In this document: positions 1-64,000 of the stretch, piece after piece | Layout of the letters: every line of letters starts with the position of its first letter | Position numbering within the stretch: position 1 is the stretch's first letter | Sequence record: MZ726792.1 | Reading direction: 5' to 3' (one strand) | Source: Escherichia phage vB_EcoM_ASO1B | DNA length: 64,000 bases | Translations under genes and position numbers: made by a program | The notes under the pieces: model-generated | What the model saw: the letters and a program-made list of their open reading frames with translations, nothing else | What the model was told of the DNA's origin: nothing | The model's database searches: none

Positions 1-2292
1 ATGACACCTGAGATGTTCAGCCTTTTGAGTTCTGGTGTATATACCTTTAAAGAAAGGGCAGTGATTCGTGAACTGTCATGTAACGCAGTAGATGCTCAGA
101 AAGAAGCTGGAAAAGAGAACATCCCATTCCATGTGCATTTACCTACTCGTTTTGAGCCTTACTTCGAAGTTCGTGATTTTGGAACTGGATTGACTCATGA
201 TAAAGTTATGAGTTTGTACCTAAACTATGGAGCTTCTACGAAGAATGACTCTAATGACTACATTGGTGCAATGGGTATCGGCTCAAAGTCACCATTTGCA
301 ATTGCTCAGTCATTCACAGTATCTAGCTATGTTGATGGTGTTGTTAATAAGTACTCTGTTTATCTTGAGAATGGTATCCCTCAAGTAACTAAGCTGACAA
401 CTAACCCAACAAAAGAACCTAATGGTTTAGCTGTACGTGTGGCGGTTGCTGACCACCGTATCTCAAAGTTCTTTGAAGAAGCTGGGAATGTGTACTCATA
501 CTTCACTGTAAAACCAGAAAGTAATATTGAGTACGACGATGTATTAGCAGATATGAACGTCATTGCCCGTGAAGAAGGTGTTTATGATGCCATGATTCAT
601 AAGCACAGCTGGCGTTCTAGTGATAACAGGACAGAGTTTAATGTGGTGATGGGTAACATTGCCTACCCTGTTAACATGGAAGCATTACTTGGTGATGATT
701 TCTTCAAAGTATTGCCAGAATTTTTCCGTAGGAGCGTAGACCTTGTAAACATCTACATGCCTATTGGTTCAGTCGCTATTGCAGCTTCTCGTGAAGCATT
801 GCAGATGAATGACACGACAAAAAATGTTATCATTGAGGCTACTAAAAAGATAACTGAAGCAATTACAAAGGATGTTATCAAGAAAGTTAACAGTCAACCT
901 ACACTCATGGATGCTGCACAGGCTTATGCTGAGTTACGTTTGAACTCACGAGAGATGTTTAATGCTGTGTGTCCAAAGTTAGAGTGGGGAGGCGTTAAGC
1001 TTGATTCTCTGGAAGAAGAATTACTAAACATTCGTCGTGGAATTATCTACGCAGAAGACGGCTCAGTCATTTATGAACGTGACGGTAAAGGTAATATTAA
1101 GGTTGATAGGAACGGAAACAACATCCCTAAAGTAGATTATCTTTATGACCCAGTTGCTTATGTCAAGTTCAACTCTTTAGAGAGTAAGATTCGTGCAACA
1201 GCACTTTCCTACACTCAAGAGGCAAGTATGTTCAATATCTTTGGCGCAATGCGTAAAAGCCAAATTGAACAGTTTTTGTTTGTTATAAATGACCGTCGCA
1301 ATAAAAATGGTACTGAGAAGACTGTAGGACGCAACCAAATCTTGCGTGGTGCATGTCGAGACTATGCCAGTGAGTCAAGTCTGTTTCACAGATACAATGG
1401 TATTGTGTTTGTATTCTCGACTGAAAAAGAGTTAGATGATTTAATCAATCTACATAAACTTGATAAAAGCTTGTTAAAGATTGTGAAAATGTCTGATAAG
1501 GAGCACCATTACCAGCGCAAAGAAGCTGTAAGGGGTGTTGTAAAACTCTGGAAAGCTGTTCCAGCAGAAGGTGTAGCTTCCTATAAAGAGGTTTCAGAGG
1601 ACTTTGATACAATTGAAGAACCTCAGCTTTACATTAAGGCAGTTGGTGACACAGTTGATGGCGAATGTTTTTGCTCATCTCCAGAAGATGTAGCCAAGTC
1701 AGTTGCTAATGTTACAGGGAAGACAGTCTATGTTTTCCGAAAAGCAAATTGGAAAAAGATACCAGAAGACTGGATTGAAGTAGATGAGAAACTCTTGAAC
1801 GACAGCTTAACTGATGTTCATTGGATTAATCATAACAGGTATATGACACGTATCTATATGAATGGTGTCCTTGACCTTACAAGCAGTTGGATTATTGCCA
1901 GAAACTTTACGTTCAATAACAGGAAGATTTCTCGTGGCTATTGCTATTCACGGGATACAAACAAAACTATCTTCCTAGAAGGAAATGAAGATGCTGTAGA
2001 GGCAATGTTCGGTAAAATCCAATACGTTGCTGCACCATTTGCATACACTTATACTATTAGTGTATTGAAAACTTTGAAAGACTGTCTTGACAATGATACA
2101 AAGCTTTACAAGAAAATTAAGAAAGCTGGTGACCGTATGGTCATTAAGGTGACAAACTACCTTTCAAAAAGAAAACAAGAAAACTTCTTGCTTTCTCATT
2201 TAGATTGGAATAAAGTGTCACCCATCGAAGTGAGTAAGTTCTTAGGTTTTGATGTGAAGTGTGTTCCAGAAGGAACTACAGTTTACGATTAA
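1..2292 (+). CDS. rIIA: rIIA-like protein with N-terminal GHKL-type ATPase motifs
   Basis: 763-aa ORF; N-terminal motifs ELSCNAVDA, EVRDFGTGL, GAMGIGSKS resemble GHKL ATPase boxes; lies directly upstream of an rIIB homolog; may start upstream of window. Confidence 0.75.
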   Translation: MTPEMFSLLSSGVYTFKERAVIRELSCNAVDAQKEAGKENIPFHVHLPTRFEPYFEVRDFGTGLTHDKVMSLYLNYGASTKNDSNDYIGAMGIGSKSPFAIAQSFTVSSYVDGVVNKYSVYLENGIPQVTKLTTNPTKEPNGLAVRVAVADHRISKFFEEAGNVYSYFTVKPESNIEYDDVLADMNVIAREEGVYDAMIHKHSWRSSDNRTEFNVVMGNIAYPVNMEALLGDDFFKVLPEFFRRSVDLVNIYMPIGSVAIAASREALQMNDTTKNVIIEATKKITEAITKDVIKKVNSQPTLMDAAQAYAELRLNSREMFNAVCPKLEWGGVKLDSLEEELLNIRRGIIYAEDGSVIYERDGKGNIKVDRNGNNIPKVDYLYDPVAYVKFNSLESKIRATALSYTQEASMFNIFGAMRKSQIEQFLFVINDRRNKNGTEKTVGRNQILRGACRDYASESSLFHRYNGIVFVFSTEKELDDLINLHKLDKSLLKIVKMSDKEHHYQRKEAVRGVVKLWKAVPAEGVASYKEVSEDFDTIEEPQLYIKAVGDTVDGECFCSSPEDVAKSVANVTGKTVYVFRKANWKKIPEDWIEVDEKLLNDSLTDVHWINHNRYMTRIYMNGVLDLTSSWIIARNFTFNNRKISRGYCYSRDTNKTIFLEGNEDAVEAMFGKIQYVAAPFAYTYTISVLKTLKDCLDNDTKLYKKIKKAGDRMVIKVTNYLSKRKQENFLLSHLDWNKVSPIEVSKFLGFDVKCVPEGTTVYD

Positions 2293-2371
2293 AGTGTTTG
2301 ACAAGGGGCTTCAAAGCCCCTTAGAATATCCTCACAAAATGATTTATTAACTAACAAGAGAGAGTAATAAG

Positions 2372-3481
2372 ATGACTACTAAAACTAAAGCACAGATTGA
2401 CGCAGAAATTTACAAACTGGTTAAAGAAGGTAAGCTGACTAAAACAGCTATTGCACAGAAATTTAATACTTCAACCCGTTCAGTCGGTCGTGCTGTAGAG
2501 CGTCATGAAGCAACCTTAAAAGGTAAGAAAAAGGTAGCTTCTAAACCAGCTACGAAGACTTTGAAGCAAGTTGCTAAGACCTTTAAAAAGAAAGCTGACA
2601 AGCCAGTTAAAAAGGTTGTTAAAGATTCTGTACAGAAAGCTCCAGTAAATAAACTGCACGAAGCTATGCAGAAAGATGACAAGATTGAGTACATGATTAC
2701 TGGCGACTCTGTAATTATGACTTACGGTTCAGAATCTGAAATTGTTGAGTCTACTCATCCGAACTATCAAGAGATTGTAGTTCATGTTGTGAAAGGTGAG
2801 TTCAAGAAAGCCTTTGAACTGATGAACATTCGTAAGTCTATCGAAAACTTCACGCAGGGAGCTATCACAATCAAAGGTGATAAGCTATTCTACGGTGCTG
2901 TTGAGATGCGTTCTACTCTGGTTGACCGTATACTTCACATGATGAAGACTGGTGATAAAGGTTTTGAACGACTTGTAATGTTCTTCGAAAAACTGATGGA
3001 AAACCCATCTAAAGATTCTGTAGAACAACTTTGGGGATTCATATCTCACCTTGATGTTGAAATTGATGAAGAAGGCTACATCATTGGTTGGAAGAAAGTC
3101 TCTACTCGTGAAGGCAAGCTGGTTGACTCCCGCACCTGCAAAGTACCTAATGATTTGGGTAACATTGTAGAAATGCCACGTTGGATGGTTGATAATAACC
3201 GTAACGTGACTTGCTCTCAAGGTCTTCACGTTGGTGCTTGGGATTATGTTCGTTACTTCTCAGGTGATACAATTCTGAAGGTTCGTGTCCATCCACGAGA
3301 CGTTGTATCCGTACCAACTGATTACAACGATATGAAGATGCGCTCGTCTCGTTATGAAGTTGCAGCAATCGTTGATAATCAACGTAAAGTACTGAAAGCA
3401 TGGGATGGCAAGACTGAAGCTTTGCATGTCATCGTTGGCACTGCTGGTGAACTTATCTCTCAGCGTAAACGTGAAATCTAA
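2372..3481 (+). CDS. rIIB: rIIB-like protein
   Basis: 369 aa; blocks recalled from T4 rIIB (EMRSTLVDRIL, NPSKDSVEQLW, CSQGLHV, VRVHPRDVVSVPTDYNDMKMR); ATG with purine-rich RBS. Confidence 0.85.
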   Translation: MTTKTKAQIDAEIYKLVKEGKLTKTAIAQKFNTSTRSVGRAVERHEATLKGKKKVASKPATKTLKQVAKTFKKKADKPVKKVVKDSVQKAPVNKLHEAMQKDDKIEYMITGDSVIMTYGSESEIVESTHPNYQEIVVHVVKGEFKKAFELMNIRKSIENFTQGAITIKGDKLFYGAVEMRSTLVDRILHMMKTGDKGFERLVMFFEKLMENPSKDSVEQLWGFISHLDVEIDEEGYIIGWKKVSTREGKLVDSRTCKVPNDLGNIVEMPRWMVDNNRNVTCSQGLHVGAWDYVRYFSGDTILKVRVHPRDVVSVPTDYNDMKMRSSRYEVAAIVDNQRKVLKAWDGKTEALHVIVGTAGELISQRKREI

Positions 3482-3498
3482 TAAGTAATTTCTTAAAA

Positions 3499-3521
3499 GG
3501 CTGCTTCGGCGGCCTTTTTTT
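3499..3521 (+). terminator. rho-independent terminator after rIIB
   Basis: GGCTGC-TTCG-GCGGCC hairpin followed by T7 run. Confidence 0.7.
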
Positions 3522-3582
3522 ATTTGTATTTTGTGCAGAGTGCTGTATAATTGTTGTCACGATAAACTAAACAGGAGAACCA

Positions 3583-4131
3583 ATGAAGAAATTGATTCTA
3601 GGTTTGTGCTTAATGCTTACAGCACACTTATCTTATGCAGTTGACTGCCCAGAGCTATCAATTAGCCAAAAAGTAAACATGTTAAAAGCTTACCAGTATG
3701 GTGAGAACAACATGGGTAAAGGTTGGGGTATCACTCTAGCTGCTATAGCCTTACAAGAGTCAGAGTTAGGTCTGAAGGTAGAGAATAAAAAGACACATGA
3801 TTATGGTATTTTCCAGAATCACTTGAAGACTGTTGTAAAGCGTAACAAAATTAGTCCTAATGTGGCTAAAAAGAAACTCTTAAAAGACTTTAACTATGCT
3901 GCGAAGGAAACTCACAAAGAGCTTGAGTTTTGGACAAAGGTGCATGGTCAGCCAAAGTCAAAGAAGACTTTACAAAAAGTTTTAGCATCATATAATGCTG
4001 GGTATTCGTACAAAATCCCTAAAGCTAAGAAATATTCTCAAGATGTCTATAACAACATGAAAGTCATTGCTCAATGTGAATTTGCAACAAACATTTCTAA
4101 GGTAAACCATGAAAAAATTAAAAAAGTCTGA
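3583..4131 (+). CDS. secreted lytic transglycosylase (SLT-domain) protein
   Basis: N-terminal signal peptide MKKLILGLCLMLTAHLSYA; SLT-like motifs ALQESELG, GIFQ, YNAGY; RBS AGGAG. Confidence 0.55.
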   Translation: MKKLILGLCLMLTAHLSYAVDCPELSISQKVNMLKAYQYGENNMGKGWGITLAAIALQESELGLKVENKKTHDYGIFQNHLKTVVKRNKISPNVAKKKLLKDFNYAAKETHKELEFWTKVHGQPKSKKTLQKVLASYNAGYSYKIPKAKKYSQDVYNNMKVIAQCEFATNISKVNHEKIKKV

Positions 4132-4804
4132 TGAAGTGCTGTGTCATGCTTACGACTTACATCCTCATGAGTTAGGTCTTGATTCCTGTGTATGGACTCC
4201 AGAACAGTGTAGGGATTTTGAAGACACTGCAAGAGAAGTTGTATGTTCACTCGAAGAGTTCCACACATCAGAGCCAATTGTGAATGTTGTAGATAAAGAG
4301 ACTGGACAAACTATAGGTGTAAGTCGTGATAGCTTAGTCATAGTCAATAAAGACCTTGTAGAAAAAGGTAACCTCATCTTAGCAGATATTGATGGTGTTC
4401 TTACAAATTTTAATCACGAAGATTGCTCAACGGAATTGACTGATGGGTCATTCTCACAGTACACTAATCTTCTTGACTCTGTAAGAGCAAAACCAACGTA
4501 TGTCTTTAGTATTATTGATGCAATTGCTAATCATGCTGCCATTGGACTCTTGACAGCGAGAGGTGAATCTCAGAGAATACCTACTGAGATGTTTTTAAGG
4601 CACAATATAGAGCATGATTACTTGCTTTTTATGCGTGGTTTTGGAACTAACTCTATAAGTGTAGAAAGTTTGAAAGTGAGGATGATTCAGTCTTGCATCC
4701 TGCCTTACTTTAATATAGTATGTTTTATAGAAGACACAGAGAAGAATGTGCAGAAGGTGAACAGAATCCTTCCACACATTAAAACCATGTTAGTTAAACA
4801 TTGA
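4109..4804 (+). CDS. HAD-like hydrolase (putative phosphatase or nucleotidase)
   Basis: 231 aa; motif LILADIDGVLTNF fits HAD motif I (DxDG[TV]L); overlaps previous stop by 23 nt. Confidence 0.35.
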   Translation: MKKLKKSDEVLCHAYDLHPHELGLDSCVWTPEQCRDFEDTAREVVCSLEEFHTSEPIVNVVDKETGQTIGVSRDSLVIVNKDLVEKGNLILADIDGVLTNFNHEDCSTELTDGSFSQYTNLLDSVRAKPTYVFSIIDAIANHAAIGLLTARGESQRIPTEMFLRHNIEHDYLLFMRGFGTNSISVESLKVRMIQSCILPYFNIVCFIEDTEKNVQKVNRILPHIKTMLVKH

Positions 4805-4814
4805 GAGAAAACTT

Positions 4815-5279
4815 ATGAACAATATCATTACGGTAGCACTGGACGATACGGTAAACAAATCTGCAATAGTTCGTAAAATGATTCAAGGTAACTTTGAAGG
4901 TAAAATTTTTCGTGCTGTTAATGTAAAAGCTGATGGCAGCATTCGTGAATATCGTGCATTATTGAATGTTAAAAAACACGTAAAAGGTGCTGGTTCAACT
5001 ACTGCACACAAAGAAAACCTGATGACTATCTATGATATGGGCAAGGCTTCAGAGTTAGGTGCTGAAGGTATCGTTAAAGAAGGTGCTCCGTATCGCTCTT
5101 TCAATCTGGAAACTACTCTTATGCTTTCCTTTACAAGTGGTTCTAAAACAATCACTTATCTCTTTACTGATGCTGCAACGGTATCTGCTATTAAGGATAG
5201 CACTGTCAAAGCTGGCGTAGTTGCTGCTGCAAAAGCTTCTTCGATGGCTGCGAATATCCTTGCTAAAGTCCTCGGTTAA
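4815..5279 (+). CDS. hypothetical protein
   Basis: 154-aa ORF, ATG start, followed by strong terminator. Confidence 0.55.
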   Translation: MNNIITVALDDTVNKSAIVRKMIQGNFEGKIFRAVNVKADGSIREYRALLNVKKHVKGAGSTTAHKENLMTIYDMGKASELGAEGIVKEGAPYRSFNLETTLMLSFTSGSKTITYLFTDAATVSAIKDSTVKAGVVAAAKASSMAANILAKVLG

Positions 5280-5291
5280 GGTTAAGATACA

Positions 5292-5312
5292 GGCTCCTTC
5301 GGGAGCCTTTTT
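5292..5312 (+). terminator. rho-independent terminator
   Basis: GGCTCC-TTCG-GGAGCC hairpin followed by T-run. Confidence 0.7.
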
Positions 5313-5331
5313 CATTTTAGGAGATTGTTAA

Positions 5332-5679
5332 ATGACATTTAAAGAGTTCTGTCAAGCTACTTTCATAATTGTTTTCTTAGTTGGTGCAGGTGTCTGGGGA
5401 GGATACTCTTACAGAGACTATCAAGTTGCTGAAACTGAGCTAAATAATGAGAAACTAATAAGTGTTGCTAAAGATGCTTATCAGGAAGGTTTAGCCACAC
5501 TCAGCACCAATTACAAAAATGATTTGAAAGATGTGCTTGCTAAGAATAAGCATACAAAAGAGGTACTAACATATGAAAAAACTAAGCCAGAGTTTTATAA
5601 TGTTTGTGTTACTGATAACTATGTCAGGGTGTTCAACGAACAAAGTGAGCAGTACATTCAAAAACTCCCAAGTAAGTGA
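5332..5679 (+). CDS. putative i-spanin (N-terminal TM helix, periplasmic coiled-coil)
   Basis: 115 aa; hydrophobic FIIVFLVGAGVWGG near N-terminus then charged helical region; RBS AGGAG; overlapped by lipoprotein ORF in another frame. Confidence 0.4.
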   Translation: MTFKEFCQATFIIVFLVGAGVWGGYSYRDYQVAETELNNEKLISVAKDAYQEGLATLSTNYKNDLKDVLAKNKHTKEVLTYEKTKPEFYNVCVTDNYVRVFNEQSEQYIQKLPSK

Positions 5680-5842
5680 GGGTGATAAGTACACCCAAGA
5701 AGAATCACGGTATATCATCAAAGGCAACACAGGCAGCGATGTAGCAGCAGCCCTTGAGTTCTATCGTGACGGCTTTTACCAGTGCACAATCAAAGCTAAC
5801 AACCTTATTGACATGATTTTATTAGGGAATAAGCAGCAATGA
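5573..5842 (+). CDS. putative o-spanin lipoprotein (overlapped architecture)
   Basis: 89 aa; signal plus lipobox-like ITMSGC; starts inside 3' end of preceding ORF in +1 frame; RBS AAAGAGG. Confidence 0.4.
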   Translation: MKKLSQSFIMFVLLITMSGCSTNKVSSTFKNSQVSEGDKYTQEESRYIIKGNTGSDVAAALEFYRDGFYQCTIKANNLIDMILLGNKQQ

Positions 5843-6108
5843 CAGAGAATCAAGATACTTTTTACGTAGAAGGGTACTTACTGTTACCACGACCAAAAGA
5901 GACTTATATGCGAATTGATTTCTCACCAACCATTATGGATAATGTGATGTGCCATATCTTTATGCAAGGTGTCACAGCACAGCTTAAACATGTTGGTAAA
6001 GAGTGCAAAATAAAGGTTGACACTCATCCAGAAATCAAAGAGAATCACTACACATGGTTCTTACCAGATTCTAAAGAAATCTTAGCAGTTCTTAAAACGA
6101 GGAAGTAG
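5839..6108 (+). CDS. hypothetical protein
   Basis: 89-aa ORF, ATG overlapping upstream stop (translational coupling). Confidence 0.5.
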   Translation: MTENQDTFYVEGYLLLPRPKETYMRIDFSPTIMDNVMCHIFMQGVTAQLKHVGKECKIKVDTHPEIKENHYTWFLPDSKEILAVLKTRK

Positions 6109-6110
6109 CT

Positions 6111-6437
6111 ATGCAGATTAATGGAAGAGACTTTGTAGCCGTTTACTATGATAACAATAAAGAAGTTGGTGTAGCACAGGTAACCTATGGCAATGGTAAG
6201 TGGCTATATGGAACAATCGCAGTAGTAGGAACAAGAAGTGATACAAAAACTTTTAAAGATTGTGTTGACCTTCTTGAAGAATCCATCCACAATCATTGGT
6301 GTCTGATATGGATGACTGATAACGAAGTGATGGAGCGTTTCAAAAAGATTGATATCAACATTGACAGTATTGAGCATGTTGATTTATATGAACTAACTGA
6401 GAAGGTAAACTATGAAAGTAATACTAGCCAGAGATAA
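6111..6437 (+). CDS. hypothetical protein
   Basis: 108-aa ORF, tightly packed after previous gene. Confidence 0.5.
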   Translation: MQINGRDFVAVYYDNNKEVGVAQVTYGNGKWLYGTIAVVGTRSDTKTFKDCVDLLEESIHNHWCLIWMTDNEVMERFKKIDINIDSIEHVDLYELTEKVNYESNTSQR

Positions 6438-6639
6438 AAAGACACGAAAACTTATAAGGTCAGCAGTATTCATTGGACGAAATGAGGTCATCCCATTTAC
6501 AGCAAATGATGTGATAGCTTACAGGAAGAACTTAGTATTCACTGACTGCTTACGTGGCTTCATCTCTGAACCATTGGAAGACTTTAAAAGTCGTTGTGGT
6601 AAAGGTATCATCATTCAAGAGGCAATTATTCATGGCTGA
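6412..6639 (+). CDS. hypothetical protein
   Basis: 75-aa ORF overlapping neighbours. Confidence 0.45.
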   Translation: MKVILARDKKTRKLIRSAVFIGRNEVIPFTANDVIAYRKNLVFTDCLRGFISEPLEDFKSRCGKGIIIQEAIIHG

Positions 6640-6832
6640 CTTCTGTAAAGACTGTTCTATCGAAATGTTCGGACGTGATACAGGTGACTTAAAAGGTCTT
6701 ATCACTGAAGATGATTTTAAAGCTGGTTATGCAATGCCAGTAATCTGTGAAGGTTGTGGGTGCATCTGGGTAGACCATGAGGGGCAACGTGTAAAACCTT
6801 CAGAAGATAAAGAATCTTGGGAGAGATGCTAA
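6632..6832 (+). CDS. small Cys-rich (zinc-ribbon-like) protein
   Basis: CKDCS...CEGCGC pattern; ORF track begins at 6554 but ATG at 6632 abuts upstream stop. Confidence 0.45.
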   Translation: MADFCKDCSIEMFGRDTGDLKGLITEDDFKAGYAMPVICEGCGCIWVDHEGQRVKPSEDKESWERC

Positions 6833-7618
6833 ATGGGTATTGTAAAAATCATCAATGGTGATATCTTTGCTGCATTTGATAAAGGTAAGTTTGACATCAT
6901 TGGTCATGGTTGTAACTGCATGAACCTAATGGGCGCAGGTATCGCTGACAAGATTTCTAAACTTTACCCAAAAGCATATGAGACCGATACAGAAGTTTAT
7001 CTCTATGCAGGTGGTATAGGTCACAAACCCTGTGAGAATTTACTAGGTAATTTCTCTGTAGCACGCTTAAAACAAGGTCGTATAGCTAACCTTTACACTC
7101 AGCTTAAGACTGGTAAAGATGCCCGATACAGTGCTTTAGAGTCATCTTTGAAGCAACTTAACAGATACTGTGAAGTTAATCAGTTGAAGAAAGTTGGTTT
7201 ACCTATGATTGGTGCAGGTATCGGTGAACTTGACCCTCAAGCCGTCACAGTTATCATCAATCAGGTGATGAAGAGTGTAGATGTTTATCTATATGTCTAT
7301 GAAGGAGAGATGTACCACAAGTTACTCTCAGGTTGGAAGAACTACTGTGAACCAGAATACTTTGCAGGTGTAGCAGTGTTCACAGATAACGCAGTTACCC
7401 TCTTCAGACGAAGAAAAGGTAAGATACATCAAAGTAACCCTCCGGTTGAAAAGATGTCTCTAAGTAACGCTCTAGTTACCCACCTGTCAAAGAGCAATCA
7501 CAGAATTGCTGTAACATTTGGTAGTGATGCAGAAGCTTATATCTATGCAAGAACTGATGAGGATATTGAGGCAATCTTCTCTTCACCAGAAGTTACCTTC
7601 TTAGACGCAAAGAACTAA
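6833..7618 (+). CDS. macro-domain protein (putative ADP-ribose processing enzyme)
   Basis: 261 aa; N-terminal GDIF...DIIGHGCNCMNLMGAGIA and later GLPMIGAGIGELDP resemble macro-domain glycine-rich boxes. Confidence 0.55.
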   Translation: MGIVKIINGDIFAAFDKGKFDIIGHGCNCMNLMGAGIADKISKLYPKAYETDTEVYLYAGGIGHKPCENLLGNFSVARLKQGRIANLYTQLKTGKDARYSALESSLKQLNRYCEVNQLKKVGLPMIGAGIGELDPQAVTVIINQVMKSVDVYLYVYEGEMYHKLLSGWKNYCEPEYFAGVAVFTDNAVTLFRRRKGKIHQSNPPVEKMSLSNALVTHLSKSNHRIAVTFGSDAEAYIYARTDEDIEAIFSSPEVTFLDAKN

Positions 7619-7686
7619 GAAACTCTGTAGGATATTCACAATAGCCTAAGCCTTTCTTATCTGGTAAATTTTTCAGGTAAGGAGGG

Positions 7687-7873
7687 CTTTTTCATTTCAG
7701 ATTTGTGCAGGTAGAGTTCTGTAGAGAAATCTATAGAGAAAATTTTGAACTCCAAAGAGAAAATTCATTTTCAAACTGTGCAGGTAATCTCCAAAGAGCT
7801 TTTTCATTTTCAAAACGTGCAGACCCCGCTCAGGTCGGGCAAGAAAAATCATTTTAGAATTGTGCAGGTAGGT
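7687..7873. repeat. four direct repeats of ~25 bp (TTTCATTTyCArAwyTGTGCAGGTA)
   Basis: copies near 7687, 7765, 7798, 7848 in a non-coding stretch. Confidence 0.7.
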
Positions 7874-7885
7874 TTTTATAGACAG

Positions 7886-7927
7886 CCAGCCCAACCCCTC
7901 TCCCCCTCTTACTCCCCCTCTCCCAAA
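7886..7927. repeat. C-rich tract (G-rich on minus strand, G-quadruplex-capable)
   Basis: CCAGCCCAACCCCTCTCCCCCTCTTACTCCCCCTCTCCC in an AT-rich genome. Confidence 0.6.
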
Positions 7928-8046
7928 AAGTCAAGAGAAAAATTTGTAGCGGATTGAAAAATAATTCTTGATTTGCGTTCTGTTTTGTGGTAGTCGTGCG
8001 CACCCGTTTCATTACAGTTTTGCCAAAAATATTTTTAAAATTTTTA

Positions 8047-8138
8047 TTGACTCTTTGAACGTGGTTATCTAATATTTACATCAACGGGGAGGGAATGACC
8101 TTCCCCACTAAATAAAATCCTAAACTGGAGATTCAAAA
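8047..8138 (+). promoter_or_regulatory. PeSL-like cassette: sigma70-like promoter (TTGACT-17-TAATAT) + 5' leader hairpin + SD
   Basis: -35 8047-8052, -10 8070-8075; hairpin GGGGAGGG-AATGA-CCTTCCCC 8086-8106; SD GGAG before ATG 8139. Confidence 0.65.
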
Positions 8139-8327
8139 ATGGCATCAAGAAAAATTAAAGTTGGCGATGAGGTTAACATTAAGCACGAATACTCTTACAA
8201 AATGCTAACTATACGCTCTTATAAGGTTTATCAGGTGGAAGCTATCCACAAAGATAATACTTTTTCCTTAAAAGGGTATAGCGAACGTTTCCCTGCTGAA
8301 CTCTTTGAGAAATGGAGCGCGAAATAA
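8139..8327 (+). CDS. hypothetical small protein
   Basis: 62-aa ORF immediately after PeSL-like cassette. Confidence 0.5.
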   Translation: MASRKIKVGDEVNIKHEYSYKMLTIRSYKVYQVEAIHKDNTFSLKGYSERFPAELFEKWSAK

Positions 8328-8533
8328 TGCTTTACAGTCGTGAATTGATGGTTACAACTAACGTTAACACAAAGGTAAAACGTTTTTACATGCAAATTTG
8401 TGGCGTATGGTCTAGAATATCAGAAGCTGACTATTGCAACTATGTAGAAACAGCTATAAACTCTAATTGCTACCTTACAAGAAATACTAAGAATTTTACA
8501 AGGCAAACAGCGATTTACTATTACGATAAATAA
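8312..8533 (+). CDS. hypothetical small protein
   Basis: 73-aa ORF overlapping previous stop; alternative start at internal Met possible. Confidence 0.4.
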   Translation: MEREIMLYSRELMVTTNVNTKVKRFYMQICGVWSRISEADYCNYVETAINSNCYLTRNTKNFTRQTAIYYYDK

Positions 8534-8620
8534 AAGTACTTTACAAGGGGCTTATAGTTCGATAAAGTAAGCCTCAGATAAAGAGCTTTACCACTCAATC
8601 CTAAATTGGAGAACTTAAAA
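8531..8620 (+). promoter_or_regulatory. type-II intergenic cassette (CTTTACA + conserved hairpin + AGATAAAGAGCTTTAC + SD)
   Basis: hairpin GGGGCTTA...TAAGCCTC 8547-8575; one of six related copies. Confidence 0.6.
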
Positions 8621-8914
8621 ATGGCTATTATCAAAAACGTTGTAATTACTGCAAAGACTCGTGATGACGCTCGCGTTATGGCTAAAAAGTTATGCGGGAA
8701 AGTGGTTGACAATGGAAAACAATCTGCTGTAAGGTGGGGCGTGAAGGTTGATAAACAGTTGAAGTTAAAAAATTCACCGATAAACCTTTTTACATGTGTA
8801 AACACTATCGGGAAGACAAATGTATACACGAAAAAGGCATACATTAGACGCGTAGCATTAACATCCCCCATTCGTACAATGAGAAGTTATGCAAAGCTGA
8901 AAATTAACAAATAA
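8621..8914 (+). CDS. hypothetical protein
   Basis: ORF-track start 8606 is TTG; ATG at 8621 has SD TGGAG. Confidence 0.5.
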   Translation: MAIIKNVVITAKTRDDARVMAKKLCGKVVDNGKQSAVRWGVKVDKQLKLKNSPINLFTCVNTIGKTNVYTKKAYIRRVALTSPIRTMRSYAKLKINK

Positions 8915-8999
8915 AGTACTTTACAGGGGGCTTAAAAGCTGATACCTTAAGCCCCAGATAAAGAGCTTTACCACTAAATCCTAAACTGGAGATTCAAAA
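8913..8999 (+). promoter_or_regulatory. type-II intergenic cassette
   Basis: hairpin GGGGGCTTAA...TTAAGCCCC 8926-8955 with covarying stem; SD before ATG 9000. Confidence 0.6.
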
Positions 9000-9512
9000 A
9001 TGAAAACTGTAGACGCTACCTTTGAAGTTGTAAAAGAAAAATTCACTATTATTTATGAAGCTGTCAATTGCTTTGAAGCAAGCCATAATCTTGATAATTG
9101 GGAATTTACAGATGACCATCAAGGCGGTGTGACGATTAAAAATCCTAACTGTCAGCGTAATGAATTTAAATATGCAATCCCTTTACATTACAGCCTTAAA
9201 CAGCTTTCAAGTGACTATGCAAAACAAGGCCGGGCAAATCCATCAAAAGAGGCTTACATCAGCTTACAGAAAGAACTAGAAAGAGATTTAGAGGCTTCAG
9301 AATATAACATTGCCGCGAAAGTTGTAGATGCAAATGGCAGCACTGTTTTAGAAAGTTTTTATATTGGTTACGCTTTCGATTGGTGCTACAGTGACGGCGA
9401 TGATTTAGAGGATAGACTAAAAGAAGAGGTGAACAACGCAGACGCAGAATCTGAAGTATTAGAACGTTTGGAATCGTTGAAAGACTCAGTGATGAATATC
9501 TTTAAGAACTAA
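9000..9512 (+). CDS. hypothetical protein
   Basis: 170-aa ORF after type-II cassette. Confidence 0.55.
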   Translation: MKTVDATFEVVKEKFTIIYEAVNCFEASHNLDNWEFTDDHQGGVTIKNPNCQRNEFKYAIPLHYSLKQLSSDYAKQGRANPSKEAYISLQKELERDLEASEYNIAAKVVDANGSTVLESFYIGYAFDWCYSDGDDLEDRLKEEVNNADAESEVLERLESLKDSVMNIFKN

Positions 9513-9604
9513 ATAGATTCCTTTACACGGGGTTATCAAGCTGGTAGGATAGCCCCAGATAAAGAGATTTATCAAATAAAGCCCTTAAACTAGGAGATTC
9601 TAAA
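9513..9604 (+). promoter_or_regulatory. type-II intergenic cassette (divergent copy)
   Basis: hairpin GGGGTTATC...GATAGCCCC 9529-9556; SD AGGAG. Confidence 0.5.
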
Positions 9605-9901
9605 ATGAAATTATCAAATAAAGTTAGGGAAAACCTTAGTAAATTACTCAATAAAATTGATTTTATCGAGACATCAAGAAATAGTCATGATGTTATGGAA
9701 TGGTTACATGGCAAAATAAAAGGCCGTCGTGTAGTAATTTGCTTATGGAATAGTTGCAGGGAGTATAAAAAACCTGTATTGCAAGTTAATATATACGATG
9801 ATACTTTTAAAAGTCCTGTAAAGTCTAAAAGCGATTTATTAGAATCTTATGAGATATCTGTAAGTGGCAAAGTATCACGTAAAGAGGAAACACCATGTTA
9901 A
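9605..9901 (+). CDS. hypothetical protein
   Basis: 98-aa ORF. Confidence 0.5.
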   Translation: MKLSNKVRENLSKLLNKIDFIETSRNSHDVMEWLHGKIKGRRVVICLWNSCREYKKPVLQVNIYDDTFKSPVKSKSDLLESYEISVSGKVSRKEETPC

Positions 9902-10227
9902 TGACTGGTATCACTGCAATCATTGCCATTTTCGCTCTATATAAGGCATATAAAGCCTATAATCTAGCAAATAAGGCAACCACCCAGCAGGTTAGCAATA
10001 GCCTTGTAGAAAGCTTTCTAGGGCGTTTAAGTGATGAGCAAATAAAGCGGCTAGAGATGAGCTTCAGATATAAAGCGAAAACCTATCAGATAAGTGACAT
10101 CTTCAAAGATAATTTTCAGTTAGTTGATGATTATAATTCTCTGATAAATGCTTTAAATGTCAGTGACTTAAAAGACTACTACGTTGTAATTGTTCAAGAA
10201 TTGAGCAAACGAAAACAAAACTGTTGA
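9895..10227 (+). CDS. hypothetical small membrane protein
   Basis: 110 aa; hydrophobic N-terminus ITAIIAIFALY; start overlaps previous stop. Confidence 0.5.
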   Translation: MLMTGITAIIAIFALYKAYKAYNLANKATTQQVSNSLVESFLGRLSDEQIKRLEMSFRYKAKTYQISDIFKDNFQLVDDYNSLINALNVSDLKDYYVVIVQELSKRKQNC

Positions 10228-10316
10228 CACTGGTTTTTAGATAGATTAAATTACACATCAACGGGGAGGGAATGACCTTCCCCACTAAATAAAGTCCTAA
10301 ACTGGAGATTCTGAAA
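10224..10316 (+). promoter_or_regulatory. PeSL-like cassette (TTGACA-17-TAAATT + hairpin + SD)
   Basis: -35 10224-10229, -10 10247-10252, hairpin 10263-10283. Confidence 0.65.
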
Positions 10317-10475
10317 ATGTTTTGTGCAGGTGATAAAGTTGTCTGGAATGATATAGATGACGGTTTATGTACGAAAGTTGTTGTTATCCTAGAAATTGAT
10401 TATATCACTGGTGTTGCAACTGTAGCAGATAATGATATAATCTTTGATGTCTTAATTAGTGAACTGTCAAAATAA
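10317..10475 (+). CDS. hypothetical small protein (52 aa, absent from >=60-aa ORF track)
   Basis: ATG 7 nt after SD of PeSL cassette; in-frame stop TAA at 10473. Confidence 0.4.
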   Translation: MFCAGDKVVWNDIDDGLCTKVVVILEIDYITGVATVADNDIIFDVLISELSK

Positions 10476-10500
10476 AACCCTTAAACTAGGAGCTTTTAAA

Positions 10501-10773
10501 ATGTACACTACTAACAATGGTCGCACCTTAAATGTCACCTTGCGTCACTATGTAGACGGTGTGATGTGCTTTGAAGATTTACGGGCTGAGCAACACATCT
10601 TAAATTGGCAAGTTGCAGGACTCCAAAAAACTGCTACAGGATACGGGAAAAAGATTCCAACCAGTTGGAAAGTATACTACGAAGGACGTTTACGCAGAAT
10701 TTATCAAGATGTGCAAAGAAATAGCGCATCGAGTTACATTATAGTAAAAGGCAAAAAACTGCATTTAATGTAA
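10501..10773 (+). CDS. hypothetical protein
   Basis: ORF-track start 10459 is GTG; ATG 10501 has SD AGGAG. Confidence 0.5.
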   Translation: MYTTNNGRTLNVTLRHYVDGVMCFEDLRAEQHILNWQVAGLQKTATGYGKKIPTSWKVYYEGRLRRIYQDVQRNSASSYIIVKGKKLHLM

Positions 10774-10859
10774 AGTACTTTACAAGGGGCTTATAGTTCG
10801 ATAAAGTAAGCCCCAGATAAAGAGCTTTACTACTCAATCCTAAATTGGAGAACTTAAAA
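10774..10859 (+). promoter_or_regulatory. type-II intergenic cassette
   Basis: hairpin 10786-10814, near-identical to copy at 8547. Confidence 0.6.
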
Positions 10860-11264
10860 ATGGCTATTAATAACCGTGAATTATCAATTTTAAAAGCACG
10901 TTTGACCGTTAACCGGATTAATGTTATCACGTCATCAGCACCAGATGAAACACTGCAAAACATTATTGGGAAGATTCAAAGTGTTATCTTAGACGTTGAA
11001 AGCGTAAAAAACTCATTGACTGACGTTGCAGCAGGTATCACGCTAGACGGTGCACAACATGAAATGGCCGACATGTTAGGCAAATCTAAGGTAATGAATA
11101 AAGAGTTAGATTTGAAAATGTTCCGATTTGCTGTTAAAGTGTGGTTATCTGTCGAGTATGATGCTAACTTTGCAATCGCTGACTTTTTCGCCACTTGGTT
11201 GCAGCGTAATTTGGCAAATCACGATTTCCGTAATATCTGCGATGCAATTTATGCAGAACTATAA
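10860..11264 (+). CDS. hypothetical protein
   Basis: ORF-track start 10845 is TTG; ATG 10860 with SD. Confidence 0.5.
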   Translation: MAINNRELSILKARLTVNRINVITSSAPDETLQNIIGKIQSVILDVESVKNSLTDVAAGITLDGAQHEMADMLGKSKVMNKELDLKMFRFAVKVWLSVEYDANFAIADFFATWLQRNLANHDFRNICDAIYAEL

Positions 11265-11274
11265 AAAATTTTTG

Positions 11275-11367
11275 TTGACACTGGTTTTTAGATAGATTAA
11301 ATTACACATCAACGGGGAGGGAATGACCTTCCCCACTAAATAAAGTCCTAAACTGGAGATTCTGAAA
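11275..11367 (+). promoter_or_regulatory. PeSL-like cassette
   Basis: -35 TTGACA 11275-11280, -10 TAAATT 11298-11303, hairpin 11314-11334; near-identical to 10224 copy. Confidence 0.65.
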
Positions 11368-11571
11368 ATGGCTATTATTAATGGTTTAACCATTGAAACT
11401 ACACACATCAAAGATATCAAAGTTGGTGATATAGTCCTTTCCCACGGCGTAGAAAAAACTGTCACTGCAAAGGATATCAAAGAGGATTCTTTCATGGGTA
11501 GGACTCTCTTCGGTGATTCTTATTGCTTAGGCTATCTTGCAGTTTTAAAAGTTGTCAAAAATAACAAATAA
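11368..11571 (+). CDS. hypothetical small protein
   Basis: 67-aa ORF after PeSL cassette. Confidence 0.5.
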   Translation: MAIINGLTIETTHIKDIKVGDIVLSHGVEKTVTAKDIKEDSFMGRTLFGDSYCLGYLAVLKVVKNNK

Positions 11572-11657
11572 AGTACTTTACAAGGGGCTTAAAAGTTGAT
11601 AACTTAAGCCTCAGATAAAGAGCTTTACTACTAAATCCTAAACTGGAGATTCTAAAA
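11571..11657 (+). promoter_or_regulatory. type-II intergenic cassette
   Basis: hairpin GGGGCTTAA...TTAAGCCTC 11584-11612. Confidence 0.6.
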
Positions 11658-11906
11658 ATGATGAACTACTTTAACATTCCCGATACCTGTAGATTATTGA
11701 CACAAGAAGAAAATTTGGGTAAACCTTTCATTTACCACATGCCAGATAACACGGCAAAAACTTATAGTTACAATGTTAACCGTTTCACCGCATACGCTGC
11801 AAAGAACGGCTATAGGTTGGTTACTCAAAAAGTAATGCTGGTTACAACTGCTGGCGAGATTCCTACAGTTGCAGTCAAACTAGTTTTCTCAAAGAAAGTT
11901 AAATAA
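11658..11906 (+). CDS. hypothetical protein
   Basis: 82-aa ORF. Confidence 0.5.
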   Translation: MMNYFNIPDTCRLLTQEENLGKPFIYHMPDNTAKTYSYNVNRFTAYAAKNGYRLVTQKVMLVTTAGEIPTVAVKLVFSKKVK

Positions 11907-11991
11907 AGCACTTTACAAGGGGCTTATAGTTCGATAAAGTAAGCCCCAGATAAAGAGCTTTACTACTCAATCCTAAACTGGAGATTCAAAA
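11907..11991 (+). promoter_or_regulatory. type-II intergenic cassette
   Basis: hairpin 11929-11947 region; SD before ATG 11992. Confidence 0.6.
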
Positions 11992-12534
11992 ATGAAATGT
12001 TATCACGGAACTACTCAAGAAAATTTCCTCAACCTGATTAATAACGGTGATAAACCATCAGGCGCATGGAATTGTTCGGATATGGACGGCAATTTTTACG
12101 TGTATCCAGAAAATAAAATCTATGGCGACGATGATGAAGAGATAACATCGGAGGGCATTCAGCAAGCTCTAGGGAACGCCACTATTACGGCGGCCTTCCA
12201 GATGAAAACCCAAAATATTGTTATCTTAGAACTCGATATTCCAGATGATGAGCTAAATGATGATTATTCTTGTGATAATATGTCGAGTGTAGCAAGTTTT
12301 ACAGAGTACTTTGATGTAAACTGGATTAAAAAGGTCTATACAACAGAGTTTAACGCTATGTATTCGCCTTTTTGTCTTCCTTCACTGGATAACCCAAATA
12401 TGAACTATCTTGATGAGACATTAGAACTACTTGCTAAAAGTGTTCAACAGTCGGACAGTATTCAGGTTTTTTGTGACATCATAGATACACTGACAGGAAA
12501 CATTGCAGAAGAGGATTTAAAGAGCTTTTTCTAA
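11992..12534 (+). CDS. hypothetical acidic protein
   Basis: 180-aa ORF. Confidence 0.55.
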   Translation: MKCYHGTTQENFLNLINNGDKPSGAWNCSDMDGNFYVYPENKIYGDDDEEITSEGIQQALGNATITAAFQMKTQNIVILELDIPDDELNDDYSCDNMSSVASFTEYFDVNWIKKVYTTEFNAMYSPFCLPSLDNPNMNYLDETLELLAKSVQQSDSIQVFCDIIDTLTGNIAEEDLKSFF

Positions 12535-12565
12535 AAACCTATGCAATCACCTTATAAACACTAAT

Positions 12566-12590
12566 CAGCCCCCTTGTAGGGGCTTTTAGA
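12566..12590 (+). terminator. putative intrinsic terminator
   Basis: AGCCCCC-TTGTA-GGGGCT hairpin then TTT. Confidence 0.45.
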
Positions 12591-12601
12591 GGGCTTAAAT
12601 C

Positions 12602-12835
12602 ATGCTTACAACCGTTTATCTCATCCTCTCAATTTGTAATGGCCATTCATGTGACTTTAAAGGGCTTGAAGAGTTTACAGGAAGTAAAGAAAATGCTATT
12701 CAAGTTTGCCAGATAGCAAGGCAAGACTATCCCGCCAGTGATGATATACAATGTTACTTTAAGACAGAAGATGACGACGGAATTTATTTCGACAGTGTTG
12801 ACGGTCAATATGAAATTATCATTGAAAAAGACTAG
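12602..12835 (+). CDS. hypothetical small protein
   Basis: 77-aa ORF. Confidence 0.45.
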   Translation: MLTTVYLILSICNGHSCDFKGLEEFTGSKENAIQVCQIARQDYPASDDIQCYFKTEDDDGIYFDSVDGQYEIIIEKD

Positions 12836-12927
12836 ACAAGCCTGATAAAAGTCTGTAAATTGTCAATCAACGGGGAGGGAATGACCTTCCCCACTAAGTA
12901 AAGTCCTTAAACTAGGAGATTCTAAAA
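12833..12927 (+). promoter_or_regulatory. PeSL-like cassette (-10 TAAATT + hairpin + SD)
   Basis: -10 12856-12861; hairpin 12872-12892; SD AGGAG. Confidence 0.55.
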
Positions 12928-13269
12928 ATGGCTTATGTAACCATAATTACCGATAAAGCTGGCGCATCTTGGTCAACTCAGGTTAGTGATAAGATGTCAC
13001 CTATGCAGTGCCTAAAATACTTTGAACAGTGGAACAAAGGCGAGGACACAAGCCCCTTTCAAGTGATGCAGATTATCCATGTAGACAACGAAGGGAATAA
13101 AACGACCTTGAACAGTGAATACTACGCAAGCCGTTTTGAAACGAGAAGTAAAACAATGAAGCTTTTACGTGAATCCGGTTATGCCCATATCGCCGCGTTA
13201 ATCTGGGATGACCTGCTAAAAAGTCAGCGTATTAGCTATGTAAAGCCTGAAAAAATATTCATCAGTTAA
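12928..13269 (+). CDS. hypothetical protein
   Basis: 113-aa ORF. Confidence 0.55.
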   Translation: MAYVTIITDKAGASWSTQVSDKMSPMQCLKYFEQWNKGEDTSPFQVMQIIHVDNEGNKTTLNSEYYASRFETRSKTMKLLRESGYAHIAALIWDDLLKSQRISYVKPEKIFIS

Positions 13270-13301
13270 TCAATAACTTACAAAAAACTTTTAAAAAAGT
13301 G

Positions 13302-13330
13302 TTGACAATACCCCTTGACATTGGTAACTT
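13302..13330 (+). promoter_or_regulatory. sigma70-like promoter (TTGACA-17-TAACTT), tandem TTGACA boxes
   Basis: TTGACA at 13302 and 13316. Confidence 0.4.
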
Positions 13331-13421
13331 TGTTCGAGGGGGTTTATCTAAAAGGGATTCACTTAAAAGATTCTTTATAGATAAGCTCAAAAAATTACTT
13401 GCAATCAACTATCAAAACAAG

Positions 13422-13489
13422 TAAATTACTAATCAACGGGAAGGCAATAACCTCCCCACTAAATAAAGTCCTAAACTGGAGATTCTAAA
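13422..13489 (+). promoter_or_regulatory. PeSL-like cassette with covarying hairpin
   Basis: -10 TAAATT 13422-13427; hairpin GGGAAGG-CAATAA-CCTCCCC 13438-13457. Confidence 0.55.
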
Positions 13490-14020
13490 ATGAACAAATT
13501 TCAAGCTATCAACTTCATTCGTTCAAATACTGTAATGTCTAAGCCTGTAAAAGATACATACGAATTCCGTTGTAATGGGGTACATTTCGCAACAATCACC
13601 AAATCAGAAAACGGGACTTATTACGTTCATCGTCGTAATGTTTACACTGTTGTAGTCTCTCACTTTATGCAAGCTGTAGCGGAATTATTACCGTTATTCT
13701 TAGAGATTTACTTAGATGAGTGTAAAAACGTTCACAACCACGTTAAAAACCTTTTAAACGGTTATAAAATGGCTTATGAACGTTCTATCAAGTCCTTAAA
13801 CAAGTTCTATAAAGCCCCTGAAAACTCTGTTGCTTCAGCCTATGGCGTAGGCGGTTGGACTGTTAGTCTCTTCGAAGTGGAAGAAATCGAGCTTTACGAC
13901 CATCGACCTAACGGTTACTCTAAGACTCTCGGTGAAGGTTTAACGTTCAATATCAAGAACTTAGAAAAAACTTTAAAAGATATTGAAAAAGATATTGACG
14001 AGACAATAAAAAGTCTGTAA
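13490..14020 (+). CDS. hypothetical protein
   Basis: 176-aa ORF. Confidence 0.55.
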   Translation: MNKFQAINFIRSNTVMSKPVKDTYEFRCNGVHFATITKSENGTYYVHRRNVYTVVVSHFMQAVAELLPLFLEIYLDECKNVHNHVKNLLNGYKMAYERSIKSLNKFYKAPENSVASAYGVGGWTVSLFEVEEIELYDHRPNGYSKTLGEGLTFNIKNLEKTLKDIEKDIDETIKSL

Positions 14021-14086
14021 ATTGTCAATCAACGGGGAGGGAATGACCTTCCCCACTAAATAAAGTCCTAAACTGGAGTTATCAAG
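13995..14086 (+). promoter_or_regulatory. PeSL-like cassette (TTGACG-17-TAAATT + hairpin)
   Basis: -35 13995-14000, -10 14018-14023, hairpin 14034-14054; promoter lies in 3' end of upstream gene. Confidence 0.55.
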
Positions 14087-14350
14087 ATGGAAAACGTAGA
14101 ATTAACCACACTTTTACAAATTGCAACTGACAAAGAAGATGTAGCACTGTTTCACCGTATCGAAAGCGATTTATTCAATGGTGAAATCATCAAAGAATCT
14201 TATGAAGTTGTCGGATTCAAAGATGGTAAAGCGTTTGGCTTTTTTGACCTCGACAAAGGCAACGCTGTCACAAAGTATGATGTTGTATCTTGTGAGATTC
14301 TTACAAAATACAACGAAAAAAGGCTTGCAACATACGCCAATATACAGTAA
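14087..14350 (+). CDS. hypothetical protein
   Basis: 87-aa ORF. Confidence 0.5.
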   Translation: MENVELTTLLQIATDKEDVALFHRIESDLFNGEIIKESYEVVGFKDGKAFGFFDLDKGNAVTKYDVVSCEILTKYNEKRLATYANIQ

Positions 14351-14416
14351 ATTACTAATCAACGGGAGGCGATAACCTCCCCACTAAATAAAACCCTTAA
14401 ACTAGGAGATTCAAAA
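14348..14416 (+). promoter_or_regulatory. PeSL-like cassette with covarying hairpin
   Basis: -10 TAAATT 14348-14353; hairpin GGGAGG-CGATAA-CCTCCC 14364-14381. Confidence 0.55.
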
Positions 14417-14665
14417 ATGGCAACTATCCGCGCTACTGTCAATGCCTATGGCTGTTATACTCTGGACGTTAAATTTGATATTGGTGGAACTGATGAGTGT
14501 TTTTCATTAGTGAAGACAGTTATCAAACAAGTTATTCCAGATTATAACCCTACTGATGACTTCTGGAAAGATGCTGTAAAAGAGGCATTAAACGACGAGC
14601 ATCACTATCATTACTGGGGTGACTTGATTGTTTCCCTGTACTACAATAAACAAGGTTACAACTAA
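14417..14665 (+). CDS. hypothetical protein
   Basis: 82-aa ORF, last gene of rightward array. Confidence 0.5.
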   Translation: MATIRATVNAYGCYTLDVKFDIGGTDECFSLVKTVIKQVIPDYNPTDDFWKDAVKEALNDEHHYHYWGDLIVSLYYNKQGYN

Positions 14666-14704
14666 TCGACGCAACGGGGCTAAATAGCCCCAGATACCTC
14701 AACA

Positions 14705-14728
14705 GCCCCTATTTAAAGGGGCTTTTTT
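14705..14728 (+). terminator. rho-independent terminator ending rightward early array
   Basis: GCCCCT-ATTTAA-AGGGGC hairpin plus T6; second hairpin GGGGCT-AAAT-AGCCCC at 14676-14691. Confidence 0.65.
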
Positions 14729-14739
14729 ACGTCTATTGA

Positions 14740-16265
14740 ATCCTTATACAATCCCTTTCCAGAATCTTATCAGACCTTAAAAGCAATAACTCTATAGTCT
14801 ACTCTATAACCTCTTATCAAATCAACTTAAATAAAAGCCAATAACCCCCAGAAAGGGGATGGCCCATTTAAACGCTCTATAAAGCTCTATAACAGCCTTA
14901 TCAACCTAACTTAAGGGATTGCATTAACCAACCTTAAAAAGCTCTTTACAGGGCTTTATAGAGACTTAAAAGAATCTTATAAGGGTGTAAGCTTTATCAT
15001 CTCGTTAGTATCTTGTGAATAACTAAAAAGGGCTTGTTAGTGTCTTAAAAGTATGTTATAGGGGCTTAAAAGTTACTTCAAAGTTACGTAAAAGGGGCTA
15101 TAAAGTTACGTAAATGCTAGCCCCCTTAACATTTTCTTAACAATTTCTTAACAATCCCTACATAGTTATGCTTTTAAGGCACTTGTTAGCAACTTGTTAG
15201 CCCCTTGTTAAATCTCTGTTAAGACCACGTAAAAGCCTTGTAAGAACCTTTGACATAGCCTTAAAAGCCCCTGTAAAGCCCTATAAAGAGGTATCTGTAC
15301 AGTTGGGGGGTAAATACTAGGAAGAGATTTAAAAGAGGCTATAAAGAGCTATAGAGGGCTTTTAAGAGGTATGTTTAAGGAATCACTAAGAAAGGAAAGG
15401 GAACGATAAGAAAAGAGTAGTGACCTTGTTAATAGCTTGTTAAAAAGATTAAACACTTGTTAGAGACTTGTTAATTATCTTAACAAAATAACTCTTAAAA
15501 ATTAACTTGTTAGCTATTGTTAGTCATCTGTTAAGATTCTGTAAAGTCCATGTATCAACTGTTAAGAAACTGTTAAGCCCTTGTTAGTTCTTTTAAGAAT
15601 CTGTTAAGACCTATGAAGAGTTGTTAAGAAGGTGTTAGAACTGTTAAGAGATTGTTAAGGATATTTTAAAATTTTGCAAAGTACTTGTAAGGGAGCTGTT
15701 AAGGGCTACCAAGCAGATATACATCCTATTCAGATATTTTTGAGTTCCTTCAAAGACCCTAAAAAATGACTTGATAACCCTATTTTATAAAAATTTTAAA
15801 ATTCTGAATAATTACCTATACAGTCTTCTAAAAATACAGGCATAAACAGGCTTATAAGATACCTTGTTAGTACCGTGTTAGACCTTGTGAGATAAGGCCT
15901 GTAAAGATATTCCTGTTAAGTTTGTTAAAACAGTCTATATAGAGGCTTAGTAATACCTAGTGAACACCTATAGAGGGTATCATAGCTTACCTAGAGATTA
16001 AGAGGTGTATAGGAGCTTCTAAGAGGGTGTAGAGAGATGGTTAAGGTGATTGTATAGGCTGTTAAGAAGGCTTGTTAGAAGAGTGTTTAGAAGGCTTGTT
16101 AGAAGGGCTATACAGAGGGCTATTAAGACCACTAGATAGTTACTAAGATACTATATAGTACTATATAACTATATATAGAGAGTAAGATTAAGAAGGTTGT
16201 TAAGAAGGGTAGATATTTTGTTCACATATGATGGTGACCCAGAGGTTGGGACAACCGATAAAATT
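14740..16265. repeat. ORF-free repeat-dense zone (iteron-like yTGTTArG arrays, direct repeats, TATA-rich micro-repeats)
   Basis: no ORF >=60 aa on either strand; >20 copies of CTTGTTAG/CTGTTAAG-like motif within 15130-15680 and 16060-16110; 15-bp direct repeat AAGGCTTGTTAGAAG x2; ACTATATA x3 near 16150. Confidence 0.7.
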
Positions 16266-16275
16266 TTATAAAAAT

Positions 16276-16300
16276 TAAAAAGCCCCCAATTAAGGAGGCT
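16276..16300 (-). terminator. rho-independent terminator of leftward block
   Basis: on minus strand GCCTCC-TTAATT-GGGGGC followed by T5. Confidence 0.55.
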
Positions 16301-16311
16301 CTTAAGATATT

Positions 16312-16905
16312 TTAAATCAGTGTTTCCAGAACTGTTTTTAATGATGACTTGGTTGTCTGATAAAAATGAGTAAATCCATTGTTGTTATCGAATATCTGCA
16401 TCATAACAGCATCTCCCTTGATTGGGTACACTCGGATATCATAGTGAAACCCATTAAAGACACAAGAACCACTACAGAATGCTCTAAAGTCATCCACTGA
16501 GATGTACTCTTCATGACCTGTGATTTTTATACAAACACCTTTACTCGGTCTCTTAGGGTTGATATCTTCCATCACAGACATACTCTGTCCACCAAGAGAT
16601 ACCATAGTGACCACTTTACGGTTCTTCTGTTTAAAGTACATCTTAACTTTCTGCAAAGTGTCTTCATAGAACGGATAAGACCTTTCTACAAAGATTCCTT
16701 CAAGTGGCTCTTTACCATTTTCAACTTCTCTGTTATGCCGTACTGCAAAGATAATTTGTTCGAACCAGTCAAGATTTTCTTCGGAGAGTGCTTCCCGAAT
16801 ATCACTCCAATCAAGAACTAGATAGTTACCTTCAACTTCTTTTAAGTTATCTTTTTCCATATCTATCACACCATTATCGTAAAACTTGGTAAGCTGGAAC
16901 TGCAA
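16312..16905 (-). CDS. hypothetical protein
   Basis: 197-aa ORF. Confidence 0.5.
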   Translation of the reverse strand: MQFQLTKFYDNGVIDMEKDNLKEVEGNYLVLDWSDIREALSEENLDWFEQIIFAVRHNREVENGKEPLEGIFVERSYPFYEDTLQKVKMYFKQKNRKVVTMVSLGGQSMSVMEDINPKRPSKGVCIKITGHEEYISVDDFRAFCSGSCVFNGFHYDIRVYPIKGDAVMMQIFDNNNGFTHFYQTTKSSLKTVLETLI

Positions 16906-17338
16906 ACTTGTTGCCGTTGTTCTTAATGAGGTCTTCTTCTGTTACTAAGAATGTAATCCCACACAAGTGTGTGTATTGGCTATCATACTCAAATATTTTA
17001 AGTAAGTATTTACCATCGTGATAAACAGATTCTACTACACCTTTTGCAACAATCTTTCCAGTCTTGAAATCTTTAAGAGGGTATACATTACCAACTTTAG
17101 GGGCTGTTTTCATCTCAGGTTCTTTTAGTTTCTCACTAACTTCTACATCACCTAGTAAGTGAGAACTCTCAAACGCTACATATTGCATATAAGCTTCTGA
17201 GCATTCCCAGATAAAACAATGTACAAGAATCTTAGCAGCATGTCTTGAGCAATTCAACTTATCACAAATTTCTTTGTACATTTCATCTTTAGTTGAGTTG
17301 TCAAGCATTGCTTTTCGAACTGTTTCTTTAACTTTCAT
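16874..17338 (-). CDS. hypothetical protein
   Basis: 154-aa ORF. Confidence 0.5.
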   Translation of the reverse strand: MKVKETVRKAMLDNSTKDEMYKEICDKLNCSRHAAKILVHCFIWECSEAYMQYVAFESSHLLGDVEVSEKLKEPEMKTAPKVGNVYPLKDFKTGKIVAKGVVESVYHDGKYLLKIFEYDSQYTHLCGITFLVTEEDLIKNNGNKFAVPAYQVLR

Positions 17339-17756
17339 AAGCTCTCCGAATAACTCTATTAAGCATCTCTAAAGTCAGCTTTCCAGATTCTAAATGTGGC
17401 ATAACAAGCTTTAAAGCTTTTTCAACATCATGCACAACATCTATTATACCTTCTTCATAGGCTTCTACAAGGATATCTTTTACGTTTTGTGATTTACCTT
17501 TTTGTGGTATCACTAGACGCATATCAAACTCATTTGCTTGAGGATGGTTCTTACCACGCCAGAAACCGTCCTTATCAAAGCTTATAAAATTATCCTCATT
17601 AAAATTAATACCACAAACAACAAACTTATCTAGCACTATGCAGTTGAGAGGGTAATCATCACTTGCATCATTCATTCCAAGAAACTTAACAGTAGCTATA
17701 TACCTCTGTGTCTTTGCATCTACAATGTCAAGTTCTTTACCTATGTACTCTTTCAT
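17328..17756 (-). CDS. hypothetical protein
   Basis: 142-aa ORF. Confidence 0.5.
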   Translation of the reverse strand: MKEYIGKELDIVDAKTQRYIATVKFLGMNDASDDYPLNCIVLDKFVVCGINFNEDNFISFDKDGFWRGKNHPQANEFDMRLVIPQKGKSQNVKDILVEAYEEGIIDVVHDVEKALKLVMPHLESGKLTLEMLNRVIRRAYES

Positions 17757-17759
17757 CTC

Positions 17760-18032
17760 TTAAATCCTATCAATTTGAAACTCTTCAGGTAACTCAGCCA
17801 CCACTTTTAAATAGTAAGCATCAGAGATTGTATGCTTTGTCTCATAGCTACCATTCTTAATCCAGTTATAATTTTCTGGTATTCCATCATCATTACAAAA
17901 ACCTGAGTACATAATTGCTCTGTGGATTATATTTTTATTAGAGTATGCAACATCTACAATATAGTATGTTTTTTCTTTCCAACCACCTTCAGGTTTACAA
18001 ATACCTGAGATACCCTCTAATTCTGGTGTCAT
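17760..18032 (-). CDS. hypothetical protein
   Basis: 90-aa ORF. Confidence 0.5.
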   Translation of the reverse strand: MTPELEGISGICKPEGGWKEKTYYIVDVAYSNKNIIHRAIMYSGFCNDDGIPENYNWIKNGSYETKHTISDAYYLKVVAELPEEFQIDRI

Positions 18033-18085
18033 TTCACTACCTTCTAAGTTTCTACAAAGGGGCTATCAAGTAACCCCTCAAGTTA

Positions 18086-18310
18086 TTACTCAGACTTTTC
18101 AGTCTTCTTGTCGGATTTCTTACTAGTCTTCTTCTCAGCTTTCTGCTCAGGCTCCTTCTCAGAAGTTGCCTTAATAACCATATCAAGAAGCTCTGATAAG
18201 TCACTCTTCAGTAAAGTAACAGGCTGCTCATTGTAGAAGTTTTTGTCAAGATAGACTTTGAACTCTTCAATAGAAGGAAATCCAAAAATTGGTACAGGTG
18301 TCTTAATCAT
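18086..18310 (-). CDS. hypothetical protein with Lys/Glu-rich tail
   Basis: 74-aa ORF. Confidence 0.45.
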   Translation of the reverse strand: MIKTPVPIFGFPSIEEFKVYLDKNFYNEQPVTLLKSDLSELLDMVIKATSEKEPEQKAEKKTSKKSDKKTEKSE

Positions 18311-18386
18311 TACTTAGTTTCTCCATAAGCATCTTTCAAGATTGCCTTGTTAATCATTTCAGCGATTGCAAAACGAATACATACAG

Positions 18387-18920
18387 CTATAATTGTAGGT
18401 TGCATTCTTTACTTACCTCTTCAAGTTTAACCTCAGAGTCCTTAAGTCGTTTCTTATGAACTCTGAATCTCATTAGTGAGATGATGATACCAACTAAAGG
18501 GACAGCATACAAGTACCAAACATCATATACCTTTGCAGTAATCTGTGCAATGGTCAAATCTTGAGCTATGGAACTGATTGCTGATACTGCCAGTAATGTT
18601 GCTAAGAAAAATGCCAGTACCATTACTGTACTCAAACAACCTCTGGCATGGTGTTCATGCTTAATACACTTATTCTTTTCGTCAACAACCCTGTTGTAGT
18701 CGTTTGTAAAGTCTCTGTAGAAAGCTTTCAAGTATTCTTTATTGTATCCTTCAAAGCAACCTGTACCGTACCAATAATCACCACCAAAATGTGCTATGAT
18801 ACCAGTATCTCCATTTGGTTTGGTTACTCTCAAAGAAGTGTGATGACGAGTATCTTGATAGTCTATTTTGTATCTTTCTTCGTAAATCATTTTCCAATCC
18901 CTCTCAATCGTTTGTTCCAC
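18387..18920 (-). CDS. hypothetical membrane protein
   Basis: 177 aa; two hydrophobic segments (VMVLAFFLATLLAV, VPLVGIIISLM). Confidence 0.5.
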   Translation of the reverse strand: MEQTIERDWKMIYEERYKIDYQDTRHHTSLRVTKPNGDTGIIAHFGGDYWYGTGCFEGYNKEYLKAFYRDFTNDYNRVVDEKNKCIKHEHHARGCLSTVMVLAFFLATLLAVSAISSIAQDLTIAQITAKVYDVWYLYAVPLVGIIISLMRFRVHKKRLKDSEVKLEEVSKECNLQL

Positions 18921-19120
18921 TCAAGGTCAACAAGTCTTTGCAGGACTTTCCCTCTAGGTGTTACACCTTTTAAATCTGCATCATAGCAACGGTAAAAGTC
19001 ACCTTCAGCGTGTTTACCATAGCATTTTCTGATATTCTGGCTTCTACGGTATTGTTCTAATAGAGACAGTCTGTAGTAATCTTCAACTGTAGTTAGTTTT
19101 TTCATTCTTTCACCACGCAT
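18887..19120 (-). CDS. hypothetical protein
   Basis: 77-aa ORF. Confidence 0.4.
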   Translation of the reverse strand: MRGERMKKLTTVEDYYRLSLLEQYRRSQNIRKCYGKHAEGDFYRCYDADLKGVTPRGKVLQRLVDLEWNKRLRGIGK

Positions 19121-19188
19121 CTTCTTAAGAAACTAAAAAGGGAACTACCTCTCGATAGCTCCCATCATAGTTAACATTGTATATTCGG

Positions 19189-19770
19189 TCAAGAGTATTT
19201 TTTAGGCAGTAATGCGCTACGTTTGTTACTCTCTTCACTCAATAGTGCAATGAAGTCATCCCCTTTGCCTTTCCACGGGCTGAATGAAGGGATATGTTCA
19301 CGAATAGCCTCAATAACCGTCTTAAGTGCTGTATTTTTCATCCACCAATCAGAATCTGCTGATGCTACAACATAGTACCCGCCATCATCAGTAAGGATTG
19401 GCTCTGAGATACATGGTGAAATCAGAGTGGTGATGATTGAACCATTATTCATGTAGTATGTGCGCTTCATAACCTTTTCAAGAAGCTTGTGAAGGTCACC
19501 AAACAGTGTTACAAGCTCCTTATGGTCAATGTCTTTTTCGAGGTTTGCTCGATACTTCAATAGTGCGGCATCAACCTCTCTGTCATTGAACTTGAAATAT
19601 TGAACTTCTTCAACAAGGCAAACACTGATGTTGTTAACATTCATAGTCAACTTACAAACTTTTACAGGAGAGTTGATATTTGGTTGAAAAAGTGCAATAC
19701 ACCCTTCAATATTTCCAAAATGTTGTACTAATGTCACTTGTGGAGTGATACTCTGTTGCTCTTCGGACAT
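19189..19770 (-). CDS. hypothetical protein
   Basis: 193-aa ORF. Confidence 0.5.
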   Translation of the reverse strand: MSEEQQSITPQVTLVQHFGNIEGCIALFQPNINSPVKVCKLTMNVNNISVCLVEEVQYFKFNDREVDAALLKYRANLEKDIDHKELVTLFGDLHKLLEKVMKRTYYMNNGSIITTLISPCISEPILTDDGGYYVVASADSDWWMKNTALKTVIEAIREHIPSFSPWKGKGDDFIALLSEESNKRSALLPKKYS

Positions 19771-20114
19771 TACAGTTTCCTCATTAAATACTTTTTAAGT
19801 TGTGTGTTAGGTTTCTCAAAAACTTCTATAGAAGATATCTTGACAGATTCACCACGCATACCTGTATGTTTGAATATATAGTATTCTAACATCCCTATAT
19901 ACTTTGCTGGTAAGTCATGTTTGACATACACCGTTACAGAATCTTCAAATTCAACAACCTTTGTACCATCTTTGTAGTTAAACTCTTTAGGATGGTTATA
20001 GTTGTCAATATCGTACATTAAAAAGAGTCTTTTCCGTTGCATATCAAGCTTATTGGTTAAAGACTCTTTGATATCTGAGAAGTTTTTGTACACTGTGACA
20101 TGGAGCTTACTCAT
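19770..20114 (-). CDS. hypothetical protein
   Basis: 114-aa ORF, start/stop overlap with neighbours. Confidence 0.5.
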   Translation of the reverse strand: MSKLHVTVYKNFSDIKESLTNKLDMQRKRLFLMYDIDNYNHPKEFNYKDGTKVVEFEDSVTVYVKHDLPAKYIGMLEYYIFKHTGMRGESVKISSIEVFEKPNTQLKKYLMRKL

Positions 20115-20400
20115 CGTTAAACTCTCTGACGAAGAAATAGTTGACTTTGTTATTACCTACCATAAGGTCAAAGCAGGTATTTTCAAAAGGTTTGTTATAG
20201 GCATCATATGAAACGTATGTATCAGCTACTTGCTTAGTGCTTAACTTCTTACTTGATGGGTTTAAGAGGCCACCATACAGCTTCTTGATAGCCTCTTCTA
20301 CAACAGACCAGATAATTTCGTCAGTAATTTCTTCGTACAGGTCAAGTTCACGCTCTAGTGAGAAGTCACAAATAGGGAAAACAACCTGTACTTTACTCAT
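20107..20400 (-). CDS. hypothetical protein
   Basis: 97-aa ORF. Confidence 0.5.
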   Translation of the reverse strand: MSKVQVVFPICDFSLERELDLYEEITDEIIWSVVEEAIKKLYGGLLNPSSKKLSTKQVADTYVSYDAYNKPFENTCFDLMVGNNKVNYFFVREFNDE

Positions 20401-20789
20401 TAACGAATAACCTGTGAGACTTGAATTGCTTCAGTTACAGACAAATCACCAACTTTCTCTTCTTTGATAAAAGTGAATGTGAGTTCAACAGGCTCTTGCT
20501 CTTCTTGCTCAACTGGAATGCCATTAAGCTCATCGCGGATTGATTGAGTTGTCCAGTCTTCTCCACCATCTGGATAATGGATGGCGTAAAGAGGAAACTC
20601 CATGTCATACCAGCCAAATACAGGGCAACCATCTGCATCATCTCGCATTCTGCGAAGGGTGCTACCTGAGCCTGTAAAGCGAAGACTAATATTTCCATTA
20701 CACTCAAAAATCACTGCGTCAGCAAGTCCAGCATCTTCTCGACCATCATGGCCAAAGGTGTCAACTTTTACTTGAATCTCTTTATTCAT
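20400..20789 (-). CDS. hypothetical protein
   Basis: 129-aa ORF. Confidence 0.5.
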   Translation of the reverse strand: MNKEIQVKVDTFGHDGREDAGLADAVIFECNGNISLRFTGSGSTLRRMRDDADGCPVFGWYDMEFPLYAIHYPDGGEDWTTQSIRDELNGIPVEQEEQEPVELTFTFIKEEKVGDLSVTEAIQVSQVIR

Positions 20790-21180
20790 AAAAACCTCTC
20801 TCTGCTTGTTCTATTTTTGCTCTTAAAGCTTCGCAATGTTGTAAATGATAGTTAGCTTCTTGTTCATGTGTTGCTAACTGCCTTTCCAGAGCAGTTTTAT
20901 AATAACTTGCGAGTTGCTCTTTTGTCAATGGGTGCTCTGAAATAATATCAAGTCCACTTTCACCAAGAGGGTTGAATTGTCCATGTTCGTTGACATTGTA
21001 AGTCTCAAACTTAAACAGGCCATTGTTCACAGACTCAATAGGTGACAGCTCAACAAGCTCTACAGTAAACCGTGTATATACCTTGTCACCTCTTGAAACC
21101 ACATTGTTCCCGACAATGCGTACAAGCGAGCCATTACGAGTGTACTTAAAAGTTCCAAAGTCACTAGCCCAAAGTTTCAT
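20782..21180 (-). CDS. hypothetical protein
   Basis: 132-aa ORF. Confidence 0.5.
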   Translation of the reverse strand: MKLWASDFGTFKYTRNGSLVRIVGNNVVSRGDKVYTRFTVELVELSPIESVNNGLFKFETYNVNEHGQFNPLGESGLDIISEHPLTKEQLASYYKTALERQLATHEQEANYHLQHCEALRAKIEQAERGFYE

Positions 21181-21195
21181 AGTTTTCTCCTTAGA

Positions 21196-21222
21196 AAATA
21201 AAAAAGGCTCCCGAAGGAGCCT
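21196..21222 (-). terminator. rho-independent terminator downstream of endolysin gene
   Basis: minus-strand GGCTCC-TTCG-GGAGCC hairpin followed by T-run. Confidence 0.65.
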
Positions 21223-21231
21223 ATGAAGATA

Positions 21232-21696
21232 TTACTTTGGATATACACTGTCAAGATAAATGTTAGCTTCCATTCTACGTCTGTTTTTCAGTCCGTTTGA
21301 AGTAACCTTCTCACCTTTGACTGTAATCTTGTTCCACCACTGCATAGCTTCTGCACAACCTACCTTATTACCAGCATTGTGGCGCTTGATAAATGTAGAG
21401 TCCTGCATAGCTGTGATACCGATGTTGTATGTTTCACTTACAAGTGCGTCGAACTCATTCTGAGAAGTGGGAACCTTGATAGCTTTGTTCACTGCTGCAA
21501 CAAACTTTTCAACATCTGTGAGAAGATACTGTTCAGCTTGTGCAGCCGTGATTTTCATACCCATCTTAACAGGTTTTCCGTCAATACGGATTGTACCATA
21601 CCCGATTGTTGGGATTCCGGCAGAATCTTTGTAAGCCTCTAACTTCAGACCTTCAAAGAACTTAATGGCTTCTAAGCCTTTTCTTGAGAGTTGCAT
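21232..21696 (-). CDS. endolysin, T4-lysozyme-like muramidase (GH24)
   Basis: 154 aa; EGLKLEAYKDSAGIPTIGYGT matches the catalytic block of phage lysozymes (Glu, Asp, Thr triad region). Confidence 0.8.
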   Translation of the reverse strand: MQLSRKGLEAIKFFEGLKLEAYKDSAGIPTIGYGTIRIDGKPVKMGMKITAAQAEQYLLTDVEKFVAAVNKAIKVPTSQNEFDALVSETYNIGITAMQDSTFIKRHNAGNKVGCAEAMQWWNKITVKGEKVTSNGLKNRRRMEANIYLDSVYPK

Positions 21697-22829
21697 TATA
21701 CCTCCCCTGCTGGGTTAACTGTGACTGTTGCTGCATTAGATGTTACAGAACCACCTGCACCAGTAACTACACAGGTGTAGCTTCCTGAATCAGTAGCGGT
21801 TGCACCTTCTTTGGTGTAAGTTGCAGTAGTTGCATCGAGGATGTCTTCCTCACCTTTCTTCCACTGATAACCTGTCGCACCTGTTGCCACAACATTCAGT
21901 GTTAAGGTCTCACCTTCAGTGATTTCTTGATTGGTTGGTTGCTGAGTGATTACCGGAAGTGCATTCACAGTTACTACAGCAGCATTAGATTCCACTGCAC
22001 CACCTGCACCTGTTACAACGCAAGTGTATGAACCAGCATCTGCTGGCAGCGCACCAGACTTGCTATAGGTAGCCTCTGTAGCCGAAGGAATGTCAGAGCC
22101 ATCTTTCTTCCACTGGTAACCCGTTGCACCCGTTGCAGTCACTTCCAAGCTGATGTTTCCACCCTCATTGATGGTCTGGCTAGAAGGTTGCTGTGTAATC
22201 ACAGGCAGTGCGTTGACAGTAACTGTTGCCGCATCTGAGGTAACACTTGTACCAGCCTCTCCAGACACAACACAAGTATAAGAACCAGCATCAGAAGGTG
22301 CTACAGACTGTTTTGTGTAAGTTGCAGAATTGGCACTAGGGATATCCTCACCATCCTTCTTCCACTGATATCCAGTGGCGTTAGTTGCTAGAATGCTTAG
22401 AGTAAGTGTGCCACCCTCATTGACTGTTTGACCTGTTGGTTGCTGAGTAATTGCTGGTGGCTTAATAGCATCCTTCAACTTAGCATTCAACATTGAGAAC
22501 GGCTTAACTCTTGCCAACCATTCGCAGTAAATTGTGTCAACATCTTTACCATTGATGATTGCATACTGCAAATCCATGAAGAAATCAGCAGTTCTCATCT
22601 GTGCACCAACACTGTAAAGGAGTTCATCACTAAAAGGAACTTTGTAGTCTGGTTTGTAATCAAACTTCTCAACTTCTGCAATATCAGCTTCAGGCCAATA
22701 TGAACTATAGGTAAGTGGTAAAATAGCCTCTTGATATGTTCTAAAATCATATCTCTTACCAGCCTTTACATTTGCAACGAAACCTTTTACAAATTCTTTG
22801 AAGTCTGGGTAAGTCTTTGCTTTAATCAT
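21696..22829 (-). CDS. Ig-like repeat protein (Hoc-like surface/decoration candidate)
   Basis: 377 aa; three tandem ~90-aa repeats (ITQQP...GYQWKKDG...GSYTCVV...TVTVN) typical of Ig-like domains; N-terminal domain paralogous to next gene. Confidence 0.5.
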   Translation of the reverse strand: MIKAKTYPDFKEFVKGFVANVKAGKRYDFRTYQEAILPLTYSSYWPEADIAEVEKFDYKPDYKVPFSDELLYSVGAQMRTADFFMDLQYAIINGKDVDTIYCEWLARVKPFSMLNAKLKDAIKPPAITQQPTGQTVNEGGTLTLSILATNATGYQWKKDGEDIPSANSATYTKQSVAPSDAGSYTCVVSGEAGTSVTSDAATVTVNALPVITQQPSSQTINEGGNISLEVTATGATGYQWKKDGSDIPSATEATYSKSGALPADAGSYTCVVTGAGGAVESNAAVVTVNALPVITQQPTNQEITEGETLTLNVVATGATGYQWKKGEEDILDATTATYTKEGATATDSGSYTCVVTGAGGSVTSNAATVTVNPAGEV

Positions 22830-23197
22830 TTCTTTTTAGCCTCTAAACGTGCGTTTAATCTAAAATAGCCTTTATGTTGTGGAGACACATCACTAACAAC
22901 AATACCTTCAACTTTATAGCCCTTACCAATTACATACTGGATATCCATAAGAAACGTACCAAGCCCAACAATGTGGAACATTGGGTATAGTAACTTATCT
23001 GAATCTGGGAGTTTAATTTCTGGTTTATAGGTAGGTTGTTCGGCAGTTGGTGTAATATCTTCTTCAGGCCATTTGCTAAGTCTCCATGTTAAAGGTGATG
23101 CAATAACATCGTTAAGATTATATCTCTCACCTTTCTCCACGGAATTAATATAGGATTGTAGGAAGCAATAAAAGTCTTTTGCACTCTTAGCCTTCAT
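22826..23197 (-). CDS. paralog of N-terminal domain of the Ig-repeat protein
   Basis: 123 aa; shares SYWPE/KWPEED, YKP, FLMDIQYVI-like blocks with 21696-22829 N-terminus. Confidence 0.5.
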   Translation of the reverse strand: MKAKSAKDFYCFLQSYINSVEKGERYNLNDVIASPLTWRLSKWPEEDITPTAEQPTYKPEIKLPDSDKLLYPMFHIVGLGTFLMDIQYVIGKGYKVEGIVVSDVSPQHKGYFRLNARLEAKKK

Positions 23198-23244
23198 TAA
23201 ATATCCTTATAAATAGATAAAGGGGCATTAGCCCCTGTTTATAC

Positions 23245-23835
23245 TTAAGCTTTGGTCTTAAGTAGGTTCTTAAGTTTTTTGAGATTCATGCTCTCGTCAA
23301 ACTTAAAACCAAATCCATTGACATAATCAATGAACTCGGATTTCTTACTGAGTGACAATGCGTAACTCATATCAAAGTTCTTACTTGTTTCTGCGTCTGG
23401 ACTAGAGTTCACATCAAATGAAATTTCTGTAGGCTCTTGCTTACTTTTTCTCATATTATCAACCAACAAACATGTATAGTTTGCTGGATAGAAGTTTACA
23501 CTACCATCAACGTAGCTGTACTTATTATTATGGATAAGGTTGGAAAATACCTTAAGAAATGTTTCTGAGTCGTGGCAAACAAGTTTGAATTGGCTGCTCT
23601 CTCCAAGCGCAACTAATGAGTACGGGCTTTCACTATCAAAGTCATAATTTGGATTCGATGCCGTCACTGTTACACGCATCAAGTTATTAGCAATAGTCTT
23701 CTGTTTAAAAGAATTTTGGACATAGTGAAGACCTCTATCACACTGATTAACTAATTCTTTCAATAGGTCATTTGCATATGGTGAGTTAATTGATACAGAG
23801 CCATCACTATTGTAATTAAAACTTACTGTTAACAT
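23245..23835 (-). CDS. hypothetical protein
   Basis: 196-aa ORF. Confidence 0.5.
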   Translation of the reverse strand: MLTVSFNYNSDGSVSINSPYANDLLKELVNQCDRGLHYVQNSFKQKTIANNLMRVTVTASNPNYDFDSESPYSLVALGESSQFKLVCHDSETFLKVFSNLIHNNKYSYVDGSVNFYPANYTCLLVDNMRKSKQEPTEISFDVNSSPDAETSKNFDMSYALSLSKKSEFIDYVNGFGFKFDESMNLKKLKNLLKTKA

Positions 23836-24062
23836 TTTTCAGTTCTCCTGCGATTTATGATTTTGCTGCAATAGAGAAACGAAGTAAACTCACTGGAAGA
23901 AACCATTAAGTGTTGTTCACTAGATTGAGCCATTGCCCTGAAATACATTCCAGTCAAAGCATCGTAGTGACTATTCTTTCCAATTGAGGTTATATAGCCA
24001 TGACTCTTTGCAGTTTTATATAAATCTATAATATCTGCGATTTCTAATTGGGAACTACACAT
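23829..24062 (-). CDS. hypothetical protein
   Basis: 77-aa ORF. Confidence 0.4.
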   Translation of the reverse strand: MCSSQLEIADIIDLYKTAKSHGYITSIGKNSHYDALTGMYFRAMAQSSEQHLMVSSSEFTSFLYCSKIINRRRTEKC

Positions 24063-24454
24063 AGATAATCCTCTTGTCTTCTGTAATTTTGAAAGAACAG
24101 GTACAGACCAATTTCAGAGGATGAATAGTAGAGTAACTCTACCCTTTTTGATTCCTTACAGTGATTGGTATTTTTACCTTTCTTCGGGTTATTTGATTTT
24201 CTCATTAAGTCTCCTTTGTAGAACAAGGCAGACCTACAGCTTTAAGTAAGATGGTACAGTAATCCATACAACAAGTCAAGAACTATTGCAAGTTAAAAAA
24301 GTTGTTGACAAAGTACTTGACAAGGTGTAGGCTTATAAATACTTAGAAGATAACTTAAAAGGTTCCTCTAAAAAGGCTATTTAAACAGATATCTTTCTGG
24401 ATATCTATCTTTTATCTTAAAAGCCTTTTAAGAGGTCTTATAAGAGGCATACCA

Positions 24455-24826
24455 ATGAAAAACAGAACAAACAAAGGCCAGTTTAAAAAAGGCCAATCTG
24501 GAAACCCATCTGGAAGACCAAAAGGCTCTCGCAACAAAAGCTCACTTGTAAAAGCTCAACTGACCATTGATAATTCTGCTGAGTTTGCTGCAAAGTTGTT
24601 TGAGGCGATTGTTACAAGGGACGCTGCTAAGCTTGCAGAGTTCGGGTTAAACACAGATGATGTAACCATCAAGAGTATGATTGAGGTCGGTAAAACTATC
24701 TTTACTCACTCAGCAGGTGAGATGAAAGCACTTGCAGCAGACACTAAGAAGACTCCTGATAATGGTGGTCAACCACAGACAGATAACAAACCAACGTTCT
24801 CTGCTGTAGCGACTCTTAAAAAATAA
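24455..24826 (+). CDS. hypothetical protein with basic N-terminus (GNPSGRPKGSRNK)
   Basis: 123-aa ORF. Confidence 0.5.
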   Translation: MKNRTNKGQFKKGQSGNPSGRPKGSRNKSSLVKAQLTIDNSAEFAAKLFEAIVTRDAAKLAEFGLNTDDVTIKSMIEVGKTIFTHSAGEMKALAADTKKTPDNGGQPQTDNKPTFSAVATLKK

Positions 24827-24907
24827 TTTTAAAAGGTGTTGACAGACTCTATAAAGTTGCTCTAAAGTCTGTCACATCAAACAACAAATGAGAGAAGAGA
24901 GTAAAAT

Positions 24908-26323
24908 ATGAGCGAATTATTTAAACATGCGCACCTTCATGCAGGTCGAACTGAAAATGGTGCTGTAAACCATACTTCATCAATGTCTGCTCTTGTAGAC
25001 TTTTACAAAGCTGCTGGTTCTAGCCGTAGCAATGTAGAAATCTTACCAGACTTGTTCTACAAAGCTTTGCATGAGGATGTTGATGTTGCAGTTCGTATTT
25101 TACTGCATATGCGAGATGTACGAGAAGGTATGGGTGAGCGTAAAGCTTTCCGAACTGTTTTACTTCAAGCGATTGAAGATAAAGTTTTAGAGCCTACGCA
25201 GGTTCTTCGCATTATGGATAAGATTGCAGAGCTTGGTCGCTTTGATGACTTCAAAATCTTTGTAGGTACTCGTTTCGAGACAGATGCCTTCAAACATTTA
25301 GAAGCAGCTTTACTAGACCCTGCAACAGCAGGTTTAGCAGCTAAGTGGTTACCACGAGTAAAACCACGTCACAAACAGTTTGTAAAACGTTTCTGCAAGT
25401 TTGCAAACTTGAGTGAGAAAGAGTATCGCACACTGTTGTCTGCACTATCTGATACAGTTGAGCAAAAAATCTCTGCTAATGAGTTTGGTAAGATTGACTA
25501 CAGTAAGATTCCTTCACTTGCTGCTGCACGTTACCAAAAACTGTTTAACCGTAAAGATGGAGAACGCTACAAAGCTTACATCGAGTCATTATCAAAGGGT
25601 GAGACTAAGATTAATGCTGGTGCTGTTTACCCATACGATGTGATTAAATCTGTTAAGTATGGTAATGCAGATGTTGCTAATGAGCAGTGGAAAGCACTAC
25701 CAAACTGGATGGCAGAAGGTGAAAACATCTTGTGTATGACTGATGTTTCAAGCTCAATGTCTTGGGTGAATTTTGGTTCAATCACTGCACTTGATATTGG
25801 TGTATCACTTGCCTTGTATGTAGCAGAACGCAATACAGGTTGCTTTAAGAACGAGTTAATGGTTTATTCAACAAACCCTCATTTCATCGAACTGAGTGGT
25901 GATTTACGAAACCGTCATCGTCAGGTGATGCGACACGTTGAATATGGCTCAACTAACTTACAAGCAGCCTTTGACCGCATTCTTGAGACAGGTAAAAGAA
26001 ATAACTTGACTCAGAAAGATATGCCAAGTAAGCTTATCATCTTCTCCGATATGGAGTTCAATCAGGTTGATGGAGCTAACGGTCGTACAAACTTTGAAGC
26101 AATTCAGAGTAAGTACAAAAAAGCTGGATATGAGATGCCACAACTGGTATTCTGGTACTTAGCAAACCGTAATGGCACTTGCGAAGTGTCTGTTAAGGAT
26201 AACGGTGTAGCAATGGTATCTGGTTTTTCTCCAGCTACTTTAAAAGCTCTGCTTGGTGGTGAGAAGTTTGACCCAATCAGCGTAATGCTCAAAGCAGTAA
26301 TGATTGACCGTTATATCTGGTAA
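24908..26323 (+). CDS. vWA-domain protein with MIDAS motif; N-terminal helical domain possibly TROVE/Ro60-like
   Basis: 471 aa; DVSSSMS (DxSxS MIDAS) near residue 280 followed by vWA-like C-terminus; N-terminal TENGAV...LVDFY block; positioned immediately 5' of tRNA array. Confidence 0.45.
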   Translation: MSELFKHAHLHAGRTENGAVNHTSSMSALVDFYKAAGSSRSNVEILPDLFYKALHEDVDVAVRILLHMRDVREGMGERKAFRTVLLQAIEDKVLEPTQVLRIMDKIAELGRFDDFKIFVGTRFETDAFKHLEAALLDPATAGLAAKWLPRVKPRHKQFVKRFCKFANLSEKEYRTLLSALSDTVEQKISANEFGKIDYSKIPSLAAARYQKLFNRKDGERYKAYIESLSKGETKINAGAVYPYDVIKSVKYGNADVANEQWKALPNWMAEGENILCMTDVSSSMSWVNFGSITALDIGVSLALYVAERNTGCFKNELMVYSTNPHFIELSGDLRNRHRQVMRHVEYGSTNLQAAFDRILETGKRNNLTQKDMPSKLIIFSDMEFNQVDGANGRTNFEAIQSKYKKAGYEMPQLVFWYLANRNGTCEVSVKDNGVAMVSGFSPATLKALLGGEKFDPISVMLKAVMIDRYIW

Positions 26324-26341
26324 AAAGTTTTAAAAAGGGTA

Positions 26342-26370
26342 TTGACAATGTGTTTGATACCCTTTAATAT
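26342..26370 (+). promoter_or_regulatory. sigma70-like promoter (TTGACA-17-TAATAT) ahead of tRNA array
   Basis: -35 26342-26347, -10 26365-26370; a second TTGACA at ~26432. Confidence 0.55.
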
Positions 26371-26488
26371 GTTCTACATAGAAACGAAACGAGAGCTTTT
26401 CTAAGATACTGAAAAATATTTTAAAAAAGTTCTTGACAATCACTAAAAAATAATGTTAAAGTGGTTACATAGAGTTTGAAAAGTTTAT

Positions 26489-26565
26489 CTCTGTTTAGCT
26501 CAGCTTGGTAGAGCGTTCCGTTTGGGGCGGTAAGGCCGGAGGTTCAAGTCCTCCAACAGAGACCA
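26489..26565 (+). tRNA. tRNA-Pro (anticodon TGG)
   Basis: 7-bp acceptor CTCTGTT/AACAGAG, T-arm GGAGG-TTCAAGT-CCTCC, anticodon loop TTTGGGG, encoded CCA. Confidence 0.7.
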
Positions 26566-26572
26566 AATTAAT

Positions 26573-26650
26573 GTTCCAGTAGACAAAATGGTAAAGTCAC
26601 CACTCTTTCAAAGTGGATATCTGAGGGTTCAAATCCCTTCTGGAACGCCA
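26573..26650 (+). tRNA. tRNA-Glu (anticodon TTC)
   Basis: acceptor GTTCCAG/CTGGAAC, anticodon stem CCACT/AGTGG loop CTTTCAA, T-loop TTCAAAT, CCA. Confidence 0.7.
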
Positions 26651-26657
26651 GTTTTGA

Positions 26658-26729
26658 CAGAAGACCAATTACAGCAAACTTAATCTACTCATCTGACACG
26701 AAATCGGACAAAGAAGATATTTGGTCTGG
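26658..26729 (+). ncRNA. stem-closed module 1 (5' CAGAAGACCAA ... TTGGTCTGG 3')
   Basis: conserved 5' motif CAGAAGACC-N4-ACAGCAA and complementary 3' GGTCTGG; between tRNAs. Confidence 0.35.
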
Positions 26730-26740
26730 TCATTGAGAAT

Positions 26741-26817
26741 TGCGGGTATAGAGAAAGGGCGTCTCACATGTCTCATTAGCATGGTATCGGCAGGTTCGAC
26801 TCCTGCACCCGCCTCCA
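26741..26817 (+). tRNA. tRNA with CAT anticodon (Met or Ile2), U1-C72 mismatch
   Basis: acceptor TGCGGGT/ACCCGCC, D-stem GAGA/TCTC, anticodon stem CATGT/GCATG loop CTCATTA, T-arm GCAGG-TTCGACT-CCTGC, CCA. Confidence 0.55.
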
Positions 26818-26823
26818 ATTTTG

Positions 26824-26883
26824 CAGAAGACCGTATTCAGCAACAAAATACTTTTTGCGGATAAAAGAAAAAACACGGTCTGG
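26824..26883 (+). ncRNA. stem-closed module 2 (CAGAAGACCGT ... ACGGTCTGG)
   Basis: same terminal motifs as module 1 with compensatory change in closing stem. Confidence 0.35.
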
Positions 26884-26894
26884 CAATGTATTAA

Positions 26895-26971
26895 GGTTAG
26901 GAAGCACATAAGGTATGTGCGGTCGCCTGTTAAGCGAATGGCACAGGGTTCGAATCCCTGACTAACCGCCA
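26895..26971 (+). tRNA. tRNA-Asn (anticodon GTT)
   Basis: acceptor GGTTAGG/ACTAACC, anticodon loop CTGTTAA, T-arm CAGGG-TTCGAAT-CCCTG, CCA. Confidence 0.7.
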
Positions 26972-26980
26972 AATTTAAAT

Positions 26981-27068
26981 GTGTCGTTATCCCGTAGATG
27001 GTAGCGGTGGGGACTGTAAATCCCTTGTCATTGAGACTCGGTAGGTTCGACTCCTACACGGCACACCA
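26981..27068 (+). tRNA. tRNA-Tyr (anticodon GTA), long variable arm
   Basis: acceptor GTGTCGT/ACGGCAC, anticodon stem GGGGA/TCCCT loop CTGTAAA, 88 nt, CCA. Confidence 0.7.
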
Positions 27069-27073
27069 ATAAA

Positions 27074-27151
27074 GGTTATGTAGTTTAATTTGGTTAAAAT
27101 ACTCCCCTGTCACGGGAGATGATGAGGGTTCAAATCCCTTCGTAACCGCCA
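27074..27151 (+). tRNA. tRNA-Asp (anticodon GTC)
   Basis: acceptor GGTTATG/CGTAACC, anticodon stem CTCCC/GGGAG loop CTGTCAC, CCA. Confidence 0.7.
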
Positions 27152-27213
27152 ATTTTGAGAGGGCTATTTAGCCCCTCCCTTAAAGGGTTCTTACGAGTAT
27201 CCTTTAAAGGAGC

Positions 27214-27285
27214 AGAAGACCAAATACAGCAAGAACGTATGAAATTTCAAGCCAATTTAATTTTGAAAATTTAAACTTGGTCTGG
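27214..27285 (+). ncRNA. stem-closed module 3 (CAGAAGACCAA ... TTGGTCTGG)
   Basis: same conserved termini; internal AT-rich palindrome. Confidence 0.35.
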
Positions 27286-27298
27286 CTCAACAAATTTA

Positions 27299-33702: not shown

Positions 33703-35169
33703 ATGGCAGATATTACAGAAACACAAGAAAGCTTACCACCATTTAGAATGGGTGAAGTAGGTTCTTTGGGTCTGAAGGTTAAGAATGGAAGAATCTATGA
33801 AGAACCTCGTCAGGCACTAAGGTTCCCTGAAAGTATTAAAACTTTCCAATTAATGATGCGTGACCCTGCTGTAGCAGCATCTGTAAATATTATTAAGATG
33901 TTTGTCAGAAAAGTCAACTGGAGATTCGTACCTCCAAAGGGAAAAGAGCAAGACCCTAAAATGCTTGAAAGAGCAGACTTCTTTAATTCTTTAATGGATG
34001 ACATGGAGCATGATTGGGCAGATTTTATTAATTCTGTAATGTCATTCTGCACTTATGGGTTTTGTGTTAACGAGAAAGTTTATAAGAAGCGACAGGGTAA
34101 AAAAGGAAAGTACCAGTCAAAATTTGATGATGGTCTAATTGGATGGGCTAAATTACCAATCAGAAACCAATCAACACTTGATAAGTGGTATTTTGACGAA
34201 GACTTTAGAAAAGTTACTGGTGTTAGACAGAATCTGAGAAATGTTTCACATATTGCTGGAGCAATTAATCTTGGAGAAAGACCACTAACAAGAAAACTTC
34301 CACGAGCTAAATTCATGCTGTTTAAGTATGATGATGAATATGGAAACCCAGAAGGTCGTTCACCATTACTTAATGCCTATGTACCGTGGAAGTATAAAGT
34401 TCAGATTGAAGAGTACGAAGCCGTTGGTGTTTCAAGAGACTTGGTAGGTATGCCAAAGATTGGTTTACCACCAGATTATCTGGATGAAAATGCAGAACCT
34501 GAAAAGAAAGCTTTCGTACAATACTGCAAAACTGTTGTTAACGATATGATTGCTAATGATAGAGCAGGTTTAATCTGGCCTAGATATATCGACCCAGATA
34601 CTAAAGAGGATATTTTCGAGTTCTCATTAGTTTCTAGACAGGGTGCTAAAGCATACGATACAGGTTCTATTATTGACAGATATTCCAAGCAGATTATGAT
34701 GGCATTTATGTCAGATGTTCTTGCTATGGGTCAGTCAAAATATGGTTCATTCTCTCTTGCAGATTCTAAGACAAGCTTACTAGCAATGTCAGTGGATATT
34801 CTGCTGAAGCAAATTAAGAACGTAATTAACCGTGATTTAGTTGCACAGACTTATGCTCTTAATATGTGGGACGATGAAGAACATGTACAAATCACTTATG
34901 ATGATATCGAAACTCCAGACCTTGAAGCAATTGGTTCTTATATCCAGAAGACTGTTGCAGTAGGTGCTTTGGAAGTTGACAAAGAGCTATCTAACAAGCT
35001 TAGAGAGCATATTGGTCTTCCTCCTGCTGATGAGTCTCAACCAGTATCTGAAAAGCTTTCTCCAAATAGTCAAAGCCGTTCAGGAGATGGTTATAAGACC
35101 GCTGGAGAAGGTACTGCAAAGACACCTTCAGCGAAAGACCCAAGCACAGCAAATAAGGCAAATAAATAA
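33703..35169 (+). CDS. portal protein (by position and size)
   Basis: ~490 aa directly after terminase; acidic C-terminus; ORF-track start 33694 is GTG, ATG at 33703. Confidence 0.55.
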   Translation: MADITETQESLPPFRMGEVGSLGLKVKNGRIYEEPRQALRFPESIKTFQLMMRDPAVAASVNIIKMFVRKVNWRFVPPKGKEQDPKMLERADFFNSLMDDMEHDWADFINSVMSFCTYGFCVNEKVYKKRQGKKGKYQSKFDDGLIGWAKLPIRNQSTLDKWYFDEDFRKVTGVRQNLRNVSHIAGAINLGERPLTRKLPRAKFMLFKYDDEYGNPEGRSPLLNAYVPWKYKVQIEEYEAVGVSRDLVGMPKIGLPPDYLDENAEPEKKAFVQYCKTVVNDMIANDRAGLIWPRYIDPDTKEDIFEFSLVSRQGAKAYDTGSIIDRYSKQIMMAFMSDVLAMGQSKYGSFSLADSKTSLLAMSVDILLKQIKNVINRDLVAQTYALNMWDDEEHVQITYDDIETPDLEAIGSYIQKTVAVGALEVDKELSNKLREHIGLPPADESQPVSEKLSPNSQSRSGDGYKTAGEGTAKTPSAKDPSTANKANK

Positions 35170-35669
35170 TGGCTGAAGTTATCTCTATTTCAAATGCTAC
35201 ACGAGTGCATTCGTATAGAGGTGTTCTTATTATCACTGACAAATTATCTGTAGGGGCTGGCTCAAGGGTCAGCCTTTCAGGTTATGTAAGTGATGGTGGA
35301 ACCTCTGACGTTTTCACTATTTGTAGGTTACTTGATGCTCCAATGAGTGGAAAACCGTTTATTTCAGGAAATTGTAGTGAAATTGTTAAAATTCCATTTG
35401 ACAGTTCATGCCTTTTGGGTGTAAAGTTATATAACTGCGAGAATAAACGTATCAATGTTAATAGCATTGAAGTCGCTTTCATTACCCTCGACACTGCATT
35501 TCAATCTCCAATGACAGTTAATAAAGAAACAAACAGACTTGAATACATTTTTTCACAAAATGATTACAAAGTACTTGTCAAAGGCAAAGTATATGATATG
35601 ATTGTAAATGTGGTAGATGAATCTGGTAACCATTCAACAGTCCTTAAACAAAAAGTAAGGTTTAATTAA
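35169..35669 (+). CDS. hypothetical structural-module protein
   Basis: 166-aa ORF, start overlaps portal stop. Confidence 0.45.
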   Translation: MAEVISISNATRVHSYRGVLIITDKLSVGAGSRVSLSGYVSDGGTSDVFTICRLLDAPMSGKPFISGNCSEIVKIPFDSSCLLGVKLYNCENKRINVNSIEVAFITLDTAFQSPMTVNKETNRLEYIFSQNDYKVLVKGKVYDMIVNVVDESGNHSTVLKQKVRFN

Positions 35670-36001
35670 TGGGAACATTAACTATTGATGGTAAGAATAA
35701 AATCCTCGCCACGCTAACCCCAACGACTATTATTTTACACAATGTAGACCCAACGGCAGACCCTACAGCAAATAAGGTTACTCAGCCAGTGGCTATTTAT
35801 TTTTCTGAACCGGATAATGGCTTAATTGCCTCAGAAGATACAGTTAATATTACTGTCCCAGCTTCTGCAACGGTCTCACACTATAGCTTGTGGGATGCTA
35901 ACGATAAATGCGTGGCAACTGGTGCTCTTAGCAAACCTCAATTCTTTGCTGAAGAAGGTATCTATGTTATCTCTTCAGTCTCTGTAGATTTAAACAAATA
36001 G
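35669..36001 (+). CDS. hypothetical structural-module protein
   Basis: 110-aa ORF. Confidence 0.45.
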   Translation: MGTLTIDGKNKILATLTPTTIILHNVDPTADPTANKVTQPVAIYFSEPDNGLIASEDTVNITVPASATVSHYSLWDANDKCVATGALSKPQFFAEEGIYVISSVSVDLNK

Positions 36002-36012
36002 GGTGAGTAAAA

Positions 36013-37359
36013 ATGAGTTCGAATATCTTCAGACTTGCTGATAGATTATTCAACCAACCTTTACTAGCCACTGAATCATTAGCTCACTCAGCAGCAACTT
36101 ATGTGAATAACAGATTGCTGGGTGATGTCCAAGCAGCAGTAAACTTTGATAAACCCAAAGGTGAAGCAAGAAGTCTTTTAAAAGTAAAAGATGACATTGC
36201 TATTATTCCTATTATGGGTGGTTTAACCCATCGTATGACATTCATTGATGCAATGTGTACAGGTGGATTAAGCTCTTATGAAGGTTTGCGTAGAGGCTTT
36301 GACGAAGCTTTAGCAGATGAGTCAATCAAGACTATTGTTCTGCACATCGATTCTGGTGGTGGTGAAGCTTCAGGTTGCTTTGAATTAGCACGTCACATTA
36401 TGGCTTCAAGAGGCCAAAAGAAAATTATTGCTTATGTAGATGAGTTCGCTTGTTCCGCTGCATACGCTCTTGCATCTTCTGCTGAAGAAATTATTGCATC
36501 ACCAGATGCAGATGTTGGTTCTATTGGTGTAATTATGGTTCATCAGGAATTAACTAAGGCATTTGAAAAGAATGGCGTAACAATTAACGTCATTAAAGCT
36601 GGTGAATTTAAAGGGATGGGTTCACCATTCCAAGCACTCTCAGAAGAAAGCAAAGAAAGACTTCAAAAGAGAATTAATGATACCTACGCAACCTTTACAG
36701 GTTTTGTAGCCGAATCTCGTAATCTCTCTGAAGAAGCTGTAAAGAATACTGAGGCGAATGTTTATTCTGCTCAGGAAGCTCTTGAACTTGGTTTAATTAA
36801 CTCAATCATGTCTCAAGATGATTTCTTAAATTACTTACAAGGTTCTGAAGAGGCTCCTGTAAGTTTAAACGTTAACAATTCAGGTGAAGAAATGACTGAA
36901 CAAGAAAAGCAAGAACTAGAAGCTTTGCGTCTTCAGGTTGCTCAAATGAAAGCTAAAGAACAGGAAGCTGCTTTGTCAGATTTGACTAATAAGATTTCTG
37001 CTTCTGCTGAAGCTTTTGGGTTTGATGCAAAAGAAGCTGCAACGACTATTTTAGGTGCTGGTCTTGATAACCCTCTGAGCGTTCTGTTTATGAATGCTAT
37101 GGAAGGTGCTAACCAGAAACTTAATGAAACTATCGCGTCCCATGCTTCTGCAATGGAAGAAAAAGAATCAGAAATTACCAAGCTGAAAGAAACTGCTGGT
37201 GCTGTTCTTGAACATTCCAACGCTATGGAAGAAATGGGTAATGACGGCGAAGCTGATTTGGTTGAAGAAGAAAAAGAACCAGCTAAGAATGCTTCCGAAG
37301 ACACCGCTAAACAACGCAAACTGGCTCTCCAGAATGCTCTAAAATCTCTTATCAAATAA
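36013..37359 (+). CDS. prohead protease (S49/ClpP-like) with C-terminal scaffold-like coiled-coil
   Basis: HIDSGGGEASG and FACSAAYALASSA motifs resemble S49 peptidase; C-terminal third Ala/Glu/Lys-rich helical. Confidence 0.65.
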   Translation: MSSNIFRLADRLFNQPLLATESLAHSAATYVNNRLLGDVQAAVNFDKPKGEARSLLKVKDDIAIIPIMGGLTHRMTFIDAMCTGGLSSYEGLRRGFDEALADESIKTIVLHIDSGGGEASGCFELARHIMASRGQKKIIAYVDEFACSAAYALASSAEEIIASPDADVGSIGVIMVHQELTKAFEKNGVTINVIKAGEFKGMGSPFQALSEESKERLQKRINDTYATFTGFVAESRNLSEEAVKNTEANVYSAQEALELGLINSIMSQDDFLNYLQGSEEAPVSLNVNNSGEEMTEQEKQELEALRLQVAQMKAKEQEAALSDLTNKISASAEAFGFDAKEAATTILGAGLDNPLSVLFMNAMEGANQKLNETIASHASAMEEKESEITKLKETAGAVLEHSNAMEEMGNDGEADLVEEEKEPAKNASEDTAKQRKLALQNALKSLIK

Positions 37360-37370
37360 GGAACACAATA

Positions 37371-37748
37371 ATGGCATATCAAGGTTTTACTAAGTTAGGT
37401 AACAGAGAACCTCTGAATGATATCATTCTTTGGGAACAGATTACCCCAACAGGCCACTCTCGTAAAGAGTACACCCCACAGGCATCTACAGAGTATCGTG
37501 TAGGTGAAGTTCTGAAAGCAGATGGTACTAAGGTACAAGCTGGAGAAGAAGCCCAAGCAGACTCTGTATGTATCGTTAATTTCTACGCAGACCTGCAACT
37601 GTCTTACCACGGTCAGTTGAAAGTGGTTGGTATTTACCGCGACGCAGAACTGAAAGACATGCTTACTCTTGAGTCAGATGTTAATGCTGATGAAGTCAAG
37701 AAAGCACTGGCTGCTAAAGGTATTGATTTCGTACCAACTGGCCTGTAA
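37371..37748 (+). CDS. putative head decoration/minor capsid protein
   Basis: 125 aa between protease and capsid gene. Confidence 0.4.
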   Translation: MAYQGFTKLGNREPLNDIILWEQITPTGHSRKEYTPQASTEYRVGEVLKADGTKVQAGEEAQADSVCIVNFYADLQLSYHGQLKVVGIYRDAELKDMLTLESDVNADEVKKALAAKGIDFVPTGL

Positions 37749-37781
37749 TAACAATAATAAGACATTCTGGAGAATTTTACA

Positions 37782-38885
37782 ATGTTGACTAATTCTGAAA
37801 AAAGCAGATTTTTCCTTGCTGACCTGACTGGTGAAGTCCAGTCTATCCCAAATACTTATGGGTATATTTCCAACTTAGGTCTGTTCCGTTCAGCACCAAT
37901 CACCCAAACTACTTTCCTTATGGACTTGACTGATTGGGATGTTAGCTTGCTTGATGCGGTAGACCGTGATAGCCGTAAAGCAGAGACTAGCGCACCTGAG
38001 CGTGTTCGTCAAATCAGCTTCCCAATGATGTACTTCAAAGAAGTTGAAAGCATCACTCCTGATGAAATTCAGGGTGTACGTCAGCCAGGCACTGCAAACG
38101 AACTGACTACTGAAGCTGTAGTACGTGCTAAGAAGCTGATGAAGATTCGTACCAAGTTCGATATTACTCGTGAGTTCCTGTTTATGCAAGCTCTGAAGGG
38201 TAAAGTTGTTGATGCTCGTGGTACGCTGTATGCTGACCTGTACAAGCAGTTCGACGTTGAGAAGAAGACTGTTCACTTCGACCTTGACAACCCTAATGCT
38301 GACATCGACGCTTCTATTGAAGAACTGCGTATGCACATGGAAGACGAAGCTAAGACTGGCACTGTAATCAACGGTGAAGAAATTCACGTAGTTGTTGACC
38401 GTGTATTCTTCAGCAAACTGGTTAAGCATCCTAAGATTCGTGACGCTTATCTTGCACAGCAGACTCCGCTGGCTTGGCAACAGATTACTGGTTCTCTGAG
38501 AACTGGTGGTACTGACGGCGTTCAGGCTCACATGAACACCTTCTACTACGGTGGTGTTAAGTTTGTCCAGTACAACGGTAAGTTCAAAGACAAGCGTGGT
38601 AAGGTTCATACTCTGGTGAGCATTGATGGTGCTGGTGCAGAGGTTGGTGTAGGACACGCTTTCCCTAACGTTTCTATGCTTGGTGAAGCAAACAACATCT
38701 TCGAAGTGGCTTATGGTCCATGTCCTAAGATGGGTTACGCAAATACACTTGGTCAGGAACTGTACGTATTCGAATATGAAAAAGACCGTGACGAAGGTAT
38801 TGACTTCGAAGCTCACTCTTACATGCTGCCATACTGTACTCGTCCTCAGTTGCTGGTAGATGTTCGTGCTGACGCTAAAGACTAA
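37782..38885 (+). CDS. major capsid protein (by synteny and codon bias)
   Basis: 367 aa following protease/decoration genes; strong SD; highly-expressed-like codon usage (CGT, CTG, GGT). Confidence 0.6.
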   Translation: MLTNSEKSRFFLADLTGEVQSIPNTYGYISNLGLFRSAPITQTTFLMDLTDWDVSLLDAVDRDSRKAETSAPERVRQISFPMMYFKEVESITPDEIQGVRQPGTANELTTEAVVRAKKLMKIRTKFDITREFLFMQALKGKVVDARGTLYADLYKQFDVEKKTVHFDLDNPNADIDASIEELRMHMEDEAKTGTVINGEEIHVVVDRVFFSKLVKHPKIRDAYLAQQTPLAWQQITGSLRTGGTDGVQAHMNTFYYGGVKFVQYNGKFKDKRGKVHTLVSIDGAGAEVGVGHAFPNVSMLGEANNIFEVAYGPCPKMGYANTLGQELYVFEYEKDRDEGIDFEAHSYMLPYCTRPQLLVDVRADAKD

Positions 38886-38906
38886 TATTCTTAAGGAGGG
38901 TTATGA

Positions 38907-39356
38907 ATGTGTTATACAGGCGACCCAGCCAATAACCCTCTTGATAGAGTAAGAATCCTCTGCACAGACACCAATAATGATGAAATTCTTATTGAACAGT
39001 CTGTGCTAGAGTGGTTCTATCTAGAATCTGGAAAGGATGAAAAGAAAGCAGCCATCAAAGCTCTTAAATATTTACTCTTTCAAGTAGCCAAGATGGGAGA
39101 TGAGAAGGTTGGTGGTGTTTATTTACGTAACTCTTCCAGATTCAAATCTCTGAAAGCTGTTTATGACGACCTTGTTAAAAGCTCTGTTTCAGGACTACCC
39201 TATGCAGGTGGTATTAATCAGTGTGACATTGATATGCGTCGTCAGAATCCTTGCTCTGTCAAGAAATACACAGAATATGGTGATGCTGCCAGATACGAAG
39301 GCAGAGATTACTGCAACCGTGTTAATGGCGTATTTATTATCGAGCGAGATGAATAA
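38907..39356 (+). CDS. head-tail joining region protein
   Basis: 149-aa ORF, SD AGGAGG. Confidence 0.4.
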   Translation: MCYTGDPANNPLDRVRILCTDTNNDEILIEQSVLEWFYLESGKDEKKAAIKALKYLLFQVAKMGDEKVGGVYLRNSSRFKSLKAVYDDLVKSSVSGLPYAGGINQCDIDMRRQNPCSVKKYTEYGDAARYEGRDYCNRVNGVFIIERDE

Positions 39357-39838
39357 TGGTTAAAAGGGTTATTCACCCCGCTAGAGCAAAATTAGTCGGG
39401 GCTATGAAGAACTTGCAAACGGCTAATGCTCAAGTTGGGTATTTTCAAGAACAAGGTCAACATAGCTCTGGTTTTTCTTATCCTGCTTTAATGTATTTAC
39501 AAGAAGTTATTGGGGTTCCTTCAGCTTCTGGTAAAGTATATCGTAGGTTGTTTGAAATCACTATGATGCTAAACAAACAGACCTTGTTAGAGCAGACTAA
39601 GAAGAATCTATATAAGCAACTTAGCAGTCTCAACACAGACCCTTCAAATACCTTAGAAGCATTTGCAAAGAATGCTCAAAAGGCAATTAAAAGGGGTTTT
39701 GGTAATTCTGCTATCCTCCCTCCTAACGCACCTTCCACAGTCAAGAAAAAAGGCTTTAATGCACCTCTTGTTGAGACAGGTGACTTAAGAGATAACCTTG
39801 CTTATAAAATTTCTACTAAGAAGGGTATTAAGAAATGA
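39356..39838 (+). CDS. head-tail joining region protein
   Basis: 160-aa ORF. Confidence 0.4.
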   Translation: MVKRVIHPARAKLVGAMKNLQTANAQVGYFQEQGQHSSGFSYPALMYLQEVIGVPSASGKVYRRLFEITMMLNKQTLLEQTKKNLYKQLSSLNTDPSNTLEAFAKNAQKAIKRGFGNSAILPPNAPSTVKKKGFNAPLVETGDLRDNLAYKISTKKGIKK

Positions 39839-40236
39839 GACTCTTAAACAGACACAGCTTTGTAGTAAAGCGTAAAGTCTCTGAAGACGGTTATTATAAT
39901 GATGATGGTGATTGGGTAGCTTCACAAGATGTTGTAGAGGTTAACTGTAAAGGTAATATCCAGCCATATATCAAAGGTTCTGTAAAGAATGGTACACAGA
40001 TTGCTTTACCGGAAGGTATTAGGCTTACCGATACAAGAATCCTGTATACCACATATAAACTTAGAACTTCAGATGATGTAGAGTGGAATGAGTCTGACAT
40101 TGTTATGATTGATGGTCATGAGTATGAAGTATTTATGACTATGGATTGGTCACAGCAATTAGCCCATACGTCCCATTATGAATATATCATTATTAGAAGG
40201 GATAAAATGAATGCAGTTAGAAACAGCAGAACTTGA
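39835..40236 (+). CDS. head-tail joining region protein
   Basis: 133-aa ORF. Confidence 0.4.
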   Translation: MRLLNRHSFVVKRKVSEDGYYNDDGDWVASQDVVEVNCKGNIQPYIKGSVKNGTQIALPEGIRLTDTRILYTTYKLRTSDDVEWNESDIVMIDGHEYEVFMTMDWSQQLAHTSHYEYIIIRRDKMNAVRNSRT

Positions 40237-40810
40237 AAAAGGTCTAGTTAGAACCTTAGTGGATGTTATTGGTCACAGACTAGCTCGTGATAAGAATAAT
40301 AGACCAAATGTAATTAGAGCTTACCCTTCTGATAACTCAAATGACAAAGGTTTAAAACCTGACCAGCCATTTATTACCGTATATTGTCAAGATGCTGCAA
40401 CACCTTATGGTTGGGTTCTTGATAAGTTTGTTGAGGATGATGTAGTTTGCTACAGAATTGCTTTTCAGATTCCTGTATTAATTACGGTGAATGGTAAAGG
40501 TGCTCACAGTATTATGCTTGAGCTTAAACAACGATTAGAGATGAGTTCAGTCAGAGATTTAATCCTTGAAGAAACAGGAGCTACAGTACTGGACACTGGA
40601 GCTATCCCGAATGACTATACTTATCTCAATACAGATTTCGAAAATTCTGCACCTCTTGTTGTAACTCTTGTAAAAAACTCAGTCCTGAAGGATGAACGTG
40701 GAAGTATTATTGAGCGTGTCATTGTTGATGGTGAGTTGGTTTATGAAGAAGGACAAGAGCCACCAGAATATACTATCCATCTAGATGTAGACTCCAAAGG
40801 GGTAAAATAA
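40211..40810 (+). CDS. head-tail joining / tail terminator region protein
   Basis: 199-aa ORF. Confidence 0.4.
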   Translation: MQLETAELEKGLVRTLVDVIGHRLARDKNNRPNVIRAYPSDNSNDKGLKPDQPFITVYCQDAATPYGWVLDKFVEDDVVCYRIAFQIPVLITVNGKGAHSIMLELKQRLEMSSVRDLILEETGATVLDTGAIPNDYTYLNTDFENSAPLVVTLVKNSVLKDERGSIIERVIVDGELVYEEGQEPPEYTIHLDVDSKGVK

Positions 40811-42163
40811 ATGTGGAATCCAATTGTTAATGTAGATATTACATTGAACACCGCAGGAACTACAAGAGAAGGTTTTGGTTTGCCACTATTCTTAGCTTCA
40901 ACAGATAATTTTGAAGAAAGAGTACGTGGTTACACTTCCTTAACTGAAGTTGCTGAAGATTTCGATGAAAACTCTGCTGCATATAAGGCTGCTAAACAAC
41001 TTTGGAGTCAGACTCCTAAAGTAACTCAGCTTTATATTGGTAGACGTGCTATGCAGTACACTGTATCAATTCCTGATGCCGTTACCGAAAGTACAGACTA
41101 CTCAATTACTGTAGCTGCTGGCGGTGGAATTTCTCAACCATACCAGTACACAGCACAAGATTCAGACACTGCTGAGGTAGTGTTGCAACAGTTTAAAACA
41201 CAGATTGAAGCTGACCCAACAATCAAAGATAAGGTTTCTGTGAATGTAACTGGTAGCAATGGCTCTGCCACAATGATTATTACCAAAGCTGGTGATAATG
41301 ACTTTGTGAAAGTAACAACCACAGCACAGACTGTATACATTGCAAGTACAACTGCCGATACAGCATCAACTGCTCTGGCAGCTATCGAAGCTTATTCTAC
41401 CGACTGGTATTTCATTGCAGCAGAAGACAGAACTCAACAGTTTGTCTTAGCAATGGCTTCTGAGATTCAGGCTCGTAAGAAAATCTTCTTTACGGCTAAC
41501 TCCGATGTAACAGCCCTACAAGGTACAGAATTAGCCAGTGCAAATGATGTTCCAGCACAGCTTGCTAAGAATATGTACACTCGTACAGTTTGCTTGTGGC
41601 ATCACGCAGCAGCAGAAGATTATCCAGAGATGGCATACATTGCTTATGGTGCTCCATATGATGCAGGCTCAATTGCTTGGGGTAATGCTCAGCTAACTGG
41701 CGTAGCAGCTTCTCTACAACCATCTAATCAGAGACCTCTGACAAGTATTCAGAAGTCTGCTTTAGATGCACGTCACTGTAACTTTATTGACCTTGATGGT
41801 GGTGTTCCAGTGGTTCGTAGAGGGATTACCTCTGGTGGGGAATGGATTGATATCATCCGTGGTGTTGACTGGTTAGAATCAGACCTGAAAACTTCTCTGA
41901 GAGACTTGCTAATTAACCAGAAGGGTGGTAAGATTACTTATGATGATACTGGTATTACTCGTATTCGTCAAGTCATTGAAACCTCTCTGCAAAGAGCAGT
42001 CAACAGAAACTTCCTGTCATCTTACACAGTTAATGTTCCTAAAGCCTCTCAAGTTGCTTTGGCAGACAAGAAAGCTCGTATCCTGAAAGATGTTACCTTC
42101 GCAGGTATCTTAGCAGGGGCTATCTTGGATGTTGACTTGAAAGGTACAGTGGCTTACGAATAA
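40811..42163 (+). CDS. tail sheath protein (by size and position)
   Basis: 450 aa immediately before a ~150-aa tube-like gene, chaperone pair and tape measure. Confidence 0.5.
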   Translation: MWNPIVNVDITLNTAGTTREGFGLPLFLASTDNFEERVRGYTSLTEVAEDFDENSAAYKAAKQLWSQTPKVTQLYIGRRAMQYTVSIPDAVTESTDYSITVAAGGGISQPYQYTAQDSDTAEVVLQQFKTQIEADPTIKDKVSVNVTGSNGSATMIITKAGDNDFVKVTTTAQTVYIASTTADTASTALAAIEAYSTDWYFIAAEDRTQQFVLAMASEIQARKKIFFTANSDVTALQGTELASANDVPAQLAKNMYTRTVCLWHHAAAEDYPEMAYIAYGAPYDAGSIAWGNAQLTGVAASLQPSNQRPLTSIQKSALDARHCNFIDLDGGVPVVRRGITSGGEWIDIIRGVDWLESDLKTSLRDLLINQKGGKITYDDTGITRIRQVIETSLQRAVNRNFLSSYTVNVPKASQVALADKKARILKDVTFAGILAGAILDVDLKGTVAYE

Positions 42164-42178
42164 TAGAGGTAAATTGGA

Positions 42179-42625
42179 ATGGCTATGTATCAGCAATATT
42201 CCCCTAAAGACGTTGTATGTAGCTGGAATGGTATTGCCATTGAAGGCTTTGCCCCAGACTCATTTTTACGTCTACAGAGAACATCACCACTTATCACACC
42301 AGTTGTAGGTGCAGGTGGTCAGGTTGCTCTGACAAGAAATGCAGACAAGACAGGTACTATTGAGATTGAGCTAATGCAGACTTCTCTCTCTAACCAGATG
42401 CTTTCTGCAATTCAAGCTAAACAAGACAACATGGAACTTGAAGAAGATATCTCTTCTAACTTCGTAATCTACGACCCATCAGGCTCTGTTCTGGCAACTG
42501 GTATTAATGCTTGGTTGCAGGAATTACCACAGATTGAACTTGGGCGTGACCAGAACTCTAAAACTTGGATTTTTGGTTGTGAGAAGCTAGACTATACTTC
42601 AACAATTCCAGCGTCAAGTGTTTAA
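42179..42625 (+). CDS. tail tube protein
   Basis: 148 aa following sheath; followed by terminator. Confidence 0.5.
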   Translation: MAMYQQYSPKDVVCSWNGIAIEGFAPDSFLRLQRTSPLITPVVGAGGQVALTRNADKTGTIEIELMQTSLSNQMLSAIQAKQDNMELEEDISSNFVIYDPSGSVLATGINAWLQELPQIELGRDQNSKTWIFGCEKLDYTSTIPASSV

Positions 42626-42636
42626 TAAATCCTATA

Positions 42637-42670
42637 AGGGGGAGACTTTAAAAGGTCTTCCCCTTTTTTG
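42637..42670 (+). terminator. intrinsic terminator after sheath-tube genes
   Basis: GGGGGAGAC...GGTCTTCCCC hairpin followed by T6. Confidence 0.6.
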
Positions 42671-42697
42671 TTTCTTTTAAAGTATTAAGGAATCACA

Positions 42698-43096
42698 ATG
42701 AAAACAGAATCTAGAGTAATTAATGGTAAGAAAGTAAATATCGTTCTGCTTGGGGCAAGAGATGGTATTAAGATGTCTATGAAGTTGGGTAAAATTGTTG
42801 TTCCAACCTTTGCACAGATGCTATCAAGTCTGACTGATAAAGATAAGAAAGAAGCTCCAATGGTTCCATTTAAAGACCTTGTTGAAGCTTGTTTTGACAG
42901 AATTGAAGAAATTAACCTTGAAGAGATGGCTACCTTATTATTTCAAGGGGCAACTGTTGACGACTTCCCACTTAATATTGATACGTACTTCCAAGCAAAC
43001 TACGGTGAGTTTATTGATTACTTAGCATTTGCGCTGGAGGCAAACTTCGGAAGTTTTTTCGAAGCAAGCATTTTCAAAAGCCTAACTTCTCAGTAA
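42698..43096 (+). CDS. tail assembly chaperone
   Basis: 132 aa between tube and tape measure. Confidence 0.45.
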   Translation: MKTESRVINGKKVNIVLLGARDGIKMSMKLGKIVVPTFAQMLSSLTDKDKKEAPMVPFKDLVEACFDRIEEINLEEMATLLFQGATVDDFPLNIDTYFQANYGEFIDYLAFALEANFGSFFEASIFKSLTSQ

Positions 43097-43098
43097 AC

Positions 43099-43337
43099 AT
43101 GGGTAACACTCTACAGACACCACTAACTGATGCTGCTGTAGAGGCAACCTATGAAGAAGCAGACGAGATGAAATTTGTGCTTGCTATTTATGGTATGGAA
43201 GGGTGTAAAGAAACACTTGACCAACTCTTTGCTATGACATTCTCTGATTTATTATCATTGAGACAATTTCTTGAGATTCAGAGGTCGTATAAAGAGGAAA
43301 TTGCTTACAACGAACTTAGAAGAGCAGGAAAAATGTA

Positions 43338-43338
<1 letters not shown>
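43099..43338 (+). CDS. second tail assembly chaperone-like protein
   Basis: 79 aa directly upstream of tape measure. Confidence 0.4.
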
Positions 43339-51354
<8,016 letters not shown>

Positions 51355-51356
51355 TA

Positions 51357-52544
51357 ATGGCAGTAGGTGAAATTCAAATTAGTGCCTTGCCTCAAGCAGC
51401 CTTACCAATTGACCTTAGTGATATCTTCCATCTTAAACAAGGTATTGAGGATAAGAGATGCACTCTTGAGCAATTACTTGCTCCACACTCAAGCCTAAGA
51501 AATAACCCTCATGGTGTTACTAAAACACAAATTGGTTTAGATAACGTTATCAATGCTCTTCAGTTAGTTGCTGCAAATAACTTATCAGACGTTACTAATG
51601 TAGCTGAGGCAAGAGCAAATCTACAGATTATGTCTTCAGAAGAGGTTAATAACCTTGTCCAGCAACATATCAAGGACAAGAGTAACCCACACAATACAAC
51701 TAAGGCACAGGTTGGTTTAAGTAATGTTCAGAACTGGACAACATCTAATCTGTATAACGAAGATGCAGATAAGTATGCTACAGCAAGAGCAGTAAATAAC
51801 TTGTACAAGGCTGTTCAGGCTTCTTATCCAGTAGGTACTATCCATCTTTCTATGAACTCTGCAAACCCTTCTACATACTTAATTTGTGGAGGTACTTGGG
51901 AGTTAGTTTCAAAAGGTAGAGCATTGGTTGGTTATGACTCTGACACAAGACCAGCAGGTTCTGTATTTGGTGCTTCAACTGTCACTTTGTCAGTTAATAA
52001 CATGCCTCAACACTCTCACTCTGTGTCTCTTAGTGGTGGTGGTCATACTCATAATGCAACGGTGTCAATTTCAGCTTTTGACTATGGGACTAAGACTACC
52101 AACTCTTTTGACTATGGAACTAAGACCACTAACACAACTGGTAACCACAACCATGTTGGTAGTGGGTCAACAAGTTCTGCTGGTGCTCATAACCACAGAT
52201 TGACCTATGAATCAGGTGGTGGTTTATCGGAAAGACCTGCAATGGTTTGGTCTTCAAGGAATGACCAATCATGGTACTCAGCAGATGCTGTCTGTGAAGT
52301 AGCTGGTGCACACACTCACTCTTTCAGTGTTACCACTAACACAACTGGTAACCACAACCATACGGTTGGTATTGGTGCTCATAGCCACACAGTTGGTATT
52401 GGTTCGCATACACATAATGGTACTGTAACAGTTTCTTCTTCTGAACATACGCATAGCGGGAACACTAATAGTGTTGGTGGAGGACAAGCTTTCAACATTG
52501 AGCAGCCATCCTTCGTACTGTATGTATGGCAGAGAACAGCTTAA
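51357..52544 (+). CDS. tail fiber protein with HxH (His-box) repeats
   Basis: 395 aa; repeated GNHNH, GAHTHS, GSHTHNG motifs; C-terminus QPSFVLYVWQRTA shared with next fiber. Confidence 0.6.
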   Translation: MAVGEIQISALPQAALPIDLSDIFHLKQGIEDKRCTLEQLLAPHSSLRNNPHGVTKTQIGLDNVINALQLVAANNLSDVTNVAEARANLQIMSSEEVNNLVQQHIKDKSNPHNTTKAQVGLSNVQNWTTSNLYNEDADKYATARAVNNLYKAVQASYPVGTIHLSMNSANPSTYLICGGTWELVSKGRALVGYDSDTRPAGSVFGASTVTLSVNNMPQHSHSVSLSGGGHTHNATVSISAFDYGTKTTNSFDYGTKTTNTTGNHNHVGSGSTSSAGAHNHRLTYESGGGLSERPAMVWSSRNDQSWYSADAVCEVAGAHTHSFSVTTNTTGNHNHTVGIGAHSHTVGIGSHTHNGTVTVSSSEHTHSGNTNSVGGGQAFNIEQPSFVLYVWQRTA

Positions 52545-52590
52545 TTTCTTTACAGGGGCTTGATAGCCCCTTTTAAGAGGAAAATTTATA

Positions 52591-54981
52591 ATGGCAGATT
52601 ACAAGTTGAGTGAATTAAACTCAATCGATACAATCCGTTCAGATGACCTTCTTCATGTCAGGGTTAAAAAGAGACCTGAAATGCTAGGTGATGAAGACCG
52701 TCGAATGACCTATCAAGATTTCTTAGCATCTTTTAAACTTGAAAGATTTGTTCAGATTGCTGGTAGTACTATGACGGGTGACTTAGGGATTGTTAAGTTA
52801 CTCTATGGTGGCAAGGCAGTATTTGACCCAACAGGTTCTTCTGAGATTACTATTGGGGATGTTTTAAAGACTTTTAAAATCAACGCAAATGGCCTTAAAC
52901 TAACTATCGCAGATGCTTCAAGGTCAGCAACTGTTTATCATACTCTGAATAAACCAAGCCCTAATGAACTTGGTATGAGAACTAATAAAGAGAATGATGC
53001 AAGATACTCAAAATTAGCTGTAAATAATACCTTTAGAGGTACTCAAGCTATCCTCTCTGACAATGAAGCGCTCATTATTAAAAATATCACTCAAGGTGCC
53101 CCACTCTATCTTCGTGGTCAAGATGCAGATGGTACTAACAGATGGTATCTAGGTAATGATAATAGGGGCACAAATAATCTTGTATTGAAGAATGTAAAGT
53201 CTGACGTTTCAATTGCTATTTTAGAGAATTTGGTGACAGTCAACAGAACTCTTCAAATTGCTGGCCAAGTTCAGCCTTCAAGTTTTGCTAACTTAGATGC
53301 TAGGTATTTTACCCAGACAGCAGCTAATCAGAGATTTGCGCAGTTAGCTGGTAATAACACTTTTACTGGTACTAACACTTTCTCTAATTTTGTTGCTAAG
53401 AAGAATGCTGAAGCCATCACTCTACAAAATGTGGACACTGCCCCCTCTTTATATATTCGAGCAAGAAAGTCAGATGGGAATTATAAGTGGTACATTGGTA
53501 ATGACGGTGATGAGAACATTTTAAAAATCTATAACTATCTAACAAAAACACAAGTCTCACTAGGTAACACTATTGCCATGAGCAAAACAGTTCAAATTGA
53601 TGGTCAAGTACAACCTTCTGATTGGACTAACATTGATTCTAGATATATTCCGGCAGCCACTTTGAGTAATCTCCCTAAACTTAATGTGTCTAATACTTTC
53701 ACAAATGTGCAAACTATTGTATCTAACAACGAGGGTTTGGTATTAAGGAACTTGACACAGGGGCGGCCACTATATATCCGTGGTGTTGATACTGAGAATG
53801 TTTCTAGATGGTGGTTAGGTGTAGGTGGTTCAAACTCTAATGTGGTAACACTTAACAACAACTATTCTAACACTAAAATCGCACTTGGTGGCTCATCAGT
53901 AATGACTAACAAGAGCTTAGCTATTACTGGTCAAGTACAACCTTCTGACTTCTCTAACTTAGATGCTAGATACTATACCCAAGCTGCCGCAAACGCAAGA
54001 TATATGCTTGCAAGCATCACTGGTTCGGCTTCTGAAGCAGATGGTGGTGGTGGTGTTGCATGGGATGCAAAAACAGGTCTTTATAAGGTTACTAACACCA
54101 CTGGACGGTATTCTTCACTTGTATATCACATGTTTTTAGGGACTGGTTCTACACCGTCTGCACAATTAAAGTTTTCGTTTAAAAATGGTGGGATGTGGTA
54201 TAGAGCATCAAGAGATGCCTATGGCTTCGAAGTTAATTGGTCTAAAGTTTACACGGAAGCACAAAAACCAACCCCTTCAGAGATTGGTGCATACACTAAA
54301 GCTGAAACTGACCAGAAAATTGCAACAGCAATTAGTGACTCTACAGACCTTAATAAAATCTATCCAGTAGGTATTGTGACATGGTTTAACAGCAATGTTG
54401 ACCCTAATACAGCACTTCCTGGTCTAACTTGGACGTACCTGAACAATGGTGTTGGTAGAACTATCAGAATTGCAGCAGCAAACGGTTCAGATGTTGCTAC
54501 AACTGGTGGTTCAGATTCTGTGACGTTAGCTGTTGGTAACTTACCATCACACACCCATAGTTTCTCTGCTACCACTTCATCTTTTGATTATGGTACGAAG
54601 AACACTAATAGCACTGGTGGTCATACTCACTCTGTAAGTGGTACAACAAGTGCTGCTGGTAACCACGCTCACCACTTAGGTCTGTTATTGGTTAATGGTG
54701 GTGATGCTCAGTATGGTTACACAACTGTTAGCAACAGCAAGACAAGAACTCTTGACTGGCTTGATAGAAAAGATAACAAATTCCCTAACACTAACACAAC
54801 TGGTAACCATACACACACATGGTCTGGTACTACAAGTAACACTGGTGCTCACACCCACTCTGTAGGTATCGGTGCTCACACTCATACAGTTAGTGGTAAC
54901 ACTGGTGGTACAGGTTCTGGTTCAGCATTCAGTGTTACTAACCAGTTCTACAAGTTAATGGCTTGGGTAAGAACTGCTTAA
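52591..54981 (+). CDS. long tail fiber protein with internal domain repeats and C-terminal HxH repeats
   Basis: 796 aa; three repeats of ~110 aa (LQIAGQVQPSxFxNLDARYxTQ); C-terminal HTHS, GNHAHH, GAHTHSVGIGAHTH; ends NQFYKLMAWVRTA. Confidence 0.6.
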   Translation: MADYKLSELNSIDTIRSDDLLHVRVKKRPEMLGDEDRRMTYQDFLASFKLERFVQIAGSTMTGDLGIVKLLYGGKAVFDPTGSSEITIGDVLKTFKINANGLKLTIADASRSATVYHTLNKPSPNELGMRTNKENDARYSKLAVNNTFRGTQAILSDNEALIIKNITQGAPLYLRGQDADGTNRWYLGNDNRGTNNLVLKNVKSDVSIAILENLVTVNRTLQIAGQVQPSSFANLDARYFTQTAANQRFAQLAGNNTFTGTNTFSNFVAKKNAEAITLQNVDTAPSLYIRARKSDGNYKWYIGNDGDENILKIYNYLTKTQVSLGNTIAMSKTVQIDGQVQPSDWTNIDSRYIPAATLSNLPKLNVSNTFTNVQTIVSNNEGLVLRNLTQGRPLYIRGVDTENVSRWWLGVGGSNSNVVTLNNNYSNTKIALGGSSVMTNKSLAITGQVQPSDFSNLDARYYTQAAANARYMLASITGSASEADGGGGVAWDAKTGLYKVTNTTGRYSSLVYHMFLGTGSTPSAQLKFSFKNGGMWYRASRDAYGFEVNWSKVYTEAQKPTPSEIGAYTKAETDQKIATAISDSTDLNKIYPVGIVTWFNSNVDPNTALPGLTWTYLNNGVGRTIRIAAANGSDVATTGGSDSVTLAVGNLPSHTHSFSATTSSFDYGTKNTNSTGGHTHSVSGTTSAAGNHAHHLGLLLVNGGDAQYGYTTVSNSKTRTLDWLDRKDNKFPNTNTTGNHTHTWSGTTSNTGAHTHSVGIGAHTHTVSGNTGGTGSGSAFSVTNQFYKLMAWVRTA

Positions 54982-55060
54982 TCCCTTGTTGACTGATTGT
55001 TAAGATGGTGTTAATATTCTTTATGGGTATTCTCACCATCTTGGCTGATGAGGTGATTAA

Positions 55061-55258
55061 ATGCCTACAATCCTAGCAATTCTTCTAAAAAATCTAGGTA
55101 GCTTCTTCTGGAAACTCATTTTATCCCTTCTAAGTGAATACATGATTGAGAAAGTGTTCTTTAGGCTTGCAAGATACCTTGCGAGTAAAACAGACACACC
55201 TATTGATGATGAGTTCGTAGATAACTTAGAAAAAGCTTTTAAGGGGGAGAATAAATGA
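55061..55258 (+). CDS. small membrane protein (holin candidate)
   Basis: 65 aa, hydrophobic N-terminus, charged C-terminus; follows tail fibers. Confidence 0.35.
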   Translation: MPTILAILLKNLGSFFWKLILSLLSEYMIEKVFFRLARYLASKTDTPIDDEFVDNLEKAFKGENK

Positions 55259-55626
55259 AGTGGCTAGAGGAAGCTTTTAAAAATAATATTGGTGCAATTG
55301 TTGTTGGTATTTTTAGTGTTATTGGGATGTATACCACTATGCAAGTTTCAAGTGGTAAGCAAGAAGTGTCTGTCACAACAAAGTTACAGCAGCTAGATAA
55401 TTATTCCAAAAGTAACTATTCAGCTATTCGTGATTTACAGTCTGACATGAGACTGATTCAGCTAGGGATGGAGAACCAGAAAGTTCAGTTAGAGAACGTT
55501 AAGGGTGAGAATGCAAAACTTACCAAAACTCTTGATAAATTCTCTGACAGTGTGAATAATCTGGCTCAATCAGTATCAGCCTTGCAAGCTATTACTGAAA
55601 AGAACACAAAGAATACTGAAAAATAA
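55255..55626 (+). CDS. membrane-anchored coiled-coil protein
   Basis: 123 aa; TM segment IGAIVVGIFSVIGMYTT. Confidence 0.4.
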   Translation: MKWLEEAFKNNIGAIVVGIFSVIGMYTTMQVSSGKQEVSVTTKLQQLDNYSKSNYSAIRDLQSDMRLIQLGMENQKVQLENVKGENAKLTKTLDKFSDSVNNLAQSVSALQAITEKNTKNTEK

Positions 55627-55633
55627 AGTTTAA

Positions 55634-55659
55634 GGCTCCTTTTTACGGGAGCCTTTTTT
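55634..55659. terminator. bidirectional intrinsic terminator between convergent genes
   Basis: GGCTCC-TTTTTAC-GGGAGCC hairpin flanked by A/T runs on both sides. Confidence 0.6.
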
Positions 55660-55662
55660 GTT

Positions 55663-56562
55663 TTACTTGCCTACTGACAGAGGTGCTTCAATCTTCCCTG
55701 CATGTTGGTAGTTGTTAATTCCACCAATAAAGTCACTTGCAGTAAGATGTTTTAAGTCACTTAAAGTGTTAAGCTGTACACCAATCTCAAAAGTAGGTGC
55801 ATGGAACTCTTCATTGTTCATCAGTTCATAAACCTGCTTCATATGGTTCTGATAAATCTGAGTATCTCCAAAGACACCTATCAAGTACCGTGGAGTGTAT
55901 CCAGTCATCTTGCAAAGAACTTCCAGAATAAAACCATAAGACGCAATATTAAATGGAAGTCCTAAAAAGGTGTCTACAGAACGTTGATACCATTGTAAGT
56001 CAACTTCACCTTCATTAGTGATATAAATCTGAAACAGAACATGACAAGGTGCTAAAGCCATTGAGTTTGCTGCAATATCTGCTGCATTCCAAGCATTAAC
56101 AAGCATGTAACGGTCTGTGATATCACCCTTCATCTTCGTTACTAAGGCCTCTAACTGGTCTACAACACAACCATTATGACCTTCGAAGTTTCTCCACTGA
56201 ACCCCGTAGATTCTCCCACCTGCATCTTCTAACCAGTCTTGCTCAGAAGAATAGTTAGAGCTTAACCAACGTTTAAAATCATCTGACCAGATGGTCCAAC
56301 GTTCTCCATCATTTTCACCCCAAGTGCGATAACGGAGTTCACCAAGTTTATTCTCACCATTCAGGAACCATAAAGCTTCCCCAATAACTTGCCGTGTAAA
56401 CACCTGTTTAGATGTTAAGAGTGGGAAACCAGTTCTCATATCAAAACGAAACTGTGGTGGAGCAAATGCAGAGATAACATCCCCAGTTCGTGTAGTACGC
56501 AGTTCACCAACGGATAAAACATGGTTCAGGATATTTTTGTAACTCAAATCAGCTTGTGACAT
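55663..56562 (-). CDS. td: thymidylate synthase (ThyA-type)
   Basis: 299 aa; active-site block LAPCHVLFQ and ThyA-like N-terminal region; no intron apparent. Confidence 0.85.
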   Translation of the reverse strand: MSQADLSYKNILNHVLSVGELRTTRTGDVISAFAPPQFRFDMRTGFPLLTSKQVFTRQVIGEALWFLNGENKLGELRYRTWGENDGERWTIWSDDFKRWLSSNYSSEQDWLEDAGGRIYGVQWRNFEGHNGCVVDQLEALVTKMKGDITDRYMLVNAWNAADIAANSMALAPCHVLFQIYITNEGEVDLQWYQRSVDTFLGLPFNIASYGFILEVLCKMTGYTPRYLIGVFGDTQIYQNHMKQVYELMNNEEFHAPTFEIGVQLNTLSDLKHLTASDFIGGINNYQHAGKIEAPLSVGK

Positions 56563-56563
56563 A

Positions 56564-57109
56564 TCAAAAGTGTCCTTTTACTTGTGGAACATAAATTTCA
56601 AAAGTTGCTTTACCATCCTCTGATGGTTTTGACTGTACCTTTGTAAATACACGGTTATCATACAGCTTCTCAAAGAAGTTTTCAAAAGGTAAATGCACAG
56701 TGGCCTCTTCAGTAACTTTATGGAAGACTGTATGGAACACCACACCAGCATACGGTAAAGCATTGACAAGGACACCTGCACCACCAATTACAAAGACATC
56801 TTCATCAATAGAACTATCAAGATACTTCAAAAATGCTCCAAAGGATTCTTTGTTGGCCTTAGCATACATTACATCATCTTTGCCAAAATCTATGCCTAAG
56901 TATGGTACAGAATTTGTTAAGATGAGATTTGCACGTTCTGGTAAAGGTTTACTCCCCAGAGTCTTGAAAGTCTCATTACCCATCACTACTAAGTTATTTT
57001 TAGTGAGTCTCTTAAACTCTTGCATGTCCTGTTTATGTCGAGGCCACGGCATACCAGTTGGAGTACCAAACTCTCCATTTTCACCACTTGCAAAGATTAA
57101 TTTAATCAT
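56564..57109 (-). CDS. frd: dihydrofolate reductase
   Basis: 181 aa; GMPWP, VVMGNETFKTLG motifs; adjacent to td. Confidence 0.8.
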   Translation of the reverse strand: MIKLIFASGENGEFGTPTGMPWPRHKQDMQEFKRLTKNNLVVMGNETFKTLGSKPLPERANLILTNSVPYLGIDFGKDDVMYAKANKESFGAFLKYLDSSIDEDVFVIGGAGVLVNALPYAGVVFHTVFHKVTEEATVHLPFENFFEKLYDNRVFTKVQSKPSEDGKATFEIYVPQVKGHF

Positions 57110-57366
57110 TTTGTAAACCCTCTCTTAATGAACCAGTTGATAACATTCTTCACAGCTTTATTGCTATGGTAGATTAAGTGCGGTGTAGGTTGGTATGAAC
57201 CATAAGCCCAGAAAGCAATGATTTCACTACACCCTGTACACCTTGTGCTCTCTTCAGCAATATGACCGTTGACTATTTCACTCACCTCACCTTGCAAGTC
57301 TGTACACCCACAATGTGGACAACGTATAGGTGTTCCATCAGACTCATAGCAGTATTCAATTTTCAT
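57106..57366 (-). CDS. small zinc-ribbon-like protein
   Basis: 86 aa; CPHCGC ... CTGC. Confidence 0.45.
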   Translation of the reverse strand: MKIEYCYESDGTPIRCPHCGCTDLQGEVSEIVNGHIAEESTRCTGCSEIIAFWAYGSYQPTPHLIYHSNKAVKNVINWFIKRGFTK

Positions 57367-57888
57367 CTATTTAACCTCAAAAACTGGCTCAAGAACCAAT
57401 ATAAAGTCTACACAGTCATCTTCTTCATCCAGAATACCATCAAAGTTCTTAGGAACGAAGTCGAAGAGGCTCATAACAAAACAGTCAGAAGTGACCTTGA
57501 TAGTTCCTCCCATGTTCTCTACAGTCAACACTGTACGACTTTCTTTTACCTCCCTCAGAAGATTACCCACAAAGTCATCTAAGAAGTACTTCATCAGTGA
57601 CTTAAAACCTTTAGGGTAATCTGTACCAGAGTATGTTTCAATCTGAGGCACAAGCTTAACATTTATACTAGTCTTTGTTAAGAACGTGTTAGAGAACATG
57701 CTATCAGGTAACTTACAAACAGTCTTTCCAGTACCTTCATGCTCAATCTCAACAAAACCAGCTTCATCGCCACATGTAACTATTTTAAAAGATGCTTCAT
57801 TCTCATACTGTGAAGCCATAAACTTTTTAAGCATCTCTTTAAGGAAATCTGCATGAGCATCTTGTAAGTAGATATCAATCATAATCAA
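57367..57888 (-). CDS. hypothetical protein
   Basis: 173-aa ORF. Confidence 0.5.
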   Translation of the reverse strand: MIMIDIYLQDAHADFLKEMLKKFMASQYENEASFKIVTCGDEAGFVEIEHEGTGKTVCKLPDSMFSNTFLTKTSINVKLVPQIETYSGTDYPKGFKSLMKYFLDDFVGNLLREVKESRTVLTVENMGGTIKVTSDCFVMSLFDFVPKNFDGILDEEDDCVDFILVLEPVFEVK

Positions 57889-57895
57889 TCACCTA

Positions 57896-58255
57896 TTATG
57901 GGAACAGACACTTAATGTCGTCGTTTTTGAAAACGAAACTTGTGTAGTTGTGACCATCAACATCTAGCCAAACAGCCTGAACATCTACACCATCAAGATT
58001 CTGGTAAAGCTCTTTGATGAAGTGGTCTTTCACAATCTGGCTGCTAGTTGTCTCCAGCTTAATGTTCGAGATTGCTGAACCTACAGCCATATAACCCATG
58101 ACACGTTTCTTCTCAGTATGCTTAATCTTACCATCTTTGTAAGCCATAATGAGATTGGAAAGAATCTTTACACCATAATACTTCTCAAGGTGAGTAGGTA
58201 CACCATAAAAGCCTAGTGCGAAATTTTCAGAGTGGATAATGTTTTCACGTTTCAT
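57896..58255 (-). CDS. hypothetical protein
   Basis: 119-aa ORF. Confidence 0.5.
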   Translation of the reverse strand: MKRENIIHSENFALGFYGVPTHLEKYYGVKILSNLIMAYKDGKIKHTEKKRVMGYMAVGSAISNIKLETTSSQIVKDHFIKELYQNLDGVDVQAVWLDVDGHNYTSFVFKNDDIKCLFP

Positions 58256-58256
58256 A

Positions 58257-58586
58257 TTAGTCTGCCAACCTTAAATTAAAATTAACACCAAATTTTTCAC
58301 ATACTTCCAACATATACTCAAGAGAGACATTCCCAGTGAGGTGGATTATGTTGGATACACGAGCTTGAGAGATGCCACAAATTTTAGCGACTTGCTCTTG
58401 AGAAAGACCTCTGGATTTAATCTCTCTCTTAAAACGATGTGCAACGAAGTCTCTCATTTCGTCTACATCCATTGGACAAATATAACTCTCCATTTCAGCC
58501 TCTCTATTAGCCTCCCAATCATCTTGTGGGGCATAAGGGTCAAAAACCTCATTCATCTTTCTTCTTCCGTTTGCGTGAAGTGTCAA
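58257..58586 (-). CDS. helix-turn-helix DNA-binding protein
   Basis: 109 aa; LSQEQVAKICGISQARVSNI resembles XRE-type HTH. Confidence 0.5.
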   Translation of the reverse strand: MTLHANGRRKMNEVFDPYAPQDDWEANREAEMESYICPMDVDEMRDFVAHRFKREIKSRGLSQEQVAKICGISQARVSNIIHLTGNVSLEYMLEVCEKFGVNFNLRLAD

Positions 58587-58761
58587 TCAATGAATCTATG
58601 TTTGTAGCCCTAACCTTTTCACGTTCATCATTAAGATAATCATCAAGAGCCTTTTCAATCTGTGAATCATCTTGACAGATGACTGTAAAGACTGTAAAGC
58701 CGTCTGTATCGTCAATTATCTTACCATAACCGCTTCTGGGATGTAACTTTTTAAGAGCCAT
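58549..58761 (-). CDS. hypothetical protein
   Basis: 70-aa ORF. Confidence 0.4.
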   Translation of the reverse strand: MALKKLHPRSGYGKIIDDTDGFTVFTVICQDDSQIEKALDDYLNDEREKVRATNIDSLIDTSRKRKKKDE

Positions 58762-58762
58762 A

Positions 58763-59152
58763 TCAAATACCTGTGCAGCTTCTGTTTTCTAAGAAATACT
58801 CCACACCATACATAGCTTTTTGCATCAAATCTTCTTTAAACTGGATACGGTGGTTGAGCATCGCCTGTACATCAATATCATCACGGTGTTTCTCTTTAAT
58901 GTTTGCAGATTGCAGGAAATACTCTGCAAGAACACGATACTGGTAGTCAGTTACCTTATCAGTCATCTCTGTTAAAGACTCTTCAGAGATTGGTTTAAGT
59001 AGTTCACCATTAGCTAGAGCAACACCTTTTACAATCTGGCAAGTATCCTCTGGGACACCTGATAAGTTCACATTTGGCAGTTCTGTTGCATTAACTGGTA
59101 AACTCATTGCCATAACCATTGCAGCAGCTAATAAAATCTTTTTCATAAACAC
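58763..59152 (-). CDS. secreted hypothetical protein
   Basis: 129 aa; signal peptide MFMKKILLAAAMVMAMSLPVNA. Confidence 0.5.
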   Translation of the reverse strand: MFMKKILLAAAMVMAMSLPVNATELPNVNLSGVPEDTCQIVKGVALANGELLKPISEESLTEMTDKVTDYQYRVLAEYFLQSANIKEKHRDDIDVQAMLNHRIQFKEDLMQKAMYGVEYFLENRSCTGI

Positions 59153-59229
59153 CTCAAAGTTATATTAAATTTTGTATGACGTTGAGTATAAAAATAAGCT
59201 ATAACACCTGAACTGTCAACAGATTTTAT

Positions 59230-59470
59230 AGCTTATTTGGCAGATTTTTTATAAGGCTACTGCCATCCTTCCATACATCACCTTACCTTACCTCACCTGA
59301 CCTGACCTGACCCTACCTAACATTACCGTGCCACACCTCACTTAAAAACCCTCTTAAAAGACTCTTAAGTGATGTAATCGAATTTTAATGTAGCTCCGAT
59401 TAACTACCCATACCTTACTCCGCCTCACCTTACCTAACCGTACCGTACCATACCTGACATAACCGTGCCT
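59230..59470. repeat. pentamer-repeat tract (minus strand AGGTN x ~10) plus ~45-bp blocks shared with 60660-60960
   Basis: CACCTTACCTTACCTCACCTGACCTGACCTGACCCTACCT on plus strand. Confidence 0.65.
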
Positions 59471-59502
59471 TACCTTATTAAAAGACCCTCTTTAAAGACC
59501 TT

Positions 59503-59527
59503 TTAAAAAGGAGCCTCCGAAGAGGCT
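59503..59527 (-). terminator. intrinsic terminator downstream of 59539-59979
   Basis: minus-strand AGCCTC-TTCG-GAGGCT hairpin followed by T-run. Confidence 0.55.
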
Positions 59528-59538
59528 ACCTAGTCAAC

Positions 59539-59979
59539 TTAGAAAGGTTTTCTGCGTTGCTTGTTAATATTAGCTTTCATAGCAGCTAAGTGATTTTGCT
59601 GTTCAATCAGTCGTGAACGTTCTTGATGACTAAGTGCCATAGTGTTCACATTCTCAATCGCTTGAGTGGCTTGCTTTAAAGCACGACCAATCTTACCAGA
59701 CATTTTGCGTTTTGCAATAGTTGCTTGATGCTTAGGTTCAACCACACGATAACCAACACCCATTGAAGCAACCAGATAAATCTTCTCTTCTTTAAGAAGT
59801 TTTTCAATAAACTTTTCAAGTCGGTTTAGACGTGTAAGCGCATAAGCCTTCATTTCATCTTCGTACTTAACAATGTCACCTTGATAAGTTGGCTTCACAA
59901 TACCTAAGAAGGTGTCCATCTCAGAATGTGATACAGTGTCACCGTAACTAAACTTTGCTGCTAATGCTTTTGTATTCAT
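59539..59979 (-). CDS. hypothetical protein
   Basis: 146-aa ORF. Confidence 0.5.
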   Translation of the reverse strand: MNTKALAAKFSYGDTVSHSEMDTFLGIVKPTYQGDIVKYEDEMKAYALTRLNRLEKFIEKLLKEEKIYLVASMGVGYRVVEPKHQATIAKRKMSGKIGRALKQATQAIENVNTMALSHQERSRLIEQQNHLAAMKANINKQRRKPF

Positions 59980-59981
59980 AA

Positions 59982-60587
<606 letters not shown>

Positions 60588-60659
60588 TTAGTTGATTGTT
60601 AAGTTGTTTGTAAAGAACCCTCAACAGAAGACTCTTTAGAAACTTGGTAGATTTTTAAC

Positions 60660-60960
60660 GTGGCTACTACCATCCACCCATACCTCACCTCACTTAACCT
60701 CACCCTACCACACCAGACATCACCTTACCATACAGCACCTTATTAAAAGACCCTCTTAAAGACCTTTTAAAAAGGTAAGTCTCATTTTAATGTAGCTGAG
60801 ACTAACTACCCGCACTTTACCGCACCGGACCTTACCGGACCGCACATCACCGCACTAAACCAGACATCACATTACCTGACCACACCAAACCAAACATCAC
60901 ATTACTTAAAAACCCTCTTAGAAGACTCTTAAGTGATGTTGGTGAGTACCCGTTGGTTTA
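60660..60960. repeat. second copy of composite intergenic repeat (ACC-rich short repeats, shared 33- and 45-bp blocks)
   Basis: shares ACTTAAAAACCCTCTTAGAAGACTCTTAAGTGATG and TTATTAAAAGACCCTCTTAAAGACCTTTTAAAAAGG with 59340-59520. Confidence 0.65.
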
Positions 60961-61002
60961 TGCTGCTCAGTATACTCACCAAATTTTCTATGTCAACAAC
61001 TT

Positions 61003-62106
61003 TTATTCATAATCTCGTATAACTAACCCAACAGGGAACTGTAAAGACCCCTTACGAGTCATCTTCTGGAACTGAACCGTTAAAGGTTTCCCGATAAACT
61101 CTTCAGGATGTTCAGCAAGATACTGTTTCTTCTCGTGTGTAGTTTTCCATGAAACATCTACAAAGACGTTAGGAAGAGTCTCTACAACGAACTTACCATG
61201 ACCACGTTTATCAGTCTTTACACCAGTCACTTTAAACTCTTCAGTGTGCATCTTCTTGTGCTTAATCAAGAAGTATGAACGGTGACAACACTCATAGAAA
61301 GATTCTTCAGAGATTGAACGGTACATTGCACCTTCAAACTGAGCTTCAACCCACTTATCATGGGCTTCATCAAACTCTTCCCAAGAATTTACACGACGAG
61401 ACTTAACAGGAACAACTTTACAGCCGTCTCTGAAGTCATTCAATGGTGAAGTCTCAATAATATCTCTACGCTCAGGCCACGTCTTAGTACTGTCACAGAT
61501 ATCATACCAGTAAAACTTGAGTAGATGTCGGTCAGGATTGTCTTCATTTTTAATCATGGAGACAATATCTTCTAAGTCCAACCCATGAGCATAGATTTCA
61601 CCATCAAATTCATCAACGTCTTTATGGAGCCTCAACATTGCCATAATGTCAGGTATTAGCTCAGTAGGAATTTTATAAATAGTGTTCTCACGAGAATATG
61701 CTGTAAATACACTACCAATACTTAAGTGTCTTGAAATTCTACAACGTACACCATCCAGTTTTGGTTGAGCATCAGCAGGGAACTTCAGATACTTTGCATG
61801 ACTAACCTTTGCAGCATCATGAGCAAGCTGTACACCTACCTTCTCAGTATTCTGTGCAGACTCTTTTGTGTAAGCATAACCTTTACGGTCAACTTGCTTT
61901 TTATACTTTGCAGCAACTTCAAAGAGAGCTTGCTGTTCAGCGTTACGCTCATTCTTTTTACCGATGTTTTTAGGTTCTGCTGTATACTCTTCAAACATCA
62001 TCTTGCCATTTTCTTTACCATAGGTTGTAATAACTTTGTCACCTACAGCAACACATGACCAGATGTTAAAAGAGCCATCTTTATTTTGTTTGTACAGTAT
62101 TGTCAT
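61003..62106 (-). CDS. ATP-dependent DNA ligase
   Basis: 367 aa; nucleotidyltransferase motif I KLDGVRC. Confidence 0.7.
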   Translation of the reverse strand: MTILYKQNKDGSFNIWSCVAVGDKVITTYGKENGKMMFEEYTAEPKNIGKKNERNAEQQALFEVAAKYKKQVDRKGYAYTKESAQNTEKVGVQLAHDAAKVSHAKYLKFPADAQPKLDGVRCRISRHLSIGSVFTAYSRENTIYKIPTELIPDIMAMLRLHKDVDEFDGEIYAHGLDLEDIVSMIKNEDNPDRHLLKFYWYDICDSTKTWPERRDIIETSPLNDFRDGCKVVPVKSRRVNSWEEFDEAHDKWVEAQFEGAMYRSISEESFYECCHRSYFLIKHKKMHTEEFKVTGVKTDKRGHGKFVVETLPNVFVDVSWKTTHEKKQYLAEHPEEFIGKPLTVQFQKMTRKGSLQFPVGLVIRDYE

Positions 62107-62107
62107 T

Positions 62108-62299
62108 TTATTCCTCTGAGTGATACCAAGTATTGCAAGTATTACATGCGTAAAGCTCTAAGTCGTTTTTATCTGGTTTATGAAAACAGTTCGCTCCGCA
62201 GTGGCAACGAAACGGCTTTCCACCAACTGTCAGGATGAAGGATTGAACCTTTCCATCAGGAGTTCGTACAGCATTTTTATGCTTATCTTCTTTGTTCAT
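62108..62299 (-). CDS. small zinc-finger-like protein
   Basis: 63 aa; CHCGANC...CNTCNTWYH. Confidence 0.45.
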   Translation of the reverse strand: MNKEDKHKNAVRTPDGKVQSFILTVGGKPFRCHCGANCFHKPDKNDLELYACNTCNTWYHSEE

Positions 62300-62454
62300 T
62301 TATCTCTTGCCTTTGTCAGATTTCATATATGACATATTACTACGCCTTTTAATGAAATGCACAACGCATTTTGGTGTATCTTTTGCATCTTTGATGTGCA
62401 ACCTTTCGAAACTGCGCACTGTGAAGGTTGCATCTGTCATTGTTTGCTTAGGTT

Positions 62455-62661
62455 TCATTTTCTCTTACCACCAATCTCTACGTCGATAACTTGAACATCA
62501 CCAGCAACATCAAACTTATGAATGATGCTCTCAACAGTATAAGTCCAACCATCAATGCGAACCAACTCACCTTCTCGTGGGACGATTGGATTACGTTGAG
62601 CTATTGTTGTAGTGGAGTGAACAACATCATAACGATAGGTATAGTTTACTAATACTTCCAT
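62455..62661 (-). CDS. hypothetical protein (start trimmed to internal Met)
   Basis: ORF-track 62455-62760 overlaps lipoprotein gene by 89 nt; internal Met at ~62661 reduces overlap. Confidence 0.35.
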   Translation of the reverse strand: MEVLVNYTYRYDVVHSTTTIAQRNPIVPREGELVRIDGWTYTVESIIHKFDVAGDVQVIDVEIGGKRK

Positions 62662-62671
62662 CGTGAAAACC

Positions 62672-62929
62672 TCACTCAATAACCGTAGTATGTGATTGAC
62701 CATTTTTGCCATAGCTATAAGATGTTGTTGTTTGAGAGTTTTGGCATCTGACAACAACAATATCTCTGCTTATAGCATCACCATTGAGTTTGTAGATTTT
62801 GCAGTCTTGCATCTCTGGAGGGAGGCTGTAAGAAGCATCTTTGTTTTCATAAGATGGGTTGCAGCCAGCCAGAAAAATTACTCCAAGTGCAACCATTGCT
62901 TTCACACAACTCTTAACCTTATTGTTCAC
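62672..62929 (-). CDS. lipoprotein
   Basis: 85 aa; signal with lipobox LAGC. Confidence 0.5.
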   Translation of the reverse strand: MNNKVKSCVKAMVALGVIFLAGCNPSYENKDASYSLPPEMQDCKIYKLNGDAISRDIVVVRCQNSQTTTSYSYGKNGQSHTTVIE

Positions 62930-63061
62930 GATAGTCTACCTCTCTGTATGTTTTTAAATAGTGAGTGATGAGTTCTGGTAAGTCACTACGTTTAACGTTT
63001 GAACGAAGAAGTGTCCAGTCAAAACCTTTACCAACCCTTCCCCAGAGACTGTACATTTTCT

Positions 63062-63295
63062 TCATAGCAACTCCAGAATATCAATACGTTCACCTTTGAG
63101 TACTCCAGTACGGTCTTTTGCAATCTTACCGTCAACGATAAGGATGTGTGTAGACCTTAAAGCGTCGTTGTTAAAGGTTTTTACGAACTTGCTAGGCATG
63201 ACTACAATGGACATCTCCTGAATTAACTCTGGAGTGTAGCAGTTATCATGAAGTTGCTGAATAACGTCTGCAAGTGTCATTTTTGATGTCTCCAA
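63062..63295 (-). CDS. hypothetical protein
   Basis: 77-aa ORF. Confidence 0.45.
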   Translation of the reverse strand: METSKMTLADVIQQLHDNCYTPELIQEMSIVVMPSKFVKTFNNDALRSTHILIVDGKIAKDRTGVLKGERIDILELL

Positions 63296-63486
63296 TATTC
63301 AATATCTACAAGTTCTTGTGCAATGCTTTTAAGGTTACTTTTAAGGAAAACTTTCTCACCACCAGACAGGGAAGTGTTATCAATGAGTCTATTCATTTTC
63401 TCAAACAACTTCTGCTTACGGTTCTTGATAGTTTCCTTTGAAGCACCTTTCATCATCGCTGCATGGGTTCTTCCACGATGGCTCAT
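63277..63486 (-). CDS. hypothetical basic protein
   Basis: 69-aa ORF. Confidence 0.45.
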   Translation of the reverse strand: MSHRGRTHAAMMKGASKETIKNRKQKLFEKMNRLIDNTSLSGGEKVFLKSNLKSIAQELVDIEYWRHQK

Positions 63487-63537
63487 AAGCCCTCCTATAC
63501 AAGATGTAGTATAAGGTACTCTTCCATGAGCACCTTG

Positions 63538-63945
63538 TCAACTTAGTTTTGCAAACTCTCCGTGGAGTTTAATAGCAGCTTCACAGTAAGCTTTATGGGC
63601 TTCTTCTTCTGTTGTGTACGTCCCTATATGTATAGTCTTACCATTATGGTTAATCTGGGCTATCCACTTACCAGACTTGCTTCTACTTGTACCTTTTAAG
63701 TTTTTTGATGTTCTGGGTTGTCTCCTATTAGACATGTTCTGCTCTTTTGTGGCCTCTCTTAGATTGTCCCAAGCGTTATTCAAACCATCCCCATCTTTGT
63801 GGTCAATGTGTTTATCAGGCCACTTACCTGTCATCCAGAACCAAGCAATTCGGTGATTACCTGTCCTGTATCCTAAAATCTGTGTGTGCATATACACACC
63901 AGACCTTGTGCGCTTAATTGCTCCGGCTTGGCTTCCAATGACCAC
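63538..63945 (-). mobile_element. HNH homing endonuclease with AP2-like DNA-binding domain
   Basis: HIDHKDGDGLNNAWDNL (HNH) and KWIAQINHNGKTIHIGTYTTEEEAHKAY (AP2-like); N-terminus may extend toward window edge. Confidence 0.65.
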
Positions 63946-64000
63946 CCTACTACTATGTGGAGGTCTGCCAATCCATGTTAAGACCCCTGTTTCGGGGTCA

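Follow-up and report, generated by a model that had tools for sequence, protein, structure and literature searches.

The locus at positions 3583-5842 of the window (the whole 64,000-nt stretch of DNA analysed here, which belongs to a phage of the Felixounavirus, or Felix O1-like, group) raises the question of why a secreted SLT-domain protein, a HAD-like hydrolase and an overlapped pair resembling i- and o-spanins should be encoded so far from the endolysin gene. The first-pass annotation had offered two answers, either that the lysis genes are split between two loci or that the SLT protein has a non-lytic role, such as cell-wall remodelling during entry or superinfection exclusion. The four ORFs that it described were all recovered at the same coordinates (Table 1), and the region is 100% identical to that of vB_EcoM_ASO1A. 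Taken as a whole, the locus is best explained, with a probability of roughly three in four, as a T4-style dispersed set comprising a spanin pair, a lytic transglycosylase (LT) of the Vs.1 family and a Pnkp-type phosphatase.

Gene order and dispersal of the lysis functions

Table 1. Features of the window discussed in the text
Feature	Position	Strand	Remarks
rIIB homolog	2372-3481	+	directly upstream of the locus; PHROG RIIB E=6.7e-89; annotated rIIB
Intrinsic terminator behind rIIB	3495-3518	+	10-bp stem, UUCG loop, U-run; dG -14.7 kcal/mol, z=-4.0; also in the ASO1A record
Predicted Vs.1-family secreted GH23/SLT lytic transglycosylase	3583-4131	+	182 aa; RBS AGGAGA upstream
Pnkp-type HAD phosphatase domain protein	4109-4804	+	231 aa; start overlaps the end of the LT gene by 23 nt
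154-aa protein, phrog_2267	4815-5279	+	weak WYL_2/SH3-like match
Intrinsic terminator	5291-5308	+	7-bp GC stem, UUCG loop, U-run; z=-3.0; annotated in ASO1A
Predicted i-spanin	5332-5679	+	115 aa; N-terminal TMD
Predicted o-spanin	5573-5842	+	89 aa; lipobox lipoprotein; GAGG RBS
89-aa protein, phrog_4391	5839-6108	+	ATG overlaps the o-spanin stop (ATGA)
Macro-domain protein (T4 Tk.4-like)	6833-7618	+	NCBIfam DarG-like E=1.3e-11; final gene of the spanin transcription unit
Soluble GH24 (T4-lysozyme-type) endolysin	21232-21696	-	without signal or SAR sequence
Putative holin	55255-55626	+	123 aa, single N-terminal TMD; end of the late structural operon

The second of the intrinsic terminators splits the unit formed by the LT gene, the HAD gene and gp005 from the spanin unit, and a further terminator is found at 7648-7689, beyond the macro-domain gene. 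The ATGA overlap suggests that translation of the 89-aa ORF may be coupled to that of the o-spanin. The macro-domain gene is context rather than a lysis gene, and its counterpart in Felix O1, ORF13, carries the GenBank note 'tk-vs intergenic region'. The phrog_2267 homolog of a divergent relative, like the window protein, gives a weak WYL_2 match. A promoter scan returned 17 candidates as against 13.3±3.6 in shuffled sequences, and thus no enrichment, and an NCBIfam search with the LT, the HAD protein, gp005 and the spanins gave nothing meaningful.

The endolysin is indeed encoded on the opposite strand, as had been noted, and is a GH24 enzyme; Felix O1 gp35 carries pfam00959. The product of the putative holin gene, which is preceded by a 64-aa ORF (55061-55252), shares 91% identity with CPT_Moogle54, a curated 'putative holin'. 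Since the gene closes the late structural operon, it is probably the counterpart of gp79, the holin candidate of Felix O1. It is probably this gene that encodes the holin releasing the GH24 endolysin. The lysis genes therefore occupy at least three loci, with the LT and the spanins at 3.6-5.8 kb (the spanins themselves at 5.3-5.8 kb), the endolysin at 21.2 kb and the putative holin at 55.3 kb, so that the idea of a split between two loci was correct and even understated. The papers on Felix O1 and Moogle already describe such scattering. Rather than a second lysis cassette, the region is best seen as the form that a T4-style dispersal of lysis and accessory genes takes in Felixounavirus.

The HAD-like hydrolase of the earlier annotation is borne out by motifs I-IV (D93-I-D95-G-V, T149, K189 and E208-D209), which are invariant, and by the match of the Pnkp1 phosphatase domain (4xrp) to the profile of the HAD protein (E=2.3e-4). 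The domain spans aa ~87-220 and follows a unique N-terminal segment of ~85 aa that is unrelated to the kinase domain. Pfam HAD_PNKP is detected in 6 of the 10 family members (best E=2e-10), and T4 PseT aligns at the level of the motifs over its phosphatase part only. Both T4 PseT (Pnkp) and bacterial Pnkp1 possess a homologous C-terminal HAD phosphatase domain of the DxDxT type, but where T4 PseT has a 5'-kinase P-loop domain the window protein has its unrelated N-terminus. No P-loop or Walker A motif was found in the HAD protein, which lacks the 5'-kinase domain, and the label 'polynucleotide kinase' is thus an over-annotation. The gene presumably encodes a Pnkp-type HAD protein with 3'-phosphatase function only, acting on the ends of nucleic acids or nucleotides, and it is unrelated to lysis.

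The putative spanin pair

The overlapped membrane protein and lipoprotein singled out by the first-pass annotation have the features expected of a two-component spanin. A TM scan places the single N-terminal TMD of the i-spanin at aa ~6-26 or, more narrowly, ~9-26, followed by a periplasmic domain, and the protein matches the Rz-like spanin phrog_1152 with E=8e-42; a single-sequence AF2 model is all-helical, but of low confidence (pLDDT 49). The o-spanin has a lipobox (LLITMSG-C20-S21) in which Ser, and no Asp, at +2 corresponds to outer-membrane sorting, and a mature part of 70 aa with one further cysteine (C71). It matches phrog_4180 (E=1e-49) and the Rz-like spanin phrog_456 (E=2e-3). The two genes share 107 nt (5573-5679) in different frames. 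Each partner contains a single periplasmic cysteine, C92 in the i-spanin and C71 in the o-spanin, conserved across genera, and the homotypic disulfide rule for spanins calls for at least one such residue (PMC6139136).

Whether the lipoprotein ORF is more than a chance reading frame can be judged from its pattern of divergence. In the comparison with Mooglevirus Sf14, substitutions in the i-spanin gene fall 12/8/25 by codon position, with a third-position bias, and those in the non-overlapped part of the o-spanin gene fall 9/7/28 in its own frame, while the overlap displays the lowest divergence and no codon-position bias. Purifying selection acts on the frame of the o-spanin ORF itself, and the overlap is under dual-coding constraint. 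Mooglevirus, Kolesnikvirus and a podovirus of the Gordonclarkvirinae all keep an ORF that combines a lipobox with the same C-terminal motif; conservation of the lipobox extends to Sf14, EP335 and Fifi318, and the pair as such is retained across four phage genera. The concern that the ORF might not be translated is countered by this own-frame selection and conservation across genera. Many relatives carry an i-/o-spanin annotation, the o-spanin being ORF7 in Felix O1, and Felix O1 is among the overlapped spanins listed by Kongari et al. 2018 (PMC6139136).

The arrangement of an i-spanin with an N-terminal TMD and an o-spanin in the form of an outer-membrane lipoprotein is common to lambda Rz/Rz1, P2 LysB/LysC and T4 PseT.3/PseT.2. 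P2 shares the overlapped architecture, and in T4, as in the window, the spanin genes lie away from the endolysin and holin genes and beside a pseT-like gene. BLASTP of the window spanins against PseT.3/PseT.2 detected no similarity, so that the parallel with T4 is positional and functional only. The periplasmic cysteines also differ, since the T4 o-spanin contains two and its i-spanin partner lacks them (PMC6139136), as against one in each window partner. Lambda Rz1, moreover, is a proline-rich protein of 40 aa, unlike the longer, proline-free mature o-spanin described here.

These departures from lambda and T4 leave some room for the view that the genes, whose spanin role in this genus is a predicted one, do not encode spanins at all but are an accidental reading frame, or specify two membrane proteins that serve some other purpose, for example superinfection exclusion. 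Such a view is nevertheless very hard to sustain against the frame-specific selection and the dual-coding constraint, the strong family-level PHROG match, the retention of the pair across genera and the listing of the Felix O1 pair by Kongari et al., in addition to a topology, lipobox, +2 Ser and cysteine content that fit the spanin definition; T4-type o-spanins are likewise larger and helical (PMC6139136). The two ORFs are therefore read as a real overlapped i-/o-spanin pair with a predicted function in lysis. In this pair the i-spanin would be a type-II inner-membrane protein and the o-spanin an outer-membrane lipoprotein acylated at Cys20; together they would bridge the periplasm, each conserved cysteine being presumably available for a homodimer disulfide. 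By analogy with the lambda and T4 paradigms, the holin would free the GH24 endolysin, the wall would be destroyed and the spanins would then fuse the inner and outer membranes.

The predicted Vs.1-type lytic transglycosylase and its candidate roles

The first gene of the locus had been described as encoding a secreted SLT-domain protein, a description that agrees with the signal peptide, the invariant GH23 motifs and fold matches to GH23 enzymes only. The predicted signal peptide comprises aa 1-19, MKKLILGLCLMLTAHLSYA, with cleavage at SYA|VD, after Ala19. Against Pfam SLT (PF01464) the window protein by itself scores 18.9 bits (E=1.2e-3), below the cut-off of 21.3 bits, but 14 of 15 homologs match at E<0.01 (best E=8e-12), and the SLT assignment, weak from the window sequence alone, is solid at the family level. 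Among 150 diverse family representatives, the catalytic E-S motif (E59-S60) retains Glu in all 150 and Ser or Thr in all 150. The G-x-x-Q motif (G75...Q78) is invariant across the representatives, and within the (A/S)-Y-N-x-G motif (S136-Y137-N138-A-G140) and its trailing Tyr, residues Y137, G140 and Y151 are found in 150/150. Of 147 representatives, 137 carry an export segment at the N-terminus, and a C22/C165 pair is kept in close relatives.

The structural evidence points in the same direction. With the AF2 model (pLDDT 84.8), every meaningful Foldseek match in the PDB was a GH23 enzyme (g-type lysozymes, a GH23 chitinase, EtgA, Cj0843, MltF and phiKZ gp144), with a TM of ~0.5 to all of them alike, for a model that includes disordered termini. 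Single-sequence phmmer against the PDB gave only a chance match (BvgS, E=1.7) and was uninformative, so that a family profile was needed; the best sequence match of this profile among solved structures was EtgA (8urn, E=3.3e-4). The protein is thus predicted to be a GH23/SLT lytic transglycosylase that is exported by Sec and has kept its catalytic motifs intact. It is also the full-length homolog of T4 Vs.1, with which it shares 32% identity (E=2e-16; T4 Vs.1 against the family profile, E=1.8e-36), a link already given in the GenBank note on Felix O1 ORF3. T4 Vs.1 (NP_049725, an 'uncharacterised 20.7 kDa protein in vs-regB intergenic region') resembles the LT in its size of ~180 aa, signal peptide and GH23 motifs, but has no counterpart of the C22/C165 pair; its gene is flanked by regB and vs and is distant from the spanins, whereas the window gene follows rIIB, 1.2 kb upstream of the spanins. 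An interpretation as a SAR endolysin, for which an uncleaved, weakly hydrophobic N-terminal TMD of ~18-20 residues with no signal peptidase site was taken as the criterion, was rejected, given an h-region of ~13 residues followed by an A/S-x-A cleavage motif conserved in all close homologs.

More than 2,100 phage records contain a member of the Vs.1 family, and the catalytic and export signals of these enzymes have stayed intact in phages of the T4-like, Vi1-like and Felix O1-like groups. A homolog assigned to 'Campylobacter coli', P0020, lies on a chimallin-bearing jumbo-phage contig and not in a Fletchervirus. The LT gene is linked to the spanin genes throughout the Ounavirinae; outside this subfamily, a search for vs.1 homologs linked in this way to lysis genes found none, the neighbours being genes of nucleotide metabolism and accessory genes. 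Regarding timing, T4 vs.1 and pseT.3 both combine early RNA with middle protein, and in Felix O1 RT-PCR has placed the peak of ORFs 3, 4 and 6 at 25 min, along with lysin ORF35. Published data hence answer in part the proposed check of expression timing, and the label 'early' given to the region conflicts with the timing of the Felix O1 orthologs. T4 Vs.1 and its Felix O1 counterpart are alike in being expressed before the late phase.

The presence of SLT or lysozyme domains in many phage virion proteins, such as T7 gp16 and T4 gp5, brings to mind a virion-borne enzyme that cuts the wall at DNA injection. A cleavable Sec signal peptide, however, would send the protein to the periplasm and away from virion assembly in the cytoplasm, ORFs 3-7 are all absent from the stringent virion proteome of Felix O1, and the text on VpaE1 virion mass spectrometry does not mention the LT; the wV8 paper offers no virion list of use in this respect. 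Given the absence of the LT from the Felix O1 virion, the entry role once proposed for the SLT protein is most improbable.

A second endolysin of the signal-peptide type has more to recommend it. Such an enzyme would be Sec-exported, inactive in the energised envelope and unleashed by holin depolarisation to contribute substantial wall destruction alongside the GH24 endolysin. Its sequence features, a cleavable Sec signal and a muralytic domain, are both predicted in the LT, and the shared temporal class of the Felix O1 ortholog and the lysin, as well as the linkage to the spanin genes in the Ounavirinae, are consistent with it. In addition, an SP-SLT protein of the same topology and 188 aa is the Sec-dependent, holin-requiring endolysin of Campylobacter Fletchervirus F352 (PMC7692668), a large myovirus in which, as in Felixounavirus, the lysis genes are scattered and the two spanin genes overlap. 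On the other hand, the F352 enzyme is the only endolysin of its phage, whereas Felixounavirus encodes the soluble GH24 enzyme besides the LT, and membership of the F352/Los1_127 endolysin in the Vs.1 family was rejected (hmmsearch E=4; no match by hhalign). In T4, furthermore, the early transcript and the mid-infection accumulation of the protein are unusual for an endolysin. T4 e mutants fail to lyse though vs.1 is present, which argues against the enzyme being sufficient for lysis, so that any lytic contribution is minor or conditional. The LT is not the main lysin, and a true second endolysin is improbable.

A non-lytic task in the periplasm is less easily set aside. The LT could act as a 'space-maker' for an envelope-spanning complex in the manner of EtgA/VirB1, in superinfection exclusion, in resistance to lysis from without or in interference with the host envelope. 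The best match among solved structures is precisely EtgA, the LT dedicated to the T3SS of EPEC, and enzymes of the EtgA and IpgF/IagB/VirB1 type are, like the window protein, small, Sec-exported and built of a single GH23 domain. Expression well ahead of lysis, a position among early accessory genes rather than lysis genes in most lineages, and the normal endolysin encoded by every Vs.1-carrying phage examined would also suit such a task. The EtgA alignment, however, runs through the E-S, G-x-x-Q and YNAG motifs and is confined to the catalytic core; at this E value, and with a similar TM to all GH23 folds, it may reflect the shared core only. EtgA-type enzymes are, besides, encoded in and activated by their secretion apparatus, while the LT, at most a candidate for that group, is not known to have a partner or a phenotype; lambda-like phages, for their part, assemble spanins without any LT. 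A task of this kind is a serious but somewhat unlikely option.

The best guess, a tentative one to which we would give a little less than even odds, is that the LT is a non-essential helper of lysis. The enzyme would be exported by Sec, cut after Ala19 and released as a soluble periplasmic GH23 enzyme with Glu59 as its catalytic residue; made in mid-infection, it would sit in the periplasm well ahead of lysis without lysing the cell, and would nick or loosen the sacculus, thereby speeding up the last stage of wall destruction and the action of the spanins. The strong terminator between the LT gene and the spanins counts against this reading, as do the neighbours of the vs.1 homologs outside the Ounavirinae and the failure of T4 e mutants to lyse. 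The helper role is a guess because literature searches returned no experiment on any Vs.1-family protein, T4 vs.1 being covered only by a comparative-genomics note of 2006.

Implications for Felix O1-like phages and the Vs.1 family

The finding is real but ordinary, as the dispersed T4-like layout has already been documented for Felix O1-type phages, and its main value is to confirm a textbook-level organisation in which Felix O1-like phages scatter their lysis genes as T4 does. It also bears on existing annotations: the o-spanin CDS is missing from the ASO1A record, the o-spanin start is called too late in several relatives, with loss of the lipoprotein signal, and the two genes upstream are wrongly labelled 'polynucleotide kinase' and 'endoribonuclease'. 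What the secreted Vs.1-type LT does is the main question raised by the locus, and it has been on record since 2003-2006. One answer, which we consider a long shot, is that Vs.1-family enzymes are dedicated 'space-making' LTs, the viral counterpart of EtgA/VirB1, opening local gaps in the sacculus before lysis for i-/o-spanin bridges or other envelope machinery. If true, this would explain both the LT-spanin linkage in the Ounavirinae and the expression before lysis in Felix O1 and T4, and would give a function to a gene family carried by more than 2,000 sequenced virulent phages, T4 included.

A Vs.1-type transglycosylase and its HAD neighbour

The genes proposed by the first-pass annotation, encoding a secreted SLT protein, a HAD protein and an overlapped membrane protein/lipoprotein pair, are all present, each preceded by a plausible Shine-Dalgarno sequence.

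Features of the lysis-related loci and of other genes discussed (LT, lytic transglycosylase; gp005, protein of unknown function)
Feature	Position	Strand	Description
Terminator	3495-3518		strong, UUCG tetraloop; upstream of LT-HAD-gp005
LT	3583-4131	+	182 aa; N-terminus MKKLILGLCLMLTAHLSYA↓VDC
HAD protein	4109-4804	+	231 aa; DIDGV motif
Terminator	5291-5308		strong, UUCG tetraloop; downstream of LT-HAD-gp005
i-spanin	5332-5679	+	115 aa; single N-terminal TMD
o-spanin	5573-5842	+	89 aa; lipobox ...ITMSG-C20, Ser at +2
Uncharacterised protein	5839-6108		89 aa
Macro-domain protein	6833-7618	+	261 aa; Tk.4-like
Terminator	7648-7689
Endolysin	21232-21696	-	soluble GH24 lysozyme-type protein
Ig-like-repeat 'tail protein'	21696-22829	-	377 aa
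Small ORF	55061-55252	+	64 aa; hydrophobic N-terminus
Holin candidate	55255-55626	+	123 aa, single TMD; 91% identity to phage Moogle curated 'putative holin'
Putative secreted protein	58763-59152	-	129 aa; cleavable-looking signal peptide (MFMKKILLAAAMVMAMSLPVNA↓TE)
Putative lipoprotein	62672-62929	-	85 aa; textbook lipoprotein signal (…VIFLAG-C)

By sequence comparison, the SLT protein is the homolog of T4 Vs.1 (32% identity over the full length, E=2e-16), a link already contained in the GenBank note on Felix O1 ORF3 ('hypothetical 20.7 KD protein in vs-regB intergenic region'). By tblastn, 2,128 phage records contain a homolog, among them records of Straboviridae (T4-like), Ackermannviridae and phages of Vibrio, Aeromonas and Acinetobacter; the T4 match is vs.1, located between regB and vs, and the LT family profile picks up T4 Vs.1 at E=1.8e-36. 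Alone, the LT scores 18.9 bits against Pfam SLT, below the 21.3-bit threshold, and its PHROG match (PHROG 600) has no assigned function; 14 of 15 homologs match Pfam SLT. The best solved-structure sequence match of the family profile is EtgA, a T3SS-dedicated transglycosylase (E=3.3e-4), followed by goose-type lysozymes, and the AF2 model (pLDDT 84.8) matches the GH23 fold only. In the homolog alignment the GH23 motif residues E59, Q78, Y137-N138-x-G140 and Y151 are invariant, and S60 is nearly so. The N-terminus has the classic n-h-c layout of a signal peptide, including a small-x-small cleavage site, and the LT is predicted to be exported, cleaved and catalytically competent.

An exhaustive profile search yielded 605 clusters (50% identity) at E≤1e-10, of which almost all are 150-200 aa long. 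Among the best 150 of these, the catalytic Glu, Y137, G140 and Y151 occur in 150/150. Of the 147 members starting with Met, 137 have a hydrophobic segment for export at the N-terminus, and those lacking it look like truncated starts; export and catalytic features are thus kept family-wide. All distant members inspected lie on phage contigs. On a 214-kb contig of a Campylobacter coli assembly (ACBEZJ010000004.1, GCA_053226485.1) a PhiKZ-type chimallin gene adjoins a Vs.1-family SLT gene, which suggests a nucleus-forming jumbo phage sequence within a bacterial assembly. In phages mistaenkt, Tian, kvi, G2248 and Phi_10 the Vs.1-like transglycosylase is wrongly labelled 'endoribonuclease / site-specific RNA endonuclease', a name probably carried over from the neighbouring T4 regB.

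Motifs I-IV of the HAD protein (D93-x-D95-G, T149, K189, E208-D209) are invariant. Its family profile matches the Pnkp1 phosphatase domain (4xrp residues 177-299, E=2.3e-4), with a weak match to T4 Pnk, and Pfam HAD_PNKP is matched by 6/10 family members. The protein lacks a P-loop, and its N-terminal 85 aa are unrelated to a kinase domain. By sequence, it is a phosphatase-only relative of T4 PseT, sharing the phosphatase domain but having no counterpart of the kinase domain, and it plays no part in lysis.

The overlapped spanin pair

The pair described as spanin-like is a genuine spanin pair and was known before. Its i-spanin matches PHROG 'Rz-like spanin' (E=8e-42), many relatives carry the label 'o-spanin' on the lipoprotein ORF (Felix O1 ORF7), and the overlapped spanins listed by Kongari et al. 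(2018; PMC6139136) include Felix01/FO1a/UAB_phi87 and FSL_SP-010/012. Translation of the lipoprotein ORF, which overlaps the i-spanin gene out of frame by 107 nt, was assessed from selection by codon position against Mooglevirus Sf14. Substitutions are distributed 9/7/28 in the non-overlapped part of the o-spanin (lipoprotein frame) and 12/8/25 in the i-spanin-only part (i-spanin frame), and the overlap, with 13 substitutions, is the least divergent segment and lacks codon-position bias, which is the signature expected of dual coding. LE[FWY][YW][RQ]D..[YF]..C...N.LI is a C-terminal motif shared by the overlapped lipobox ORFs of the window, Sf14, Erwinia Kolesnikvirus Fifi318 and the Gordonclarkvirinae podovirus EP335. 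The i-spanin (C92) and the o-spanin (C71) carry a single conserved periplasmic Cys apiece, a predicted pattern that fits the disulfide rule of Kongari et al.

The o-spanin start is annotated too late in ekra (4721-4942), Sf14 (3314-3508) and Fifi318 (3814-3987), so that several GenBank entries have lost the lipoprotein signal peptide; the EP335 record holds a mere fragment (3314-3439), as hypothetical, and the ASO1A record lacks the CDS altogether. The longer starts are conserved (Sf14 3242, Fifi318 3712, EP335 3179). At 5839-5842 the o-spanin stop overlaps the start of the next gene (ATGA), suggesting translational coupling of its product to the pair.

Dispersed lysis loci, timing and genome context

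The LT, HAD and gp005 genes form one unit bracketed by terminators; the next begins with the spanins and runs through the macro-domain gene to its own terminator. The order LT, HAD, ..., spanins, ..., macro domain is common to Felixounavirus, Mooglevirus, Kolesnikvirus and a more divergent metagenomic relative. Outside Ounavirinae, no vs.1 homolog adjoining lysis genes was found in the Straboviridae, Ackermannviridae and Cobetia phage contexts, where the neighbours are regB/vs/tk.4/tk, SbcCD and, nearby, a dCTP deaminase, respectively. The macro-domain protein, counterpart of T4 Tk.4, matches the model of the DarG antitoxin, an ADP-ribosyl glycohydrolase (E=1.3e-11), and may act in counter-defence against ADP-ribosylating systems; its gene and the vs.1 homolog lie a few kb apart in T4, Slopekvirus and Ounavirinae.

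The endolysin is indeed distant and on the other strand. The holin candidate, at the end of the late structural operon, resembles T4 holin T, with its single TMD and long C-terminal domain, more than class I/II holins; the small hydrophobic ORF directly precedes it there. Because spanins, endolysin and holin homolog are placed apart, lysis functions occupy at least three loci, so the suggested split holds and had already been published. The T4 spanins pseT.3/pseT.2 are likewise distant from the T4 holin and endolysin (PMC6139136). No sequence similarity between them and the window pair was detected.

In published Felix O1 RT-PCR data, ORFs 1, 3, 4 and 6 peak at 25 min with the lysin ORF35, and ORFs 2 and 5 at 10 min (ORF7 is unlisted); the label 'early' given to this region is thus too simple. 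ORFs 3-7 are all absent from the stringent Felix O1 virion proteome, so the SLT protein is not borne out as a virion component. T4 vs.1 and pseT.3 are classed as 'early RNA / middle protein' and pseT.2 as early/early, which, together with the Felix O1 timing, indicates that in both systems the secreted enzyme and the spanins are already present long before the cell lyses.

Over 3400-6200 the window shares 100% identity with Escherichia phage vB_EcoM_ASO1A (MZ726791; Ounavirinae, Felixounavirus) and 96-99% with ~100 further Felixounavirus genomes. Elsewhere the match to ASO1A is slightly less exact: the two are offset by 6 bp, and the Ig-like-repeat 'tail protein' is longer in the window (294 aa in ASO1A, about one ~83-aa repeat fewer). 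Across 20.5-24 kb it is phage XTG1 that the window matches at 100% identity. The window is thus a Felixounavirus very near both phages and mosaic relative to database records. Two further reverse-strand ORFs could encode another lipoprotein of the phage, e.g. one of superinfection-exclusion type (62672-62929), and a predicted secreted protein (58763-59152).

Possible roles of the transglycosylase

On the lambda and T4 paradigms, the spanins would form a periplasm-spanning complex restrained by the intact wall, and wall removal by the endolysin would allow them to fuse inner and outer membranes. Because the LT would spend much of the cycle in the periplasm while the cell stays intact, it would not be an unrestrained lysin. 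T4 e mutants fail to lyse although vs.1 is present, so a Vs.1-type LT is insufficient for lysis. We favour, at a probability of about 0.4, a non-essential helper that loosens the wall. A non-lytic role, such as making space for periplasmic complexes or exclusion, is somewhat less likely. It is improbable that the LT is a real holin-activated SP-endolysin, for which F352 Lys is the only experimental precedent, and this enzyme is an analogue outside the Vs.1 family. None of these findings is new in kind.

Follow-up and report, generated by a model that had tools for sequence, protein, structure and literature searches.

The locus considered here raises the question of what a phage does with a macro domain that is fused to a second domain matching only its own family, and whether, as an earlier note had proposed from the DNA, the protein serves as counter-defense against ADP-ribosylating host systems. 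The window, a 64,000-nucleotide stretch of Escherichia phage vB_EcoM_ASO1B (MZ726792.1), is nearly identical over its whole length to MZ726791.1 (Escherichia phage vB_EcoM_ASO1A; Ounavirinae, Felixounavirus), with coordinates unshifted. The gene was confirmed in the ORF list at 6833..7618 on the plus strand, as are the domains, motifs and signals given coordinates below, with an ATG start and 261 codons plus stop. It is 99.9% identical to the same coordinates in MZ726791.1, where the counterpart, ASO1A_011, is labeled 'hypothetical protein'; labels in sister genomes are 'phosphatase', 'macro domain protein' and 'O-acetyl-ADP-ribose deacetylase'. Approximately 200 phage records carry the gene at 90% nucleotide identity or above, Felix O1 ORF13 (Felix01p025) is the ortholog (97% amino acid identity), and the match to PHROG_335 spans the full 261-amino acid protein (E = 6e-112). 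The start at 6833 is well supported, since the TAA stop of the upstream ORF (6830-6832) abuts the ATG and a Shine-Dalgarno sequence, GGGAGAG (6819..6825), was read directly 7 nt before it; the abutting stop and start suggest translational coupling within an operon. A Rho-independent terminator 3′ of the gene (7648..7699; 17-bp stem and T-run), found in a terminator scan and annotated in MZ726791.1, closes the transcription unit; its hairpin, a strong one, spans 7648-7689. An Rfam search of 5000-11500 returned nothing beyond one sub-threshold chance match.

The earlier note had described the gene as early and next to rII. Genes rIIA and rIIB occupy 1-3481, and between the end of rIIB and the macro gene downstream of it there are 3.35 kb with about nine annotated ORFs, with a T4 Vs.1 homolog, a PNK/HAD-phosphatase-like protein (4109-4804) and spanins among the intervening genes. 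'Next to' is therefore loose as a statement of distance, but the relative position is conserved: in a distant metagenomic relative, with a macro part 39% identical, the order rIIA, rIIB, HAD-like gene, macro gene is kept. Early expression, a guess from position, is borne out in the 97%-identical Felix O1 ORF13, which is among the genes with maximal expression at 5 min post infection by RT-PCR (PMC3185647, Table 3). The neighbors of the macro gene are small phage ORFs and, by annotation, none in the window is an ART; no KptA/Tpt1 or 2H enzyme was found among the window annotations.

The macro domain comprises amino acids 1–157 (6833..7303) and was assigned with confidence, from profiles and models, to the ALC1-like class of TARG1, DarG and SCO6735, subtype 'TQ'. 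Pfam PF01661 matched amino acids 25–141 over positions 2–117 of its 118, the 30.3 bits (E = 4.5e-7) exceeding the cut-off of 22, and a search of PDB sequences using a family profile built from 17 two-domain homologs returned TARG1 (1e-11), Mtb DarG (4e-8) and Taq DarG (7e-7). The AlphaFold2 model of the 261-amino acid protein (pLDDT 85.4, pTM 0.85) contains the three-layer alpha/beta/alpha macro fold, with TM(target) up to 0.81. Comparison with the PDB using Foldseek gave 230 matches at E ≤ 1e-3, and the best 50 of these consisted entirely of macrodomain structures and Macro-family proteins (TTHA0132); TARG1 reached TM(target) 0.79–0.81 and DarG 0.73–0.74 (probability 1.0). TARG1 and DarG lead both the profile and the fold searches, in the latter among the matches listed. 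A macro fold, which the earlier note had wanted checked by profile or structure prediction, was thus recovered by Pfam, the PDB profile, AlphaFold2 and Foldseek alike, and its division of the protein into approximately 170 and 90 amino acids was close: in the model, the macro domain is followed by a linker (7304..7351) consisting of a helix at amino acids 158–167 and a short coil, and then by a C-terminal domain at amino acids ~174–250 (7352..7582). Within Felixounavirus the dN/dS of the macro part is 0.03, and this domain is under very strong purifying selection.

The motif H25-G-C-N28-C (6905..6919) is invariant in family alignments. Its correspondence to SCO6735 and DarG was established through a bridging alignment of a Kineococcus sequence (actinobacterial, TQ-type) to 5E3B, 5M3I and 5M31, in which H-G-C-N aligns with H24-V-C-N27 of SCO6735 and with ..N22 of DarG. 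N28 corresponds to DarG N22, PhiKZ AdfM N23 and SCO6735 N27, and H25 to SCO6735 H24; the Kolesnikvirus EAP4 protein has Q in place of H25. Glycine-rich loop 1, M33-G-A-G-I-A38 (6929..6946), consists of invariant columns, is spaced from N28 as in other macro domains by sequence reading, and is predicted to bind the phosphate/ribose of ADP-ribose. Glycine-rich loop 2, P124-M-I-G-A-G-I-G131 (7202..7225), is the predicted diphosphate-binding loop, with P124, G127, A128, G129 and I130 invariant. The glycine-rich boxes from which the macro domain had originally been recognized therefore stand, as M33-G-A-G36 and G127-A-G129-I-G131, and the G34-A-G36 and G127-A-G129-I-G131 cores are invariant or nearly so across the family.

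The motif N86-L-Y-T-Q90 (7088..7102) was placed using HMMER alignments to TARG1 and the bridging alignment, in which N-L-x-T-Q aligns with N-F-P-T-K80 of DarG and N-M-I-G-Q85 of SCO6735. Q90 sits where the catalytic lysine of DarG (K80) and TARG1 (K84) and the essential Gln85 of SCO6735 sit; the hhalign register against PhiKZ AdfM was one residue off (L91 instead of Q90), with lysine in neither register. No equivalent of the catalytic lysine, and no conserved lysine nearby, was found in the HMMER, hhalign or bridging alignments. Q90 is invariant in 17 of 17 two-domain members, in T4 Tk.4 and in 16 of 16 more distant members ('TQ'). The site is of the Gln-type (SCO6735-like), having Gln at the lysine position together with Asn (N28), both invariant, and H25, N28 and Q90, as read from the alignments, reproduce the catalytic constellation of SCO6735. 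In SCO6735 itself, N27S and Q85A abolish hydrolysis of dT-ADPr-DNA, and the enzyme protects cells against DarT (PMC9411070). Because SCO6735 works without the lysine, and because N28 and Q90 do not vary here, the possibility that loss of the lysine had left a dead enzyme was rejected. A mechanistic link between AdfM-type proteins and SCO6735 was not found stated in the literature cited here.

Among phage proteins, T4 Tk.4 matched at 34% identity over amino acids 3–157 (BLASTP; 155 residues, E = 1e-24), a homology already implied when Felix O1 was first annotated ('protein in tk-vs intergenic region'). Transposon sequencing singled out tk.4 as the one T4 gene with a conditional requirement on a DarTG2 host, and a clean tk.4 knockout sensitized T4 to DarTG2, for which the gene was named adfM (HIDEN-SEQ preprint 2025; bioRxiv 10.1101/2025.11.20.689424). 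PhiKZ gp104 (AdfM), a macrodomain closer to DarG, was shown in vitro to clear DNA of the ADP-ribose added by DarT2, and it gives jumbo phages protection (Morgan et al., Cell Rep 2026; PMC13309987); it is distant from the window protein (BLASTP 8e-4; hhalign probability 88%). Among macrodomains, it is TARG1, DarG and SCO6735 that act robustly on thymidine-linked ADPr (PMC12879935). By homology the gene falls into the recently defined AdfM kind, which is by now a known one.

By analogy with these proteins, the function is probably, on a modest balance of the evidence, the removal of DarT2-type ADP-ribose from thymidine of phage DNA through a Gln-type (SCO6735-like) site, by a protein expressed early. 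The product would be an early two-domain accessory protein whose macro domain binds ADP-ribose and is most likely an ADP-ribosyl glycohydrolase. Its action would free thymidines of single-stranded phage DNA from the ADP-ribose placed there by DarT2-type toxins (DarTG2), so that phage replication could proceed, which would make it the Ounavirinae counterpart of T4 AdfM (Tk.4). Catalysis would be independent of lysine, in the mode of SCO6735: N28 would lock Q90, Q90 would position the distal ribose, and an activated water would do the chemistry. We infer all of the hydrolase activity, the thymidine-ADPr-DNA substrate and the protection against DarTG2.

This function is favored by the homology to Tk.4 and the phenotype of the tk.4 knockout, by DarG being the best match in defense libraries and TARG1 and DarG the best solved relatives, by the match of H25..N28..T89-Q90 to SCO6735 H24..N27..Q85 and its invariance across the family, by the 5-min expression maximum of Felix O1 ORF13, by the fact that PhiKZ AdfM, a more distant macrodomain, is a proven remover of T-ADPr, by the macro domain dN/dS of 0.03, and by the dispensability on laboratory hosts of a probable Bas63 ortholog, as expected for a conditional anti-defense gene. 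That ortholog is Bas63 gene 95, 'putative phosphatase', very probably the same gene by its position ten genes after rIIA/B (g84/85); in PhageMaP its fitness was ~0.6–1.1 (values below 0 denote essential genes) across laboratory strains and a 33-system defense panel. DarTG is not mentioned in the Bas63 33-system panel, and gene 95 is not mentioned in the PhageMaP main text. These data fit a conditional accessory gene for which the relevant condition lies outside the panel. The counter-defense role originally proposed thus gains support, by analogy, from the precedents of T4 Tk.4 and PhiKZ gp104 and from the invariance of N28 and Q90.

Several points count against this function. For T4 the evidence is solely genetic and taken from a preprint, and identity to Tk.4 is just 34%; the canonical catalytic lysine of DarG/TARG1 is absent, and the 44 bits scored with NCBIfam DarG fall far short of its cut-off of 250; the cellular TQ-type relatives have no DarT neighbor, and the ancestral substrate may differ; the N-terminal similarity to Poa1p is real, and in Kolesnikvirus EAP4 H25 is replaced by Q. 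Phage macro domains have also been argued to target mainly small ADPr-derived signals or toxins (Iyer, Burroughs, Aravind; PMC9503650).

The relation to DarG was examined in defense-system libraries and bacterial genomes. In the libraries the sole match was DarG, for the macro part only (PADLOC 2.6e-12; NCBIfam antitoxin_DarG 1.3e-11), and the DarG equivalog NF048014 scored 44.3 bits against its cut-off of 250, with profile positions 4–150 of 338 matched. No counterpart of the C-terminal DarT-binding domain of DarG was found with the PADLOC and NCBIfam DarG profiles, which stop before amino acids 160–261, and the C-terminal fragment searched alone gave no match. Scanning bacteria at one genome for each species yielded 72 loci with relatives at ~30–38% identity, nearly all of them stand-alone proteins of ~150 amino acids with the signature HGCNC...N[AL]YTQ...IGAG; no DarT-like or other conserved neighbor was found beside these relatives, and their contexts were lineage-specific housekeeping genes. 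Membership in DarG having failed on score, C-terminal domain and darT neighbor, the phage family is placed by its sequence in a broad orphan 'TQ-type' branch and is no captured DarG antitoxin. Among phages, and in many bacteria, the Gln-type may be the prevailing form.

Yeast Poa1p (ADP-ribose-1′′-phosphate phosphatase) aligned over profile positions 1–61 (E = 3e-5), and the legacy labels 'phosphatase' and 'A1pp' stem from this similarity in the N-terminal motif region. The 61-residue match supports an alternative in which the protein processes small-molecule derivatives of ADP-ribose, namely ADP-ribose-1′′-phosphate (Poa1p-type; an RNA-repair by-product or a toxic RES/ART product), O-acetyl-ADP-ribose, or ADPr immune signals such as those of Thoeris; the PNK/HAD-phosphatase-like gene 2 kb upstream and the cellular relatives lacking a DarT partner point the same way. 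We regard this as unlikely, since the match to Poa1p covers the N-terminal third only whereas the alignments with TARG1 and DarG are full-length and better scoring, since T4 Tk.4, alone among the homologs in having a phenotype, is needed specifically against DarTG2, and since neither KptA/Tpt1 nor a 2H enzyme is among the window annotations.

Similar considerations apply to the choice of macromolecular target. The class is promiscuous, TARG1 and SCO6735 also de-modifying proteins (PMC9411070), and an RNA-targeting ART defense, CmdTAC, occurs in E. coli (PMC11618068), so a counter-defense hydrolase might instead act on ADP-ribosylated RNA (for example CmdTAC-type mRNA modification) or on proteins modified by a host ART, or might control a phage-encoded ART. 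But the closest characterized relatives all act on thymidine-linked ADPr in DNA, no reported data connect Tk.4-like proteins with RNA or with protein as a substrate, and the window annotations include no ART, which makes such a target decidedly improbable. That the protein is mainly a non-catalytic binder, which sequesters ADP-ribose-containing molecules or inhibits an ADP-ribosyltransferase such as DarT2 directly, possibly through its C-terminal domain, is very improbable. In its favor, the catalytic lysine is missing, DarG, TARG1 and above all SCO6735 continue to inhibit DarT through interaction even when catalytically dead (PMC9411070), bacterial DarG has a separate toxin-binding C-terminal domain, and the C-terminal domain here is fast-evolving and unrecognizable in Kolesnikvirus; against it, the N28/Q90 pair, needed for catalysis in SCO6735, is invariant, the macro domain is under very strong purifying selection, and the C-terminal domain has no similarity to the C-terminal region of DarG.

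Removal of DarT2-type ADP-ribose as the favored function of the macro domain leaves the role of the C-terminal domain to be considered. In the models this domain consists of six beta-strands and a terminal helix, and it gave the same confident fold when modeled alone (pLDDT 78.9). Across the two-domain family, P174 and G179 do not vary and Y236 hardly does. Exhaustive searching brought up no recognizable relatives of this extension. No match to it was found in Pfam, PADLOC or NCBIfam, the viral structure library returned only its own family, and an exhaustive hmmsearch of 1.84 billion representatives returned only the same macro-fusion proteins, two of the matches (P0076 and P0084) being truncated ORF calls of the two-domain family. 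Long multi-stretch matches in this search were PQQ-type beta-propeller repeats and were rejected, the resemblance being limited to a beta-hairpin motif. A word-index search with the C-terminal 105 amino acids gave zero matches, its own family included, the tool being apparently insensitive to short queries. By tblastn, the domain is confined to Ounavirinae among sequenced phages.

Between genera, identity in the C-terminal domain is 46–58%, against 76–81% in the macro domain, and to distant members it is 13–22% against 39–52%; within Felixounavirus, dN/dS is 0.22 against 0.03. Purifying selection acts on the C-terminal domain too, which is genuine and constrained, though the constraint is looser or shifts. 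Charge is not conserved within the family (pI 4.6–9.6), so that a fixed nucleic-acid-binding surface is disfavored, and a basic DNA-binding module was rejected as unsupported. In Kolesnikvirus, a sister genus, the tail of the protein has no detectable similarity to the domain (hhalign probability 0.1%). Fusion or fission involving a separate downstream ORF in Kolesnikvirus was rejected, the protein there also being ~260 amino acids, with an unrelated tail. The domain is possibly an accessory module for targeting or partner binding. A bolder and rather doubtful idea, drawn by analogy, is that it acts as a second, non-enzymatic neutralization module that binds DarT2 or another host defense or replication factor, and so resembles by convergence the part of DarG that binds the toxin, its C-terminal domain, in which case the whole protein would be a complete two-mode 'antitoxin mimic'. 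This idea would explain the ~8-fold higher dN/dS, the variable charge and the unrecognizable counterpart in Kolesnikvirus, the last of these then stemming from an arms race with variable host targets, and the domain would then also be a new protein fold. The C-terminal appendage is the only part of the protein that could prove new.

Felix O1-like phages are widely used for typing of Salmonella and E. coli, for biocontrol and in therapy. If confirmed, the proposed function would extend AdfM-type counter-defense from T-even and jumbo phages to Ounavirinae, and would help to predict which DarTG2 strains Felix O1-like phages still infect. The analysis also joins two literatures, in that T4 AdfM and its relatives share a lysine-free, Gln-type site so far characterized only in SCO6735; from this link comes the mechanistic prediction that N28 and Q90 would be essential. 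For asking what else such enzymes need in vivo, the C-terminal domain offers a target that is small and well delimited.

Compared with known systems, the window protein differs from Poa1p in that the alignment is limited to the first third. Human TARG1/OARD1, which removes thymidine-linked ADPr, ranks first among solved structures by sequence (1e-11) and, among the matches listed, by fold (TM 0.8), but it is a eukaryotic, single-domain protein with a Lys84/Asp125 dyad where the window protein has Q90 and G131. Bacterial DarG shares the macro fold (TM 0.73–0.74) and the same presumed substrate; unlike the window protein it has Lys80 and a C-terminal DarT-binding domain of ~190 amino acids, and its gene adjoins darT. 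PhiKZ gp104 is, like the window protein, a phage macrodomain of the DarG-like class that keeps the catalytic Asn (N23, equivalent to N28), but it has a DarG-type lysine (K78), is expressed late, is imported into the phage nucleus and consists of a single domain of 162 amino acids. SCO6735 (Streptomyces coelicolor, PDB 5E3B) is ALC1-like, has Gln in place of the catalytic lysine together with the H..N pair, and is encoded by an orphan gene with no adjacent DarT, as is the window protein; it differs in being a cellular housekeeping or stress protein whose mobile loop is longer and which lacks a C-terminal domain, and its sequence matches the phage family profile only weakly (E = 0.17). For T4 Tk.4 a DarTG2 phenotype is on record (genetic, from the preprint), whereas the role of the window protein is one that we infer; Tk.4 is a single domain of 155 amino acids, to which the window protein adds ~95 amino acids at the C terminus. 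The two share the HGCNC...NLYTQ...IGAGIG signature with Gln at the position of the catalytic lysine, and both are encoded by stand-alone phage genes that lack a toxin partner and lie in a non-essential region of small ORFs.

The non-coding region directly 3′ of the macro gene (7619-7873) contains a terminator and four direct repeats, at 7692, 7765, 7804 and 7849, with the approximate consensus TCATTTYMRRAnnGTGCAG(GTA). The motif occurs in the equivalent place, 3′ of the macro gene, in Felix O1, CL1, allfine, TP15 and SEP1, and the 64-kb window contains no further copies of TCATTTYMRRAnnGTGCAG outside 7619-7873. When the near-identical phage ASO1A was compared with the Suspvirus SUSP2, the repeat-bearing non-coding region was 90% identical, whereas the neighbouring macro gene was only 74% identical. 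An Rfam search with the repeat region (7619-7873) returned no match and the RNA folding of this region was unremarkable (z = +0.55); the repeats look like an element that acts at the DNA level, such as iterons or regulator sites. The array is directly followed by a C/T-rich tract (7874-7928; cccaacccctctccccctcttactccccctctccc), which is also present in Felix O1 and SUSP2, whereas allfine and SEP1 have unrelated sequence in its place.

An unannotated 260-aa ortholog of the macro protein is encoded by the Kolesnikvirus Erwinia phage vB_EamM-EAP4 (1498-2280 of the retrieved locus, L088). Its residue at the position of H25 is Q rather than H (AQGCNC), and no similarity to the Felix-type tail was detectable in its ~100-aa C-terminal tail. 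Stand-alone macrodomain proteins of ~150 aa and of the TQ type, with Gln at the position of the DarG/TARG1 catalytic Lys, are widespread in the bacterial contigs (L006-L077), with the signature HGCNC...NAYTQ...IGAGLAGGDW, in Rhodobacteraceae, Hyphomicrobiaceae, Planctomycetes, Nitrospirales, Kingella and others. The genes of this family, which is apparently uncharacterised so far, have housekeeping surroundings on these contigs, where no DarT partner was found.

Upstream in the early region, Felix O1 annotation gives the ORF at 3583-4131 as a T4 Vs.1 homolog ("protein in vs-regB intergenic region") and the one at 4109-4804 as a "polynucleotide kinase"; the syntenic counterpart of the latter in a distant metagenomic relative gave weak Pfam matches to HAD_PNKP and LNS2. 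From this annotation and the homology of the macro protein to Tk.4, homologs of both tk.4 and vs.1 are placed in the Felix early region. In the T4 genome, tk.4 and vs.1 are close to one another. The ORFs at 5332-5679 and 5573-5842, annotated in other genomes as i-spanin and o-spanin (Rz-like) genes, lie between terminators and apparently share a transcription unit with the early macro gene, an odd arrangement for lysis genes. RT-PCR in Felix O1 assigned ORF6 to 25 min and ORF13, the macro gene ortholog, to 5 min (PMC3185647), and this difference in timing implies internal promoters.

Just upstream of the tRNA array (26246-31397) is ASO1A_045 (24665-26080), a hypothetical protein of 471 aa. Its position corresponds to that of g130 in phage Bas63, which is encoded directly upstream of the tRNA genes and which the PhageMaP study reported to be Ro60-like and to act against the Ppl defence system.

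Intergenic cassettes of ~98 nt recur in the window in two families, the first at 8045-8142, 10222-10319, 11273-11370, 12831-12928, 13396-13493, 13993-14090 and 14346-14403, and the second at 8533-8630, 8913-9010, 10772-10869, 11570-11667 and 11905-12002. The macro gene is immediately upstream of the first cassette. Each cassette combines a GC-rich hairpin with a promoter-like box of the TTGAC type and a conserved RBS (CTAAACTGGAGA), and is directly followed on its 3′ side by a small ORF. We take the cassettes to be similar to the promoter-early/stem-loop (PeSL) elements, which are mobile regulatory cassettes in T4-type phages.

Follow-up and report, generated by a model that had tools for sequence, protein, structure and literature searches.

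PeSL cassettes have been described in the T4-type phages RB49/phi1, T4/PST and KVP40/nt-1 (Arbiol et al. 2010, PMC2839356; Comeau et al. 2014, PMC4122927). Their stem-loops usually overlie the -35 and -10 elements or lie between them and have been treated as terminators (PMC2839356; PMC4122927), and as terminators they acted in reporter assays (PMC2839356). Promoter-coupled terminators carry a T-tract just 5' of the -10 element, and their stem-loop provides the -35 (bioRxiv 10.64898/2026.08.19.745784).

We analysed a 64,000-nt window of Escherichia phage vB_EcoM_ASO1B (MZ726792.1), which matched MZ726791.1 (Escherichia phage vB_EcoM_ASO1A, Felixounavirus) at 100%. Within 8047-14419, the window carries 13 self-contained cassettes of two interleaved classes (seven type A and six type B), all in direct orientation and each in front of one or two small genes whose products have no assigned function (an ORFan region). 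A preliminary description had placed seven cassettes before the ORFs starting at 8139, 10317, 11368, 12928, 13490, 14087 and 14417; all of these were found on the plus strand with their parts, whereas six type B copies and one copy of the ribosome-site module alone had been overlooked. This interval is probably the hyperplastic early region of the phage, which is Felix O1-like; the estimate applies jointly to the whole explanation given below. The region comprises the following features:

7648..7699 (+): terminator, canonical hairpin with T-run; ends the upstream operon and marks the left edge of the cassette region
8047..8141 (+): type A cassette 1; -35 TTGACT 8047-8052; -10 TAATAT 8070-8075; predicted start 8082/8083; hairpin 8086-8106; GGAG 8127-8130; ATG 8139
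8533..8623 (+): type B cassette 1; TTTACA 8540-8545, N17, TAAAGT 8563-8568; three-tier hairpin 8533-8591; shared ribosome site; ATG 8621
8913..9002 (+): type B cassette 2; TTTACA 8920-8925, N17, (TGa)TACCTT 8943-8948; hairpin 8913-8971; ATG 9000
9515..9607 (+): type B cassette 3; TTTACA 9522-9527, N17, (TGg)TAGGAT 9545-9550; hairpin 9515-9572, with the divergent stem GGGGTTATC/GATAGCCCC; ATG 9605
10224..10319 (+): type A cassette 2; -35 TTGACA 10224-10229; -10 TAAATT 10247-10252; hairpin 10263-10283; GGAG 10304-10307; ATG 10317
10470..10503 (+): solitary ribosome-site module (AAATAAAACCCTTAAACTAGGAGCTTTTAAAATG); ATG 10501
10772..10862 (+): type B cassette 4; TTTACA 10779-10784, N17, TAAAGT 10802-10807; hairpin 10772-10830; ATG 10860
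11275..11370 (+): type A cassette 3; -35 TTGACA 11275; -10 TAAATT 11298-11303; hairpin 11314-11334; GGAG 11355-11358; ATG 11368
11570..11660 (+): type B cassette 5; TTTACA 11577-11582, N17, (TGa)TAACTT 11600-11605; hairpin 11570-11628; ATG 11658
11905..11994 (+): type B cassette 6; TTTACA 11912-11917, N17, TAAAGT 11935-11940; hairpin 11905-11963; ATG 11992
12833..12930 (+): type A cassette 4; -35 TAGACA 12833; -10 TAAATT 12856-12861; hairpin 12872-12892; ribosome site an AGGAG variant; ATG 12928
13399..13492 (+): type A cassette 5; -35 TTGCAA 13399; -10 TAAATT 13422-13427; weakened hairpin 13438-13457 (GGGAAGG CAATAA CCTCCCC, A.C mismatch); ATG 13490
13995..14089 (+): type A cassette 6; -35 TTGACG 13995; -10 TAAATT 14018-14023; hairpin 14034-14054; ATG 14087
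14325..14419 (+): type A cassette 7; -35 TTGCAA 14325; -10 TAAATT 14348-14353; hairpin 14364-14381 (GGGAGG CGATAA CCTCCC); ATG 14417
14704..14733 (+): terminator, canonical hairpin with T-run (AGCCCCTATTTAAAGGGGCT TTTTT); right edge of the cassette region

Type A cassettes follow one order, in which a -35 element, a 17-bp spacer, TAAATT (six copies) or TAATAT (one copy), four nucleotides and ATCAAC precede a G/C-clamped hairpin and a ~35-nt ribosome-binding module common to all. The -35 and -10 elements are exactly 17 bp apart in 7/7 copies, and GGAG lies 8-9 nt 5' of the ATG in every one. The promoter of cassette 1 is already present in the depositors' annotation (8047-8073). Cassettes 2 and 3 share 98 nt at 100% identity, and the stop codon of the gene upstream shares bases with the -35 of cassette 2 and, likewise, with the -10 of cassette 6. 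At 0-1 mismatch, ATCAACGGGRRGG occurs in seven copies, all on the plus strand within 8080-14370; at up to two mismatches it gave ten matches versus 1.9 expected, a number reached by 0/100 shuffles, and CCTAAACTGGAGATTC gave nine versus 0.65 expected. The type A repeats are not explained by chance.

In the type B copies (starts 8533, 8913, 9515, 10772, 11570 and 11905), a TTTACA-N17-TAnnnT promoter is embedded within a three-tier hairpin that lies upstream of the cassette's own predicted start site. The helix is interrupted, with ~23 stacked positions (5 + 5 + 9 bp) and 1x1 and 3x3 internal loops between the tiers. Across 62 unique copies, CTTTACA never varies, nor do the T, A and last T of the -10, although the hexamer sits in the loop or the 3' arm of the hairpin and pairing demands no such constancy there. 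Type A, type B and the lone copy have the 3' module of ~35 nt in common, an unusually conserved leader on 14 genes. Together with the cassette A2 copy, the lone module brackets a 52-aa ORF (10317-10475) that is missing from Felix O1, XTG1 and LMP25.

No part of the preliminary interpretation was contradicted by the analysis, and comparison with 14 Ounavirinae genomes and metagenomic fragments lent independent support to the type A promoters that it claimed. A -35 element matching TTGACA in at least four of six positions was located exactly 17 bp from TAnnnT in 65 of 66 distinct Ounavirinae contexts, and 43/66 matched in at least five positions (background for this threshold, 2.4%). While the -35 and spacer sequences vary, the -10 reads TAnnnT in all 66. 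In Felix O1, the homologues ORF16, 20, 21 and 22 reach their expression peak 5 min post infection, in favour of early expression, whereas ORF17, 19 and 23, likewise behind cassettes, peak at 25 min (PMC3185647), which counts against it.

The hairpin was kept at the same place in 73 of 76 unique type A leaders from Ounavirinae and metagenomic fragments with very different stems (GGGGAGGG/CCUUCCCC, GGGGAGG/CCUCCCC, GGGC/GCCC, GGGGC/GCCCC, GGGA/UCCC and GGGGAAG/CUUCCCC, among others) and unrelated loops. The first paired base follows the -10 by 10 nt in 50/66 contexts, by 11 nt in ten and by 9 nt in two, which would place it at +3/+4 of the predicted transcript. With hairpin limits set by folding each sequence separately, a choice biased towards register 0, and among sequences akin by descent and duplication, stem cells were paired in 86.1% versus 73.3 ± 1.4% in shuffles and at most 71% in slid registers, two-sided changes were observed at six of seven stem pairs, and the covariation score was 0.376 versus 0.160 when shuffled (0/500 shuffles reached 0.376). 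G.U pairs are frequent in both hairpin types, and folds of the sense strand are more stable than those of the antisense in 40/64 type A and 53/79 type B copies, a modest advantage of ~1.4 kcal/mol. These data support the proposed selection for structure, which would act on pairing in the sense strand or RNA. The three stem and loop variants quoted in the preliminary description are present, and its view that pairing is kept while sequence drifts is borne out strongly by the relatives but weakly by the window itself, where 5/7 type A hairpins are identical, the main variant has a G.T wobble, and the hairpin at 13438 (GGGAAGG/CCTCCCC) is incompletely complementary (-8.0 versus -15.2 kcal/mol). 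The type A hairpin is not indispensable, because three promoters in relatives are without it and one stem in the window is weakened.

The comparison of cassette-bounded gene content across related phages, which had been suggested beforehand, revealed four indels. Each is bounded by a pair of cassettes in the window phage, and the relative has in their place a single chimeric cassette that contains the crossover. The A3/A4 and B1/B2 pairs correspond to single chimeric cassettes in Felix O1, the A6/A7 pair to one in Felix O1 and PHB11, and the A5/A6 pair to one in VpaE1_ev78. Counted from the alignment table, cassettes make up 21% of the region and hold 32 of the 43 internal homology ends versus seven Felixounavirus relatives; with any gene-sized indel, breakpoints in intergenic DNA are to some extent expected, and the specific evidence is the chimeric cassettes. 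This indel pattern is the one expected under the PeSL shuffling model (PMC2839356).

The account that we favour, and hold as a whole to be moderately probable, is that type A combines a strong σ70 early promoter, a protective 5' hairpin and a standard translation start in a unit subject to cassette shuffling. Host sigma-70 RNA polymerase would use the A/T-rich upstream tract, the -35, the 17-bp spacer and TAAATT, and by rule of thumb would start transcription at the CA 7-8 nt past the -10. The mRNA would then open with about three unpaired bases (AAC), followed directly by the G/C-clamped hairpin. In the literature searched, we found no mapped 5' ends for any Ounavirinae phage, and a hairpin at the very 5' end is therefore an extrapolation. 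In that position, it would most likely shield short early mRNAs from 5'-end-dependent decay (RppH, RNase E), and it may also hold the translation start (ACTAAATAAAGTCCTAAACTGGAGATTCnAAAATG) in the same fold whichever gene follows. The type B hairpin would form in read-through RNA from upstream and might serve as a 3'-end, attenuator or processing structure. Homologous recombination between cassettes, likely because near-identical stretches of 60-100 bp return every 0.3-2 kb across the region, would delete, insert or replace gene modules and always leave a working promoter and ribosome site.

An alternative that we consider unlikely is that the hairpins are terminators or attenuators limiting read-through from the many promoters upstream, with most expression of each gene then driven by its own cassette. 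WebGeSTer labelled the type A hairpins at 10263, 11314 and 12872 terminators in the depositors' annotation, a PeSL stem-loop cut lacZ expression as strongly as rrnB T1 in reporter assays (PMC2839356), and promoter-coupled terminators occur widely among bacteria (bioRxiv 10.64898/2026.08.19.745784). However, no T-run follows the type A or type B hairpins, a consensus terminator scan matching the flanking terminators at 7648 and 14704 only, and neither hairpin type is a classical terminator. The Felix O1 terminator table likewise has no entry between t13 and t23 (PMC3185647). A type A terminator would moreover cut off the gene behind it, being 3' of its own promoter, and the hairpin is fixed within ~1 nt relative to the -10, which a terminator of upstream transcripts does not need. 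Termination is plausible for the type B hairpin, which precedes the predicted start of its own cassette.

Promoter-proximal RNA elements also direct antitermination, as in lambda nut and HK022 put. We find it improbable that the type A hairpin is an RNA site recognised by a factor of the phage or the host, either a boxB/nut- or put-like signal of this kind or one at which a regulator or endoribonuclease would act and, jointly with the conserved GGAG module of the ribosome site, time early expression. The hairpin is conserved in structure, it lies close to the promoter and precedes the unusually conserved leader, and several variants have GNRA-type tetraloops (GAAA, GAGA); yet the loops vary in sequence and length (AAUGA, CGAUAA, AAGCAA, AACA, GAAA, AAGAUAAA and others) and the stems range from 4 to 8 bp, variation incompatible with a sequence-specific binder. 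Neither a boxA-like element nor an Rfam family match was seen, and the region holds no internal T-run terminators to read through. A hairpin devoid of RNA function, be it a DNA-level hotspot, a cruciform, an operator or the passive passenger of a recombination-spread repeat, appears very improbable. Two of the crossovers fall in or beside the hairpin, PeSL mini-circle junctions also mapped to stem-loops (PMC2839356), and the five identical window copies fit recent spread. In contrast, the compensatory changes and frequent G.U pairs (A.C on the other strand) argue for selection on sense-strand pairing, the stem sequence is not conserved, unlike that of an operator, and an Erwinia phage has the same architecture in unrelated sequence.

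Our favoured account of a protective 5' hairpin recalls the 5'-terminal stabilising stem-loops of E. coli mRNAs, of the ompA 5' UTR type, reportedly described by Emory, Bouvet and Belasco in 1992. Hairpins of the ompA type lie a few unpaired nucleotides from the 5' end and need no particular stem or loop sequence. The type A stem similarly drifts freely with pairing kept, and its predicted position would be near the 5' end; in contrast to the ompA type, it is repeated on many phage genes. The early region of phage T7 has intercistronic RNase III processing hairpins (R0.3 to R1.3), built of an upper stem, an internal loop and a lower stem, which leave a protective 3' hairpin. The interrupted type B helix between early genes resembles them, and by analogy may be cleaved, but it also holds a conserved promoter; the likeness is limited to type B, as the 4-8 bp of a type A stem would not suffice. 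As in promoter-coupled terminators, stem-loop DNA overlaps the promoter elements of the next unit between tandem genes, whereas Felix O1-type cassettes are without the T-tract that one Erwinia phage example has (gene at L124 9108).

The resemblance to PeSL cassettes noted in the preliminary description extends to the A/T-rich tract with the upstream stop codon, the sigma-70-like promoter with its 17-bp spacer, the G(n)-loop-C(n) stem-loop containing G.T pairs, the SD and ATG at the 3' end, the clustering among small ORFan genes, and the indels of close relatives, with two flanking cassettes in one genome against a single chimeric one in the other. In layout, the fit is better for type B, which has a stem-loop that covers the -10 or lies between it and the -35, as in the commonest PeSL arrangement, and a promoter like the T4/PST consensus TTTACW-N17-TAYWAT. 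The type A hairpin differs in beginning 10 nt past the -10, beyond the predicted start, and would thus belong to a transcribed 5' leader rather than to an upstream terminator. Also unlike the PeSL systems, the locus combines two distinct interleaved cassette classes with one long ribosome-binding module in common, and its phage group, the Ounavirinae, is unrelated to the T4-like phages, from which alone PeSL-style gene gain, loss and swapping by inter-cassette recombination had been known until now.

The cassette interval is 100% identical to vB_EcoM_ASO1A (ASO1A; MZ726791.1; Ounavirinae, Felixounavirus), with the same coordinates in the record and the window, and lies downstream of rIIA/rIIB, bounded by canonical terminators at 7648-7689 and 14704-14723. 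All seven repeats claimed in the preliminary description (type A) were present on the + strand, each in front of an ATG, and a second repeat family (type B), missed in that description, is interleaved with them in six copies. Both types are closed by the same ribosome-binding module, which precedes 14 genes, one of them behind a lone copy.

Cassettes of the interval
8139, + strand: ATG behind type A cassette A1
8533: start of type B cassette B1
8913: start of type B cassette B2
9515: start of type B cassette B3
10317, + strand: ATG behind type A cassette A2
10470: lone copy of the ribosome-site module
10772: start of type B cassette B4
11368, + strand: ATG behind type A cassette A3
11570: start of type B cassette B5
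11905: start of type B cassette B6
12928, + strand: ATG behind type A cassette A4
13490, + strand: ATG behind type A cassette A5
14087, + strand: ATG behind type A cassette A6
14417, + strand: ATG behind type A cassette A7

Type A cassettes follow the order -35, exactly 17 bp, TAATAT or TAAATT, four variable bases, ATCAAC, hairpin and ACTAAATAAAGTCCTAAACTGGAGATTCnAAAATG, with TTGACA (two copies), TTGCAA (two), TTGACT, TAGACA and TTGACG (one each) as -35 elements. The core ATCAACGGGRRGG was found in seven copies at 0-1 mismatch, every one in the cassette interval and on the + strand; allowing up to 2 mismatches gave 10 matches against 1.9 expected, a number reached in 0 of 100 shuffles. The ribosome-site block gave 9 matches against 0.65 expected, and GGAG stands 8-9 nt upstream of the ATG in 13/13 cassettes. 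All cassette copies of the 64-kb window are confined to 8.0-14.4 kb.

Several further features were recorded in and around this interval. At 7690-7925, after the upstream terminator and ahead of the first type A promoter, there are three copies of CTCCAAAGAG..CATTTTCAAACTGTGCAG and then a C-rich tract, CCCCTCTCCCCCTCTTACTCCCCCTCTCCC. A 73-aa ORF at 8312-8533 (+), absent from the ASO1A annotation, is 91.8% identical in DNA to a Felix O1 stretch with ORF15 (Felix01p030) and is probably a gene overlooked in annotation that shares the A1 transcript with ORF 8139. Between convergent terminators, the 1.6-kb stretch 14730-16270 lacks any ORF of at least 40 aa and is dense in short repeats about 10-11 nt apart in both orientations (CTGTTAAGA, CTTGTTAG, CTTAAAAG, CTATAAAG); it resembles an iteron array and is possibly a replication origin or protein-binding region, and a similar tract lies in the early region of Shigella phage Sf13 (L127, ~9600-10300). 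Four ~97-nt repeats of 8-9-nt ACCTnACC units, each with a AAAAGACCCTCTTAAAAGAC-like end, occupy 59279-60939. A 23-tRNA gene array at 26489-31637, usual in Felix O1-like phages, accounted for all Rfam matches at the gathering threshold, with none in 8-15 kb.

The comparison set comprised the early regions of the Felixounavirus phages Felix O1, EcoM2, PHB11, VpaE1_ev78, XTG1, LMP25 and Shy, of Mijalis, Maleficent and Sf13 (Mooglevirus), of SUSP2 and PC79-13 (Suspvirus) and of Erwinia phage Coenus, together with Felix O1-like metagenomic fragments. Scanning a public collection with ATCAACGN{12,28}ACTAAATAAA was too loose, as single matches were mostly unrelated contigs and only multi-match Felix O1-like fragments were usable; a fuzzy type A regular expression was also too permissive, and copies were instead gathered by anchoring on the ribosome-site module. 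Matches to type A cassette DNA numbered 1107 in 246 phage records (Escherichia, Salmonella, Shigella and Citrobacter phages), those to type B 1456 in 287 records, Erwinia phages included. Among the phage records searched, matches were almost exclusively of Ounavirinae type, with none in T4-type phages.

The type A promoter claimed in the preliminary description was borne out across these relatives. Of 66 distinct type A contexts, 65 have, at exactly 17-bp spacing, a -35 that agrees with TTGACA in 4/6 positions or more, and 43 have one that agrees in 5/6 or more (background 2.4%); the -10 is always TAnnnT (TAAATT 36, TAAAGT 11, TAATAT 9, TAGTAT 5). Within the window, the 17-bp spacer is present in 7/7 type A and 6/6 type B copies. 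Since the -35 and spacer sequences of type A differ from copy to copy, frequently overlapping the end of the upstream gene, while the geometry stays constant, it is promoter geometry that is conserved and not a mere repeat. A-tracts lie upstream of the type A -35, and A/T-rich tracts could be read directly at 8020-8046 (AAATATTTTTAAAATTTTTA), at 11262-11274 (TAAAAAATTTTTG) and, as AATAAAGTAC, before each type B copy. The depositors' record annotates a promoter at three of the seven type A cassettes.

The distance from the -10 to the first paired base of the type A hairpin is nearly fixed (10 nt in 50/66 contexts, 11 in 10, 9 in 2 and 12 in 1; hairpin absent from 3), and bases 7-8 after the -10 are an invariant CA. 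Transcription usually starts at the seventh or eighth base after the -10. By this rule, we infer that the type A transcript would begin (C)AAC, with 2-3 unpaired 5' bases and the hairpin directly after. The predicted type A starts fall at 8082/3, 10259/60, 11310/1, 12868/9, 13434/5, 14030/1 and 14360/1. Literature searches found no 5'-end data for any Ounavirinae phage and no Felixounavirus transcriptome or start-site study. By RT-PCR of Felix O1, expression of ORFs 16, 20, 21 and 22, which all lie behind cassettes, peaked 5 min into infection and that of ORFs 17, 19 and 23 at 25 min (PMC3185647), a timing that partially supports the label 'early'.

Five of the seven hairpins in the window are identical (GGGGAGGG AATGA CCTTCCCC, -15.2 kcal/mol with a single G.T wobble). 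The one at 13438 contains an A.C mismatch and folds at -8.0 kcal/mol, and the one at 14364 is a clean 6-bp stem. With five alike and one mismatched, the window by itself yields little independent covariation, and the compensatory stem changes proposed in the preliminary description are weak there. Family-wide they held. A hairpin was found in 73/76 unique type A leaders, starting 6-8 nt past the A of ATCAAC, with longer stems (among them GGGGAGGG/CCUUCCCC, GGGGAGG/CCUCCCC, GGGAGG/CCUCCC, GGGGAAG/CUUCCCC, GGGGAGG/CUUCCCC), shorter ones (GGGC/GCCC, GGGGU/GCCCC, GGGGC/GCCCC, GGGA/UCCC) and diverse loops (AAUGA, CGAUAA, AAGCAA, AACA, GAAA, GAGA, AAAUCA, AAGAUAAA). For the covariation count, both arms were aligned in register from the stem base, a more transparent route than a covariance model, and partners were shuffled in 500 runs. 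Paired cells reached 86.1% against 73.3 +/- 1.4% in shuffles (0/500 as high) and at most 71% when the partner was slid by 1-3 columns. These values and the counts that follow are to be read with the relatedness of the sequences and with a bias toward the true register, the hairpin limits having come from per-sequence folds. Two-sided changes affected 6/7 pairs (1/500 shuffles as high), double-change cells numbered 36 against 14.1 expected, and the covariation score was 0.376 against 0.160 in shuffles (0/500 as high); a separate depth analysis of the hairpin agreed with the in-register result. G.U pairs occur often, and the sense strand folds more stably than the antisense strand, by a mean of 1.4 kcal/mol (40/64 copies), which argues for selection on RNA, or at least on the + strand. 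Together, these comparisons indicate that selection maintains the structure of the type A hairpin, as the preliminary description had proposed.

Type A derivatives without a hairpin, with promoter and ribosome site retained, occur upstream of genes 9392 in L123, 11526 and 12069 in L126 (both regions of other relatives) and 7908 in L127; one of them, ATCAAGCCCACTTCC, looks as if the 5' arm and loop had been deleted. Some genes can thus do without the hairpin.

Decay of E. coli mRNA is shaped by ompA-type 5' stem-loops, the 5'-end dependence of RNase E and RppH, and protective 5' hairpins need no particular sequence. An ompA-type stem-loop lies no more than ~2-4 unpaired nt from the 5' end; the type A hairpin would lie 2-3 nt from it, assuming a start 7-8 nt after the -10, and this closeness to the predicted 5' end would give it the geometry of a protective hairpin. 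The free drift of stem and loop sequence fits such an element. A role as 5' stabiliser is the best-supported reading of the type A hairpin, and the whole model, resting on the predicted start site, seems to us somewhat more probable than its negation.

Database annotation points elsewhere: the depositors label the hairpins at 10263-10293, 11314-11344 and 12872-12902 rho-independent terminators (WebGeSTer), and the XTG1 record annotates minus-strand terminators at corresponding places. The sequence speaks against this assignment for type A. The tail, ACTAAATA, has 2 T in 8, and a scan for hairpins followed by a T-run reported only the flanking terminators at 7648 and 14704 and 0/13 cassette hairpins. 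The Felix O1 terminator table lists none between t13 and t23 (PMC3185647). Because the type A hairpin follows a promoter and precedes the ribosome site which that promoter serves, a terminator there would be self-defeating, and the annotation of these leader hairpins as terminators is probably wrong. An antitermination RNA of nut/boxB or put type is opposed by the freely varying loops and stem lengths, by the presence of a single hairpin and by the lack of any Rfam match. The main hairpin variant contains a mini-ORF, ATG ACC TTC CCC ACT AAA TAA (MTFPTK), whose ATG is missing from variants with CAATAA, CGATAA, AAGCAA and GAAA loops; likewise, the CCUCC of the 3' arm could mimic an anti-Shine-Dalgarno sequence for the downstream GGAG and is missing from the GGGC/GCCC, GGGGC/GCCCC and GGGA/UCCC variants, and both candidates were rejected. 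A more far-reaching scheme, to which we give little credence, is that Ounavirinae independently evolved integron-like cassettes with two interchangeable promoter-hairpin adaptors, the type A hairpin and the invariant GGAG leader forming more than a passive stabiliser, namely a common handle by which a phage-encoded factor (such as an endoribonuclease or RNA-binding regulator) would switch all early accessory genes off or on together.

In type B cassettes, promoter and hairpin coincide. Among 62 unique copies the -35 CTTTACA is invariant, and a hexamer 17-18 bp past it keeps its T, A and final T throughout, with its three inner positions and nearby loop bases variable; many copies also carry TGn just upstream of the hexamer, as in an extended -10. 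As the hexamer lies in the loop or 3' arm and is conserved beyond the needs of pairing, it is a genuine -10, with a predicted start ~7 nt after TAnnnT, close to the A of CCCCAGATAAAG. Three tiers make up the hairpin (AAAGU/GCUUU, CUUUA/UAAAG and GGGGCUUA/UAAGCCCC), with 1x1 and 3x3 internal loops between them, and it was predicted in 6/6 window copies at -17 to -22 kcal/mol. Paired cells reached 99.0% in the 62 unique copies and no more than 63% when registers were slid. A compensatory change is seen at one pair (G-C 38, U-A 14), wobble series occur at others (C-G 28, U.G 33, U-A 1; A-U 49, G.U 13), and an Erwinia phage upper stem with GGUG...CACC for GGGG...CCCC adds a further compensatory change. 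Judged by these alignments, type B is a promoter embedded in a stem-loop that would form in read-through RNA from upstream. The early region of T7 has RNase III sites, in which interrupted double-stranded RNA extends over about two turns between cistrons. A site of this kind, attenuation and 3'-end protection are candidate roles for the type B hairpin.

Before genes 9108 and 9752 of Erwinia phage Coenus (L124), the cassette design recurs in unrelated sequence. Gene 9108 is preceded by a T-run terminator with TTTACA (-35) in its loop, TATACT 18 bp on and, 9 nt past this -10, the leader hairpin GGUUGA-GCAG-UCAACC; ahead of gene 9752, TAAAAT (-10) lies inside the loop of GGGGG/CCCCC.

Gene content of the cassette region differs among relatives. 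Comparison of cassette-bounded gene content, suggested as a check in the preliminary description, revealed four indels at which two flanking ASO1A cassettes correspond to one left/right chimeric cassette in the relative, the switch lying within shared sequence.

Chimeric cassettes at indels
A6/A7: Felix O1 and PHB11 lack ORF 14087; their chimera switches at the -10
A5/A6: VpaE1_ev78 lacks ORF 13490; its chimera switches in or after the hairpin
A3/A4: Felix O1 lacks 11368-12835 (four ORFs); its chimera switches between hairpin and ribosome site
B1/B2: Felix O1 lacks ORF 8621

This reduction of two cassettes to one chimera is the pattern in figure 3 of Arbiol et al. (PMC2839356) for the promoter-early stem-loop cassettes (PeSLs) of T4-type phages. 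A further gene missing from Felix O1, XTG1 and LMP25 is the 52-aa ORF 10317-10475, which carries the annotation 'No homologues' and has the ribosome-site module on both sides. Internal ends of homology blocks fell inside cassettes (21% of the interval) in 32/43 cases against the seven Felixounavirus relatives and in 71/113 against all twelve relatives, counts that are less specific because gene-sized indels have to end between genes. The genes behind the cassettes gave 'unknown function' families for 10/10 proteins scanned against PHROGs and matches for 0/10 scanned against Pfam. The junction before ORF 12602 (12540-12600) is without a cassette; its small hairpin, AGCCCCCTTGTAGGGGCT, has TTTTAG directly after it, and homology with Shy and Mooglevirus phages resumes at ~12577-12578, which marks a module boundary of a different kind.

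The Felix O1 genome paper gives two repeats, of 57 bp (type B) and 39 bp (the type A promoter), only as direct repeats, leaves both out of its promoters and describes temporal regulation as not understood (PMC3185647). In the literature searched, no paper connected PeSLs to Felix O1-like phages, and genome papers gave generic promoter and terminator predictions only. New here are the second cassette class, the family-wide covariation and direct evidence of cassette-mediated recombination. Felix O1-like phages, widely used in Salmonella and E. coli typing, biocontrol and therapy, thereby gain 13 concrete predicted early promoters in 6.4 kb. The cassettes are compact, portable expression parts with a strong promoter, a defined 5' end (predicted) and a fixed translation start, and the hairpin variants offer a natural mutational series for 5'-end-dependent mRNA decay. 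Cassette-mediated module shuffling, in the searched literature confined to T4-type phages, is active in an unrelated myovirus family, which lends support to standardised promoter-hairpin-ribosome-site adaptors as a general route by which virulent phages acquire and test accessory genes.

PeSLs belong to T4-type myoviruses, the cassettes described here to Felixounavirus of the Ounavirinae. In PeSLs, the stem-loop usually lies upstream of the start site and serves in vivo as a transcription terminator or attenuator, and recombination between cassettes gives mini-circles that inverse PCR can detect. The PeSL-like layout claimed for a non-T4 phage was supported: a sigma-70-like promoter with 17-bp spacing, an A/T tract (which in PeSLs usually holds the stop codon of the upstream gene), a G(n)-loop-C(n) stem-loop (in the usual PeSL position in type B alone), a Shine-Dalgarno sequence and ATG at the 3' end, an ORFan context and chimeric cassettes at indels were all found. 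Type B, with a stem-loop spanning -35 to -10 and the -10 in the loop or 3' arm, has the commonest PeSL layout (stem-loop between the boxes or over the -10), and its consensus closely resembles TTTACW-N17-TAYWAT, that of the T4/PST PeSL promoter. In contrast, the type A hairpin is atypically placed, beginning 10 nt after the -10, beyond the predicted start and inside the transcript; the nearest PeSL subclass, 'downstream of the -10', is the rarest published. As far as cassette DNA can tell, the likeness to PeSLs is one of design, not of descent, and the Felixounavirus cassettes extend a known principle to a new phage family and are not a new kind of system.

Follow-up and report, generated by a model that had tools for sequence, protein, structure and literature searches.

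Intergenic cassettes in a Felix O1-like phage: probable early promoters interleaved with a conserved RNA hairpin

The DNA analysed here (the window) is a stretch of 64,000 nucleotides from Escherichia phage vB_EcoM_ASO1B (MZ726792.1), a Felix O1-like phage (Felixounavirus). It contains six copies of an intergenic repeat family, F2, which are most likely portable gene-control cassettes, each an early promoter with a conserved RNA hairpin. In particular, we consider it probable that each copy is a composite regulatory cassette of the PeSL (promoter-early stem-loop) type that fills an intergenic gap in an early small-gene array. PeSLs are known from the T4-type phages RB49/phi1, T4/PST and KVP40/nt-1 (Arbiol et al. 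2010, PMC2839356; Comeau et al. 2014, PMC4122927). F2 is a fresh example of this element type, not a new principle.

Cassettes, their placement and their companion family

All six copies lie on the + strand, and each spans the whole gap from the stop codon of one gene to the start of the next small gene. The cassette is about 90 bases long, its hairpin part takes 60 nt, and the motif CTTTACA begins at 8539, 8919, 9521, 10778, 11576 and 11911. In the following list, hairpins, promoter boxes and +1 positions are predictions.

8531 to 8623, + strand: cassette 1; stop TAA 8531-8533; hairpin 8531-8591; -35 TTTACA 8540-8545; -10 TAAAGT 8563-8568; +1 A 8576; Shine-Dalgarno (SD) GGAG 8608-8611; ATG 8621
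8912 to 9002, + strand: cassette 2; stop TAA 8912-8914; hairpin 8911-8971; -35 8920-8925; TGa and -10 TACCTT 8943-8948; +1 A 8956; ATG 9000
9510 to 9607, + strand: cassette 3, the covarying variant; stop TAA 9510-9512; hairpin 9513-9572, with upper stem GGGGTTATC/GATAGCCCC and outer stem AUAGAUU/GAUUUAU; -35 9522-9527; TGg and -10 TAGGAT 9545-9550; +1 A 9557; ATG 9605
10771 to 10862, + strand: cassette 4; stop TAA 10771-10773; hairpin 10770-10830, with upper stem 10786-10794/10806-10814 and lower arms 10770-10782/10818-10830; -35 10779-10784; -10 TAAAGT 10802-10807; +1 A 10815; SD 10847-10850; ATG 10860
11569 to 11663, + strand: cassette 5; stop TAA 11569-11571; hairpin 11568-11628; -35 11577-11582; TGa and -10 TAACTT 11600-11605; +1 A 11613; ATG 11658/11661
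11904 to 11994, + strand: cassette 6; stop TAA 11904-11906; hairpin 11903-11963; -35 11912-11917; -10 TAAAGT 11935-11940; +1 A 11948; ATG 11992

The six copies in a small-gene array that the original prediction described are borne out. The 17-mer CAGATAAAGAGCTTTAC has eight matches at three or fewer mismatches against 0.37 expected, a number that none of 100 shuffles exceeds, and a repeat finder and an alignment both agree on the copies. A covariance model trained on five of them finds exactly the same six in the 64-kb window and none in the other 23.6 kb of the phage genome (87.6 kb in total). The copies are concentrated at 8.5-12 kb, in an array of small genes without known function. As to the stretch that they were said to share, AAGTACTTTACA is exact in four of the six, whereas the copies at 11907 and 9513 deviate, with AAGCAC and GATTCC, respectively.

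The array also holds a companion family, F1, which has TTGACA-N17-TAAATT, a hairpin GGGGAGG..CCTTCCCC and then the same SD module as F2.

8045 to 14419, + strand: span of family F1, with copies at 8045-8141, 10222-10319, 11273-11370, 12831-12930, 13396-13492, 13993-14089 and 14346-14419

The two families had been described as alternating; their order is F1, F2, F2, F2, F1, F2, F1, F2, F2, F1, F1, F1, F1, that is, they are interspersed and not strictly alternating.

The F2 cassette occurs at 1349 places in 287 phage records, in Ounavirinae of Escherichia, Salmonella, Shigella, Citrobacter and Erwinia. Relatives carry one to ten copies per locus (some loci are incomplete), always in the same array, and several upper-stem variants stand side by side in one genome. 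For comparison we used 134 F2 copies, 101 of them distinct, from 26 Ounavirinae sources; note that the 101 distinct copies share descent and that counts over them overstate the number of independent events. Placement is uniform: all 134 copies lie in gene orientation, the upstream ORF ends 7-14 nt 5' of CTTTACA in 133 of them, and the start codon follows 72-88 nt (chiefly 78-85) past the C of CTTTACA.

Hairpin and promoter signals in the same 60 nt

The entire 60 nt of F2 is predicted to fold into a three-tier hairpin of 9 + 5 + 6-7 bp with a 3x3 internal loop, a 1x1 mismatch and a large terminal loop of 10-11 nt (dG -18 to -25 kcal/mol; z -3.6 to -5.6). A stem of 8-9 bp had been proposed earlier. 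Its pairing of GGGGCTTA with TAAGCCCC, and of GGGGTTATC with GATAGCCCC in the covarying copy, is confirmed, but the flanks AUAAAGU.CUUUA and UAAAG.GCUUUAC also pair and extend the stem to about 21 bp. In an Rfam scan of the 64-kb window nothing but tRNAs scored above the gathering score, and the only F2 match, mir-980 on the opposite strand, was below threshold (26.9 bits against a gathering score of 47).

Across the comparative set, the 21 pairs are 94.9% paired, compared with 88.5% in shuffles (none of 500 reaches the observed value) and 38-54% with slid partners. In the upper stem, pairing reaches 99.1%, with compensatory changes at four pairs; for example, pair 24/43 is UA in 74 sequences and AU in 20 with no mismatches, and pair 26/41 appears as AU, UA, CG and UG. 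GGUG/CACC is found in Erwinia copies, and the outer pair 6/61 shifts from GC to UA (Fisher p = 3e-11). Because the stem covaries, selection acts on a folded strand. The covarying pairing is that of the sense strand. G.U combinations (165 cells) outnumber A.C combinations (55 cells, 50 of them in a doubtful terminal pair). A point against it is that the mean fold energies of sense and antisense F2 lie only 0.9 kcal/mol apart. In the internal loop, CA/AGA do not vary.

Taken alone, these features would suit a purely RNA element, that is, an RNase III-type processing and stabilising site between the cistrons of a long polycistronic early RNA, whose -35/-10 resemblance would be a by-product of structural constraints. 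The analogue is the early polycistronic mRNA of phage T7, which likewise infects an enterobacterial host: its RNase III signals, such as R1.1, are hairpins of about 60 nt between cistrons, each made up of an upper and a lower stem around an internal loop, and they contain no promoter. In predicted hairpin architecture F2 resembles these signals, and its size would suit an RNase III site, for which some two turns of largely double-stranded RNA are expected, often cleaved at an internal loop; F2 differs by its predicted promoter and its large loop. The long interrupted hairpin predicted in all copies, the covarying upper and outer stems and the invariant internal-loop bases all favour this reading. 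In addition, read-through RNA is bound to carry the hairpins, since the stretch from 7704 to 14704 holds no canonical terminator.

The conservation of F2, however, is also shaped like a promoter. A sigma-70-type pair of boxes, which the original prediction had not recognised, lies within the element: TTTACA, 17-18 nt, TAnnnT, and then C/A at the predicted start. TTTACA is invariant in the 101 distinct copies, and TAnnnT follows in 100 of them, after 17 nt in 91 and 18 nt in nine. T-12, A-11 and T-7, the last of which lies in the 3' arm, are near-invariant (100/101) and C-1/A+1 invariant, whereas positions -10 to -8 and the adjoining loop bases vary. The TA in the loop carries 1.85 bits and is invariant when 1-nt indels are allowed, against 0.2-0.7 bits at neighbouring loop positions. 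G-14 is present in 88% of copies, and TGn in all ten copies whose -10 box has just three of six matches. These features resemble T4-type early promoters, in which GTTTAC stands at -35, A-11 and T-7 are conserved, and C occupies -3 to -1 (PMC1524935).

A promoter of related design stands elsewhere in the window.

2290 to 2327, + strand: diverged relative of the F2 5' half between rIIA and rIIB (TAAAGTGTTTGACAAGGGGCTTCAAAGCCCC); -35 TTGACA 2298-2303; hairpin 2305-2320, wholly in the spacer; -10 TAGAAT 2322-2327

GenBank annotates this element, which has the F2 5' module with a canonical TTGACA, as a promoter, and relatives give weak covariance-model matches at the same position. The purely RNA reading leaves several observations unexplained: this canonical promoter with the same 5' module, the invariant TA in a variable loop exactly 17-18 nt from TTTACA, the preference for G-14, the TGn compensation, and orthologous genes that swap F2 for the plain promoter cassette F1. 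Runs of 7-10 consecutive F2 cassettes in some relatives, in which a simple pattern detected no F1, also stand against it, and we regard it as unlikely. Some points do speak against a promoter: the -10 hexamers have only 3-5 of six matches to TATAAT, a simple promoter scan is unspecific in A/T-rich DNA (31 sites against 21.7 expected), and part of the conservation could be structural, as the hairpin, too, requires CTTTA and the T at -7 for its pairs. In our literature search, Felix O1-like phages yielded neither mapped transcript ends (5' or 3') nor reporter or RNA-seq data. RT-PCR timing in Felix O1 is mixed: the peak comes at 5 min for ORFs 16 and 20, directly 3' of the 57-bp repeats, and at 25 min for ORF 19, which lies behind an F1 promoter.

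GGGG begins 2 nt past the -35 box and CCCC finishes at -1, placing the stem-loop between or over the two boxes, where PeSL stem-loops usually lie (PMC2839356). A -35/-10 pair with an interleaved hairpin is the commonest PeSL layout in RB49/phi1 (PMC2839356), and F2 is therefore itself PeSL-type, although the original prediction had set it apart from a PeSL-like family.

From the sequence we infer that the embedded promoter is active and where it starts. As DNA, the cassette would act as a T4-type early promoter read by host sigma-70. From the 5' end, it would comprise an A/T-rich stretch with the upstream stop codon, a -35 box (C)TTTACA, a spacer of 17-18 nt that often includes TGn, and a -10 box TAnnnT; then a C-rich segment at -4 to -1, a start at the A of CAGA, and a 5' UTR of about 45 nt with a GGAG Shine-Dalgarno sequence. 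As RNA, transcripts from upstream promoters would fold the same 60 nt into the interrupted hairpin, in which the -35/UP half pairs with the +4 to +17 half, and the upper stem, clamped by G4/C4, brackets the spacer and the -10 box. In this read-through RNA, processing, stability or attenuator roles are possible; we infer that the most likely function of the hairpin is to attenuate read-through, to offer a cleavage site of RNase III type and protect the 3' end, or both. An RNase III role could not be shared by both families, because the F1 hairpin is short. As a consequence of this design, every small gene would be an autonomous expression unit.

A self-insulating variant of this mechanism seems improbable to us. 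RNA from the embedded promoter would begin with the A of CAGA, the read-through hairpin would be cut by host RNase III or by a nuclease of the phage in its internal loop, on the side of the invariant AGA, and the two RNAs would converge on nearly one 5' end, while the upstream message retained a protective 3' hairpin. Any ORF placed between two cassettes would then be expressed independently of context.

Another possibility is a DNA operator, in which two 12-bp palindromes TAAAGnnCTTTA, over the -35 box and at +4 to +15, bind a dimeric regulator, of phage or host origin, which switches the early promoters off. Both arms are palindromic and near-invariant over four genera, with the promoter core between them at a constant spacing of 47 bp. 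Nevertheless, arm changes such as that at pair 6/61 break each palindrome yet restore arm-to-arm pairing, G.U pairs are common, and multiple upper-stem variants occur within one genome, which together make an operator very unlikely.

Gene exchange at the cassettes

When the region is compared with 24 relatives, 177 of 217 homology-block ends (82%) fall in cassettes, which cover about 19% of it. The suggestion that the hairpins are recombination breakpoints thus agrees with comparative genomics: the cassettes coincide with breakpoints in gene content. Relatives gain, lose and reshuffle small genes at F2 cassettes; examples are an indel of gene 014, an order swap of 020/021 and a tandem duplication in L143. 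In five orthologue groups, the upstream cassette is F1 in some phages and F2 in others. Because it is repeated, the cassette would supply homology for the deletion, insertion, duplication and reordering of genes in relatives. Breakpoints are as frequent at the unrelated F1 cassettes as at F2, as expected for plain homologous exchange.

A role in recombination only, as a folded, attC-like target of a site-specific recombinase or as a selfish palindromic repeat without any expression role, would fit the clustered breakpoints, the L143 duplication, and the occurrence of chimeric cassettes with mismatched 5' and 3' arms; the integron analogy and the detection of mini-circles by the PeSL authors also favour it. 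Like integron attC sites, F2 elements are imperfect palindromes, conserved in structure above sequence, that separate gained and lost small gene cassettes. Unlike them, F2 has no evident R/L core boxes, and carries its own predicted promoter and SD. Reading the arms by eye revealed no evident GTTRRRY-type core, and no integrase or other recombinase is annotated in the genome stretches read. Exchange at F2 looks like ordinary homologous recombination, not integron-type. The invariable gene orientation, the exact fit between stop codon and SD plus ATG, and the equal breakpoint frequency at F1 leave very little weight for the recombination-only reading.

The least credible reading is an intrinsic (rho-independent) terminator: a G/C-clamped hairpin does stand immediately 3' of the stop codon, and PeSL stem-loops lowered downstream lacZ expression in RB49/phi1 assays, but AGAUAAAGAG follows the stem in place of a U-tract, just as the original prediction had argued against a classical terminator, and a terminator scan calls none of the six copies, nor do the tools of the GenBank annotators. 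The lack of a U-tract also weakens the case for attenuation by the F2 hairpin.

Comparison with known systems

The preferred reading, a PeSL-type cassette, follows from likeness in sequence features. PeSLs are further characterised by measured early promoter activity, by stem-loops that attenuate or terminate transcription from upstream, and by mini-circles that arise when neighbouring cassettes exchange. F2 shares with PeSLs the upstream stop codon in an A/T-rich stretch, the sigma-70-like -35/-10 pair, the SD and ATG at the 3' end, and a G-tract/C-tract stem-loop with G-T pairs between or over the boxes. In both cases many copies stand amid arrays of small ORFans, and indel, replacement and duplication junctions of close relatives lie at cassettes. 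Differences are that F2 belongs to another phage subfamily (Ounavirinae), that its hairpin reaches about 21 bp by pairing of the -35/UP region with the initially transcribed region, and that F2 and F1 are two sharply conserved families whereas PeSL is a loose motif. Beyond generic promoter features we saw no sequence likeness, in a comparison made without alignment to PeSL sequence.

Promoter-coupled terminators (Fletcher et al. 2026 bioRxiv, 10.64898/2026.08.19.745784) similarly use one DNA stretch between tandem genes for an upstream RNA hairpin and downstream promoter elements. There the hairpin DNA gives the -35 box and a T-tract lies just 5' of the -10 box; in contrast, F2 has no T-tract, and its hairpin covers the spacer, the -10 box and the discriminator.

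The 2010 listing of the F2 repeat calls it merely a "57-bp direct repeat", and the Felix O1 genome paper itself calls the timing and organisation of early transcription in Felix O1-type phages unknown. If the PeSL-type reading holds, it would give a testable early-promoter map for a phage group in wide use for the typing and biocontrol of Salmonella and E. coli, and would carry gene shuffling by promoter plus stem-loop past the T4-like phages. The more than 1300 copies would be a well-sampled natural case of one sequence under both promoter and RNA-hairpin constraint. It also points to promoters, and to at least one gene, that public records leave without annotation.

Finally, a remnant of the element is found at the end of the array.

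14676 to 14696, + strand: relic of the F2 upper stem with AGATA (GGGGCTAAATAGCCCCAGATA), without -35/-10 boxes

This relic lies 3' of the last gene of the array and 5' of the true terminator at 14704.

The F2 cassettes and their hairpin

F2 comprises six + strand intergenic cassettes (8531-11994), each extending from a stop codon to the start codon of the next gene, in an array of small early genes on the + strand downstream of rIIA/rIIB. Over 8000-13500 the sequence matches that of Escherichia phage vB_EcoM_ASO1A (MZ726791.1, Ounavirinae, Felixounavirus) with 100% identity and no shift in coordinates. The GenBank record annotates pairs of a promoter and a 'terminator' at F1, the companion repeat family of the array, and has no features at the six F2 copies.

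All six copies in the original prediction were recovered, with CTTTACA starting at 8539, 8919, 9521, 10778, 11576 and 11911, and alignment and a repeat finder concur on this set. Allowing up to 3 mismatches, the 3' block CAGATAAAGAGCTTTAC matches at eight places where 0.37 are expected, a count that none of 100 shuffles exceeded; two of the eight are related 5' blocks, AAATAAAGTACTTTAC, within the same cassettes. The covariance model was seeded from five copies, leaving out copy 9513, because MAFFT misplaced the 1-nt gap of that copy when given all six. The model recovers exactly these six F2 copies in the window and has no hit in the rest of the genome (23.6 kb). A permissive Rfam search of 7500-15000 and a gathering-threshold search of the whole window returned only tRNAs; one sub-threshold miRNA match was spurious.

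When the 65 nt around each copy are folded as RNA, all six are predicted to form one common three-tier hairpin (dG -17.7 to -24.9 kcal/mol; z -3.6 to -5.6).

Parts of the F2 hairpin
Outer stem: (A)UAAAGU/GCUUUA(C)
1x1 mismatch: between the outer and middle stems
Middle stem: CUUUA/UAAAG
3x3 internal loop: CAN/AGA
Upper stem: 9 bp
Apical loop: 10-11 nt

Folding thus puts the element at about 21 bp, and the 8-9 bp proposed originally was too short. The accompanying claim that the hairpin is not a classical terminator holds: the stem has no trailing U-run, and a terminator scan calls none of the six copies. By position alone, the terminator features in the GenBank record of XTG1 are probably F1 hairpins, not F2. 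At 14676-14696, beyond the array's final gene and shortly before a true terminator at 14704, there is a relic, GGGGCTAAATAGCCCCAGATA, that consists of the F2 upper stem and AGATA without the -35 and -10 boxes.

Selection on the hairpin and the predicted interleaved promoter

Copies in relatives were collected with the covariance model from 29 IMG/VR loci, which had been located through the macro-domain gene next to the array. This procedure superseded a loose IMG/VR pattern, CTTTACA-N28-40-AGATAAAGAG, whose matches were mostly due to chance and which served for the first variants only. The model identifies 126 + strand copies in the window and 23 of the 29 loci, and two Erwinia Kolesnikvirus phages add 8, for a total of 134 (101 distinct sequences). 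All 134 are in gene orientation; minus-strand matches, scoring at least 50 bits below the + strand, were rejected as a palindromic echo. Two distant loci (40% protein identity) have no F2 cassette. By BLAST, the cassette occurs at 1349 places in 287 records of Escherichia, Salmonella, Shigella, Citrobacter and Erwinia phages.

Substitutions among these copies indicate that the hairpin is under selection. In 94 distinct Felix-type sequences, 94.9% of the pair cells are standard, as against 88.5% in shuffles (none of 500 reaches the observed value), and sliding the partners by 1-3 columns lowers the proportion to 38-54%. Covariation scores 0.186, versus 0.075 in shuffles. The copies share descent, and all such counts therefore overstate the number of independent events. 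In the upper stem 99.1% of the cells are paired, and four of its nine pairs show both-sided changes. The pair of alignment columns 24/43 is UA in 74 sequences and AU in 20, with zero mismatches, pair 26/41 occurs as AU, UA, CG and UG, and in the Erwinia copies GGGG/CCCC is replaced by GGUG/CACC.

Each arm contains a 12-bp palindrome (TAAAGnnCTTTA), and the two arms could accordingly be read as separate palindromic operators. The outer stem covaries too (pair 6/61, GC to UA; Fisher p = 3e-11), and this argues against that reading: the changes seen in the arms disrupt each palindrome yet preserve arm-to-arm pairing. As for the strand on which the selected hairpin would form, G.U pairs are common (165 cells), and 50 of the 55 A.C cells fall in a doubtful terminal pair, a pattern that fits the sense strand as the folded one. 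Sense and antisense folding energies differ by only 0.9 kcal/mol; since this asymmetry is small, the G.U counts, together with the transcription direction, decided the choice of strand.

A putative sigma-70-shaped promoter is interleaved with the hairpin. TTTACA takes in the middle stem's 5' arm and two loop bases, and a 17-nt spacer leads to TAnnnT. The TA of this hexamer sits within the apical loop, and its last T is the first base of the 3' arm; an invariant C-A follows 4-7 bases past TAnnnT. If the A of C-A (in CAGA; 8576, 8956, 9557, 10815, 11613 and 11948) is +1, the 5' UTR would be about 45 nt long and contain the GGAG Shine-Dalgarno (SD) sequence.

The conservation pattern says that this predicted promoter is itself selected. 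TTTACA is invariant, and TAnnnT is present in 100 of the 101 distinct copies, with a spacing of 17 nt in 91 and of 18 nt in 9. The loop TA is invariant when 1-nt indels are allowed, other loop positions carry 0.2-1.4 bits, G-14 is found in 88%, and positions -10 to -8 carry 0.2-0.5 bits, the hierarchy expected of sigma-70 -10 recognition. TGn is present in 10 of the 10 distinct copies with three of six TATAAT matches, as against 47 of the 90 others (p = 0.004). Pairing also constrains CTTTA and T-7 of the predicted promoter, the hexamers are moderate matches, and a simple promoter scan is unspecific in this region. The features agree with those of T4-type early promoters, namely GTTTAC as the -35, C in positions -3 to -1, and conservation of A-11 and T-7 (PMC1524935). 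In the rIIA-rIIB gap there is a diverged F2 relative, TAAAGTGTTTGACAAGGGGCTTCAAAGCCCC, with canonical TTGACA, TAGAAT and a hairpin entirely inside the spacer, and it carries a GenBank promoter annotation. Felix O1 ORFs 16 and 20, which adjoin its two F2 copies downstream, peak at 5 min by RT-PCR, which weakly favours the promoter reading; a literature search found no transcript-end or RNA-seq study of any Felixounavirus.

The idea of promoter-coupled terminators is related; their geometry differs from that of F2. Their layout is resembled at 3497-3551, after rIIB, where a GenBank terminator (3497-3532) overlaps a promoter (3524-3551).

Gene exchange at the cassettes and comparison with PeSL

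An upstream ORF (at least 35 codons) terminates 7-14 nt 5' of CTTTACA in 133 of the 134 copies, the stop codon being the outer-stem TAA in 55 of them. From the C of CTTTACA it is 72-88 nt, mostly 78-85, to the next start codon, and all six cassettes in the window have a GGAG-type SD (one as AGGAG).

When 7600-15000 was compared by BLAST with 24 relatives, 217 internal homology-block ends were obtained: 79 in F2, 78 in F1 and 20 at bare SD modules. The suggested association with gene-content breakpoints is therefore borne out, in that 177 of the 217 fall in elements whose combined share of the region is about 19% (binomial p ~1e-24 to 1e-29), an enrichment that is partly inherent because alignments run on through any conserved repeat. 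The original interpretation stands in part, for the absence of a classical terminator and for the breakpoint link; it had missed the predicted sigma-70-shaped promoter.

Homology blocks run from a cassette's 5' edge to the ATG. In one relative (locus L136) gene 014 (9000-9512 in the window) is missing together with one cassette, and in another (L126) the order of modules 020 and 021 is swapped. A Citrobacter phage Michonne-like contig (L143, 6960-7560) has a tandem duplication of cassette and gene with ATG fused to CTTTACA at the junction, which looks like the footprint of a cassette-to-cassette exchange. In five orthologue groups the cassette ahead of the gene is F1 in some phages but F2 in others, and some relatives have 7-10 F2 cassettes in a run and, by a simple pattern, no F1. 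Despite the part-inherent enrichment, the comparison shows that entire genes are exchanged exactly between cassettes.

Five features define the PeSL (promoter-early stem-loop) of T4-type phages. Among them are the stop codon of the preceding gene, set in A/T-rich sequence, a promoter of sigma-70-like type, a 3' end that carries the SD and ATG, and a part in ORFan shuffling (PMC2839356; PMC4122927). F2 has every PeSL feature defined at the sequence level, and is best filed as a PeSL-kind element in a different phage subfamily. Its predicted hairpin is unusually long, with sense-strand folding well supported; T7 RNase III sites may resemble a long hairpin of this type. The Felix O1 genome paper lists the repeat, at 57 bp, without interpretation and calls temporal transcription control unknown. 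There is no discussion of the F2 repeat in the papers on VpaE1, wV8 and UAB_Phi87, and a literature search yielded no paper tying PeSL to Felix O1.

Other features of the window and relatives

Upstream of the array, 6833-7618 encodes ASO1A_011, a conserved 261-aa protein annotated as hypothetical, with a Macro domain match above the Pfam cut-off (E = 4.5e-7). A Pfam search of five early ORFs in the window found a macro domain, a sub-threshold SLT-domain match (18.9 bits; cut-off 21.3) and no RegB-like nuclease. T4 RegB cuts at GGAG, and a RegB-like endoribonuclease is annotated in the same early region of Erwinia phage Panisse (L153, 2047-2559).

The ORF at 8312/8327-8533 (68-73 codons), unannotated in MZ726791, is probably a missed gene. 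It overlaps the gene 012 stop (TAATG), its own end is the stop codon of cassette 1, and the DNA of the ORF is conserved across 104 phage records; in one or more of these, annotated CDSs (two of 'hypothetical protein') cover it.

Between a strong terminator (7648-7704) and the first promoter cassette, 7690-7935 contains four copies of TCATTT..GTGCAGGTA and then a C-rich tract (7886-7935). Four repeats of about 97 nt at 59279-60939, made of ACCTN-like pentamers and each with a AAAAGACCCTCTTAAA-type end (repeat families D5/D11), lie about 1.2 kb off the near end of the DNA polymerase gene (62169-64889). Finally, 14734-16270 is a gene-free 1.5 kb between convergent terminators that looks like an iteron-type protein-binding array and is possibly a replication origin. 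It holds 27 + strand YTGTTAR copies, compared with 63 across all 64 kb, and many of the 27 are 10-11 nt apart (e.g., 15183/15194/15205/15216 and 15559/15570/15581), and repeated CTATAAAG/CTTAAAAG words.

Follow-up and report, generated by a model that had tools for sequence, protein, structure and literature searches.

The analysed window is a 64,000-nucleotide stretch of the genome of Escherichia phage vB_EcoM_ASO1B (MZ726792.1), a virulent Felixounavirus. Scanning of the 64-kb window for open reading frames (ORFs) showed that the longest gap without an ORF of at least 60 amino acids on either strand extends over 1646 bp, from 14666 to 16311, and that the second-longest such gap, located in the tRNA cluster, is 668 bp. 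This agrees with the preliminary description of the DNA, in which the locus had been singled out as the only long ORF-free stretch. A terminator scan placed a Rho-independent terminator at each edge of the zone. The left one (14704..14733, + strand; hairpin 14704–14723) ends the rightward early gene cluster and is kept in all aligned relatives, and the right one (16270..16303, − strand; hairpin 16303–16278) ends the leftward gene cluster. Both are also annotated in the record MZ726791.1, and these inward-facing hairpins confirm the convergent terminators that had been described at the two edges. The two flanking clusters are transcribed towards the junction and stopped by the terminators, so that the junction itself is left without genes.

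The zone (14700–16300) is 100% identical to that of Escherichia phage vB_EcoM_ASO1A (MZ726791.1, genus Felixounavirus) and approximately 90% identical to that of some 250 Felix O1-like phages, whereas the window outside the zone shows only about 94–98% identity to MZ726791.1, from which it is displaced by 243 bp beyond about 22 kb. None of the seven proteins encoded closest to the zone matched Pfam, their PHROG matches were all of unknown function, and no function was gained for them. An Rfam scan of 14400–16600 found no family match, the sole sub-threshold chance match lying at the right terminator. Some depositors have called ORFs of 25–60 amino acids in the zone; such ORFs are not common to different records. 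Promoter-like matches in the zone number 16, no more than chance predicts (12.1 ± 3.7), and promoters inside the zone were rejected on this count and because the best candidate is broken by a 29-bp insertion in SUSP1. Contig breaks at about 14367 in several records were considered as genome ends and likewise rejected, since they fall on a repeated intergenic cassette.

Homology to the direct terminal repeat of Felix O1-like phages

Short exact direct terminal repeats, or T7-type ends, are class iii of Casjens & Gilcrease as listed in PMC4837284. A direct terminal repeat (DTR) of 608 bp was shown for UAB_Phi87 by Bal31 digestion, SpeI mapping and run-off sequencing (PMC4837284), and PhageTerm gave DTR lengths of 613 bp for Ro111lw (PMC6454146) and 581 bp for Pr103Blw (PMC8303462). 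In the Pr103Blw record, a 'short direct terminal repeat' is annotated at 1–581 and 87841–88421, the 581 bp being identical at both ends, and the first 613 bp of Ro111lw equal its last 613 bp. The results showed that these two repeats align over their full length to exactly 15120–15710 of the window, with 89% identity. The record of UAB_69, from the laboratory of UAB_Phi87, carries a DTR annotation at the homologous place, within 2 bp. Because of this end-to-end homology to the DTRs of relatives, the motif-dense stretch marked in the preliminary description can be equated with the terminal repeat. Judged by homology, by which its ends were also placed, the segment 15120..15710 (591 bp, + strand) is the short exact direct terminal repeat of a Felix O1-type phage, which would stand at both ends of the virion DNA and once in each concatemer unit. 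The segment is single in the window and occurs at one place in MZ726791.1, indicating one copy per genome unit; the annotation was taken from a record that opens at rIIA, and the repeat therefore appears once, in an internal position.

The exact limits recur in the ends of deposited records. CRP22, Ro111lw and Pr103Blw start with GCCCCCTTAACA, the window bases at 15120, and Ro111lw, Pr103Blw and ECP2307 reach the record end at GGGCTACC, the window bases at 15710 (ECP2307 starts there, reversed). These four independent records share the exact bases of the DTR limits, pointing to unique, non-permuted ends. Many further records also start at the DTR limits, and the limit positions as deposited vary by 2–3 nt at each limit. 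An exact repeat at both record ends was found in the close relatives Ro111lw and Pr103Blw and in M7 of a sister genus (444 bp). In UAB_Phi87, the homologous segment sits between the only two nearby SpeI sites, which fits the two Bal31-sensitive fragments to approximately 100 bp. Calculation with the homologous limits gives SpeI end fragments of 4431 and 2751 bp, compared with the published 4322 and 2819 bp; this mismatch of about 100 bp counts against exact placement, although the fragments themselves are the right ones. The comparison with related phage genomes, which had been named as a check, thus showed that relatives carry the homologous region as their DTR. Among the three roles offered in the preliminary description, the terminal repeat stands, whereas a replication origin gained no specific support and a partition-like site gained none.

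Phased repeats and their conservation

The preliminary description reported more than 20 copies of a yTGTTArG motif in both orientations. The strict pattern was found 15 times in the zone (12 copies at 15120–15710 and three in the right flank; 0.32/kb elsewhere), so that the reported number does not hold for yTGTTArG and holds only for the core TGTTAR, with 33 copies. Twenty-four of these cores lie in 15120–15710 (40/kb), eight in 15711–16269 and one in 14734–15119; with 2.0/kb elsewhere in the window, the enrichment in the DTR is 20-fold. The hexamer TGTTAA occurs 13 times in 15120–15710, compared with 0.41 expected. Both orientations are indeed present, but the distribution is lopsided (29 cores on the + strand and four on the − strand), and three of the four reverse copies are clustered at 15126–15153. 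The other repeats that had been reported were recovered as well, namely a 15-bp direct repeat (AAGGCTTGTTAGAAG at 16067 and 16091), tandem units near 16150 (ACTATATA at 16150, 16160 and 16168, by TRF) and boxes of the type CTATAAAGAG (at 15281 and 15339).

The TGTTAR copies in the DTR are mostly 11 bp apart. Autocorrelation of the whole zone gave z = 12.1 at lag 11 and z = 6.5 at lag 22, the lag-11 value in the DTR being 10.7, while coding controls showed no lag-11 signal. This periodicity of about 11 bp is absent from the preliminary description.

The DTR opens at its left edge with three reverse cores 11 bp apart (15123..15153, − strand, at 15126, 15137 and 15148; motif scan), which are present in 18–22 of 22 genomes and whose unit is 11 or 22 bp longer in some relatives. 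From 15171 rightward all DTR cores but one point right, and they form three arrays. Array A (15171..15222, + strand) consists of five units with 11-bp spacing detected by TRF (CTTTTAAGGCA, CTTGTTAGCAA, CTTGTTAGCCC, CTTGTTAAATCT and CTGTTAAG), and whole units of it are missing in relatives as 11- or 22-bp deletions. The centre of the DTR (15230..15420, + strand) is free of TGTTAR and carries words of the types CTTGTAAG, CTGTAAAG and CTATAAAG, a G-run and a conserved purine-rich tract at 15383–15420; its conservation is 0.86–0.95. Array B (15424..15537, + strand) has TGTTAR at 15427, 15438, 15458, 15469, 15508, 15518 and 15529 and one reverse copy at 15480, with cores present in 15–22 of 22 genomes. 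Array C (15557..15659, + strand) is the densest, with about ten 11-bp units (TRF period 11, 10 copies, consensus AACTGTTAAG); it ends 50 bp before the right DTR limit, and most of its cores are kept across three genera while the spacers vary.

Between array C and the right limit lie a conserved palindrome, ATTTTAAAAT, and a box, TTTTGCAAAG (15663..15681, 30–48 bp inside the limit), the latter also found in Kolesnikvirus. The exact word TGTTAAGGG has only two copies in 64 kb, at 15123–15131 on the − strand and at 15697..15705 on the + strand; each is the outermost motif on its side of the DTR, and both face outward. The second copy lies 5 nt inside the right limit, and its TGTTAR core is kept in 21 of 22 genomes. 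Directly outside the right limit is the box AAGCAGATATACA (15711..15723, + strand), which is unique in the window, nearly invariant in Felixounavirus, Mooglevirus and Suspvirus, and recognisable in Kolesnikvirus. With a slash for the limit, the boundary boxes read GCTA/GCCCCCTTAACA on the left and TGTTAAGGGCTACC/AAGCAGATATACA on the right. The two boundary sequences have only a short inverted match in common, and their distances from the motif start differ (12 versus 14 nt). Two candidate features of the limits were discarded: a GGGGC...GCCCC inverted repeat across the left limit is not conserved, and a cut-site word shared by both limits, 'GCTA' or 'C/WAGCA', is too short and not conserved in Suspvirus.

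The DTR is flanked by 386 bp of non-coding DNA on the left (14734..15119), which in packaged DNA lies just inside the right-end DTR copy, and by 559 bp on the right (15711..16269), just inside the left-end copy. The left flank holds words of another family in approximately 11-bp phase (CTTAAAAG, CTATAAAG and CTCTATA; lag-11 z = 5.9), with six copies of CTTAAA against 0.27 expected, four of CTCTAT against 0.08 expected and a single TGTTAR. The terminator scan also marked here a small G+C hairpin followed by a T-rich tail (14844..14860, − strand; DNA fold z = −1.9), whose stem differs among relatives (CCCCCAGAAAGGGG or CCCGAAAGGG in the alignment) while the hairpin is kept. The right flank contains an 88% A+T patch (15780–15819, 70 bp past the right DTR limit), eight TGTTAR cores, a 24-bp duplication (16060–16105) that includes AAGGCTTGTTAGAAG twice, ACTATATA units at 16150–16175 and TATATA-type units. 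Single-strand folding was applied to the A+T patch, the internal hairpin and the surroundings of both limits; at the limits it gave no significant structure in comparison with shuffled sequences, and no hairpin signal.

To assess conservation, 22 distinct versions of the zone were aligned; they were taken from loci in GenBank and IMG/VR and represent the genera Felixounavirus, Mooglevirus and Suspvirus. Columns score about 0.9 along the whole zone, with means of 0.89 in the left flank and 0.92 in the right flank. The TGTTAR core columns of the DTR reach 0.965, compared with 0.87–0.88 for the other DTR columns (permutation p < 0.0002), whereas the TGTTAR cores of the right flank are conserved no better than their surroundings in the same alignment. 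The boundary sequences are almost invariant among relatives. In Mooglevirus and Suspvirus the zone is 77–79% identical, while the adjacent protein (16312–16860) shows only 49–55% amino acid identity. Among indels of at least 5 bp in the 22-genome alignment, sizes of 11 bp (16 events) and 22 bp (seven events) form sharp peaks, and the DTR-homologous segments of 47 records all belong to one of the length classes 569–571, 578–582, 589–592, 601–603 and 611–614 bp.

The genus Kolesnikvirus served as a predictive test and was reached by synteny, because the neighbour gene of the zone has homologues confined to three genera. Erwinia phage phiEa21-4 (Kolesnikvirus, 43% G+C) is absent from the 255 megablast matches to the zone, and has a syntenic gene-poor zone at 16472–17912. 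The result showed 17 copies of TGTTAA there, compared with 0.7 expected, and a lag-11 z of 8.7; a different word, CTTCTAAG, fills the left part, and the boundary boxes are recognisable. From these boxes the DTR of phiEa21-4 was predicted at approximately 17024–17465. Kolesnikvirus records with a repeat at both ends start at the predicted DTR limit, and the terminal repeat of phage M7, which is exact over 444 bp and runs from TTAGCCAC to CCACTAA, matches the prediction within 3 nt.

Proposed terminase recognition and alternative readings

In phages with short DTRs, of which T7 is an example, replicated genomes can be joined into concatemers through the repeat. A concatemer holds one repeat copy per genome, and the terminase must make two fixed ends with the repeat duplicated (PMC5000459). 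It is quite probable that the zone is the concatemer junction, where the virion chromosome starts and ends; the arrays would be terminase-loading or end-processing sites, as in T7. Cutting at the DTR limits would be expected of the large terminase subunit TerL, which is encoded at 32070..33686 (+ strand) and was recognised by Terminase_6N/6C and phrog_979 matches. Pfam and PHROG searches recognised no small terminase subunit. A 66-amino-acid ORF just upstream of TerL (31863–32063) was considered as the small terminase and rejected, its product being acidic, of no known function and related only to near-identical proteins.

In the proposed mechanism, the helix-phased TGTTAAG cores would be binding sites for a recognition protein or for the terminase. 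The recognition protein might line one face of the helix or wrap the DNA, and once bound it would direct the cuts to the two conserved boundary boxes. Gain or loss of units, by slippage or out-of-register pairing, would shift the repeat length in 11-bp steps. The higher conservation of cores than of spacers, the helical phase and the conserved boundary boxes lend indirect, sequence-based support to this putative recognition-site role. Weighing against it are the lack of a recognised small subunit, the acidic product of the ORF upstream of TerL, the ordinary conservation of the right-flank cores, the short match between the two boundary sequences and the missing hairpin signal at the limits. 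A more specific version is put forward tentatively: throughout the Ounavirinae, the DTR might be a purpose-built nucleoprotein platform, on which about two dozen TGTTAAG sites on one face load a functional small terminase that escaped detection, the boundary boxes specify the two cuts, and the distance between the cuts is a whole number of helical turns. Such a limit on the cut distance would explain why lengths change only in steps of 11 bp; the 11-bp quantisation could arise from slippage alone.

Instead of or besides a role in the DTR, the arrays might be the iterons of a replication origin, at which an initiator of phage or host binds TGTTAAG and melts the A+T patch. The dense one-way repeats in helical phase would suit an origin, as would the 88% A+T patch 70 bp past the right DTR limit, one DnaA-box match at 15014 and the conserved non-coding nature of the zone. 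T7 replication origins are also close to the genome ends, and phiOL and phiOR were seen beside the T7 terminal repeat. However, none of the seven proteins encoded closest to the zone was recognised as initiator-like, and the zone contains no IHF site and only that one DnaA box. The term 'iteron-like' used in the preliminary description captures only a loose resemblance, as 7-bp cores at 11-bp spacing differ from iterons of 17–22 bp. The cumulative GC skew, also named there as a check, has a local maximum at the zone, and not a minimum; it mirrors gene orientation. Moreover, the repeats coincide exactly with the DTR, so that their position is already explained. We consider the origin reading unlikely.

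The repeats might also have no protein-binding role and form a slippage-prone tandem array that is tolerated in the gene-free junction and homogenised by recombination between the DTRs. This would account for indels of whole units and for lengths that vary among close relatives, and the right-flank cores, as noted above, are not specially conserved. To our knowledge, the function of the analogous short repeats of T7 has never been established. Against a passive array stand the better conservation of cores than of spacers in the DTR (p < 0.0002), the persistence of the repeats across four genera, with the same heptamer and phasing in Kolesnikvirus, where the DNA is beyond megablast alignability, the higher conservation of the zone than of the neighbouring gene, and the conserved orientation pattern and boundary copies. 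Slippage without a binding role is unlikely.

It is very unlikely that the zone is a partition or centromere-like site, or an array for a transcription or silencing factor such as an RNA polymerase decoy. Phased short sites would be compatible with either, and the decoy idea arises because TTAACA, the reverse complement of the hexamer, resembles a −35 hexamer and TTAACA-type promoter-like matches occur in the zone. These matches, however, are at chance level (16 against 12.1 ± 3.7), and no gene is placed so as to be regulated by a decoy or silencer. The partition-like site of the preliminary description is contradicted by the virulent lifestyle of the phage and by the absence of ParA/ParB-like neighbours among the proteins examined. 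A remnant of decayed coding sequence or a gene for non-coding RNA, for which only the 25–60-amino-acid ORFs called by some depositors could be adduced, is extremely improbable in view of the 11-bp periodicity, the lack of such ORFs shared between records, the lack of an Rfam match, folding near the limits no better than that of shuffled sequences, and a zone better conserved than the adjacent gene.

Novelty and comparison with known systems

The DTR of the Felix O1-like group and its position are already known, and the DTR is annotated in a few records. The papers on it give its length only and mention neither internal arrays nor boundary boxes (PMC4837284, PMC6454146, PMC8303462). The zone is mentioned neither in the wV8 annotation nor in the papers on Felix O1, VpaE1 and Moogle, the Bas63 PhageMaP paper reports no data on this intergenic zone, and a literature search for TGTTAAG with 'terminal repeat' returned nothing relevant among the matches listed. 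The phased TGTTAAG architecture, the outward boundary copies, the 11-bp length quanta and the Ounavirinae-wide conservation appear to be undescribed; they are descriptive refinements of a known type of element.

Many Felix O1-type genomes have been deposited opened at rIIA, with their true ends unmarked inside a 'gene desert'. The boundary boxes, GCCCCCTTAACA at the left limit and GGGCTACC/AAGCAGATATACA at the right limit, let the physical ends be placed by sequence alone, and this placement worked to within 3 nt in a genus that is no longer alignable at the DNA level. Two-cut recognition and repeat duplication in short-DTR phages are still poorly understood, even in T7. For their study, the Felix O1 group provides clearly delimited cis-elements, namely boundary boxes, phased cores and a switch in orientation, and members such as Felix O1 and Bas63 are now open to engineering.

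The DTRs of the Felix O1-like phages UAB_Phi87, Ro111lw, Pr103Blw and UAB_69 lie at the same locus, between the limits GCCCCCTTAACA and GGGCTACC, with 87–89% identity and with the same flanking genes and terminators as in the window. The window differs in that its repeat is single and unannotated, and its 591 bp represent one of the 11-bp length classes. Iteron origins of plasmids and lambdoid phages share with the zone direct repeats, a match to the DnaA box (one in the zone) and a patch rich in A+T close by, but the unit in the window is far shorter, no initiator gene was recognised beside it, and the repeats coincide with mapped genome ends.

The R sites of lambda cosB and the pacL-pacR sites of SPP1/SF6 are recognition sites for the small terminase made of phased repeats. 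They share with the zone the presence of several short, helically phased sites adjoining the site of terminase cutting. These phages, however, use cos or headful packaging with an identified small subunit, whereas the window phage has no recognisable small subunit and requires two cut sites 591 bp apart.

The closest mechanistic analogue of the zone is the T7 junction. Both have a short exact DTR in a largely gene-free junction (in T7 with only the small gene 19.5, on the right side) and many one-way, A/T-rich 7-bp words inside and on both sides of the repeat. In T7, 13 one-way copies of CCTAAAG occur in 760 bp spanning the 160-bp repeat, with a lag-13 z of 7.5. The two differ in terminase lineage, the window phage having an unrelated, T4-type Terminase_6 enzyme, and in repeat spacing, which is about 13 bp in T7 and 11 bp in the window phage. 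Promoters and origins lie beside the T7 repeat, whereas the repeat of the window phage, four times longer, has terminators on both sides.

Identity to phage vB_EcoM_ASO1A and absence of GATC and other palindromes

Alignment of the window with the close relative vB_EcoM_ASO1A (MZ726791.1) showed an identity of about 98% over 8.7-52 kb and of 94-96% past 54.8 kb, with an offset of +243 bp starting at about 22.1 kb and gaps without alignment near 52.2, 54.7 and 59.4-62.4 kb. Identity of 100% was confined to the ORF-free zone (over 14700-16300), and the window is thus distinct from the ASO1A record. Examination of the whole window (1-64000) also showed that GATC does not occur in it, compared to 175 +/- 11 sites expected from shuffles and about 213 from a Markov model; depletion of the other 4-bp palindromes was only mild. 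CTGCAG, ATGCAT, GGTACC and CCATGG were each absent from the whole window as well, compared to 9-23 sites expected.

Intergenic cassettes and words shared with the left flank

The small early genes are set apart by repeated intergenic cassettes (~12821-12933, 13421-13492, 14017-14090 and 14342-14427), each consisting of a promoter-like element and a hairpin and corresponding to wV8 DR_2/3/5 and the '57-bp repeats' of Felix O1. A genome end at ~14367, where several draft records stop, was considered but rejected, as the break point lies in a repeated intergenic cassette. The words CTTTACA and CTTAAAAG are common to the cassettes and the non-coding left flank of the zone (14734-15119). In the whole window, CTTAAAAG was found in 32 copies compared to 5.2 expected; most of the copies lie on the coding strand, and many are within genes. 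Pairs of TGTTAA with 11-bp spacing were also observed outside the zone, at 54998/55009 and 57676/57687.

Short inserts in the zone of related phages

In some relatives, the segment homologous to the direct terminal repeat (DTR; window 15120-15710) contains a 22-bp near-palindromic insert, AATTGGTATTGTTACCAATCCC, at four different positions. Copies lie, among others, at 364-379 in locus L003, 1892-1907 in L007, 855-870 and 959-974 in L024, and 2766-2781 (minus strand) in L025. One relative carries two copies, and in one case the insert is inverted. The insert is absent from the window and did not occur outside the DTR in the relatives' loci examined. With a length of exactly two helical turns, it could represent a very small mobile unit or gene-conversion unit. 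Inserts of another type (ATGAGRTAGATTCTAYCGAATC), about 24-29 bp long and resembling hairpins, were found at locations within the zone that differ from phage to phage: after window-equivalent 15725 and ~16290 in Moogle, after 15031 in UAB_69 and after 15796 in SUSP1.

Terminal repeats and flanks in other phage records

The published Bal31-sensitive SpeI fragments of UAB_Phi87 are 4322 and 2819 bp (PMC4837284). When a DTR of 608 bp is placed at the homologous limits, the computed end fragments are 4431 and 2751 bp (JN225449.1, locus L011, 13014-19582), with which the published sizes do not tally. The genome length of this phage is 87,603 bp in JN225449.1 and 87,669 bp in the paper (PMC4837284).

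A Felix O1-type DTR with 89% identity was also found at 135884-136463 inside the record of Staphylococcus phage SA1 (GU169904.1, labelled 147 kb), suggesting that this record is a chimeric or mixed assembly.

In the Kolesnikvirus phiEa21-4, the array in the left flank of the junction (16580-16920) is likewise phased at 11 bp but built from another word, CTTCTAAG, and TTCTAA occurs there in 12 copies compared to 0.64 expected. The flank arrays have thus diverged from one genus to another, in contrast to the DTR word.
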